Assembly (NCBI GenBank): GCA_964016885.1
Contig: OZ024741.1
Location: forward strand, 59,892,001-59,956,000
From: Eledone cirrhosa
Taxonomy: Eukaryota
Direction of reading: 5' to 3'
DNA: 64,000 nt
Below, one piece after another: positions 1-64,000 of this stretch; position 1 is the stretch's first letter; each line of letters opens with the position of its first letter. Below the pieces are notes generated by a model. The model searched no databases and was not told the DNA's origin. It saw only the letters and a program-made list of their open reading frames with translations. Made by a program: the position numbers and the translations under genes.

Positions 1-284
1 AAATAAAATAAAAAAAAGGGATAAACGCTTTTATCGAATTCTGGATTTAATCGGTCCCTCATCACAAGATGGAAATATCATCCTATCAACTTCAAGTAAA
101 CATGTATTTTATGGGTATATATAGCTATTCGCTCTCAGTGTTATTCTGAAATGGACGTACTAGTTTGCATATATTTAACGCTTGCGTTGAGAAATTCTTA
201 TCATATGTATTAAGAAGTGCGCTAGCAGCCGGAGTGTATGACAAAGTTATATCTCTATAAATACACAGTGTTTATAAGGGTTTA

Positions 285-367
285 ATCAGATCAGAAAATC
301 TATTAAAGATGTTTATCCTTTTTCTGATCAGATCAGAAAATCTATTAAAGATGTTTATCCTTTTTCT
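285..367. repeat. Perfect 41-bp tandem duplication (period 42)
   Basis: ATCAGATCAGAAAATCTATTAAAGATGTTTATCCTTTTTCT at 285-325 and 327-367. Confidence 0.9.
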
Positions 368-871
368 AATTTAAAGGGTAATTCATATTTTTTGGATTGT
401 TTACATTCCTAGATATTAAATATCTATATATATATTTATACGCATTGGGTCAATCTCGGTTATACACTTTGCATTTATACAGATATAACTTTACCCTACA
501 CTTCGGCTTCTAACGCCGACCTTACAGTACTGCTTCACAAATCCAAGAGTGTGTTAGGCAAGAGGAAATCGATTCAAGTAATCATTATCGATTCCAGTAA
601 AAGCCAACGAATGACAAAGAGCTACTCATCAGAGGAATTGTCTTTAGATATGTCATACACTGTACAAAATACCTTTATATATGTTGAGAGGTGAGAGTTT
701 CAATGAGCTTCAAACCACATGGTGCCGATTAACGTTTAAGTATGTACATTTTTTACTTAATATCATTTGTATTAAATATGTGTACAAAATAGTATGTATT
801 TCTCACACGATATATGACTCTTTCTCCCTCTCTCTAAATATATATTTTGAATCTGAATTATATGTATATAG

Positions 872-1840
872 ATATCTTTCTTTATTTGCCACAGGGATGT
901 ACAAAAATGGGACATTACAAGACGTGACGGCGGGGGTTTTACATAAAAATAACTTTAACATTAATAAATAACAATAAACTATATATAATAAAATAACATT
1001 TGAAATCGCCAATAGGGGGGGGGCGTTACTGTAGGGTTGTTTTACACCCCGTGGATAGAACAACCCTCCATACCAGGAACACGTTTTGTAGGTGTTCCTG
1101 TCTTCCCTCTGTTTATCTTCTTCAACCTACAGGTTTATATACAGAGAAGGCCCATTCACTCGGGCCATTTTCGCCACGTTCCCCCATCTTTCAGCGAATT
1201 TACTGGGGTGTAGCACTTCTCTCTCCACTCTCACCTTCCTTCTGAAGTGATACTTAAAGAAGGGGATAAGTTGTTATCTGGAGAGAAAGGTGTTTGCCCT
1301 CAGTCCTTTTAACCTCGTCCAACATAATACCTCTTTCGCCATAGCCACCAGACAGAGGAAAACCACCTCTCCTTCGTTCTTAAATGAAGGCGGCGGGGTA
1401 ATCCTCACGATGGACGCGGCTGACAACTGGATGGGTCCCTCACGTGACAGTAGCTGTTCGATATAATTCTACAGGTCGGTCACATCGGGGCACTGATCAA
1501 TTGCGTGCAGAACGGTTTCGATGTACTGCTCGCATCTTGGACAGGTCATTTTGGCAGGATCTCTGCCTGGGCGTCCGTGCCTGTAGATTTTGTCTCAAAC
1601 TGGTAGAGCTCCTCGGTAGCACTGCCAGGCCAAAGACCTCTGGAAGTTATCCATAGGCCCTGGACGGAAAGTCCTCTCGCACAGACTGGTCAGTTAGTCC
1701 TCCTCGATGCCTAGAGTTTCCCCGAGAACGTCGTCGCAATTATCCTCCACTAATCCCTATAGAATGTCGAAGTGGAGTCTCTGCTGATTGCCGTTTCCTC
1801 TTGGTAGAGGGCTGTGAGCGCCTGTAGGCACTCATAGGTA
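872..1840 (-). mobile_element. L1/Tx1-clade LINE copy A, 5'-truncated (ORF2 C-terminus and 3' UTR)
   Basis: Homologous to the 3' ends of copies B1 and C; decayed C-terminal Cys/His region; ORF2 stop at 1127-1129; terminus CCCTGTGGCAAATAAAG. Confidence 0.85.
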
Positions 1841-1844
1841 GGGA

Positions 1845-1884
1845 GACAGATAGATAGATAGATGAATAGATAGATAGATAGATA
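1845..1884. repeat. (GATA)n microsatellite; tail/target between Tx1 copies A and B1
   Basis: Directly visible; abuts the AATAAA terminus of copy B1. Confidence 0.9.
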
Positions 1885-2116
1885 CATTTTTTTATTAGCC
1901 ACAAGGGCACAAAAGAAGGGGACAAATATAAATGGGGAGTTTACATACAGGTATATGAAAATAAAACTATTAATAAAATATCAAATAACAATTGAATTCC
2001 CCAATAGGGGGAGGCGTTACACAGGGGTTGTACACACCCCTAAAAAATGTACAACCCTCAACTCCAGGAGCACCAATAGTGAGTACTCCCTTCCTCTCTT
2101 CCTCTTTTTCCTCAAC

Positions 2117-5100
2117 CTACAGGCTTATATAGAGACAAAGCCCAACCACTCGGGCCATCTTTGCCACATTCACCCACCTTTTATACAATGTGCTGGGGTA
2201 CAGCACCTCTCACTCGATCCTGATTCTTCTACCAAAATGATATTTGAAAAAACGAATCAGTTGCTCGCCGGAGAGAAATGTGTTTGACCTAAGCCTTTTT
2301 AACCTCGTCCACCGTATAACCTCTTTCACCATAGCCATAACACATAGGAAAACCGCCTCTCCCTCCCTTTTTAGGGAAGGTGGCCGTTTGATCATCACAA
2401 TGGACTCGGTGGTCAACCGGATTGGTCCCACCCGCGTCAATAGTCGTTCTACATAGCCCCACAGGTCGGTAACGCCAGGGCAGTGTACAAATGCGTGCTC
2501 GACGGTTTCCTCGTCGCGCACGCATCTCGGACATATCTTTTTCGAAGGGGCCCTACTCGGGCGCCCGTGTCTGCAGAGTTTGTCTCGAACTGGTACAGCT
2601 CCTCGGTAGCACTGCCAGGCCAGGGTCTTTTGGAAGCTGTCCATTGGTCCCGGGCGGAAGGTCCTACCGAACAGACTGGCCAGTTCGTCCTCCTCTACGC
2701 CTAGAGTTTCTCCGAGCGCGTCGTCGCACTTGCTGCGGACCAACCTTCTATAGAATGTCGAAGTGGAGTCTACACTGATCGCCGGGTCCGTTTGCCAGAG
2801 GGCTGTGAGCGCCTGAGCACATTCGATGTGCCAGTGGCCCAATTTCCTCGGTCTTTGCTTGACCCAGGACTGCAGCTCGCTCAGCGAGACGAGTCGTGGG
2901 AAGGCTCGCCTCACGAACGGGATCACACCGGTTGTCCGCTGAGGAATACGTGGAGGTGCCGAAGCCTGTGTGCGTGTTTGCGCATCGTCAGCCACGGCAT
3001 TCCCAGCCCTCCGTTTGAAGGGTGTTGGCAGCAGATGGTTCTTCCCAACAAAGGAGCCTGTTTCTTCCAAAGAAATTGGAAGAGCGCGCGCTCCATTTCG
3101 GTGAGCGTTTTGGCTGGACAAGGCACGACGGTCAAGCGGTAGTTGATGACGGACGCTATAAAAGTGTTCGCCACCTCCGCTCGACCTTTCAAGGATTGGT
3201 TGCACTCGGCCCACTTCTGGGTGAGCGCAAACACCTTGGCTGTCACCTCGTTCCAGTTCTTCTCCACCTGGAAGTCCGGACCAAACCAGGCCCCAAGCAG
3301 CTTTACCGGTCCTTCCGTCCAGCGTCCGACAAAGCCATCGGAAGGCGTCGGTTTGCATCTCGACGTTCCGAGTTGCAAACCGACGGATTTGTCTCTGTTC
3401 AGCTTCAATTCTGTCAACCATTCGTATTCCTCCAGTAAGGTGCCGACGTGCCCGATTTGCGAGGTGCTCGACACCATTACTGTCATGCCACTTTTCGCAG
3501 ATTCGGTTCCAAAGGGATGCCCTGCAATAGGTCCAACTTCCGCAGTAGTGGCTCGAGAGTCAGTACGTACAGAAAGGAGGAGAGAGGGCATCCTTGTCGG
3601 ATGGATCGCGTGATATGGAACTGCTCCGAGAGGTAGCCATTCACCTTCATCCTTGAGCAGATGTTGCTGCTGTGCATTATAGCAATCCAGCCCCTGAACA
3701 CGGGTCCGAAGCCTGCCGCCTCGAGCACCGCATCCAGGTAACGAAGTTCAACCATATCGAAAGCCTTAGACTGATCCAAGTTGATCAGGGCCCCACCGAA
3801 GCCGGGATTGCACCCTACCCTCTTTATGATGTATCGCATGACGTGGAGGTTGTCGTGTATGGACCTGGACGGGATTGCGCATGTCTGCGCTTCTCCCACG
3901 AGGTTCAAAGTCTGTAACTCTGTATTGAGCAGAGTTTTGGGCCGGAAGTTGTCTATGCAATCCCCCTTATTCTCCTCCTTCTTGACTAACGTGACTACGC
4001 CCTTGGTCACAGAACTGGGAATTCTCCCGTTCTGCTGCCAGTTGCAGTAGACAGCTTCCAGGAGACCGGAGAACAAGTCCGGCATTGCTACGTAAAATTC
4101 GTAGGGTAGACCGTCGAGACTTGGAGATTGCGTTTGCCGCATTGACTCAGCGAGTCCCCTATCTCAGCGGCCGAAATCGGCCTTTCGCGGAACTTCGCCT
4201 CGCTGTCCGAGTGTCGCGGTAAGCCGTCGAGGTATGGACCGAAATTCATAGCCCCTCCCGACGCGCCGCCCTGCCCGAACAGTTGAGCAAAGTGCCGCTG
4301 AAAGGCCGCGCACATCTGCGGCTCACGTATCACGTGAAATACCGAATCGTGGACTTGTTGCCACTTTTCGCCTCCGTCACTCGGGCCCAGCTAACAGCTT
4401 TGGCTCCCTCGTTTCCCAGAGCACGTATTTTGCTTCTGACAACGCAGCCTTCATGCTTTGCGTCGAAGAACTGGTCCAAGGCCGTTCTCGTCGCTAGCCC
4501 GCTGGCTACGTTGCCACTCCTAAGTGCCTCTTCTACTTTATCTACCAGTTCCTTTTCGGTCTTATTTCTATCTAACACTAATTCTTTACTAAAACCTATC
4601 GAGTCTAATCTAACTGCCCTCTTGAGAGAGTACCACCATCTGTTCTTGACAATGGCCCCCGTCAAGTGCTGCTTAACTAAAGTGCTAATCCGTCAACTGT
4701 AGGCTTTGCATGTCGGTAATGACAAGTTCAGCTTCCAGCAGCCGGGTCCCTGTCTATGGATTTTGTCAAAGTTGACGAAGCAGGTCACTAATTTGTGATC
4801 TGAATAGGCAACCATGAACATTTGTGGACAGCTTAACATGTCCCTATCCTTCTTTCTAACTAGAACCCTATCTAGGCACGATCTAGATGTTCCGCTACGA
4901 TTAGTCCACGTCCACAGTGGCACAGTCGGAATATCTAGTCGATATCTATCGGCCAGGTCAAATCGGCCGATTAACTGTTTCAGGCTGCTACATCCCTCTC
5001 TATCGTGACATGCTCCCACATAGTCCCAACGTGCATCTAGGATTCCATTCCAGTCTCTACTAACAGCAGGGAGCGGGGCGTTTCCAGAAAAGTCTCTAGA

Positions 5101-5415
5101 CATTTGAAGTCTGGCTGCAGTGTCCCGGATGGGGCATATGCAGCCACCAGCCTGAAGGCTCCACCTTCACTACTGTCAACGTCTAGGAACACAAGTCGAC
5201 GTTCCAGGTCCAGATGTACGTCTGTGTTACGAGGTACAGGTGTTTCCGCAGCAAAACGGCAACCCCACCCCCACCTCCCAGCTGACAGAGAGATGCGTAG
5301 ATCTCAAAGTTGTCGAAGATGGGGGCCAGTTGTTGCTCGCTGTGGATCCTGGACTCGCAAATGGCTACTACATCCATACTGTGCGACCTGCACATCCAAC
5401 TCTTATATTGGCCAT
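2117..5415 (-). pseudogene. Tx1 ORF2 (APE, reverse transcriptase, CCHC), multiply frameshifted
   Basis: ORF-track pieces 4693-5103, 4330-4665, 4088-4333, 3483-4142, 2923-3591, 2210-3421 tile one ORF2. Confidence 0.9.
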
Positions 5416-5492
5416 GAAAAGTGCTGAAAAGGTGGTGATGAAAAATGGTGCTGAAAAGTTGGTGCTGAAAAGTTGGTGCTGAAAAGTTAAAA
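5416..5492. repeat. About 5 copies of a 14-15-bp unit (GGTGCTGAAAAGTT-like) in the inter-ORF region of copy B1
   Basis: Directly visible; absent from the other inter-ORF regions. Confidence 0.85.
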
Positions 5493-5542
5493 GAAGAGGA
5501 AAAGAAATCACTCACCTCTTCGTCTCCTGGGGACCAGGCTGC

Positions 5543-8500
5543 ATCCCTCGTGCTTCGCGTCAAAGAACTGGTCTAGGGCCGTTCTTGACGCCAGCACGCC
5601 GGCCACGTTGCCACTCCTAATCGCCTCTTCTACTCTATCTATCAATTCCCTTTCAGTTCTATTCCTATCTGATGCTAATTCCTGACTAAAACCTATCGAT
5701 TCTATTCTAATTTCTCTCTTGAGAGAGCCCCACCACCTGCTGTTGACAATTGCCCCCGTCAACCGCTGTTTAACTACAGTGCTAATCTGCTTACTGTAAG
5801 CTTTGTTTGTCGGTAAGCACAAGTTTAGCTTCCAGTAACAGGGTCCTTGTCTATGGGTTCAATCAAGGTTGACCACTCCGGTCACCAACTTGTGATCCGA
5901 ATATGCAGCCATTAACATTCGTGGACAGCTTAATATGTCCCTATCCTTATTTCTAACTAGGAACCTATCTAGGTACGACCTAGATGTTCCGCTGACATTA
6001 GTCCACGTCCACAGTGGCACAGTCGGAAAATCTAGTCGATATCTATCGGCCAGATCAAATCGGTCGATTAACCGTTAGAGGCTGTTACACCCCCTCTCTA
6101 CCGGGACATGCCCCTACATGGTCCCAACGTGCATCCAGGATACCGTACCAGTTCCCCACTAAAAGCAAGAAGCGAGACGTTCCCAGAAAAGTCTCTAGGT
6201 GCTAGAAGTCCGGTCGCGGTGTTCCAGATGGGGAATACGCTGCCACCAGCCTGAAGGCTCCACCTTCACTACTGCTGACGTCTAGAACCACCATTCGACC
6301 CTCCGTGTCCAGGTGTACCTTCCGTGTTGCGAGGCCCAGGTGTTCTCGCAGAAGAACCACCACCCCGCCCTCACCCCCCGGCTGACAGAGAGATGCATAG
6401 ATCTCAAAATCGTCGAAGATGGGGGCCAGTTGATGCTTGCTGCTGATCTTGGACTCGCAAATAGCTATCACATCCATTCTGTGCGACCTGAGGTCATTTA
6501 AGAGTTCGCCCTACTTCCAGGACATCCCCAGGCCGCGCACATTTAAACATCCAACTCTTATAACAACCATGTTGGTGGTGAAGAGTTTAGAGTGGAGAAA
6601 AGGGAAAAGACACCTACCTGTCCTCCTGGGGACCAGGCTGCACAATTTCCATGAGGGTGTCGGCGGGGTTGTTTGGTGGGGTGGTGGTTTGGGATGTGGT
6701 GGGGACATCAGTGTGTGGTAGGGTGGGGGTGTTTGGTGGCGGAGTGGTGTATGGGGTGATGGTGTTGAAACATTTCAAGAGGACGCGTTTGATAGATCTA
6801 GTACAGGGGTTCCCTACGCCCTCGGGAAAGTTCTGTTTGAGCATTGCGTAGGTGTCCCTTAGGATACTAATCATTTTTAAATGCGGTTTAGTCGCCGCGT
6901 TGGTGAACATTTTCCCTTCAGTTTCCACCGAAGGGTCTTTGTCTATTGTTCGCACAAGTGTTTTGTTGTTTGTGTTGATGTATGTATACTGTTTTTGTGG
7001 TGTTGTGTTTGTTTTTGTTTGTTGTACTTGTGTGTGTTTGCGTTTTGTAGTATGTGTTATGTTTTCGGGAGGGGTGGGTTTTTTTGTTTGTGATGTTTGT
7101 TCTGTTTGTGCTGGTGGTTGTGTGGTTGTTGCATTTTTGTTAATGTGGTGCCTTCTTTTCTTTCATTTTACCGGTTGAAAGGGTTCTCCCTCGTCGTCAC
7201 TGGGTGACGTTGATAAGGGGTCCTCGTCCATGTTGTTGGGGAGGGGTATATTTTGGGGTTTTGTTGTGGTTGCTTTTGTATTTGTTTTAGGTGGGCAGGG
7301 GTTGGGTGGGACAGTGTCTTGTGTGGTTATTTGTTCGTGTTGTTGTGGTTGTTGTTTTGTTGTTGTGGTGGTGGTCGTGGTTGTGTTATTGTGTGTGTGG
7401 AGGGGGGGATGCAGAAGCGTCTGGGGGGGGGGGCATTTAAAAGGGGGCAGGAATCCCTCAGGTGACCACTTCTTGAACAGTAGTAGCATGAAGGCCGCCT
7501 GCCCTCAACAGAAATGTTTATCAAGGCGACTCCATCCAGAGACACACGCTGCGGTATTGCTATCCGTTCTGGTCTCATTTGGACCAGAACTTCAAGGCTA
7601 TTGCCGCCGAATACGCCCCCGGCGGATTCGCCTATCGAAAGGAGTGTCTAAGAAACCCGTTGCCTCCCACCAAATGCTCGCATTTGGCCTGATGCCCGAG
7701 ATTCTTATCTTTTGAGTTCTTTTACCCAAATATGTGGGGAAGAAGGTGTATGCTTTGGATACAATTGGCGAAACAGAATATTTCCGTGCGCCAATTCATC
7801 TTGCATTAAAACAGATATGCTTCCATACAGTTTCCCTTTCTGTATGAAAGCAATATCCTTCCAGGCACTACTTAGGACCAACTCAATTTCGCTTTGGGAC
7901 AATTGAGCCGGTTTCCTAGTCGTGTTCAAATCTGTCCTAAAGATTACGGTCCTGAGGACTGTGTCCCTTCTAATTTCTTCGGTGGAGGTAATTGTGAATT
8001 CCCCACCTTCCTCGAAAGTTACACAATTCCTTGCTTCTTTCAGCAATTTCTTGGCATTCGAGATGTCCAGTGCCTTGTATGTCCAGTGCCTTGTTTCTCG
8101 GACCGTCTGTGCGAAGGAGACTGCAGCTGTGGGTCCGTTTTCTTTCGGGTTGTTATCATTGTTGTTGTTATTCGTGTTGGCTTGCTTTTTTCCTTTGTTG
8201 GTGTAGTCATCATTGCTGTTGTTGGTTGTGTTGCTATTGTCATTGTTGCTGTTGTTGGTTGTGTTGTTTTTATCATTGTTGTTCTTGTTTGTGTAATTGT
8301 TACTTTTGGGGTTTTCACCCATTTCCACAATTTTTTCTTTTGATTCCGTGGTGTCTTTTGCGGGAGTGAGGAGGGAAGGCTTAGAGCGTTGTGCTGCTAC
8401 CTTCTCTTTATCACTTTCCTTGGGGGGCGTGGCATGCGTCGTATTAATGGAGTCCATTGTCACTAAACGAATTTTTATCGACAACTTATAACTATCAAAT

Positions 8501-8646
8501 TTCGCCCTAAAAAGGGACGAAATTTATTTTACCCAGGTGAGGGGTTAAACACAACAAATAACAAGTTACTTAAACAAACCTACCGCTTCTCGTAATAAAT
8601 TCCTACAAAATGCAGGAGCGAAATAAAAACACGTCTATCTTCTCCG
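5543..8646 (-). mobile_element. L1/Tx1-clade LINE copy B2, 5' half (5' UTR, ORF1, APE part of ORF2)
   Basis: ORF2 start MVVIRVGCLNVRGLG at 6570 running to ..AKHEGC at about 5543; ORF1 upstream; 5' end abuts (GATA)n. Confidence 0.88.
6614..8484 (-). pseudogene. Tx1 ORF1 (Gag-like, zinc knuckle, Asn/Thr/Pro-rich low complexity), frameshifted
   Basis: VEGRRPSCYYCSRSGHLRDSC (CX2CX4HX4C) in piece 7327-7578; other pieces 7705-8484, 7163-7489, 6614-6955. Confidence 0.85.
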
Positions 8647-8669
8647 AGATAGATAGATAGATTTATTTA

Positions 8670-12638
<3,969 letters not shown>

Positions 12639-13989
12639 AAACGCCAAACAAGAAATGTATAATAAAAAATTGTTATTCACTAGATGTAAACTACAAAGGC
12701 AGGTGCGTTTGAGTGATAACAAGTTAACAATGATATAAGGTCTAGACATTAGACAAGACGTCTAGAGATTCGCTGTTAAAACACATAATCACTTAGTCAT
12801 AACAAAACAATAATAATAATATCATTCACCAGAATAATCTGACTTAATAAAATATTGTACGAATATTGCTTTAAGCTCTTGAGAGGAATTGTCTGGCTAT
12901 ATTTGAATATAAAATATACACACATATCATATAAACTCATGCCATGCGAATGTATAGACATATATATTCTCATAATAAATGTCAAATTTAGCTATGGACG
13001 TTATTTGAGGAAGACTGTCTAGCCATAGTCGAATATTAAAATATATAAACATAAAAAAATGAAATTTGCAGTTCACACGTACACAGGTTTAAGTTGACTT
13101 CTAGGTGGTTGCCTCTCATTGGCAGTTTCTTTACATTTTAATAATATGAGTCATATCACTATCCGACCATAATTATCTTACCACTTTCTGTTAAAATTGG
13201 CTGTAACTGGCCGCTCATACTGACGTTAAAGTATTGTTCTTAAAATAAATAACATCAAAATCTTATAGATTCGATATTATGTGAGATAATTATGTAAGAA
13301 CGCCTTTACCACAAAAATACAATAGTAATTAGAGTAATGTAAATGCTAAAGGATTAAGAACAGAGCTGCCTTGTCCAGTAATCGGCTCTGTCGTGTAGGT
13401 TATCTTCACAGTCACACATGCTGCAGGATTTAAATATTTCTTCTACAAGCCTGACCAACATTTGCTACCAAGCAGTAGAGAAGCTAGATGTTTATTCAGA
13501 GAGGTGTGTCCTTTTCAGAATGAGCTAAATTAGAAACCACGAAGTAAAAAAGAAAGATAAAACGGGATTTGTTTTCGAGAAAACACGTGACCAGTTGCTC
13601 AACCATTTAGGAAACGTACAGACCAGAATGAGACATATTAAAGAATTGTAAGGCGGGAGATAAGTATCGTCTAGTTAGAATGTATGCGCATGTGTGTTTG
13701 TTTGTCTGTACAAATCTGTGAAAGTATGAAGGTCTTGATATACGTTAGAAGGTGATATGCTTCAAAAAATGTCTGTGCAGCGTTGTTTATGTATGAGAGC
13801 GTTTGCTCGTGTACGTGTGCTGACCAGTGTAGAGATTGGGTGTGATGAAGGTGAACGTGTGTGCGTGCGTGCGCGTGTGTGTGTGATTCTGCACACGTGC
13901 ACACAGATTTTCGGTCAATCTTATATGCGCAATTGTGCATACACATAGAAGCAGAAGGTGGTCATTAGGTTGTACAGAGGTGTAATGGC

Positions 13990-16240
13990 GGGAACACATG
14001 CATGAAAGTCGCTACGTCTGTTGTCATGTTTATGTTGCTGATACTTTCCAGATCAACCATATCAGGATCGTTGAAAACAGAGCAGTATAGTTTCTGTAGT
14101 ATCTCGCCCATAATTTTAACATCATCATGGAGAATGTTATTCTCATCAATCAGAGGGCCAACAATGGAAACAGCGACCATTTGTTTGTTGTCAAATGAGA
14201 AGACCACGTGGATTGAGTTTAAATTCTCAATGGTCCAGTCCACCCCAGCTGTTCTTTGGTTATTGATGATAATCATCATGCAGTTCTGAATATTGTATTT
14301 TTATTATTTGAGCAATGCTATAGCTCTCGAATGTAGGCATGGAATTGATAGCGTCATTAGGGCGTCGAATAGAATGATTGGCGGTATTCGTTTAGGTTCT
14401 CTGCTCTCTAAGTTAAAATACCACCGAGGTCGACTTTAACTTTCATCCTTTCCATGTCGATAAAAAATATCAATGTAGTACTGGGGCCGCTTGATCCTCT
14501 GTGTGTGTTGCTGTTGGCAGTATTTTAGTATGTTAATTTTTTGTTTGTTCTTTTTATTTGTCTGATAATAGTTTTTCTGTTTTGGGGATACTGCACTTAG
14601 TTTTGTTCACAGGTCTTGATGGGTGTGTTTTGCACATATATTTGTGAAGATCTGCCAAGATGTTTGATGTTGGTGGAAATGAGTGCTTGTGTAAAAGACC
14701 AGTCAACATGTAATAGCTCGTTCATGATTGCATCCCAGTTGGTATTATAGAGATCAATCTTATCAAATGGGTGGGTTGGAGAGAGGTCACTAGGATTAGC
14801 TTTCGGCTGGTGGAGTCTGAGATTAGAAAGAACCATGGTCTGAAAGAAGGTTTTTTCCCACTGTAATATTATCTATAGTGTTTGTGTGGTTACTAAACAC
14901 TAGGTCCAAAATGTTCTTCTGATACCTTGTTGGTGCAAGGACAAGTTGGGACAAGAAAAACTCATTCATAAATCAAGAAATAACTCAACTGCTTCTTTGT
15001 CAGTGGTTGATGTGGGAATGCTTCAAACTGTTTGTAGACCAATCAACACAGGGTAGATTAAAGTTGCCCATCATAAGTATGTTACTAGAATGGCACTGTT
15101 GAATAAAGCACTTAATGCTGTTGAGGCATTCTTTGAAGCGCTTTATAAGTGTTTGGTGGGACCTATAGAGCCCAACTACTATCAGGTCTTTGGCTTTGTT
15201 GTGCCTGGTGACTAATTCACAGTAGCCATTGGAGAATGTGATATTTCCATCTGCCGTGAAGGCAGGAAAATGGCAGTTCCACCCTTCCTTCTGTCAAAAC
15301 GATCCGCGCGGATGGTTGTGAAATTCTTCACTTTTACTTCGGCTTTCAAGTGGGAGTTGTCAAGGTGTAAGAATGAAGAAAGGGATGTGGAGTGGATGTT
15401 TACCAACCCAATCTTCAATGAATTGGATCTTCCATTTCTATGCATTGGTGGATGGGCTGACACCTTGTGCATTGTGTAGAAATGTGGAGGCTAGTGTAGT
15501 GGCTGGTTTTAACTGTTACAGGGGACTTTTTTTGAGATTATGTGTCAGTGACAGCAATGTGCGGGGTTGGTGCACTGGGGTAATATCATAGGATGGTGTT
15601 GAGTGATGGCTAAATTGTTTTTATGTATCTCTTTCGCCAGGCTCAACAATGCTAAAAAGGAAACTTTTTGCTGTTCAGGGAGCAGTTTTTGACTGGAAAT
15701 GTGGTTACACTGTTAGATAGGGTTATAGTTCCCTGTTTTGTTGTTGTATTTGTGTCTATCTGAAAAGACTGGGACCAGCATTACTGCAGCAGGGGTGGTT
15801 TTATTGTGGTTTGTGTGTTGGCTTGGAGCCCCTTTTCAGTTAGCGCATTGGGTCCCTGGAAGATGAGTGAAGGTACAGTCACGCGGCAGACACTCTCTCG
15901 CGTTGAGAATATCGGCAGATTTTAGGATTCCGACTTATGCGAGCGTTCAATTTACTATTTGGTGGTGTTGATGTTGATGTTATTGTGGGAAGCGTGCATT
16001 GTCGTTGGCTGGTAGTGTTTGTGCGTCTGGTGCCATGTAGATGTGTGAAGATGCAGTCGCTACGTGTGCAGAGCCTATGACGTAGTGAGTAGCAGCATAT
16101 TTTGGGGCGTCTTGTTCATAGATTTTTTAAGGTTCTTTGTACTACAGCAGGATTGTGGTGGCGATGTGGGAGGAAGAAAGCAGTAGATTATTATTAGTAG
16201 TTGAGGTGGTAGAATACGATGGCAGCAGCGGTGGTGATAT
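13990..16240 (-). mobile_element. Decayed CR1-like LINE, 5' part (ORF1 with CCCH fingers, APE, linker; RT not seen)
   Basis: APE-like LKIGLVNIHS..IRADRFDRRKGGTAIF; linker VGPLIDENN..GEILQKLYCSVF; PKICCYSLRHRLCTRSDCIFTHLHGT at 16029-16109. Confidence 0.65.
14335..14490 (+). mobile_element. Diverged tRNA-derived SINE inserted in the CR1-like relic
   Basis: Core CCGAGGTCGACTTT..CTTTCATCCTTT..GTCGATAAAA shared with the SINE at 41210. Confidence 0.75.
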
Positions 16241-16387
16241 ACAGCGACATACTGTGTGTGGGTAGGTAAGTATTTATATAATGTATCTGTTCACACACAC
16301 ACACCCACTCAAATATATATATTTACACACACATACACACACGTATATATATATACATATATATATAAATATAAGTACATGCATAAG

Positions 16388-16451
<64 letters not shown>

Positions 16452-16535
16452 TGTGTGTGTGTGTTTGTGTGCGCGTGTGTGTGAACAGATACATATATAA
16501 ATACTTATCTACCCACACACACAGTATGTCGCTGT
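16241..16535. repeat. About 60-bp inverted repeats enclosing (CA)n/(TA)n/(TG)n; fold-back or MITE-like
   Basis: ACAGCGACATACTGTGTGTGGGTAG... versus ...CTACCCACACACACAGTATGTCGCTGT. Confidence 0.85.
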
Positions 16536-17299
16536 TTAAAAGTTTATAACTAAAAGTTTCCTACCTCTAGGCATTCGACAGATTGTATTCTAACACAAAT
16601 GTAAATTGTATTTCCGAGATTTATTAAAATATGTTGATACTGTCTCTAATATAAGTTTTACGCAGATATTATTAACAATATTATTTATAATATTTCCCTT
16701 AATCCTTAAATCTTTCTAACAGTAAAAGTTTGTCATGTTGTATCTCTGTTGGATTTGATGACGTCTTTTCAGAATAATGGAGCAGCATAGTCTTGGAAGA
16801 AGCAAATTTGTTGAGCATACCACAGACACGTCGGCACCTAAATTAGTTTTCAGAGCAATTTATAAACCAAAGCCACACCTACAGTATACATAGCTGTTGT
16901 ATCTAATCCCGTTAAAGGTCGTTTCAGACAGCATTCATTTACTTTTCGAATAGCACACAAAAGCAATTTCCTTTCGATTCACTAATAAATTTAGGGTTTG
17001 ATAACATATAATGAGAAGAAAAAACCATTCAATTTAAGGCAAAGCCATTCACTGATACTGAGGAATGTTGCGAACTTTGCAGATGTGAGGACTATATATC
17101 CAGTTAAAATATATTTCTCTTTGTAAAAATTATATTTTACAAAAATGCTTTTTATTACATTTATGAATAGCGCAAGGATAATCCAAAATGGTATATGTTA
17201 TGGCTACCGCTTAATTAGTTTAACAAAGTACATTAAAAAATTATTTTTATAGTTAATCTATTAATTAATATGTATGTAATGAGAGTTTCTGAACATCTG

Positions 17300-17900
17300 A
17301 ACTATTTCGGTAAGTCAAAAGAGTATGAAAATAGGTGCCATATGAATTAAATGACAACCAGAAAAATCGTCACTTCTTTTGAGCAATAAAAACGATCAAT
17401 TTCTTAACCCTTCCAAAAATCCGACGACGTTCAACACAGTGGTTTGATCGAGGTGAAGCTCCAAAACAAGTCAAGACCGGTGTTTCACCAAAAGAAGGTC
17501 ATGGGGAGTCTTAAGTGAGCCACACCAATTTATTCTACTGCAGCTTTCTGAATCCTGGCGAAACAATCACGTCAGAGAGGCATTGCCATGAAATCGAATT
17601 AGACAAATCATAAATTGTGGTATGTGTGTCCAGAACTGATCAATAGAAACGCCCAATCATTCTTACACTACAATAATTGACTATACATCGCAGAATTAAC
17701 GCTCCAAAAGTTAAACGAATTTGGCAACGAAACTCTGCCTCATTCAGCATACACAGCGGCTATTTCACAAAAAATTCCCATTTATTCAAGCATGTTCACA
17801 TCTTCCTGCAAAGAAACGTTTTCATAACAAACAGCTACCAAAAATGAATGCCTTCGAAGAATTCCTGAACTCCAGAAATTCAGAATTCTAATAGTCCAGC
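17300..17900 (+). pseudogene. Degenerate mariner-type transposase remnant
   Basis: Hand-translated fragments such as HQKKVM, SFLNPGETIT, KLNEFGNETLPHSAY and AFEEF resemble the mariner catalytic region. Confidence 0.7.
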
Positions 17901-17951
17901 ATGACCCATGCTTTCCATCCCTTATGATAACTTTTTAGGTAATATTTAGGC

Positions 17952-18719
<768 letters not shown>

Positions 18720-18814
18720 ATTTATATATATATTTAAATAGTAATAATAATGAATTTGAAGGCTAAAATCCAAAGAGGGCATTTATTTATATACGTTTAT
18801 CTAATTATATGTAT

Positions 18815-18860
<46 letters not shown>

Positions 18861-19120
18861 TTTTTTATGTGTATTTGATGTATACATTCGTAATGCGTGC
18901 GGGTACAGGCGTTGCGTGGGTTCTTTATGTACGTGCGGGTTTTTTTTTTTGGGGGGGGGGTGTACGTGCGTGTATTTGTATACTTATGGCGAGCGTTTTC
19001 GCGTATTCTTGTGTATGTACGTATATGGATGCGTGTATGTATTTATTTAATTTCAATTACCTCTGTATTTTATTTACTTTATTCTTAACTCTGAAGCCGA
19101 GAATCATTCGGTTTCCTAAT

Positions 19121-19389
19121 TAGAATTTTAGTCTACGACTTCAGTTACGTGGTTTTGTCTTTGCGTGCAATTGTTCTCCTCGCTACACATATGACGTATT
19201 ATCTTCGTTTTTTCCATTCATTGCCAGAGAACATCTTTATGAACCACCTAATAGAATTTTAGTCTACGACTTCTTTTATGCCATAAATGTTGTTTTGTCT
19301 TTGCGTGTAATTGTTTTTCACCGCTCCAAATAATGATGTATTATATTCGTTTTTCCCGTTCTTTGCCAAGGAACATTTCCACGAACCAC
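19121..19389. repeat. Diverged tandem duplication of about 130 bp
   Basis: Both units start TAGAATTTTAGTCTACGACTTC and end GAACCAC. Confidence 0.8.
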
Positions 19390-19555
19390 AGTATCGTCTT
19401 CCTGTCTTCCTCCGGTTGCAACGCTTTTTGAAATATTTGCTTCTGCGTTCACAGATTGACTTTGTTAGTTTCAGAAGATCCCGTTAAGGGTGAAAGCAGC
19501 GATTCTTTGCTTAAACTTTAATCTGTTATTTTAATAAATATATATATATATTTAA

Positions 19556-19659
<104 letters not shown>

Positions 19660-20228
19660 ATTTATAAACCTCCAGTTATAATTCTCATAAAATTATATAA
19701 TTATATCTGCTCCTATGTCAGTTGCTAATTTTACCAACATCATTCACTCTACGCCATGTTTCTGTAACTTCTAATGGAGTCGATATGACTTAGAAGCGTA
19801 TATTGGATACGTAAGCTTGGTGGAATTCACCAATCACCACTTCGCAACACATCATATTTTTACCAGAAAGTGACGAGAGGAAGTGAGAACATGTGTTAAG
19901 GAGGAAGAAACGACCCCAATATTTGAAGGGTGATTAATTATAATGTAATAGGCATTCTAAATCTTGTGACGCCCATACCTCTCTAGATTGGAACACAACC
20001 GATTATTTTCAGGGAACTAAAGAAAATAGAGCGAGACAGTGTGAGAAAGAGTTATGGAAGAAGAATCGACTCAAGCACTAGAACAATATTTCAGAAAGAC
20101 AAAGTTGATCCCGACGGATTTGAATTCATAGCTCAAAGAGTTGGAATGAATATGATAAAACATAGTATCCATCTTTCTAACAGCTCTAGCATGTTACCGT
20201 CTATGTTCTATGTTAGTTGTTAATGTTT

Positions 20229-20412
20229 GTATATGGGTGAGTAATTTACACGAAATATTTTCTCTGTTTCACAATAATTCTGCAAAGACAGTTTATATAA
20301 TGATTTAGCTACTTCAGATTATTCTGAAGTAGATAAATCATTATATATACTGTCTTTGCAGAATTATTGTGATACAGAGAAAATATTTCGTGTAAATTAC
20401 TCACCCATATAC
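20229..20412. repeat. 184-bp near-perfect palindrome (90-bp arms, 3 mismatches, 4-nt loop)
   Basis: 20229-20318 is the reverse complement of 20323-20412. Confidence 0.95.
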
Positions 20413-20785
20413 CCCTCTTTCCTTCACACGTATATAAATATATGTGTATATATATATATATACATATGGAGAGAAAGAGAGAGCTTGTGTGTGGGAGAGA
20501 TGTGTATTATAATGAAATGTAGAAATAGTGATAATATTTTATATCTTTACGCACCAGTATAACGATACATTAAATATAAACATTTATTGTGATATTGTTA
20601 AATAAAATTCGTACTCTATAAATATAGGCTACTATGGGCAATGTTACTTTTATTTTCAGGTTTATTGTTTTGCTTTTTTGTTCATTTCTTTACTATTCCT
20701 TAGCTTCTAACTATGTAATATCATTCTTACAATTCAGGTAACTCTATAATTTTTTATGAATATATATCAATAAATGTAATTGTTT

Positions 20786-20900
20786 CGGGTAGGGCCAGTG
20801 GTTAGGTTGCATTGCCAATCAAAAGATCAGTGGTCTGATTCCTGGACTATACGAAGGGTTGTCTTATTGCATGAGATGCTTCATTTCATGATGAGTTGTA
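20786..20900 (+). mobile_element. Possible old tRNA-derived SINE of a second family
   Basis: A-box-like TAGGGCCAGTGGTTAGG and B-box-like GGTCTGATTCC at tRNA-like spacing. Confidence 0.4.
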
Positions 20901-22352
20901 TGACACTACTGGAACTCCTATGGTTAAAATGCTCACGAAACATTCTATGAGATGTATCCCTGTATGAAGCCAGTTAATCGCCTGCATGTTTGTACGCCGT
21001 AGTAAAAAAACAACCCTGTGACTCTTATCATTAAAACAGGCGAAAAAAACTTCCCATTAGATACAACCTCGTAGGAGTTTAGCTACACCTGCTTAATTGT
21101 GAGTTGAAACATAATTGTGAGTTGCAACAATAATGATCTGATAAGACACAAATTCATAAGAGGTTAGTTACATGTGCATAGATGTTAGCTGTAACAACAC
21201 TACAACACCTGTCATGAAAACATCTGAGATGGCTCCTATGAGATACAACTTAGATAGGTGCGAGCTGCAATTTTATATCATGTGGAAAACTGGGACAGAA
21301 TGTGTGTGTATCAATTATATCAGTCATAGTTTTTCCAGCAATGGATAAAGCCTTTACTTCTCTTTCTGTATCCATCGCCAATATTTATCTTATTCACCAT
21401 TCTATATTGGTTCATTGTTTTCCGCTACTAGTTCTCAAGATATGTCCAGCCCAATTCTATTAGATTGATTTTATAGTAAAGAAAACTAGTTTTAATATAT
21501 GATATTTCCTACGACACCATCGATAGTATGGTTGTGTTTATCACTTGCCAATCGATATTTATGTATCGCATAATATTATGACAACTAACTGGTTGTTGCA
21601 TAGTCATAAAAACCAATCAATGGGTGATTAGATATTCTCAAATAGGCAGATGTTTAAAGAGTCTTCCACGGAACAATCTGCTCATTAAATTAATGTGTTA
21701 GTATTCCTCAGACACGTGAATCCAGGCGCACATTTTAGCCATAAGCTGAGGTGCAAATTACTCAGGTACTTATTGTACAACTAGTCTAGTGTACAAAATA
21801 ACTAGGCACATAATGTAGAATTAGCCTAAAATACTAAATACTCAGGTGCTGGATCAGCTTCCTATGTATCTTGATACCTACGAGTTTTATGTGCCTTCAC
21901 TACAAATAGAGGTTTGAGTCAATGTTAAGATAGAAAATGTTAGCATCTACTTTAAACTGATGGATTTGTCGGAATCTTATAATAAGGAATACATATTAAT
22001 CGATGTTTACGTAAAAAAAATGTTCCGCTTTTATCGTAAATAGAGTGTAAACTTAATAAGGCAACATGTGTCAGGCACGTAGTATGATTTTAGATGTTTG
22101 TTATATATTCCAGCTCGTAGATTTAATTTACAACCGTTAAAAGACTCTCCGTAAAGGATGAGCGAGTTGTATCATGGGATCAGAAGAGATATCTTATGAA
22201 ATAATATACGATTGCAATTAGATTAACGTGCCGCGGTAAAACATTTCTGTCAGACATTATATATTTCATCTAATTTTGAATGAAAATATGAAAGATGTGT
22301 CAACGGTATCGCCTCATATTGCAAATAATTATATCTAGTTTGATGTTATGTT

Positions 22353-22826
<474 letters not shown>

Positions 22827-23103
22827 GCCTTATCATGTTACAGCCCGTACTTCATAACAATAAACTAAGTATTCCGCTGACGTAGCAAGTATACAAACAT
22901 TCGCCAATCGACTGAAGGTTTCAATGTAAGACAAAACAAAATTGATTCTGGACAGTGTCTACAATGGCTGCCAAAATATCTTTCCATTATTCATCAAACC
23001 TAACCCATGCATGCATATATTTCTATATAATCTATATCTATCTATCTATCTATATAAAGAAATTTATCTATATAAATCATACATACATGTATATATGTAT
23101 ATA

Positions 23104-23151
<48 letters not shown>

Positions 23152-23662
23152 CGCATGTGATGGGGTATCAACAACAATCTACGACGAAAGGAAGAAAGGG
23201 TAGAGATTAATATATTGAGATTATTAGGTGAAAAGAATATTGGTGAAACGTAAATTAAAATGTATCACCATTATAAAACACATAATATTATGAATGTATA
23301 TATAGTGTATTTGGTAATACAGTGTATGCTTAATTAAAAGCATTTTGAAGACCTTACGCTATTGTTTTAACGTAGTGACTATGTCACATAATTCTTTTTT
23401 CAACAAACAAAGGGAGATAAGCTGACTAATCTCTGTTTCATACTGTTGGTATTCCTCAGAGCTAAGCACTCCCCATGTTTGTTGAAAATGATGAATGTTT
23501 GATTCTTATAGAAATCCAGTAATAATCAGGGTCTGATTATACAGAGCAGTTGGTGGTCCAGCAAAAATTGAAAATTAGAATTGGTGCTGTGGAATAGCGA
23601 TGTATATATGAATGTATATATTTTTGCTGGACCGGCAACCACTGATGACGGATATTCCTGGC

Positions 23663-23714
<52 letters not shown>

Positions 23715-23965
23715 CTGTGTGTGTAATAAAATGTGGAGAAGGAGCACATAAATAAATTCCATTGTTAATTAATAAATAAATTAACTAATACCTTAACACT
23801 TCACATAAAGTAAAATATTTTGTTTTAATCATTTTCTAACCCAGAAGAAAGAGCAGAAAATACAAAGGAAAAAATGTATTTTTCTTCCTAATAAGCGTCT
23901 TTTTCTCCCTGGTTTCATATATATATATATATATAAACGTAATAAAGGCTTAACAAATCGCCCTT

Positions 23966-24007
<42 letters not shown>

Positions 24008-24008
<1 letters not shown>

Positions 24009-27000
24009 AGTTGCATTTATCTTGCTTTATGTTCATACGAGTTATCACCAAGTCACAACCAGTGACCTCAAGAGACAACAAGGTCCGCCATGTTCAAGAA
24101 AGAACACACATATTCACACATGCATCTTTAGTGTTTAGACTTGTGATGTACTTATATTGACAGAATCTTCCTTAGTATATGGGCAGTTCCCATTAGTACT
24201 ATCTTTTGTATTTCTCCTATACGCGGGTTTCCTGGGATTTGCGATATGTAATCATTAGACCCCTTAGGTATCATTCCCAGAGCGCCTACAACCACTGGTA
24301 TTGTTTTAGTTCTCAATTTCCACATTTTTCCAATTTCTATCTCCAGGTCCTTATACTTGCTCAATTTTTCAAATGTCTTTATAGATACATTCTTGTCTAT
24401 TGGAACAGACATATCAATTAGCAGGCATACCCTCTTTTGAAAGTCTTTCAATATTATATCAGGTCTATTTGCATCTATTTTTCGGTCTGTTTGGATGCTA
24501 AAGTTCCACAAGATTGAGATGTGATCTTTTTCAAGTATGGGTGGTGGTTGATGCTCCCACCAATTCTTTTGATGGGGCAGGTCAAAATGCTTACACATTA
24601 TCCAATGTATGTATTGTGCAGCTCTGTCATGCCTGTTTAGGTATTCGGTTGGAGCTATAGGACTGCACATTGAAATTATATGGTCAATGGTCTCTGGTTG
24701 TTTTTTGCATACACGGCATAATGGGCTGCACCCATTTTTTATTATGTTGGCTTGGTAATTTTTTGTTGGCAGACACTGATCTTGTGCCGATATAATCAGT
24801 CCTTCAGTCTCCGGTTTCAGTCCAGAGGATGCCAACCACTGATGGGTTAAAGTTTTGTCAACATCAGGATTGTTAGCTCGCTCTGGGTATTTTCCATACA
24901 GAGGCTTTTCTTGCCATTTCTTAGCCAGTTTCTGTAGCAGTTCTTTCTTTGCAGTTACTTTTACCTGCTTTGCTTTTTCTGTGTTTTCCATTTCAGCAGT
25001 AAATGGGACTTCTGAAATTTGTAGTCCATTACTGTATCTTTGTGCATCTTTTGTAATGGAATATGATCTTTTGATGCTTTCGTGTTTCAAAACGGGTTTG
25101 ATAATCCAATCATGTGATTCCCTTAGATATGTAGATAATCCAATTGTTGCAGTTTTCAACGCAATGTCTAACTGGATTAACCCACGTCCTCCTTCTTTCC
25201 TGGGGAGATATATTCTATCTATATCTGCCTTAGGGTGATGCATTCTGTGCATGGTTAAGAATTTTCGAATTTTTGTATCGAGCCTACGGATCTCTGTGCT
25301 TGACCAGTTGATGACATTGTAACTGTAGGTTACTACTGGTATGGCAAGCGTGTTTATGGCATCGATCCTATTCCTTGCATTCAATTCCGTTCTTAAGATT
25401 GCTCTTACTCTGCGGTAACATTCCTTCCTTATCCTTTCCCTCATTGTCGAGTGCTTGATTCCGTCTCCTTCACAAACACCTAGATATTTGTAAGTTTTTT
25501 CTTGATCAAGTTCTCTTATCACGTTCCCCGATCAAGATTAATGTCTTAACTCTTCAGCAGCTTTCCTCTAGTGAACGTTGCTTTGGCGCATTTATCTAGT
25601 CCAAACTCCATTTTAATGTCATCACTGAACTGCTTCACAGTGGATAATAGCCCTTGCAATTGTTCATCATTTTTTGCAAATAGTTTCAGGTCATCCATGT
25701 AGAACAGGTGATTAATGGTTTTGTCATAGACTTTATATCCATGTTTTGTTTCATTGAGCATTTTACTTAATGGTATAATTCCACAATTAATATTAACTTC
25801 TCCAGCTTCCAGTGATTTTGTTTCACTATTCAAAAGGAGTGTCGTGTTCCATGTCTTCATACTGAATGACAAAAACCTCCTGACAACGGAGGATACTTTG
25901 AAAATCTCTAAACATTTTTCAATCCAACTGTGTGGCAAACTATCAAATGTTTTTTTATAATCTATCCAAGCAATCGATAGATTTTTGTGTCTATTATGAC
26001 AATCTTCCAGTATCATTTTGTTAACCAGAAGCTGATCCTTACAGCCATATCAGCCTCGTTTACACCCTTTCTGCTCAATGGGAAATAGGTCATTTGTTAT
26101 CAGGTGGTCATATGTGTATTCAGTTAGGACTGATGTTAAAATTTTATACATTGTGGTCAAGCAAGTTATCGGTCTGTAATTTTGGGGATTGTTTGTCTCA
26201 TCATTCTTCGGGAGCAGGAATGTAATGCCGTTAACTAGCCATGAAGGTATCTTTTCTGGCTCCTTAACTATTTCATTGTAAAGTTGGGCTAACAGCTCAT
26301 GAGACTCTGTGAAGGCATTTATCCAAAAGTTTTGTATTTTGTCTTTTCCTGGGGATTTCCATTTGCTGGTTTTTCTTGGAGCCAAGCGCAACTGTTCAAC
26401 TGTTATATTTTGCCATGTTTGTTCCTCAAGGTGAGCTGTATCTTTCATGTGTCTGTCTATCCATGGGGCATGTATGTTATGAACTTTTTCTTCGGCCCAG
26501 ATCTTTTCCCAGAGTTCTTGCACTTCTTCCTTGGGTGGTATTGATTTAGCATTTATTGTTGACTTACCAATTTTTCTGTAGAAGTTTCTTTGGTTGTTTT
26601 TGAACATATTATTGTCCTTATAGAATCTAGATCGTTTTTCAAAGCGCCTTATACGAGCAGCTTTGGCCGACACTTTTTGCTTGATTATTTCTATCAGCAT
26701 GTCTATGTCACATGTTGATTTTATACTGTACTTTTTTTTCAATTTTCTAAGTTTAGTTTGTTTAACATGTTCACCTACTTTATAGTTTGTTAAAATTTCT
26801 ATGTCAGATCGGAGAAGGTTTATTTGGCGATTGATGTTCTCTTGCCAAGTAGATTTCTTGTGGGAATTCCTTTGTTTTTTCATCTTCACGCCACATAAGT
26901 GAGTGGTGACTTTAGCCGATGCATAATAGAGATGATTTAAATCAGTAATGTTTAGTTTGTTTGTGATGATAATGTTTTTGAGAATTATGTTAGTCTTGTG

Positions 27001-27272
27001 TATTATTTTTTGGTTCTGTTTGGAGTTCTGGATCTTAGGGAGGGTTTCTCGTTGCCCCATGTCAGATTTCTTGTGGGAATTCCTTTGTTTTTTCATCTTC
27101 ACGCCACATAAGTGAGTGGTGACTTTAGCCGATGCATAATAGAGATGATTTAAATCAGTAATGTTTAGTTTGTTTGTGATGATAATGTTTTTGAGAATTA
27201 TGTTAGTCTTGTCTATTATCTTTTGGTTCTGTTTGGAGTTCTGGATCTTAGGGAGGGTGTCTCGTTGACCCA

Positions 27273-27275
<3 letters not shown>
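24008..27275 (-). mobile_element. R4/Dong-like LINE copy 1 (RT, CCHC, restriction-like endonuclease), 5'-truncated and disrupted
   Basis: NYRPITCL, WIDYKKTFDS, LFYMDDLKLF, CRVC..ETIDHIISMC, RHD, RPDII..LLID..K..KY; (TAA)n tail at 23968-24007; QGD motif deleted. Confidence 0.92.
26851..27275 (-). repeat. 213-bp (71-codon) in-frame tandem duplication at the 5' end of Dong copy 1
   Basis: MGQR(D/E)TLPKIQNSK...KKQRNSHKKS occurs twice; about 4 substitutions. Confidence 0.92.
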
Positions 27276-27309
<34 letters not shown>

Positions 27310-27318
27310 GTTGTTATT

Positions 27319-30300
27319 CCTTGAATCTCAGTCATTGATGTTGGTTAACTGGAAAGTCCGTTGGAATGAATATCAAGCCACTACCTGCAGCCTCAGATAT
27401 TCAGGACGTATCGGAGGGTTCTTGCTGTTCCAAGGAAGCATGCCTTTTGAAGCGTTCCAAAAAGCGCGAAGGGGCCGATTTTCTTTAACCATCACTGGAA
27501 ACTTTTGGAGATAGTCCCCAGTGCGCCTATGACAATCGGGATCACTTTGACTTCATGGCAGTTCCAAATCCTTTTCACCTCCCACTTTAGGTCCTGGTAT
27601 CGGTTAATTTTCTCCCTCTCCTTCTCTTGCACTCTCGTGTTGAAAGGGCAGGCCACATCCACAATCAGACACGATCTTTTTTCTTTGTCCACAACCACCA
27701 GGGCAGGTCTATTGTGTTCCAGTTTTTTGTCCGTCTGTATCCTAAAATCCCACAGCACCTTCACCTGATTGTTCTCCATCACCGCCTCTGGCCTATGCTC
27801 ATACCATTTCTCAGAATGTGGTAAATTGTTTACTTTGCATAGGTGCCAGTTGATCACCCTGGCCATCACATCGTGTCTCCAGCCCTTATAGTGGGTCTGG
27901 GCTAGGTGTTTACACTCGGACACAATGTGAGCCACAGTCTCCTTTGTCTCTCCACAGATCCTGCACAGTGGGCTAGCCTCCTCCTTGTAAATATGGTGCT
28001 TCAACCACTTCGTTTTGAGGGCCTGCTCCTGCGCAGCCATTAGCATTCCTTCTGTAGCCTTTTTGAGGTCTCCTCTTCTCAACCAGTTCCATGTCTGTGG
28101 ATCTCTAAATTCAGTTTTCTCAAAGAAGGTACTATGAAGGGATTTTCCCTTAAGGCTGCTCTTCCTCCTTGATGTTATTTCCTCCTTGGACATCCCCTGG
28201 CCTACTGTCCCCTCCTTCAGTACAGTTCTGAGCATTGGCTCCTTACTATAGGTCACGTATTTGTTTTTCTCCATTTGAACACAGTCCTCTATGCTGATAA
28301 GACCTCTTCCACCCTCAGATCTCCTTAAGTAGAGTCTATTGACATCACTCCTCTTGTGGAACATGTTTTAGATAGTCAATAGCTTCCTAGTCTTCCTATC
28401 CATTTATTTCTGTTCAGCAACATTCCATCTCAGAATTCCCGCACTGTACCTAATAATAGACACAGCTCGGGAATTTACTGCACTTATGGCATTCCTACTG
28501 TTCAGATGTGACTTTAATACGCTCCTTACTCTCCGAATATATTGAGTTCTTATCAATTCCTTCATTTTTTTGTTATTGATGTCATCAGCCTCGAGAACGC
28601 CCAAATACTTGTATCCTTCTTCAGAGTCAATTTCCTTTATCATCTAACTCGTTGGTACCTGGATTCCGTCACTTCTGCTCGACTTACCCCTCTTCATCAC
28701 AATGACTCCATACTTACTAATACCAAATTGCATACGTATATCATTGGTGAAAATACGGACAGTGTCAACAAGCACATCCAACTCCTTCTCACTCTTCCCG
28801 AAGAGCTTAAGATCGTCCATGAAGAGGAGGTGATTGATGGTAAGCCCTCACTTTCCCAACCTGTATCCTGCTCTCACTTTTCGCAGTACACTGGTCAGGG
28901 GCATCAGGGCAAGGACAAACAACAGAGGGGACAGACTATCTCGCTGGAAGATACCTCTCTTGATCTTCACGCTTCCCAAGGATTCTCTAGTTGATGTTAA
29001 CTCTGTTTCCCAGGACTTCATACTTTTTCCCAACAACTGTCTGATGTTATCTGCCACCTTGAAGATCTCCAGGCTTTTGGTGATCCAAGAATGAGGCACC
29101 ATGTCAAATGCCTTTTTGTAGTCTATCCATCCCATGGCAAGACCAGTGTGTCTCCTCTTGCAATTCCTCATTACCATCTTATCAATAAGTAACTGGTCCT
29201 TTGTACCACGTGACTTCTTTCGGCATCCTTTATGTTCATCCGGTAACAAGTTGTTTGTGTGGAGGTGATGGTAGATTTCCTCAGACATAATGCTCGTCAA
29301 CAGTTTCCACATTTCGGACAGACATGTGATAGGTCTATAGTTGGTAACATCATTACCAATGATTCGGTCTTTCATTATCAGAACTGTGGTACCCTTTGTC
29401 AACCACTCTGGTACCTCACCTGACATCAAGCAGCCATTGAACGTGGTTGTCAATTTCGGGTGGAGGGATGATATATTTTTAATCCAATACCCCTGCACAC
29501 CATCTGGGCCTGGTGATTTCGAGTTGGTTAGTTTTTTGGCCTGCCCCTTAAGAGTTTCAACTGTGATACTCAAATCAGTTTGTTGGTGTGCCTGTTCACT
29601 AATCTCCTTCTGTACTGTCTCAATCCACACTGCCTGGTCATTATGTTTAACATCCTTCTCCCATATTCCTCTCCAGAATGTTTTAGTTTGTTCCGCCTCA
29701 GGGATCAAGTCGTTGTCTCTTTCTTTCCCTTCAAGCAGTCCAAACAGCATCTTTTGGTTGTTGTCGAACATGCGGTTCTGTCTATACTGGCTGACTCTGT
29801 TCTCGTATCGCCTGATTTTTGCACTCTTTGCTGCAATGCGTTGCTTCAGTTCTTCTATGATAATATTTAGCTCTTTCCTCCTAGTTTTGTACTTCATATC
29901 CAGTCTATGTTTAGTGTCTATGTTTTTTAGTGTCCCATTCAGTAGGGACTCATGCTTTCCAATGTCATTTCTCATTTCCCTGATTTGACCACTCAGTCGT
30001 TTCTTTCACCAAGGCTCTGCTCTTTCTTGTCTGTTGTTTCCTCTCGCTTTTATACCAAGTAGTTTCCTCACCGTATTTGCTGTTGCTTTGAGGATATTGT
30101 TGCACTGGTGAAGGCTCCTCGCCTCAAGGTATGGGATGACTTTATTTACCTTAGCTGTTGTTTCTTTTAACTTTTTCCTGTCTACAAATCTTAGGTTCAT
30201 AGGGCTCCCACTATCATTGTTCAATTCATCCACCACTAAGTTTAGGATATGAACCAAATCTTGTCCTAGCCCATCAGTATTCATCTCCACAGTGGCCGTA

Positions 30301-30805
30301 TCTCTGTTCCAGGTATTATTTATCTCAGCATTCAGATCATTTTCTGCTTCGGGTGGTTCCTCCGTTCTCTCGACCTCTTCGCCTTCATTTCCCACTGGCT
30401 CGTTTGCCTGGCATACTCCACTCTCCATCTCCAAGCTAATCTCTCTGCTCAGTTGCTCCAGTTCCAGCTCGCTTATCCACCCATTAGTTCCTATTACCCG
30501 AACCTGCCCGGCCAATTTTTGTTCATCTAATTTAAATAGACCAATCTCGTTCCAGATGTTATGCATCCGTTTCCTATAGCCTTTCTCGTTGGGGTTACTC
30601 TTCAGGTAACATTGCATAACAGTTCTATTCAATTCTTTCGTCCAGTTGGTTCTGGTCCCTTTCCTTCTTCTTCCTCCGACACCAGCAGTATTTGGTTGAC
30701 AGCCAGGTCCCTGATGCTAAGGTAGGAGCACCTGTTGGGTGAGAGTCTGTCACATGACATTCTAGTCTCCATTTCACCGTTATTCGAACTGTTTAGGTTC
30801 GACAT
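27319..30805 (-). mobile_element. R4/Dong-like LINE copy 2 (second subfamily), whole ORF region, frameshifted; 5' region may continue to about 39976
   Basis: N-terminal WTKELNRTVMQCY, WIDYKKAFDMVPH, LLFMDDLKLF, CRIC..ETVAHIVSEC, RLE; (TAA)n tail 27276-27318. Confidence 0.92.
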
Positions 30806-31462
30806 TTAAACACTCTTATCGAGGATTGGCGAATGTATGGTTACATAACCACCGGTGAATTAATCGTCTCCGGTGGTTCCGTCACTCCACGTGATTTTTG
30901 TGTGGCATTATCACGCTGTAAACGAACATAAATAAACAAACAAACAGGCAAAAAAAACCCCCAAAAATGAATAAGCATAAGTTTCATTGTAATGTAGTGT
31001 TTGAATGTCTGACTTAGTTTTTCCCTTCCCTTCTCTGTCCGTCTGTTTGTTTTTCTCTTCATTCTTATTTTCTTTACGTTTTTCGTTGTTGCTGTGCTGC
31101 TTTGATTTTGATTTTTGTTTTTTTTATTTTGACCGGGTCATCAATTCAGTCTATTTATATATTTTGATGCCTTCCACTTTTAGTGGGGGTTCTACGAGGT
31201 AGCGGGAGAGAATAGCGGCGGTAGTGATAATGAGGCAGTGGTGGTGGTGGTGGCGGTGCTGTGATAGCAGCAACTAGCAGGAGGTAGTGGGAGAGAATAG
31301 CGCCGGTAGCGATAAATCATTATTAGGCAGTGGTGGTGGTGATGTGGTCGTATTACTGTAGTGATGGTGTTGAAGTTGGAGTAGAAATAGCGGTTGAGTC
31401 GACTTAACCAGAGTTTTTATCGTGGTAGTGGTGGTGGTGTTGGTGGTGAAAATATCTTTAGT

Positions 31463-34400
31463 TATTAGCGTTAAATTTAGCGTTAAATTTTCCCTGCTGT
31501 ATTAGCGATAAATTTTCGAGGGTTTCTCTTAGTAGCTTTTTCATGTCGTTAATATTATGATGTTCCCTGCTGTATTAGCGTTAAATTTTCCCTGCTGTAT
31601 TAGCGATAAATTTTCGAGGGTTTCTCTTAGTAGCTTTTTCATGTCGTTAATATTATGATGTTCCCTGCTGTATTAGCGTTAAATTTTCCCTGCTGTATTA
31701 GCGATAAATTTTCGAGGGTTTCTCTTAGTAGCTTTTTCATGTCGTTAATATTATGATGTTCCCTGCTGTATTAGCGTTAAATTTTCCCTGCTGTATTAGC
31801 GATAAATTTTCGAGGGTTTCTCTTAGTAGCTTTTTCATGTCGTTAATATTATGATGTTCCCTGCTGTATTAGCGTTAAATTTTCCCTGCTGTATTAGCGA
31901 TAAATTTTCGAGGGTTTCTCTTAGTAGCTTTTTCATGTCGTTAATATTATGATGTTCCCTGCTGTATTAGCGTTAAATTTTCCCTGCTGTATTAGCGATA
32001 AATTTTCGAGGGTTTCTCTTAGTAGCTTTTTTCATGACGTTATTATTGTTAATTTTACTGATGTAGTATTAACTTATTAACTTGGATATTTACCATGCGG
32101 TATTCTAATCCTATTGTATCTCTCTCAGTTATTTACCATGCGACCCTCAGTTCCTACCCCCCCCCCTCTATGCACTTCTTTAAGGCTTACTACCCTGTCT
32201 TTAACCTAATTCATTCAATCTGAAAATATTGAAGAGATAAGACACTTTGCCATTCTTCTCTGCTAAAATGTACCACTAGAGTTGATTCAAATTTTCCCAG
32301 CCAGCCATCCACCTAATCTACGAAGGTATTTTAGCCTACATATTGTCGTTAATATTATGATGTTCCCTGCTGTATTAGCGTTAAATTTTCCCTGCTGTAT
32401 TAGCGATAAATTTTCGAGGGTTTCTCTTAGTAGCTTTTTCATGTCGTTAATATTATGATGTTCCCTGCTGTATTAGCGTTAAATTTTCCCTGCTGTATTA
32501 GCGATAAATTTTCGAGGGTTTCTCTTAGTAGCTTTTTCATGTCGTTAATATTATGATGTTCCCTGCTGTATTAGCGTTAAATTTTCCCTGCTGTATTAGC
32601 GATAAATTTTCGAGGGTTTCTCTTAGTAGCTTTTTTCATGACGTTATTATTGTTAATTTTACTGATGTAGTATTAACTTATTAACTTGGATATTTACCAT
32701 GCGGTATTCTAATCCTATTGTATCTCTCTCAGTTATTTACCATGCGACCCTCAGTTCCTACCCCCCCCCCCTCTATGCACTTCTTTAAGGCTTACTACCC
32801 TGTCTTTAACCTAATTCATTCAATCTGAAAATATTGAAGAGATAAGACACTTTGCCATTCTTCTCTGCTAAAATGTACCACTAGAGTTGATTCAAATTTT
32901 CCCAGCCAGCCATCCACCTAATCTACGAAGGTATTTTAGCCTACATATTGTCGTTAATATTATGATGTTCCCTGCTGTATTAGCGTTAAATTTTCCCTGC
33001 TGTATTAGCGATAAATTTTCGAGGGTTTCTCTTAGTAGCTTTTTCATGTCGTTAATATTATGATGTTCCCTGCTGTATTAGCGTTAAATTTTCCCTGCTG
33101 TATTAGCGATAAATTTTCGAGGGTTTCTCTTAGTAGCTTTTTCATGTCGTTAATATTATGATGTTCCCTGCTGTATTAGCGTTAAATTTTCCCTGCTGTA
33201 TTAGCGATAAATTTTCGAGGGTTTCTCTTAGTAGCTTTTTTCATGACGTTATTATTGTTAATTTTACTGATGTAGTATTAACTTATTAACTTGGATATTT
33301 ACCATGCGGTATTCTAATCCTATTGTATCTCTCTCAGTTATTTACCATGCGATCCTCAGTTCCTACCCCCCCCCCCCTCTATGCACTTCTTTAAGGCTTA
33401 CTACCCTGTCTTTAACCTAATTCATTCAATCTGAAAATATTGAAGAGATAAGACACTTTGCCATTCTTCTCTGCTAAAATGTACCACTAGAGTTGATTCA
33501 AATTTTCCCAGCCAGCCATCCACCTAATCTACGAAGGTATTTTAGCCTACATATTGTCGTTAATATTATGATGTTCCCTGCTGTATTAGCGTTAAATTTT
33601 CCCTGCTGTATTAGCGATAAATTTTCGAGGGTTTCTCTTAGTAGCTTTTTCATGTCGTTAATATTATGATGTTCCCTGCTGTATTAGCGTTAAATTTTCC
33701 CTGCTGTATTAGCGATAAATTTTCGAGGGTTTCTCTTAGTAGCTTTTTTCATGACGTTATTATTGTTAATTTTACTGATGTAGTATTAACTTATTAACTT
33801 GGATATTTACCATGCGGTATTCTAATCCTATTGTATCTCTCTCAGTTATTTACCATGCGACCCTCAGTTCCTACCCCCCCCCCTCTATGCACTTCTTTAA
33901 GGCTTACTACCCTGTCTTTAACCTAATTCATTCAATCTGAAAATATTGAAGAGATAAGACACTTTGCCATTCTTCTCTGCTAAAATGTACCACTAGAGTT
34001 GATTCAAATTTTCCCAGCCAGCCATCCACCTAATCTACGAAGGTATTTTAGCCTACATATTGTCGTTAATATTATGATGTTCCCTGCTGTATTAGCGTTA
34101 AATTTTCCCTGCTGTATTAGCGATAAATTTTCGAGGGTTTCTCTTAGTAGCTTTTTCATGTCGTTAATATTATGATGTTCCCTGCTGTATTAGCGTTAAA
34201 TTTTCCCTGCTGTATTAGCGATAAATTTTCGAGGGTTTCTCTTAGTAGCTTTTTCATGTCGTTAATATTATGATGTTCCCTGCTGTATTAGCGTTAAATT
34301 TTCCCTGCTGTATTAGCGATAAATTTTCGAGGGTTTCTCTTAGTAGCTTTTTTCATGACGTTATTATTGTTAATTTTACTGATGTAGTATTAACTTATTA

Positions 34401-35550
34401 ACTTGGATATTTACCATGCGGTATTCTAATCCTATTGTATCTCTCTCAGTTATTTACCATGCGACCCTCAGTTCCTACCCCCCCCCCCCCCCTCTATGCA
34501 CTTCTTTAAGGCTTACTACCCTGTCTTTAACCTAATTCATTCAATCTGAAAATATTGAAGAGATAAGACACTTTGCCATTCTTCTCTGCTAAAATGTACC
34601 ACTAGAGTTGATTCAAATTTTCCCAGCCAGCCATCCACCTAATCTACGAAGGTATTTTAGCCTACATATTGTCGTTAATATTATGATGTTCCCTGCTGTA
34701 TTAGCGTTAAATTTTCCCTGCTGTATTAGCGATAAATTTTCGAGGGTTTCTCTTAGTAGCTTTTTCATGTCGTTAATATTATGATGTTCCCTGCTGTATT
34801 AGCGTTAAATTTTCCCTGCTGTATTAGCGATAAATTTTCGAGGGTTTCTCTTAGTAGCTTTTTCATGTCGTTAATATTATGATGTTCCCTGCTGTATTAG
34901 CGTTAAATTTTCCCTGCTGTATTAGCGATAAATTTTCGAGGGTTTCTCTTAGTAGCTTTTTTCATGACGTTATTATTGTTAATTTTACTGATGTAGTATT
35001 AACTTATTAACTTGGATATTTACCATGCGGTATTCTAATCCTATTGTATCTCTCTCAGTTATTTACCATGCGACCCTCAGTTCCTACCCCCCCCCCCCCC
35101 CCTCTATGCACTTCTTTAAGGCTTACTACCCTGTCTTTAACCTAATTCATTCAATCTGAAAATATTGAAGAGATAAGACACTTTGCCATTCTTCTCTGCT
35201 AAAATGTACCACTAGAGTTGATTCAAATTTTCCCAGCCAGCCATCCACCTAATCTACGAAGGTATTTTAGCCTACATATTGTCGTTAATATTATGATGTT
35301 CCCTGCTGTATTAGCGTTAAATTTTCCCTGCTGTATTAGCGATAAATTTTCGAGGGTTTCTCTTAGTAGCTTTTTCATGTCGTTAATATTATGATGTTCC
35401 CTGCTGTATTAGCGTTAAATTTTCCCTGCTGTATTAGCGATAAATTTTCGAGGGTTTCTCTTAGTAGCTTTTTTCATGACGTTATTATTGTTAATTTTAC
35501 TGATGTAGTATTAACTTGGATATTTACCATGCGACCCTCAGTTCCTACCT
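31463..35550. repeat. Higher-order tandem array: 98-bp monomers in blocks of about 6,3,3,2,3,3,2 separated by six near-identical 310-bp units
   Basis: Monomer starts at 31545, 31643, 31741, 31839, 31937; long units start at 32036, 32640, 33245, 33753, 34357, 34966; monomer contains two 26-bp subrepeats. Confidence 0.97.
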
Positions 35551-35792
35551 CACAATTTCCCTCCCCCCCACCCCCACTCACCACCATAGTCTATTCGACC
35601 AATCAAACCTAGCATGCCATTTCCACTGCTGCTGCTGCTACTACCTGCCTAACTAACTCTCTCCTCCTCTGGCGCATCCCAACACACCCTGCCATTACCC
35701 CACCACCACTGTCCTTCTAGCCCTCAATTTTCCCACCGTTATGGATGGATGAGCTGGGAATACACGAGCAACTCTGAATCAATAGATGAAAT

Positions 35793-38700
35793 ATGAATCT
35801 GCGAGCTACCAAGCACCCACGTGAAGCGCCAACCCAGAGACCCTCCCCTACGAGTGTCGACAAATGCCCAAAACTCCGAGTTGGTACCATCAATGTAGGC
35901 TCAATGAAAGGAAGAGCAGGAGAAATCGTAGAAATGCTAGAGCGAAAGGAAGTTGATGTATGCTGTGTGCAAGAGACTAGATGGAGAGGAGGGTCTGCTA
36001 GAGTCCTTGTAGGAAAAAGCCAGTGCTACAAATTTTTCTGGGTGGGAAATGACGATGGGATGGGTGGTGTAGGTATACTATTAGCTGACAAGTGGGTAGA
36101 TAAAGTAATCTCCGTGTACAGGGTAAATGCAAGAATCATTAAACTCAGACTAGTCCTGAATAAGACAATTACCACAATAATATCAGCTTACGCACCCCAA
36201 TCGGGGCTGCCAGACGAACTTAAGGATAGGTTTTACGAGTCCCTAATACACACTACTGCTCTAACAGACGACAAGGACTTCCTAATCATTGCAGGAGATT
36301 TTAACGGACACGTAGGTAAACACTGCGACGGCTTCAATAGAGTACATGGAGGCCATGGAGTTGGCACAAGGAATGAGGAAGGATTCAGACTTCTAGAATT
36401 CTGCGACGCCAATGACATGTCGATATGTAACACAAACTTTAAAAAACCCGACAACCACCTGATCACCTATAGATCAGGGGAGCACTCTAGTCAGTTAGAT
36501 TTTATCCTCATCAGAGGACGTGACAGATGGACGGTCGTAAACACAAAAGCCTTCCCTAGTGAGGAATGTACATCCCAACATAGCTTAGTTGTCAGCGACC
36601 TCACGGTCAGAACTAGACGAGCCCTGAAACAGAGGCCAACCTGGAGAAGAAAGATCTGGAAGCTGAAAGTCCCCTCAACCAGTAACAGATTTAAAGATAT
36701 TTTACTCAACGCCTACGACAGTAAAGAAGAACAGATAGAGACATTTAACGTAGAAGAGAACTGGGAGTTCCTAAAAAATAACTTACTAGAGGCGACGGAT
36801 GAGGTTTGTGGCTGGAGTAAGACCTCAAGCAGGAGGAGAGTGACTTGGTGGTGGAACAATAAGGTAGATGAAGCAGTCAAGGCCAAGAGACAGGCATGGA
36901 AAGAATGGAAGAATGGGGGGAGCAGGGTACATTACATAGAGACCAAGAGGGAAGCTAGGCGACAAGTATACTTAGCTAGGAGGGAAGCAGAGGATAGAAA
37001 ATTCAAGCATGTTTTACAACGTGAGGACCAGAAACAGGAGGTATTCAAGATTGCGAGGCAGTGTGTCAGAGATAGTTGTGATGTCATTGGAGAGAAGTGT
37101 ATCCGGAATGATAAAGGTGAGCTTGCCCTCACAAGTGCTGAGAAGAAAGATGCATGGAAGAGTCATTATGATAGATTACTAAATGAGGAGAATGCATGGG
37201 AAGAAGAGACCCTACCCCACGTAGACCCTATAGAGGGACCAGCAGTACAAGTCAGCGGCAGCGTAGTAAGTAAGGCAATCAGAGATATGAAGATAGGGAA
37301 GGCAACCGGTCCATCGGGTATAGCTGCCGAGATGCTGAAGGCATCTGGGTCTGTAGGTCACACTATAACCACACGTATCGTTAACCAGGTAATACTAGAG
37401 GGGGCCATACCAAAAGATTGGTGCAGTAGCATCATTGTCAACTGCTACAAAGGTAAAGGCGATGCACTAGATAGAGGAAACTATAGAGGTATAAAGTTGA
37501 TGGACCAGGTCATGAAAGTAACAGAAAGAGTTATAGCACAGCTGATTAGGGACCGGGTGAATATAGACGAGATGCAATTTGGGTTTGTTCCAGGGAAAGG
37601 CACCACTGATGCGCTCTTCCTTGTGAGGCAATTACAGGAAAAGTACCTAGCTAAAAGTAAGCCACTCTACTTGGCATTTGTCGACCTTGAGAAAGCCTTT
37701 GACAGAGTTCCACGTGCAGTAATCTGGTGGGCTCTTAGAAAACTAGGAGTAGATGAATGGCTTGTGAAAGCGGTACAAGCCATGTATAGGGGAGCAGTCA
37801 GCAAAGTTAGGATTGGCAATGAGTATAGCGAGGAATTTAGCGTACAGGTTGGGGTCCACCAGGGCTCTGTTCTTAGCCCTCTCCTGTTCATCATAGTCCT
37901 GCAGGCAATAACGGAGGAGTTTAAGACCGGATGCCCATGGGAACTCCTGTATGCTGATGACCTCGCACTCATAGCTGAATCTATGGTAGAACTAGAGAAT
38001 AAATTCCAAACCTGGAAGCAGGGACTAGAGAGAAAGGGCCTCAAAGTCAACATGACAAAGACTAAGGTCCTTATAAGTAGACGAGAAAACAGAACCCAGA
38101 TCCCCTCAGGGAAATGGCCTTGCTCAGTATGTAGGAAAGGTGTAGGTAGGAACTCCATTCTCTGCCCCAAATGCAAACAATGGGTACACAAGAGATGTAG
38201 CGGGATCTCAGGAAGCTTAATTAAGAATGTAGGATTCACATGCAGCAGCTGTGCTGAAACAGCAAGCAAACAGCCACAGGAAACAAGTACCACCAATCTC
38301 TGGGAGGGCCCTGTAGAAACAGTAGACAGCTTCTGCTACCTAGGTGACCGAATTAGCAACGGAGGTGGGTGCTCAGAAAGTACAATAACTAGGGTAAGAA
38401 CGGGATGGAAGAAGTTTAGGGAACTACTACCACTGCTAGCTGCAAAAGGCTTCTCCCTCAGAATGAAAGGCAGACTGTATGATGCGTGTATCCGAACAGC
38501 GATGTTGCATGGTAGTGAGACCTGGGCGCTGAAGGTGGAAGACTTACGTAGATTAGAGAGAAACGAAGCCTGCATGCTCCGATGGATGTGTAACAGTAAT
38601 ATACGTGAACGACAAAGCATAAATGAATTGAGAGAGAGACTGAGCATAAGAGGAATCAAATGCTGCGTGCAGGAGAGGCGGTTACGCTGGTATGGACATG

Positions 38701-38912
38701 TGATGCGTATGAAGGATGACAGCTGCATAAAAAGGTGCAGAGCACTAGAAGTTGATGGAAACCGCGGAGTGGGGAGACCCAAGATGACTTGGGATGAGGT
38801 GATAAAAGCCGACCTTACCCAACTACACCTCTCAAAGTCAATGACACACGACCGTGACTTCTGGCGTCACGCAGTAATACAGGGTACCCGACCTCCCATG
38901 GGTACATGCTGA
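35793..38912 (+). CDS. RTE LINE polyprotein: APE, reverse transcriptase, PHD-like zinc finger
   Basis: 1039-aa open frame; VQETRW, YAPQ, GDFNGH, FVDLEKAFD, HQGSVLSP, YADD, CSVC..CPKCKQWVHKRC..CSSC, RRLRWYGHV. Confidence 0.95.
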   Translation: MNLRATKHPREAPTQRPSPTSVDKCPKLRVGTINVGSMKGRAGEIVEMLERKEVDVCCVQETRWRGGSARVLVGKSQCYKFFWVGNDDGMGGVGILLADKWVDKVISVYRVNARIIKLRLVLNKTITTIISAYAPQSGLPDELKDRFYESLIHTTALTDDKDFLIIAGDFNGHVGKHCDGFNRVHGGHGVGTRNEEGFRLLEFCDANDMSICNTNFKKPDNHLITYRSGEHSSQLDFILIRGRDRWTVVNTKAFPSEECTSQHSLVVSDLTVRTRRALKQRPTWRRKIWKLKVPSTSNRFKDILLNAYDSKEEQIETFNVEENWEFLKNNLLEATDEVCGWSKTSSRRRVTWWWNNKVDEAVKAKRQAWKEWKNGGSRVHYIETKREARRQVYLARREAEDRKFKHVLQREDQKQEVFKIARQCVRDSCDVIGEKCIRNDKGELALTSAEKKDAWKSHYDRLLNEENAWEEETLPHVDPIEGPAVQVSGSVVSKAIRDMKIGKATGPSGIAAEMLKASGSVGHTITTRIVNQVILEGAIPKDWCSSIIVNCYKGKGDALDRGNYRGIKLMDQVMKVTERVIAQLIRDRVNIDEMQFGFVPGKGTTDALFLVRQLQEKYLAKSKPLYLAFVDLEKAFDRVPRAVIWWALRKLGVDEWLVKAVQAMYRGAVSKVRIGNEYSEEFSVQVGVHQGSVLSPLLFIIVLQAITEEFKTGCPWELLYADDLALIAESMVELENKFQTWKQGLERKGLKVNMTKTKVLISRRENRTQIPSGKWPCSVCRKGVGRNSILCPKCKQWVHKRCSGISGSLIKNVGFTCSSCAETASKQPQETSTTNLWEGPVETVDSFCYLGDRISNGGGCSESTITRVRTGWKKFRELLPLLAAKGFSLRMKGRLYDACIRTAMLHGSETWALKVEDLRRLERNEACMLRWMCNSNIRERQSINELRERLSIRGIKCCVQERRLRWYGHVMRMKDDSCIKRCRALEVDGNRGVGRPKMTWDEVIKADLTQLHLSKSMTHDRDFWRHAVIQGTRPPMGTC

Positions 38913-40034
38913 AGCATATAAACAATATGCCCCCCCCCCCCCCACCGCAAGGTGGTCGTGGAGGTGCCACGGCAAAAAAGCACCCAGCCCACACTGTAAA
39001 GTGGACGTGTAGGCGCCACGAAAAAGCACCCAGCACTCACTGTAAATGAGGTTGGTGTTAGGAAGGGCATCCAGCTGTAGAAATCAAGCCAGATCAGTTC
39101 CTGTATGAGCAAGGCATGGTCAGCCGACCAGACACTGCCCACAACAGGACAACCCGTCTAACCCATGCTAGCGTGGAAGAACGGACGTAAAACGGTGATG
39201 ATGATGATTTAGTCATTTTGTCATTTTCCTCCTTTTCGACTCTAACATTCCTGATCCAAAATTAAATATTAATCTTGTTTATTAATATTGTCTAGTGATA
39301 CCGCCATCTTCCCCTTTCGTAAGTTAACAGAAGGTAATGGGGGGATAGCGGTGGTAGCAATGAAGGTGTGATGGCGGCGGCGATGGGATAGTGGTAGTAA
39401 TGATGGATGGGCAGCGGTGGCGATGACTGTAGATGGGGTTGTCGTTACTGAGTTTTGTTGAATGAACTGTATTTTTGTTTGATCGGTGAATCTATGGGGT
39501 TAGTCGCGTATATATGTTGACATAATTTCTATAATATTGGAATTAAACATTTTGTTAAAACTTGAGACAATAATAATAGTAATTACTATTATTATGCTGA
39601 GATTGGTGGTGGTGGTGGTGAAATTGCTGTTATCTGGCTGATGTGTTTAGCGTACACAGAGGGGTGATAAGGCAGGTGGTGTATCTAGTTTCTGGTGTTG
39701 GTGAAATTGCTGATATTTGGCTGTTCTATATAGTGTAGACAGAGGGGGTGTTCTTCCATTTATAACCATTTTCTTTTTTGAATATAAAATGTATAATACA
39801 AAATTGAATATTTGAGTGATATAACAATATATTATGGATCCGAATTTTTTGGGAAATCAAGCCGAATGTTTTATGTATCATTTGTACTAAGAATTGTTAT
39901 TTCACAATTGATTTAAATATGTTAAAAATTCAAAACTTACGGGAGCGATTTTACGACCTTCTATCCACCATGTGCGTCTTCTTCTTCTTCTTCTTCTTAT
40001 TATTATTATTATTATTATTATTGTTATTGTTATT

Positions 40035-41150
40035 CCTTGAATCTCAGTCATTGATGTTGGTTAACTGGAAAGTCCGTTGGATTGAATATCAAGCCACTAC
40101 CTGCAGCCTCAGATATTCAGGACGTATCGGAGGGTTCTTGCCGTTCCAAGCAAGCATGCCTTTTGAAGCGTTCCAAAAAGCGTGAAGGGGCCGATTTTCT
40201 TTAACCATCCCTGGAAACCTTTGGAGATAGTCCCCAGTGCGCCTATGACAATCGGGATCACTTTGACTTCATGGCAGTTCCAAATCCTTTTCACCTCCCA
40301 CTTTAGGTCCTGGTATCGGTTAATTTTCTCCCTCTCCTTCTCTTGCACTCTCGTGTCGAACGGGCAGGCCACATCCACAATCAGGCACGATCTTTTTTCT
40401 TTGTCCACAACCACCAGGTCAGGTCTATTGTGTTCCAGTTTTTTGTCCGTCTGTATCCTAAAATCCCACAGCACCTTCACCTGACTGTTCTCCATCACCG
40501 CCTCTGGCCTATGCTCATATCATTTCTCAGAATGTGGTAGATTGTTTACTTTGCACAGGTGCCAGTGGATCACCCTGCCCATCACATCGTGTCTCCAGCC
40601 CTTATAGTGGGTCTGGGCTAGGTGTTTACACTCGGACACAATGTGAGCCACAGTCTCCTCTCTCTCTCCACAGATCCTGCACAGTGGGCTAGCCTCCTCC
40701 TTGTAGATATGGTGCTTCAACCACTTCGTTTTGAGGGCCTGCTCCTGCGCAGCCATTAGCATTCCTTCTGTAGCCTTTTTGAGGTCTCCTCTTCTCAACC
40801 AGTTCCATGTCTGTGGATCTCTAAATTCAGTTTTCTCAAAGAAGGTACTATGAAGGGATTTTCCCTTAAGGCTGCTCTTCCTCCTTGATGTTATTTCCTC
40901 CTTGGGTATCCCCTGGCCTACTGTCCCCTCCTTCAGTACAGCTCTGAGCATTGGCTCCTTACTATAGGTCACGTATTTGTATAGGTTGTTTTTCTCCATC
41001 TGAACACAGTCCTCTATGCTGATAAGACCTCTTCCACCCTCAGATCTCCTTAGGTAGAGTCTATCGACATCACTCCTCTTGTGGAACATGTTGTAGATAG
41101 TCAATAGCTTCCTAGTCTTCCTATCCATTTCTTTCTGTTCAGCAACATTC

Positions 41151-41153
<3 letters not shown>
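40035..41153 (-). mobile_element. R4/Dong-like LINE copy 3, 5'-truncated (same subfamily as copy 2)
   Basis: Near-identical to 27319-28430; (TCT)n(TAT)n at 39977-40034 and (TAT)n at 41153-41203. Confidence 0.92.
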
Positions 41154-41205
<52 letters not shown>

Positions 41206-41209
41206 ATTA

Positions 41210-41400
41210 ATGGCGGTGGATTGGCAGTGTCGGTAGAGGGTCGGACGCTAGGCTTTGACGCATAGAATTAAGGTCCTTGCTATTCTGAGTTCAAATCCCG
41301 CCGAGGTTAACTTTGCCTTTCATCCTTACGGGGTCGATAAAATAAAGTACCAGAAACACACTGTGTAATTGCTGGCCTTGTGCCGAAAGTAGAAACAATT
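41210..41400 (+). mobile_element. tRNA-derived SINE between (TAT)n tracts
   Basis: A box TGGCAGTGTCGG, B box GAGTTCAAATCCC, conserved core, (ATT)n tail; related copies at 14335, 54294, 56810. Confidence 0.88.
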
Positions 41401-41433
41401 ATTATTATTCTTCTTCTTCTTCTTCTTCTTCTT

Positions 41434-41517
<84 letters not shown>

Positions 41518-41520
41518 GTT

Positions 41521-42309
41521 CTTTGAGCCTCAGTCATTGATGTTAGTTAACTGGAAAGTTTGTTGAAATGAATATCAAGCCACTACCTGCAGCCTCAGAT
41601 ATTCAGGACGTATCGAAGGGTTCTTGCTGTTCCCAGCAAGCATGCCTTTTGAAGTGTTCCAAAAAGCGCGGCGGGGCCAATTTTCTTTAACCATCCCTGG
41701 AAATATTTAGATAGGACCTAGTGCGCCTATGACAATCGGGACCACTTTGACTTCATGGCAGTTCCAAATCCTTTTTACCTCCCACTTTAAGTCCTGGGAT
41801 CGGTTAATTTTCTCCCTCTCCTTCTCTTATTCTCTCGAGTCGAATGGGCAGGCCACATCCACAATCAGGCGCGATCTTTTTTCCTTGTCCAAAACCACCA
41901 GGTCAGGTCTATTGTTTTCCAGTTTCTTGTCCGTCTGTATACTAAAATCCCATAGCACCTTCACCTGATCGTTTTCTATCACCTACTCTGGCTTATGCTC
42001 ATACCACTTCTCAGAATGTGGTAAATTGTTTACTTTGCATAGGTGCCAGTGGATCACCCTGCCCATCACATCATGTCTCCAGCCCTTATAGTGAGTGCGG
42101 GATAGGTGTTTACACTCGGATACAATGTGAGCCATGGTTTCCTCTCTCTCTCCACAGATCCTGCACAGTGGTATAGCCTCCTCCTTGTAAATATGGTGTT
42201 TCACCCACTTCGTTTTGAGGGCCTGCTCTTGAGCAGCTATTAGTATGCGTTCTGTAGCCTTTTTAAGATCTCTTCTCAAACAGTTCCATGTCTGTGGATC
42301 TCTGAATTC
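41521..42309 (-). mobile_element. R4/Dong-like LINE copy 4, 5'-truncated and more diverged
   Basis: Homologous to 40035-40830; (TAT)n/(TCT)n tract at 41401-41520. Confidence 0.9.
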
Positions 42310-45300
42310 CAGCATCACAGAAAACGACTACACAACAACCCAAAAGTTCACACCACCTCCACACATACAAATCACTCGCATCACACAGAAAACGTACACG
42401 ACACTAAAACAAAAATTCCCCAAAGACATCGGAGACTTCCGACAAACACTCTCCAGGAGGATTTATAAGGACATCCTTCCGGAGGAGACCACATGCAGTG
42501 AAAAGGATGGACAAACCATCCTTCCTCTACGAGAAGTAAGGTAAGTGGGCTTTCCCATCTTTTCCACTCCATTTCAACATGACCTCACTCAGAATAGGCA
42601 GCATAAATGCGCCTTGCTTGGGGTCGACATGGAAGCAGGGCCACCTGCTCAACGACCTCAGGTCACTAAACATAGATGTAGTGGCCATCAGCGAGATCAG
42701 AATATCCGAAGCACGGGCCTTCGCACCGATCTTCGGCAGCTACGATGTGTACGCATCTCCCAGCCGTCCGGGATCGGGGGGAGGAGTTACTGTGCTTTTT
42801 CGGAGAGGTTTGGATCTCGTCATACGGGCCATCTTCCTGGACCCAGAAGATAAGTTGGTGGTGCTGGACGTGACCAGCTGAGACGGGCAAGCTTTCAGGA
42901 TAGTGGCCGTTTATGCCCCGACAGGAGCAGGGCGGCCTGATTCTTCCGGCGTCTGGAGACCTTTCTTGGAACGTCCCGGGCATTAGTGTTAGTGGGCGAC
43001 TGGAACGGGATCTTAGATGCACGCTGGGACAGTGTGGTATTAGCGGATAGGGGAGGAGGGTGCAAGAGCCCCACCAACCTGCTCAGGCGTTTTGAACTGT
43101 CTGACAGGTACCGATTGGATTTCCCGAATGTGCCAATGTGGACTTGGACAAATCGCATAGGGTCATCCAGATCATATCTAGATAGAGTATTTTGTAGAGA
43201 AATAGATAGGTCTAACCTAGGCTGTTCACAATTCAAGATAGTCAGCTGCACGGGCCACAAATTCGTGATCTGTGTACTTGACTTAGATAGGCTTCATAGA
43301 CGAGGACCCGACTACTGGAAGCTAAACGCGTCCTTACCAGCGCGCAAGTACTACAGAGACCGGATTAGCGAACTAGTTAAGCAGCGTTGACGGGGGCCAT
43401 CGTCAACAACAAGTGGTGGTTTTCTCTGAAAAGAGCAATTAGAATAGAGTCCATTACGTTTAGTAAGGCTTTAGCAATAGAGAAAAATAGAGCAGATGGA
43501 GAATTTGTTAGAAAATTAGACGAGGCGCTTAGCAAAGGCATCAGGACCGACGTACTTGCGCGAAATTGGCCCTTGACCAATTCTTCAATGCAAAGCACGA
43601 AGGCTGCGTTGTCAGAGCTAAGGGGCGTGCTCTCAGACACGAGGGGACGAAAGCCGTTCAATGGGCCCCAGTGGCCGAGGCGCATCGTGGCAACAAAGCC
43701 ACGATCCGGTCTTTGGCCGACCACGACGGGCGCAAGCTACTCGATCCCGGGCAAATGTGTAAAGCTTTTCAGCGACACTTCGCTCGGTTGTTCGGGGGCA
43801 GCGGTGGGCCGGATCGGGGAATGGACTTTAGTGTCTATCTCGACGGACTGCCGCGGCTCTCGGCCACTGAGGCGGAGTGTTGCGAAAAGCCGATAACAGC
43901 CGCTGAAGAACGGGAGGCAATGACTAGCTGCACAAGCGGTAAATCGCCTGGTTTAGATGGTCTGACTTATGAACTCTACGTACAGATGCCAGACTTGTTC
44001 GGAGGCCTCTTGGCGGAAGTGTACTGCAACTGGCAACAGAACGGGAGAATTCCCAGCTCTGTGAGCCGAGGAGCTGTGGCGCTGCTGAGAAAGGATCCGA
44101 ACAAAGGGGATAACATAGAAAATTTTAGGCCCATAACTTTCCTAAACACAGAGTTCAAGATTTTGGCCAAGGTGCTAGCAAAGAGGTTGGCGCTTGTCGT
44201 TGGTGGTCTGGTGGGAGGGGCGCAGACATGTGGCATTCCCGACAGATCCATCCACGACAACCTCCACCTCATACGATTCATCGTAGAGAGGGTAGCTAGG
44301 GAACCTGGTACGGGTGGATCCTTGATCAATTTCGATCAGTTGTAAGCTTTCGATAGGGTCGACCATCGTTACCTAGTGGCAGTCCTGAGGGCGGCTGGCT
44401 TTGGGCCCGTCTTCAGAGGCTGGATCGCTGCCATGCACAGCGACATATGCTCTGTGGTGAGAGTGAACGATCACCTGTCGGAACCGTTCAACATCATGCG
44501 CTCGGTCCGCCAAGGATGTCCCCTCTCGTCCCTCTTGTACGTATTGACTCTCGAGCCATTACTGCACAAACTGGAGACATTGAGGGGAGTCCCGCGCGAA
44601 CTAGGATGCGGAAGATCCGTGTCAGCATATGCCGACGATGTCACCGTAGTGTTGTCGAACGCCACACACATCGTGGCGATCGGCACTACACTAAGAGAAT
44701 ACGAAGCGGTGACAAGAGAAATGATCAACCAGGAAAAGTCAGTGGGCCTGCAGCTCGGCACCTCGAGAGGCAGGTCCATGCCGTCCAACAGCGTCGTCGG
44801 GCGCTGGACGGACGGACCGGGTAAAATGCTAGGGGTCTGGTTCGGTCCGGACCTCCAGACGGACAAAACCTGGGACGAGGTGACGAGCAGGGTGGCTTCT
44901 CTCACCCAGAAATGGGCCGAGAGGAAGCTATCCCTGAAAGGTCGAGCGGAGGTGGCTAACGCGTACATCGCGTCCGTCATCTACTACCGCTTGACCGTCG
45001 TACCTTGTCCTAAGCCCCGCCTGCTCTTTCGCTTTATGTGGAAGGGACGCGCTCCGATGGTCAGGCGGTCCATCTGCTGTCAACACCCGCTACGTGGAGG
45101 GCTGGGAATGCCGTGGCTGATGATGCGCAGACACGCGCTAAGGCTACGACATCTCCACCTCTTCCTCGACGGTGATCAGGTGTGGTCTCCGTTTGCTAGA
45201 CCCGTCTTTCCCCAGCTCGTCTCCTTGACGGAGCTGCAGTCCTGGGTCAAGCGAAGACCGAGAGAGAGCGCTTGGAGACTGGAATGTCTTCAGGCGCTCA

Positions 45301-46217
45301 CAGCCCTCGACCAATCGGGCAATGTGATCGGTGGAAACTCCAACTTGGCGTTCTATAGAGGATTATTGGAGGAGAAGAGCGACGACGTACTTGGGGAAAA
45401 TTTAGGCGTCGACGAAAATCAACTAGCCAATCTCTTCGGAAGAACTTTCGGGCCGGGCCCTATGGACAACTTCCAGAAATCCCTGGCCTGGCAGTGCTAC
45501 CGAGGAGCTTTGCCAGTTCGGGATAAACTCTACAGGCATGGAGGTGCCGTCAGCCGGGCATGTTCGAGATGCGCACAGGGCGACGAAACCGTCCTGCACG
45601 CACTCGGCCAGTGTCCGAGCATTGCTGATTGTGGGTTTGTGTCGAACACCTGCTGTCGCGTGTGGGACGGATCCAACTATCAGATGAATCCTTCGTGAGG
45701 ATTGCCCCGCCCTCTTCCTTTAGCCGGGAAGGGCAGGCAATTTTTATCTGTCTGGTGGCCATAGCGAAAGAGATAGTATGGTGGACACGTTTGAAAGGGC
45801 TGAAGACGAGCACTTACCTCTTCGGTGATGCCCTGATTAACTTTTTCAAATTTCATTTGAAAGGAAAAATCTGGGTAGAAAGGGAAGTGCTCTCTTCCCA
45901 CCATTTTGTTGAAAGATGGGTGAGAGAGGCAAGAATGGCCCGAGTGGATGGGCCTACTCTGAGTATGTGTCTGTAAATTAAAGGTGGAAAACTGGGAGAG
46001 GGTACTTGCCCTGGTGGTCAGGGTCACTGTGGCTTTTTAATGGGCTTTCTCCACCAATGTCCCTCGGAAGTCTCCCTCTATTGGGGAATTTTTCTTTGTT
46101 ATTTTATTACATCCTCTGTTTTTTTACACGCAGAAATGCCCATTTGTACCGTCCTGTTTTGTCATGTACTGTCCTTAATGTCTACTTTATGTAAACCCTT
46201 GTGGTTAATAAAGAAAA

Positions 46218-46219
<2 letters not shown>
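42310..46219 (+). mobile_element. L1/Tx1-clade LINE copy D, 5'-truncated within ORF1, ORF2 disrupted
   Basis: Collinear with and highly similar to 48221-52152; YADD present; (TTA)n tail 46220-46255. Confidence 0.93.
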
Positions 46220-46255
<36 letters not shown>

Positions 46256-46463
46256 GCGACCTACGTAGGAAATCGTATTATCGTGAGCTCCGCAAAGGTT
46301 TGTTATTTCCGTTTGTTTAAAAATTGCCATTTATGGAAAATTTTATTGTAAACTGTTTATAAGCACACATACATTGTTTTCCGAAAAGGACACCCAAAAA
46401 GATTGGGGCCTTGTGCCCAAAATTTTAACTTTTATTATTATCCAAAAATTTCTTTGAAGAAAA

Positions 46464-48455
46464 ATGGCTAATTCCCCTCTGCACGAAGCAGCTGAAAGCC
46501 TTCCTCACAAAATAACACCTCACACCGACACCACCATTGTAAATGTTACTACGTTTGCCAACACAAAAAAAAAATATAAGCAGTAGCAATATTTTAAATT
46601 TGTCTCAGGCAGACATTCATTTCCCGCCATTACCAATGACTGCAGGTGTTAAACCCTCCACCACCACCAGCACCGCGACAACCACCACCACCACCACCAC
46701 CGCGACAACAGAAACAAAAGAAGAAAAAAATAAATTAACTCGTGACGTCGAAATGAAATCAAGCAAAATGGACTCTTCCCCACCAAAGACGACTGACGTC
46801 ACCACCACCACAACTGAAAATAAAATTAATATTAACGATAGCAACAACAACAACAATGACATTATAAAACCGACCCTCAGTTTCGCCATCGTAGCAAAAC
46901 AATTCGAAGCGTTCACGGTAACTCAAGAAGATTTAGAAAATGCCAAACAAATGGTAAAGAAAGTTGGGTACAGGGTCAGCCCCCCCCCCCCCCCCCACAC
47001 CTAATAAAATGGAGCATCGGCGCCTGTGCACCGTGTCGTATAGAACAATAAATGTAAAATCGCGCCGAGTGGAACGGGCATCCGAGTCCCAAATCCCAAA
47101 AGCTTTGGGACATGTGTGGGCAAGAAAAACCCACATCAGACGTGGGCAAAAGAATGGAACCGTGGATGTGTTCTTTGAAACACCAGAGGAGGCTAGAGAA
47201 CACTCCATGGCCCCATTAAAAAGTGACGACCTCACACTCGTCCCAAGCTATTGTGGCCAGAGACTCGTAAAGATCAGGGTGACCCACGTTCCACCGGCCA
47301 TCGAAATTCCCTGGCTAATAGCGGCTGTCCTCGCCGGCATCGAAGCCAACACGAAAATCATAGCAGTAGCAAAAGAAAAGCAGGAAAACTGGTCCGGATC
47401 TGGGATGGAGCTCCTGATCCAAGCGGACCAAAAAAGCATTGAGGAGATCCCAGAGGTAATAGACCTCACTGACGGCAGCCACCTCACGGTAATTGTCGAG
47501 GGCAGAAGACCTAGGTGTGTCGTTTGTGGTGAAGGAACCCACCTAAGGGCTTTCTGCCCTCAGGCTAAAAGGTTGAGGCCACCTCTCCTACACACCCCAG
47601 TGACACAACCATCAACACCACCAGTAGCAGAGATGGCAGCAACAACTGTAGCAGCAACAACAGAAGCAACTATAACAGCAACAACCCCAGCAACAGTAGC
47701 AAAACCAACACCACTACCACCACCAGCAAAACCAACACCACCACCACCCAACGCTTCAGAACTAGCACCAGCGCCTACACCATCCACCACACCACAACCA
47801 AAACTAACGGCTGTGGAGGATTTTCCACTCCCCGGCCTATCACAACTGGAGACAGATTGTGACGACGAGGAGTGGGAAACGATATCCGGAAAAAAAAAAG
47901 AAACCAAAAAAGAAAAAATTCTCTTCCTTCCCCCTCCAAAAACAAAATACAGAGGGAAACAAATAAACTAAGAAACAAAAAAGTTAGGACAGATATGCCA
48001 CCATCCACACCAGCATCACCAACCCCATCAACTCAAACACCAACACCATCACCATCATTATCCCCAGCACCACCATCACCTACACCACAAAAGTCACCAA
48101 AATGCGAAACAGAAACAAACTCACAACAAACGCAAACAAAACAAAACAACCAAAACGATACACACTACACAGCATTAAATTTGAACAACAAGCAATTATT
48201 ACACTACATCCAACACAACACCAGCATCACAGAAAAAGACTACACAACAACCCCAAAATTCACACCACCTCCACACATACAAATCACTCGCATCACACAG
48301 TAACGTACATGACACTAAAACAAAAATTCCCCAAAGACATCGGAGACTTCCGACAAGCACTCTCCAGGAGGATTTATAAGGACATCCTTCCTGAGGAGGC
48401 CACAAGCAGTGAAAAGGATGGAAAAGCCGTCCTTCCCCTACGAGAAGTAAGGTAA
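46464..48455 (+). pseudogene. Tx1 ORF1 (zinc knuckle, Thr/Pro-rich), broken at homopolymers and by a stop at 48301
   Basis: VEGRRPRCVVCGEGTHLRAFC; pieces 46543-47004, 46964-47971, 47872-48303, then to 48455. Confidence 0.85.
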
Positions 48456-48489
48456 GTGGTCTTTCCCATCTTTTCCACTCCTTTTCAAC

Positions 48490-51400
48490 ATGACTTCACT
48501 CAGAATAGGCAGCATAAATGCGCGTGGCTTGGGGTCGTCATGGAAGCAGGGCCACCTGCTCAACGACCTCAGGTCACTAAACATAGATGTAGTGGCCATC
48601 AGCGAGACCAGAATCTCCGAAGCACAGGCTTTCGCACCGAACTTCGGCGGCTACGATGTGTACGCATCTCCCAGCCGTCCGGGTTCGGGGGGAGGAGTTG
48701 CTGTGCTTTTTCGGAGAGATTTGGATCTTGCCATACGGGCCATCTTCCTGGACCCAGAAGGTAAGTTGGTGGTGCTGGACGTGACCAGCGGAGACGGGCA
48801 AGCTTTCAGGTTAGTGGCCGTCTATGCCCCGACAGGAGCAGGGCGGCCTGATTTCTTCCGGCGTCTGGAGACCTTTCTTGGAACGTCCCGCTCTTTAGTG
48901 TTAGTGGGCGACTGGAACGGGATCTTAGATGCACGCTGGGATTGTGTGGGATTAGTGGATAGGGAAGGAGGGTGCAAGAGTCTCACCAACCTGCTCAGAC
49001 GTTTTGAACTGTCTGACAGATACCGAATGGATTTCCCGAATGTACCAATGTGGACTTGGACAAATCGCATAGGGTCATCCAGATCATATCTAGATAGAGT
49101 ATTTTGTAGGGAAATAGATAGGTCTAGCATAGGCTGTCCACAATTCAAGATAGTCAGCTACACGGACCACAAATTCGTGATCTGTGTGCTTGACTTAGAT
49201 AGACTTCATAGACGAGGACCCGGCTACTGGAAGTTAAACGCGTCCTTACCAGCGCGCAAGGCCTACAGAGACCGGATTAGCGAACTAGTTAAGCGGGCGT
49301 TGACGGGGGCCATCGTCAACAACAAGTGGTGGTTTGCTCTGAAAAGAGCAATTAGAATAGAGTCCATTAGGATTAGTAAGACTTTAGCAATAGAGAAAAA
49401 TAGAGCAGAGGGAGAATTAGTTAGAAAATTAGATGAGGCGCTTCGCAAAGGCATCGCGACCGACGTACTTGCGGCGAAATTGGCCCTTGACCAATTCTTC
49501 AATGCAAAGCACGAAGGCTACGTTGTCAGAGCTAGGGTGCGTGCTCTCAGACACGAGGGGACGAAAGCCGTTCAATGGGCCCGAGTGGCGGAGGCGCGTC
49601 GTGGCAACAAAGCCACGATCCGGTCTTTGGTGGACCACGACGGGCGCATGCTACTCGATCCCGGGCAAATGTGTGAAGCTTTTCAGCGACACTTCGCTCA
49701 ACTGTTCGGGGGCAGTGGCGGGCCGGATCGAGGGATGGACTTTAGTGTCTACCTCGACGGACTGCCGCGGCTTTCGGCCACTGAGGCGGAGTGTTGCGAA
49801 AAGCCGATAACAACCGCTGAAGTATGGGATGCAATGACTAGTTGCACAAGGGGTAAATCGCCTGGTTTGGATGGTCTGCCCTATGAACTTTACGTTCAAA
49901 TGCCAAACTTGTTCGGAGGCCTCTTGGCGTACGTCTACTGCAACTGGCAACAGAACGGGAGAATTCCCAGCTCTGTCAGCCGAGGAGCGGTGGCGCTGCT
50001 GAGAAAGGATCCGAACAAGGGGGATAACATAGATAATTTTAGGCCCATAACTCTGCTAAACACAGAGTTCAAGATTTTGGCCAAGGTGCTAGCAAAGAGG
50101 TTGGCGCTTGTCGTTGGTGGTCTGGTGGGAGAGGCACAGACATGCGCCATTCCCGACAGATCCATCCACGACAACCTCCACCTCATGCGATACATCGTAG
50201 AGAGGGTAGCTAGGGAACCTGGCACGGGTGGGTCTTTGATCAATTTAGATCAGTCGAAAGCCTTCGATAGGGTCGACTATCGTTACCTAACGGCAGTCCT
50301 GAGGGCGGCTGGCTTTGGGCCCGTCTTCAGAGGCTGGATCGCTGTCATGCATAGCGACATCTGCTCTGTAGTGAGAGTGAACGGTCACCTTTCGGAACCG
50401 TTCAACATCATGCGCTCGGTCCGCCAAGGATGTCCCCTCTCGTCCCTATTGTACGTATTGACTCTCGAGCCATTACTGCACAAACTGGAGACTTTGAGGG
50501 GGGTCCCGCGCGAACTAGGATGCGGAAGATCCGTGTCAGCATATGCCGACGATGTCACCGTAGTGGTGTCGAACGCCAAACACATCGAGGCGATCGGCAC
50601 TACACTAAGAGAATACGAAGCGGTGACAGGAGCAATGATCGACCAGGAAAAGTCAGTGGGCCTGCAGCTCGGCTCCTGGAGAGGCAGGTCCATGCCGTCC
50701 AACAGCGTCGTCGGGCGCTGGACGGACGGACCGGTTAAATTGCTAGGGGTCTGGTTCGGTCCAGACCTCCAGACGGACAAAAACTGGGACGAGGTGACGA
50801 GCAGGGTGGCTTCTCTCACCCAGAAATGGGCCGAGAGGAAGCTATCCCTGAAAGGTCGAGCGGAGGTGGCGAATGCGTACATCGCATCCGTCATCTACTA
50901 CCGCCTGACCGTCGTACCTTGTCCTAAGCCCCGCCTGACTGCGCTGGAGCGTTTGCTCTTTCGCTTCTTGTGGAAGGGACGCGCTCCGGTGGTCAGGCGG
51001 TCCATCTGCTGTCAACACCCGCTACGTGGAGGGCTGGGCATGCCGTGGCTGATGATGCGCAGACACGCGCTCAGGCTACGACATCTCCACCTCTTCCTCG
51101 ACGGTGATCAGGTGTGGTCGCCGTTTGCAAGACACGTTTTTCCCCAGCTCGTCTCCTTGACGGAGCTGCAGTCCTGGGTCAAGCGAAGACCGAGAGGGAG
51201 CGCTTGGAGACTGGAATGTCTTCAGGCGCTCACAGCCCTCGACCAATCGGGCAATGTGATCGGTAGAAACTCCACCTTGGCGTTCTATAGGGGATTAGTG
51301 GAGGGGAAGAGCGACGACGTACTTGGAGAAACTCTAGGCGTCGACGAAAATCAACTAGCCAATCTCTTCGGAAGGACTTTCGGGCCGGGGCCTATGGACA

Positions 51401-51909
51401 ACTTCCAGAAATCCCTGGCCTGGCAGTGCTACCGATGAGCTTTACCAGTTCGGGATAAACTCTACTGGCATGGAGGTGCCGTCAGTCGGGCATGTCCGAG
51501 ATGCGCGCAGGGCGACGAAACCGTCCTGCACGCACTCGTCCAGTGTCCGAGCATTGCTGACTTGTGGGTTTATGTCGAACACCTGCTGTCACGTGTAGGA
51601 CGGATCCAGCTATCAGCTGAGTCCATCGTGAGGATTGCCCCGCCCCCTTCCTTTAGCCTGGAAGGGCAGGCAGTTTTTATCTGTCTGGTGGCCATGGCGA
51701 AAGAGATAGTATGGTGGACACGTTTGAAAGGGCTGAAGACGAGCACTTACCTCTTCGGTGATGCCCTGATTAACTTTTTCAAATTTCATTTGAAAAGGAA
51801 AATCAGGGTAGAGAGGGAAGTGCTCTCTTCCCAGCATTTTGTTGAAAGATGGGTGAGAGAAGCAAGTATGGCCCGAATGAATGGGCCTTCTCTGAGTATG
51901 TGTCTGTAA
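48490..51909 (+). pseudogene. Tx1 ORF2 (APE, RT, CCHC; 1139 codons) with one premature TGA at 51436-51438
   Basis: 982-aa ORF continues in frame after the TGA through CPRC..ETVLHALVQC to the stop at 51909; copy D has GGA at that codon. Confidence 0.93.
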
Positions 51910-52151
51910 ATTAAAGGTGGAAAACTGGGAGAGGGCACTTGCCCTGGTGGTCAGGGCCACTGTGGTCTTTTAATGGGCTTTCTCCACAAATGTCCATTGG
52001 AAGTCTCCCCCCTATTGGGGAATTTTTCTTTGTTATTTTATTTCAACCTCTGTTTTTTTACACGCAGAAATGCCCATTTGTACCGTCCTGTATTGTCCTG
52101 TACTGTCCTTAATGTCTACTTTATGTGAACCCTTGTGGTTAATAAAGAAAA

Positions 52152-52200
<49 letters not shown>

Positions 52201-52870
52201 GTCACGTTTGTATATTAGTTTGAATGTTGTAATTTGGTATAGGTTAAGATAGAAACTTTGATGTTGATCATATTACAAAGTTAGACATATATAATGCTTA
52301 TTCTCCAATTGATTTATTTTCTCGTAATTTACAATATATCCATATCAACGTGTGTACATTTGCTTTTATATTCATTATGTATACTTTCCGTTTGAATATA
52401 TATTTGTCTGCTTGAATAAAAACAAAAAAATATGAACTGATGGCATACTATCAAACTATAAATGAGTTTTTATGATGAGTGGAAAATAAAAGAGCCTAAA
52501 GTTTTTCCAAAATTATCATCGTAACTAATGTAAATATAGCAGCCAATCCATACACTGAAACGAAAGATAGATATTTGATACATAATTTACAAGCTTTGTA
52601 CATGAAGTTATATTAATGTCTTTTAACATCTGATGTGCCTAATTTCGTAGGGAAATTCATATATTGTATGCATGAAAGACAACAAAACAATAAAATTACA
52701 ATGAAATGGTTGAAAAGGCCCGATTAGAAATTAGTAATTTCAAATGTTAGCTATACGACAAAATATGTTGAGAATTCCGTGATAGCACTTTGATCCATTA
52801 ATCACTACCTGCGTGGTATTATATTAAAGATGCATGAATTAGTCTGCGTTGTATATTTTCATCGTGTAGC

Positions 52871-53053
52871 TGTATGTTTGAATGTATGTATGTATCTATG
52901 TATGTTTGAATGTATGTATGTATGTATGTATCTATGTATGTATCTATGTATGTTTGAATGTATGTATGTATATATGTATCTATGTATGTATCTATGTATG
53001 TTTCAATGTAGGTATGTATGTATCTATGTATGTTTGAATGTATGTATGTATGT
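52871..53053. repeat. (TATG)n-based minisatellite with periodic TTTGAA
   Basis: Directly visible. Confidence 0.85.
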
Positions 53054-54293
53054 AAAAAGTGACCAATGGTAACAGCACGAACCTTCCAATGAAAGCTTGT
53101 CACACTATTATGCAGTCCACCTGGCGTCCTCACAAAGTTTCTGTCAGCCCAACTTCATTCACAAATCTTTTGTGGAGCAGAGGTTAGGGAAAATTATATT
53201 TATCCAAGATGTCACACATTAGGCTCGAGCTCATGGTTTTCTATTTTTCCTATATTTTAGTTTCAATAATTCAATCGTCCGGGATTCAGAGAAAAGGTAT
53301 CATGCACACACTCATACCAACCCTTTCCATAAGGATTTGCTACAGCATGACATGAGTCGACCAGGGGCTATGATAAATCACACATGCCCTACATTCCACG
53401 CTGTGGGATCGAACTTCTTAAACTTTCGGCCAAACAATGTTCACATAAATACTTAAATAATATAGTACCTCACTCTCACTAAAAAAAATAATACGGTTCA
53501 TTTCATTTGATGAATTTACGTATTTCTTTGATCTCCTTACATTAGATATAGCCTTAATATGGAGACAGACAAATCTAGCAGACAAAAGAGGTTTACATCT
53601 GACTGAAATATATTCTACCAAACGCTGGGTGTCCATTAGTTCTCTTATCTTCATTACTATTAACAAAAATATTTCTCTTTGTTGCCACTATTTATCTATC
53701 CTTCCATCGAATCACCATCCACTGTAAGGTCAACGTTTTCACCCATAGTATTCAAGTATTTGCTTTGATATAACCCTAAAGCGACTTTCTGCTTCCAGAT
53801 TTCTGCAATAGAACGAATTATAATGCATTTTCAGAGAGGCTAATGGATTTTCTCAATGGTTTCTATCACTGCTATCATAATTGATGATTAACTATTCCAT
53901 TATCTTTACCAATTTTAACAATGTTTTGTCTTCTATTTTGCCATTTGTGACTACATAGAAATGCCAGCAATTATCGTTAGAGTTTTGCTATATCATTAGA
54001 TATGTAAACAAGGGATATTGATTGCAGCTTTTTACAGATATATCGCTTGGAATGATAACATCAGCTTAGTAATACTTATCAATAAGCGGCTGTGTGTACA
54101 ATGTGTATTTATTGTTACTTAGAATAAAAATGTAACACGTTTCATGAAGAGAAATTCGTAGAAAACGTATTTTCCAATTTCGGATTTGACCATACTTAAA
54201 AAGGATCGAAATGTATATTTGTTTATTAACCAGAATGAAACAGTTTTCAAACTAATTTTACTCCTACTAATGTTCAAAGACTGTAAATAGACT

Positions 54294-54470
54294 GAAGGCG
54301 GTAAATTAGTAGAGCCGTTAGAACGTTAGAACGTTGGATAGAATGCGTTATGGTGTTTGTTCCAACTCTCTGTTCGCTGAGTTTCAAATACTGCCAAGGT
54401 CAACTTTTCTTTTGATCCTCTTGAGATCGATAAGCAAAATATCAGTCTAGTACTATGATCGATTTCATCT
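54294..54470 (+). mobile_element. Diverged tRNA-derived SINE
   Basis: AAGGCGGT.. start, GAGTTTCAAATAC, GCCAAGGTCAACTTT..GATCCT..TCGATAA core. Confidence 0.75.
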
Positions 54471-54684
54471 TTGTCTCTCTTTCTTGGAGAAGGAATTGGC
54501 TCTGTTCAGACGAGGGATGTTTAAAATCCCTAATGCACGCTGTATATCACGACGGCTCCCTTACGACTCCATTAGCAATTACGACTACGTATCATACAAT
54601 GTTTTTATAAAACGTTACAGTTCTATACAGCAGTCGCCTTGCTTTGTACACTTTCGTTTTCCTATATTTCAACGTCAATCACTA

Positions 54685-54897
54685 TTATATATTTTTACAG
54701 TTAGTCGAATCAATAGTGTGTATAACATCACCCGAATCATCAGCGACTACAATGTTTAAAGTTAAATAATTTGTTTTAACATATTCCCCACATGATTTCC
54801 AGCAACAATGCCGATAGATGGCATTAACTCTCCTTTTGTTCATGTAATAGCTATACCCAACGTAAACTAAAGTTGTTGCACGTTTGCCATAATTCAA
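54685..54897 (-). pseudogene. Possible FLYWCH-like zinc-finger remnant (Mutator-type transposase N-terminus)
   Basis: GKRATTLVYVGYSYYMNKRRVNAIYRHCCWKSCGEYVKT resembles L..GY.Y..W.C..C...T; the conserved W is missing. Confidence 0.45.
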
Positions 54898-55976
54898 AAC
54901 GCCATGGCATATAAATATCTTAACACTCCAGAGTTAATTTCCCCACAAAGAATGGAAGTAATTTTCTGAAAGAATGTAAGTTATTTACAGCTTTGAAGAG
55001 TCGTCACTTTAGCCATTTAAAAACACAAATGTGCTTACTTTATTTTGTATTTATTTATTGGTATCTAAATTCTCGCCGAGGATTTTGCGTTCTGTAAATA
55101 TATGATAAGTATGAAGTAAAGTTTACTTTTTGACATATACACGCAGTATTTGTTTAGTCTCTACACACAAGCTCCGGAGATGAAAGGGATTTGTGGATAA
55201 AAAATGAATGGGTTTTGGCAGTATTTAGATATAACGTTATATTGATGTAATTGTGCAGGATGAGTTGAGAGAAAAACTCAATAAAAGAGGAATAAAAGTA
55301 GCGTGCAAGAGAACAGACTGTACTGAAATGAACATTTGATGTGTATAAATGTTGAGAACTAGGTTAAATATACCTTTGTCAGATGATTGCTTAACCACAT
55401 GCAACATAATTTCACGAGCTGGCTGTTCGAGTTGTATGAACAAATGAGAAAGTCATCGTTGGAAACGACGAAGGTCCATTCAATTTCGTATCAAACTATA
55501 CATAAAAATTACATTGTATGTAAAAACTACTTAATAGAAAAGTGTTTTTATTATGGAAAAACGGTGTCTATATTGCCACAAAATAAATATTCAAATACTA
55601 TCTCATGTAACAACCATGATGTTTGGTTTTAAAACGTTAAAGCTGAAGTCATGTTTTCCAGAAATTCACTTTTAATAATCCCAGAGTGTACCAGCAAAAA
55701 TATACAATATACTAAGACATACATTGTATTATATACAGTATACTAATACATATATCGCATTATTTATAGTATCAGACTCCACAGAAAATTACATTTATAT
55801 GAAAACAATTTGAAATAAAAGTGCTTTTATTATGGAAAAACGATGACTATATTTCCACAAATAAATATTAAAATACCATCGCTGAGAATAAATTCGAATA
55901 AGGCTGATTCAATTAGATTACAGAACTGTAATGAAATATAATATCATATATATATATACATACACACACATACACA

Positions 55977-56028
<52 letters not shown>

Positions 56029-56809
56029 ATCTTTTGAAAACGTAGCTATTCAATAGATTAATAAATAAAAAAGACATTTAGGAAATTATTGTGAACAATA
56101 GTCCAAGATATTTATCACTCTAATGTTGTAATAAATACGTCTGAAAGGGAATCCAGCTGTTTAGTGCCGTTCAAAATTCCAAAGAAACCACTCAATCGTA
56201 CTTTGTGATAAATACATTTTTACTGTCATCACCATCACTATACTAGTACCATCGTAAATATCGTCATCATATCATCATCATTAATATCGTCATATTATAA
56301 TCCTCAACATAATGTTATCATCCGCATATTGTCACTGTCGAATTAATCATCAACGCAATTCATTTTTCTTATTTTTGTGCGGTAGTTCAATTATTTGCAG
56401 ATATGGCTCAATACATAAGTAATGCGTGGATATATATATGTATACGAGAGTGTGTGCTTTATTGAAAATACAACAGTGTTCAGTTTGATCAATTTTATTA
56501 AGGATTTTTCGGATTTCCTTAGTTCTTTGTAGTTAGTTTGAAATAATAGCATTTCTAAATCCATGTGTGAATTAACATTTCGAGACCTTCAGAGCCCCAA
56601 ATTCAGAATGAAAATGGTTATACTAGTGTTGTATTTGTCAAATGGTTATCAGTAGACGTAAAGTATAATGAGAATGGTAGGAAAAAATAAACACCTGATT
56701 TTAAATTTCACATCGGTTTAAGCAGAGCAGGTATAAATGGTCGCACGTGTTAAATAAGGCGTCAATAATGTTTAAATAGATCATGTTTAATGATGGCGTA
56801 TTTACATAT

Positions 56810-56940
56810 AATTGTTTCTACTTTAGGCACAAGGCCAGCAATTACCCAGTGCGTTACTGGTACTTTATTTTATCGACCCCGTAAGGGTGAAAGGCGAAGT
56901 TAACCTCGGCGGGATTTGAACTCAGACCATGGCGTCCGGT
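56810..56940 (-). mobile_element. SINE 3' part, same family as 41210
   Basis: Reverse complement of CTGAGTTCAAATCCCGCCGAGGTTAAC...GGCCTTGTGCCTAAAGTAGAAACAATT. Confidence 0.88.
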
Positions 56941-57212
56941 AATGGAAGCATAACGAGCTAGTAGTAAAAACGACTAGCATTAACAAAGTTTGGTCACGTT
57001 TAAAGGCGTAAGCGAACCCAAATACAATACGTTTATGTATAATAAACATATAGTTCTGCTGTGTTTTAAGCTGTTACATGATCACACTCACCTCAGTATC
57101 AGTGAATGGATGTTAGAAACGTGTTCCAATCTATCTTCACTAGACACTTACAAAAGGATACTGAGGTAACGAAGATATATCGTATATTCTCCCGAATGAA
57201 ACAGTTCTAGTC

Positions 57213-57240
<28 letters not shown>

Positions 57241-57243
<3 letters not shown>

Positions 57244-57356
57244 GGAACAAGTAAGACCCCGACGGCTGAGCTCAAGCCGTTTCGACGGCTAATTCTGGAC
57301 TGAATTAGCCGTCAAAACGGCTTGAGCTCAGCCGTCGGGGTCTTACTTGTTCCTAT
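57241..57356. repeat. 116-bp hairpin (55-bp arms, 1 mismatch, 6-nt loop) next to (TA)n
   Basis: 57241-57295 is the reverse complement of 57302-57356. Confidence 0.95.
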
Positions 57357-57463
57357 TACCCACTCTACTACCCTAAGTATTGAGTACTTTGGTGCGTTAT
57401 GGTCCACCTGGTTCCTTACCACTTTTCCTTCATTATATATACATATATATATATATATACATA

Positions 57464-57529
<66 letters not shown>

Positions 57530-57601
57530 CACACACTATTAAATATAAATATGTATATATTTATATATATATATATACATATTTATATTTATATGTGTGT
57601 G

Positions 57602-57667
<66 letters not shown>

Positions 57668-57671
57668 TATG

Positions 57672-57726
<55 letters not shown>

Positions 57727-57729
57727 ATA

Positions 57730-59451
<1,722 letters not shown>

Positions 59452-59629
59452 ATCTATGTATGTATATATGTATATATATATATATTTTAAATAGTTAAAC
59501 AAGATTCAATAAGTGTGTCAAAGAATGAGTTTTACAGTAGATTGGAAGCACTCTACAGCTATTATTTTCTAGAGTTATTAATATTAAAATACAAATATTA
59601 ATCAAATAGATGTTCTTTTGATCAGATAC

Positions 59630-59682
59630 ATTTTATTATACATATTTCAGATGTACAACTGTACGTCCTCATCAGACAAAAT
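59630..59682 (-). ncRNA. Minimal type I hammerhead ribozyme motif
   Basis: ATTTTGT-CTGATGA-GGACGTACAgtTGTACATCT-GAAA-TATGTA-TA-ATAAAAT: stem I, core, stem II, minimal stem III, AUA cleavage triplet. Confidence 0.75.
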
Positions 59683-59839
59683 ATAATGATACATGACATA
59701 CCCTGAGATGTTAAATGGTTAAGATTTAATCAAGGTAGTGATTAACCCAAGAAAAATTTAACATTTATATCCTAATAATTAGAAAATGCGAAAACGTAAT
59801 AAATTCAACAGAGAAAGTGCGAGTAAGAAAAACGTTGCT

Positions 59840-61900
59840 TAATGTAACAGTTATATAGATATTAAGATGTATGATACTATAATTTTTGAATAAAAAGGGG
59901 TAATAAGCTGAAGGAGATTTATTTTTGCCGAAAGTTAAACGGTTAATTTTGAAAATATTTAATTTATGGTATTATAAGGTGAAGTTTCGACATGTTGGTT
60001 GTATTTTTTTTAAATTGCTGGTTATTTATATATTAGTTTTATAAATTCTATAAGTGAGTTAACATTTCAAAGCTTCTGAATTTCATGTGGGTAACTTTTA
60101 TATGAATTAGCCTTTAATATTTATAGGAATTAGTCTTAATATTGCATTATCTTATAACTATCTATATAAGAAATAACGCTCGAATGAAAGGCACTTGTTC
60201 AATAACATGCTGAACATTTACACACATAACAATATATTACTAACTTTGATGAATACCATTATTTCTTTATTTCTTTATTTCTCTATCTCTCTATCTATCT
60301 TCCTTTCTAAGTTTTAAATTTTAGTTTAATATCCAACCCATATATTTTTAAGGATATTATTTACAACAGTGAATTTTTTAACGCGTTTTTTTATCTCTTA
60401 TTTATAATATATTATAATATGTACGTAATTATAATTTCTATATTTTTTTAAATATACCTACTGCATTTATATATCCAAGATTCAAATATAGAGCAAATAT
60501 CCAAACTATAAATTATAGACATTATCTTGAACTCTGAATTATCCATGCATTTTTTTTATTATTCTTTCTCTTATATACATATATGTATTTAACTTTAACA
60601 CGTAGAACTTTATTATATAAAATTGTAACCGTTATCATCTACCTAAAGTATACTGTACCATTAATACCTAATATATATCTATATATACCTCCCTATATAT
60701 TACTATATATCATTATTAGTTAACTGCTAAATTTTAATGTAACAGTTATATAGATATTAAGATGTATGATACTATAATTTTTGAATAAAGCGGGGTAATA
60801 AGCTGAAGGAGATTTATTTTTGCCGAAAGTTAAACGGTTACTTTTGAAAATATTTAATTTATGGTATTATGGGGTGAAGGTTCGAGATTTTTTTAATTTT
60901 TTTAAATTGCTGGTTATTTATATATTAGTTTTATAAATTATATAAGTGTGTTAACATTTCAAAGCTTCTGAATTTCATGTGGGTAACATTTATAGGAATT
61001 AGCTGGCCAACAGGAGTGAAAGTTTATACTGTTGATTAATTTCCTAAATGTAAACTTTAACGGAGATACTGCGCGTATTAGGTATGTAAAGCTTGTGAAT
61101 TACTTATTGTTAGAAATATTTAAATAACGATTATGTATATATTTATATAAATGAGAAAGTATATTTTAGGTAGATGATAACAAAATAATAGATTGATGCA
61201 TGTTAAGGTTAAATATACACCTATATATAAGAGGTTGTAAATGCATTAATTATTCTTAGTTCAGAGTAAATGTAATCAAGAAATTTAGAAGTTAACTAAA
61301 AATTTAGAAGTTAACTAAAAATTATATATAGTAATATATAGGGAGGTATATAAAGATATATATTTGGTATTAATGGTACAGTAAACTTTAGGTAGATGAA
61401 AACGGTTACAATTTTATATAAGTTCTACGTGTTACAGTTAAATACATATATGTATATAAGAGAAGGAATAATAAAAGAAATTACATGGATAATTCAGAGT
61501 TCAAGATAATGTCTATAATTTATAGTTTGGATATTTGCTCTATATTTGAATCATGCATATATAAATGCAGTAGGTATATTTAAAAAATATAAAAAATATA
61601 ATTACGTACATATTATAATATATTATAAGAGATCAAAAAACGCGTTAAAAAATTCACAGTTGTAAATAAGATCCTTAAAAATATATGGGTTGGATATTAA
61701 TCTAAAATTTAAAACTTAGAAAGGAAGATAGATAGAGAGATAAAGAAATAAAGAAATAAAGAAATAAAGAAATAATGGTATTGATCACAGTTAGTAAAAT
61801 AATGTTGTGTGTAAATGTTCAGCATGTTATTAAACAAGTGCCTTTCATTCGAGCGTTATTTCTTCTATAGATAGTTATAAGATAATGCAATATTAAAGGC
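59840..61900. repeat. About 270-bp direct repeat (59840-60110, 60735-61003) and about 600-bp inverted repeat (60136-60734, 61300-61897)
   Basis: Aligned by eye, for example GCTCGAATGAAAGGCACTTG versus CAAGTGCCTTTCATTCGAGC. Confidence 0.88.
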
Positions 61901-64000
61901 CATTAATGTTTTTCCCTGTTGATTATATATGTCTGACAACCAAGTTTTTAATTGTTTAATGCTAGACTCTTTTTTTTTCTCGTTTTGTGGGAGGCTAAGA
62001 ATGTGGATGTAGCTTTATGGTGGCAACTAGAGAATAATTCACTTTTTTGTTAATTAGGGTCTCATAGTTATTAATAATCAACAGGATCTCCATCCTACAG
62101 AGCGAGCAGTTATTTTATATACTAGAGTTGCGGTAAATTCCACAGTTACTAAGTTTTGTCCAAAGAATGGAGTATTTTTAATTTCTCTCTTTTAATGACC
62201 ATATGAGTTGTGATAAAGACGTGGACGATGTCCTCTTTGAGTTCGAGAACGAGCATTTATGGTTCGCAAATCTGGCTTTAAAAGTGGAAGAAGTGGATCC
62301 TATGTAGTTGTAAGTATTGTGATCAGTTTTTACGGTACATTTATAAACCAAACTACTATCTAAACAATAATTTTGCAAAGGGCAATCAGTTTTATTTCTA
62401 CAATTACATTTTGGTTTAGTATCATTTATGTTAGCTCTATTATTAAGGTCAATATCTTGGTTTCTTTTAGGATTTTATTGTTTAATTTGGCAATGCTTTG
62501 GGCCATGTTACAGGTTGTAGAATAGGAGAATTTAAGGTATGTCTGTTAAAAATGGAATGGTATTTATGTTGAGTAGGGAAAGAGGTGTCAAGAGCCTTAG
62601 AGAATAATTTTGCAATTGGTGTTTTAACTGCGACCGAAGCAGGGGGGGGGGGACGAACCATACGACTGATTTAGTTCTAGTTCGTATCCTCGATTTATTT
62701 GGCATATGGTTGTTTGAGTTATAATTATTAGAGTTTCGCTTATATATGTTATTATTTTTCTTAAGTATAATATTTGGATTATTATTATCTACATATTCTA
62801 TATTATTCGTATATCCTGCTCTTTTTAACGCGTTGTTGTAGTATTCAGCATTTTCATCGAATATATCTTTATTGGCTGATATTTTATTAATTCGCTTTTG
62901 CACACTATTGACTATAGCTTTTTTACAGATTTCGGGTAATTTGAATGGTTACTAACATAGTTTAAGTTTTCATTAGGCTTATGAAAAGGGTAATAGTAGC
63001 CAGTGTTTAAGTTAAATGTTACGTCTAGGAAATTAACTATTTTGGTACCATTTTCAACTTCTAATTTAAGGTCATACATTTTAAAGAATTCTATTATACT
63101 TTTGTTTATTCTATTTAGTTCTATATTGTTGTGTTTGACCACCGTAAATAAAATGGCGTCCCTATATAAACCACCGGTAATCTCAGGCAGTTTTCTATTT
63201 ATCATGTTTCATATGAAAATTCGCAGATCTGTGATTTGCGCGGAATCGGATGCACCCATAGTGATATCAAAGTTTCTATCTCTATCTGATCGTGTCCAGT
63301 ATTCGTTGTTGAAGTTAATAAGAGTTCTTCTGGCTGTTAGTATTATATTGATTTCATCTGTGATTATATCAGTATGCTTATAAGCATATGAAAAGCCTTA
63401 TTTAGGAGGGTAGGTGTTATGGAAGAATAGTAGCTAGTAATCTCCATCTGGATGAATTTATGTTTTTTTTTATCTTCTATATTATTGTACCATTCTATGA
63501 CTTCGTTTGTATCTTTCCATAAGCTCAAGTTAGATTTCAATTTAAGAGTGGGTAATATTCTATCTATGATGTTTTTACTGATTACTCCTATATCCGATTT
63601 CGATGGAGCAATCAGTCTAACTGGCATATCTTCCTTAATGTTTCTTTTATGATCCTTCAGGTTAATCCTCGGCTGTCTAGGTAAGAATGGCTCTGTTCTT
63701 CCTTCTATTCCTAAATTGGTAATTAATGTGTAGGCTTCTTCATTAATTTCAGTAAGATCTTCCGCCGGGGCTTTGTGGTAATTTTTCTAAGTTCGTTTAA
63801 AATCAAGTTGTTATATTCATCTTTGCTTATCACATATAAATTATTCGTTTTGACCGATTTAACCAATACTTTGTTAACATTTTTAATTTCAGTGATTTTA
63901 TCTTTTAGAGTTCTGAGGTATTGGTTACCGATATATGGGTTTTTCCTAAATTTGATTTTTTTATTATACCGAGCATTTCTGTTTCAAAAACCCCCAGAAA

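What the first reader, a model, noticed from the sequence alone, without database searches (positions are those of the whole stretch)
48445..52070. Tx1 LINEs bury the ORF1 stop codon in a conserved 5' splice donor: candidate spliced ORF1-only RNA
Seen: all five ORF1 ends read AGG-stop-GTG, i.e. AG|GTAAGT (E 48452, D 42541, C 10350 minus), AG|GTAGGT (B2 6617 minus) and AG|GTGAGT (B1 5515 minus). Three different stop codons all keep a donor consensus although the surrounding sequence has diverged. Each 3' UTR has an AG-free T-rich tract ending in YAG after the CCCCTATTGG(G/C)G motif (E 52067, D 46133; minus A 979, B1 1967, C 8769). Established: Drosophila copia makes a spliced gag-only RNA; LINEs usually couple ORF1 and ORF2 translationally. 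Inference: an intron spanning ORF2 sets the ORF1:ORF2 ratio, removes the stop and adds a short tail (E: ..VRNAHLYRPVLSCTVLNVYFM*), while keeping the 3' end needed for mobilisation. Alternatively it is a U1-binding site without splicing.
Basis: partly seen in the sequence, partly recalled or inferred. Interest (0 to 1): 0.85.

Follow-up and report, generated by a model that had tools for sequence, protein, structure and literature searches.

The report
Splice-donor motif at LINE ORF1 ends
A group of jumping genes (LINE retrotransposons) keeps a near-perfect splice-start signal exactly where the first gene ends, even in a very distant relative, but the matching splice-end signal is patchy and no spliced copy was found in the genome, so the signal likely serves as a docking site for the host's U1 splicing particle rather than as the start of a routinely removed intron.

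Summary
The donor is real and under selection; the proposed ORF2-spanning intron is not shown. All five donors and five YAGs lie at the stated coordinates. The ORF1-end donor is the top-scoring (twice tied) of about 350-425 GT sites in representatives of all 9 families sampled from this genome, and recurs in a relative only 42% identical in ORF2 whose synonymous sites are saturated. It is not tied to the stop: it occurs in four registers, so selection acts on the nucleotides, which match U1 snRNA. The acceptor fails: it sits at two unrelated positions, is missing or weak in five families and the distant relative, and would remove the conserved 3' motif. No spliced retrocopy was found against 2455 intact donors and 7543 unspliced acceptors. 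No run on record as RNA was available. Best reading (0.45): a U1 docking site left unspliced that protects the full-length RNA; rival (0.35): true ORF1-only splicing. The scan noted this motif before, on other DNA of this genome and in another genome.

The parts
46256..52150 (+). Element E: full-length L1-group (Tx1-like) LINE between (ATT)n runs, directly behind element D
   Evidence: 2455 genomic copies share its ORF1-end motif
46464..48455 (+). ORF1 of E (frameshifted in this copy; about 670 aa in intact copies; CX2CX4HX4C knuckle, RNA-binding-like N-half, low-complexity C-half)
48449..48457 (+). ORF1-end donor motif AAG|GTAAGT, holding the ORF1 stop TAA
48460..48489 (+). Pyrimidine-rich spacer before the ORF2 ATG (37-47 nt donor-to-ATG in all 9 families; 13 nt and no tract in the distant family)
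48490..51909 (+). ORF2 (APE endonuclease, RT, C-terminal zinc-binding region); premature TGA at 51436 in this copy
48758..48766 (+). Second strong donor match inside ORF2 (E, H, G2 only; lies on G-K codons, so partly coding)
52009..52020 (+). Conserved 3' motif CCCC-TATT-GGGG; folds as a 4-bp hairpin, no two-sided compensatory change seen; would be removed by the proposed splice
52021..52067 (+). T-rich tract and candidate acceptor CAG (best acceptor score of the span in E, F; not conserved in H, G2, B2)
52141..52146 (+). AATAAA, followed by the (ATT)n tail
46295..46303 (+). Weak donor-like AAG|GTTTGT about 40 nt from the 5' end of E
42538..42546 (+). ORF1-end donor of element D (5'-truncated sister of E, 42309-46216; candidate acceptor 46133)
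10345..10353 (-). ORF1-end donor of element C (AAG|GTAAGT); C has an internal ORF2 deletion that does not use these sites; candidate acceptor 8769
12374..12440 (-). 67-nt GT-AG intron-shaped segment retained in the 5' UTR of C
6612..6620 (-). ORF1-end donor of element B2 (CAG|GTAGGT); the B2 family has no YAG after the 3' motif
5510..5518 (-). ORF1-end donor of element B1 (GAG|GTGAGT); candidate acceptor 1967 would give a product without a stop before the tail

Best explanation
These LINEs keep a U1-matching splice-donor motif at the end of ORF1 that likely binds the host U1 snRNP and is likely left unspliced in the RNA that gets copied back into the genome. Shown: the motif, its conservation, its independence of reading frame, the patchy acceptor and the absence of spliced copies. 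Inferred: U1 bound mid-way along a 6-kb intron-less transcript suppresses premature cleavage and polyadenylation (the A-rich ORF1 end carries AATAAA/ATTAAA 70-560 nt upstream in 6 of 9 representatives) and so lets full-length ORF1+ORF2 RNA be made, as the HIV-1 and foamy-virus major donors do and as U1 does in the plant copia element EVD. Donor-like sites near the 5' end and, in some families, at the ORF2 stop would be further docking sites of the same kind. Minor splicing from the site is not excluded.
For: Top donor score in 9 of 9 family representatives and rank 1-2 in the distant family. The changes seen at +3/+4 are A-to-G only, which U1 tolerates (pairing rule recalled). Four stop registers. 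No shared acceptor in the 3' UTR and none that stands out in ORF2. 0 spliced junctions: exact search 0; 82 of 82 copies lacking GT after the exon end and 41 of 41 with a purine before the acceptor AG are point changes, small deletions or truncations; 0 ORF1 ends within 300-320 nt of a 3' end in the G and C/B1 groups (positive control). A complete GT-AG segment in the C 5' UTR is retained in 4 of 4 copies held, and a second donor at the ORF2 stop, which cannot remove ORF2, is kept in the distant families, varying GTAAGT/GTGAGT. Precedent: PMC3694450 (abstract, passages), PMC5580714 (passages); human L1 keeps a 5' UTR donor that is mostly unspliced (PMC5860796, passages).
Against: No RNA or binding data at all. 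The poly(A) signals near the donor are about as many as A-richness predicts (observed 0-5, expected 0.9-1.9 per 600 nt) and are absent in H, B1 and B2. In human cells an unspliced donor motif causes nuclear retention and decay (PMC9074902, abstract), a cost this model must overcome. All conserved donors lie within about 45 nt of a stop codon, which is what NMD-safe real splicing predicts and mere docking does not need. One relative (L332) and a farther one (L336) lack the ORF1-end donor and still look intact. Absence of retrocopies is weak if the spliced RNA loses the 3' motif and lacks ORF2 in cis.
Confidence: 0.45

Rival explanations
1. The donor starts a real alternative intron that removes ORF2 and yields an ORF1-only mRNA, raising ORF1p over ORF2p; each family uses its own acceptor, and the spliced RNA is not retrotransposed because it loses the 3' motif and has no ORF2 in cis.
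For: The donor always lies at or within about 25 nt of the ORF1 stop, which keeps ORF1p whole and the junction NMD-safe (rule recalled). In E, F, C, L299 and L332 the best acceptor of the whole downstream span is in the 3' UTR. In the distant family that acceptor keeps TAG behind a pyrimidine tract that varies C/T in 10 of 10 UTR variants. Stringent LINEs need their 3' stem-loop to transpose (PMC4176376, passages), which would explain no retrocopies in E/F/C. Copia-type elements do this for Gag (PMC5580714, passages).
Against: No good acceptor in G1, G2, G3-L277, B2, H; best 3' UTR scores do not beat dinucleotide shuffles (p 0.04-0.98, only F under 0.05). The B1 product would be non-stop and the tails are unrelated. 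0 retrocopies, whereas spliced human L1 RNAs make about 2% of full-length copies (PMC5860796, passages). In the distant family the acceptor lies upstream of the 3' motif, yet 70 of 70 ORF1-end matches (overlapping loci, so not independent) are unspliced.
Confidence: 0.35
2. EVD-like variant: the donor splices to a nearby acceptor in ORF2 or to host sequence downstream, coupled to early polyadenylation; or a 30-37 nt micro-intron fuses ORF1 to ORF2.
For: EVD precedent (PMC5580714, passages). B1, G2, G3 and H have a YAG just before the ORF2 ATG behind the pyrimidine tract; fusion would be in frame in B1 and G2.
Against: E, F, G1, B2 and C lack that AG and G3/H would be out of frame; 30-37 nt is below usual animal intron size (recalled). 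Shared acceptor-like sites in ORF2 are moderate and lie on conserved codons; E, F and C have no AATAAA/ATTAAA in ORF2.
Confidence: 0.08
3. The motif is read by something other than U1: a termination-reinitiation signal for ORF2 translation, or a DNA-level factor site (as RUNX3 explains the human L1 5' UTR donor).
For: It lies at the stop/start junction and often holds stops in two frames. The RUNX3 case shows donor look-alikes can be kept for another reason (PMC5860796, passages).
Against: Conservation covers exactly -2..+6 with the splice-donor pattern of tolerated changes; stop position and distance to the ATG (13-47 nt) vary while the motif does not; it recurs behind ORF2, where nothing reinitiates.
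Confidence: 0.09
4. Inherited coincidence with no function.
For: The families share ancestry; L332 and L336 lack it; columns were picked after seeing them.
Against: 5 invariant columns against a neutral rate of 0.20 (0.06 with the distant family); top rank in every family.
Confidence: 0.03

Closest known systems
L1-clade / Tx1-group LINEs, including microsatellite-targeting Kibi and Koshi (PMC3812793, passages) and the L1-Tx1 families listed for Octopus vulgaris (PMC13282606, passages)
   Same: Two ORFs, APE-RT-zinc ORF2, best solved relative human L1 ORF2p (E 4e-51), insertion in microsatellites, here (ATT)n and (TATC)n, with head-to-tail arrays.
   Different: A conserved splice-donor motif at the ORF1 end; not mentioned in the passages seen.
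Arabidopsis Ty1/copia EVD shGAG system (PMC5580714, passages); Drosophila copia spliced gag RNA (recalled)
   Same: A conserved U1 site at the end of the structural gene of a retroelement; U1 both allows a short spliced RNA and blocks premature termination of the full-length RNA.
   Different: LTR elements with one gag-pol frame, a conserved acceptor and seen spliced RNA; here ORF1 has its own stop, the acceptor is not conserved and no spliced RNA is seen.
HIV-1 and foamy-virus major splice donors as poly(A)-site suppressors (PMC3694450, abstract and passages)
   Same: A donor acts through U1 binding, independent of splicing; in HIV-1 it lies 195 nt downstream of the suppressed signal, like the ORF1-end signals upstream of this donor.
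   Different: There the target is one defined LTR poly(A) site and the donor is also used in splicing; here no conserved target site was found.
Human L1 splice sites and SpIREs (PMC5860796, passages)
   Same: A conserved, mostly unspliced donor in a LINE.
   Different: It lies in the 5' UTR, is ascribed to an overlapping RUNX3 site, and leaves spliced retrocopies (about 2%); here it lies at the ORF1 stop, shifts frame, and leaves none.

Membership tests
L1 clade (APE-type non-LTR) | ORF2 with APE endonuclease, RT and C-terminal zinc-binding region, closest to L1 ORF2p | tested here: met
   Pfam PF03372, PF00078, PF13966 weak; PDB best hits L1 ORF2p
L1 clade (APE-type non-LTR) | Upstream ORF1 with RNA-binding/CCHC domains | tested here: met
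   682-codon frame; CX2CX4HX4C in sequence; Atlas look-alikes CCHC/RRM-type at 0.90-0.92, a lead only; no Pfam hit above cut-off
Tx1 group | Phylogenetic placement with named Tx1 elements | not testable with these tools
No named Tx1 sequence came from any call; the tree (quick search) holds unnamed relatives only.
Tx1 group | Sequence-specific insertion (often microsatellites or small-RNA genes) | tested here: met
   (ATT)n on both sides of E, G, H copies, (TATC)n/(TA)n for B and C; tandem arrays at about 5.9 kb spacing
copia/EVD-type spliced structural-gene RNA | Conserved U1-type donor at the end of the structural gene | tested here: met
copia/EVD-type spliced structural-gene RNA | Conserved partner acceptor | tested here: not met
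copia/EVD-type spliced structural-gene RNA | Spliced subgenomic RNA is made | not testable with these tools
   No run on record as RNA
SpIRE / HAL1-type spliced or ORF1-only retrocopies | Genomic copies lacking exactly the intron | tested here: not met
   control
U1-mediated poly(A) suppression (HIV-1/foamy MSD type) | U1-complementary site near poly(A) signals that must stay unused | tested here: inconclusive
   Signals within 600 nt upstream in 6 of 9 representatives, about as many as composition predicts
U1-mediated poly(A) suppression (HIV-1/foamy MSD type) | Mutating the site causes premature 3' ends; compensatory U1 rescues | not testable with these tools
   Needs a bench test

The most novel reading that the evidence does not exclude
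A lineage of LINEs has replaced pure translational coupling with spliceosomal control: donors placed at the stop codons of ORF1 and (in some families) ORF2 act as alternative 5' splice sites, so the host spliceosome makes an ORF1-only mRNA while only the unspliced RNA, which keeps the 3' recognition motif, is reverse-transcribed. This would be a retrovirus/copia-like expression strategy in a non-LTR element, kept across saturated synonymous divergence.
Probability: 0.3. Interest if true: 0.8.

Novelty: new variant of a known kind. Interest (0 to 1): 0.58.

Why it matters
LINEs are treated as intron-less elements for which splice signals are a liability. A donor held under selection at the ORF1 stop through frame shifts and saturated divergence says that this lineage recruits U1 on purpose, either to protect its full-length RNA or to set the ORF1:ORF2 ratio. 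Either answer adds a mode of LINE gene control, and one 9-nt mutation plus a compensatory U1 would decide it. For the host, at least 2455 copies of one family carry a perfect donor, each a possible cryptic splice site in sense-oriented intronic insertions.

Tried and rejected
RNA: no RNA holder was listed (6 runs, all of unrecorded kind), which is no evidence on expression. Contigs of X1, X4, X5, X6 on E showed no 48451-52068 joint among the 15 joints printed (540 hidden). X4 alone on L048, a natural copy with donor and acceptor 950 nt apart, gave one joint, not at the donor, and 3 contigs crossing the donor unspliced; 6 of 52 loose ends were printed. X4's kind is unknown and contigs drop rare forms, so I do not use this as evidence. 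Retrocopies: searches need exact motifs, so mutated copies are missed; for E/D a second exon starting with GT was not covered on the donor side; family B2 was not matched by the pattern; F and H ORF1 ends were not searched. L269 joins the ORF1 end into ORF2 at a site without AG (microhomology deletion); L076 and L084 begin at the acceptor but are 5' truncations behind (ATT)n. Splice-site scores use rounded, recalled animal frequencies, not a matrix trained on this host; H was not scored and L197 dropped out (18 of 19 printed). The first hairpin alignment was mis-anchored and gave no structure; the re-anchored one gave a 4-bp stem with 0 two-sided changes, so the hairpin is not proven. Calicivirus-type UGGGA reinitiation motif (recalled): present in some distant subfamilies, broken in others; rejected. 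Viral contigs gave no relatives; metagenome contigs gave 6 loci without a usable ORF1 end, only L241 read. The careful tree did not finish; the quick tree is used. Literature: 10 searches listed no paper that describes this motif by title or start of abstract; most listed papers were not read, supplements were not opened, and Repbase entries and subscription papers are outside the library.
Full report
What was checked. The window lies in a 3.0-Gb animal genome (G000:C2:59892001-59956000). That the host is an octopus-like mollusc is my impression and that of earlier scan notes; no call tested it. Element E (46256-52150) is a full-length L1-group LINE: ORF2 has APE, RT and a weak zinc-binding hit and its best solved relative is human L1 ORF2p. 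This copy is broken (ORF1 frameshifts, TGA at 51436), but intact copies exist, with a 682-codon ORF1 frame ending AGG-TAA and a 1152-codon ORF2 frame. So 48452 is the true ORF1 end. The family is young and large: 2455 exact ORF1-end motifs with GT and 7543 exact unspliced 3' ends.

The donor is under selection. From 464 kb of contiguous DNA and targeted fetches I sorted ORF1/ORF2 junctions into nine families (E/D, F, H, G1, G2, G3, B1, B2, C), 62-96% identical to E in ORF2 and forming three well-supported clades (quick tree). Every representative has the motif: AAG|GTAAGT (E, H, G1, G3, C), ACG|GTAAGT (F), GAG|GTAAGT (G2), CAG|GTAGGT (B2), GAG|GTGAGT (B1). With a generic, recalled donor matrix it is the best of 352-425 GT sites in each 7-kb stretch, 9 of 9, tied in E and H with a site on G-K codons in ORF2. 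Columns -1, +1, +2, +5, +6 are invariant and -2, +3, +4 agree in 8 of 9, the +3 and +4 exceptions being A to G; outside -3..+6 columns mostly agree in 3-7 of 9. By comparison 23 of 113 four-fold ORF2 columns are invariant over the same families and identity between clades is 0.53-0.64. Decayed single copies that have lost the GT exist at a low rate (82 against 2455).

It is independent of the stop codon. The conserved peptide ME(V/I)E(Q/P)PDL fixes the frame: C and B2 end ..K/D-R* with the stop inside the donor (phase 2, as E and F); G1, G3 and H end ..G-K* with the stop just after it (phase 1); G2 reads through ..RE|VSKPSLSLS* (phase 0). A distant family, found as tandem arrays in contigs filed under a bacterial bin (very likely animal DNA; inference), is 42% identical in ORF2 with four-fold identity about 0.30, and reads GAG-TAA-G|GTAAGT, stop upstream and ORF2 start 13 nt on. 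There the donor ranks first (L322) or second (L299). Its sister L332 and the farther L336 lack it, so it is either ancestral with a loss or arose twice.

The acceptor does not hold up. The E/F site TTTACACG-CAG reads -CAC in H, -GCC or -ATC in G2 and -TCC or -ACC in B2; the A/B1/C site ATATAG is another position, shared by one G3-like subfamily. No YAG lies between the 3' motif and the end in L201, L202 (B2), L277 (G3), L278 (H, up to an early AATAAA), L299 and L322; G1 and G2 have only late ones. The best 3' UTR acceptor is the best of the span in E, F, C, L299 and L332, but beats shuffles only marginally or not at all (p 0.06, 0.04, 0.14, 0.11, 0.34; others 0.50-0.98). The GGGGAATT plus T-rich tract is itself shared with the distant family, where no AG follows, so the tract has another job, probably 3'-end recognition or processing (inference). 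Predicted tails are unrelated (19 aa in E/D, 34 in C) and B1 has no stop before its tail repeats. The splice would also delete the most conserved 3' motif, against the claim that the mobilisation end is kept. No shared strong acceptor stands out inside ORF2.

No spliced retrocopies. The exact E junction has 0 matches. All 49 copies with no G after the exon end, all 33 with G but no T, and all 41 with a purine before the acceptor AG were read; none joins ORF1 to the 3' UTR. For G1/G2/G3 and for C/B1, no ORF1 end lies within 300-320 nt of a 3' end; the same kind of wide-gap pattern finds 7543 real matches; these groups together with B2 have at least 1294 ORF2 starts. Human L1 leaves about 2% spliced copies (PMC5860796, passages). 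The test is weakened because an ORF1-only RNA lacks ORF2 in cis and, in E/F/C, the 3' motif; stringent LINEs cannot transpose without their 3' stem-loop (PMC4176376, passages). RNA could not be tested (see Tried and rejected).

Further donors. The distant family has a second donor at or 15 nt behind the ORF2 stop (CTG/TTG/CCG|GTRAGT, in one subfamily again CGG-TAA-GT), L332 has CAG|GTAAGT 41 nt behind it, and G1 and B2 read TAG|GTAGGT and TAG|GTGAGA; E does not. Donor-like sites of mixed strength lie 30-65 nt from the 5' end in E, F, G1, B2 and C, and C keeps a 67-nt GT-AG segment in 4 of 4 copies held, one with a shorter, diverged middle but the same ends. An earlier scan note (e1-9533430) had pointed to this segment and to donors at both gene ends; I had seen the ORF2-end donors first and checked the segment afterwards.

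How it most likely works. Shown: a selected U1 match at the ORF1 end, no common acceptor, no spliced copies. Inferred (0.45): U1 docks there and protects the 6-kb transcript from premature 3'-end formation, as at the HIV-1 and foamy-virus donors (PMC3694450, abstract and passages) and in EVD, where U1 both splices and blocks early termination (PMC5580714, passages). The A-rich ORF1 end has poly(A) signals within 600 nt upstream in 6 of 9 representatives, but about as many as composition gives, and unspliced donors cause nuclear retention in human cells (PMC9074902, abstract), so this reading has real costs. The close rival (0.35) is true splicing to family-specific acceptors: every conserved donor is within about 45 nt of a stop, as NMD-safe splicing requires (rule recalled), and the distant family has a well-kept acceptor. 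The two are not exclusive; EVD does both.

Novelty. The element is an ordinary L1-group, Tx1-like, microsatellite-targeting LINE (PMC3812793 and PMC13282606, passages; Tx1 placement untested). U1 use by retroelements is known for LTR elements and retroviruses, and splicing of antisense RNA for TART (PMC1636488, abstract). Ten searches listed no description of a conserved donor at a LINE ORF1 stop, with the limits given above. The scan noted the motif before: e1-9591487, e1-9517759 and e1-9533430 on other pieces of this genome and e1-9593165 in another genome; these are unchecked notes, not independent support. Verdict: new variant of a known kind, interest 0.58.

Noticed in passing
window 12374-12440 (-): 67-nt GT-AG segment with a CTAAT branch-like motif in the 5' UTR of element C, retained in 4 of 4 copies held; also noted in e1-9533430.
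   Followed up: partly
L299:8486-8722, L322:8486, L332:4536: Second perfect donor at or just behind the ORF2 stop in the distant families, with a conserved acceptor-like site about 240 nt on in the L299 family: a complete intron-shaped 3' UTR segment kept in all copies read.
   Followed up: partly
window 47639-48229 and 51973-52150 in run X4: Run X4 (kind unrecorded) shows contig depth 100-1000 times higher over the A-rich ORF1 end and the 3' end than elsewhere, falling just behind the ATTAAA at 48174; X1 is flat. Could be oligo-dT capture or premature polyadenylation; contig depth cannot decide.
   Followed up: no
L297-L335, L338 (contigs CAXXMW01...), L336: A genome bin labelled as a bacterium holds dozens of tandem, intact animal-type LINEs on many of its contigs; a second bin holds one. 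Probably host contamination in a public genome collection.
   Followed up: no
G000:C1:423365098-423418069; C1:66402371-66414196: Head-to-tail arrays of young full-length copies at about 5.8-5.9 kb spacing, consistent with repeated insertion into the element's own (ATT)n tail.
   Followed up: no
L284, L285, L281 against L286: Families E and F share ORF2 (96%) and the last codons of ORF1 but have different 5' UTRs and ORF1 sequences, suggesting module exchange near the donor.
   Followed up: no
window 5478-5515 (-), and L208, L197, L277, L278: In B1, G2, G3 and H the pyrimidine spacer ends in YAG just before the ORF2 ATG; with a 5' UTR donor it could give an ORF2-only RNA. Absent in E, F, G1, B2, C.
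   Followed up: partly
window 24152-41152 and 58310-63786: Other long frames with RT- and endonuclease-like peptides (RTE-, R4/Dong- and Penelope-like by eye; labels recalled), including a 1040-codon frame at 35790-38912.
   Followed up: no
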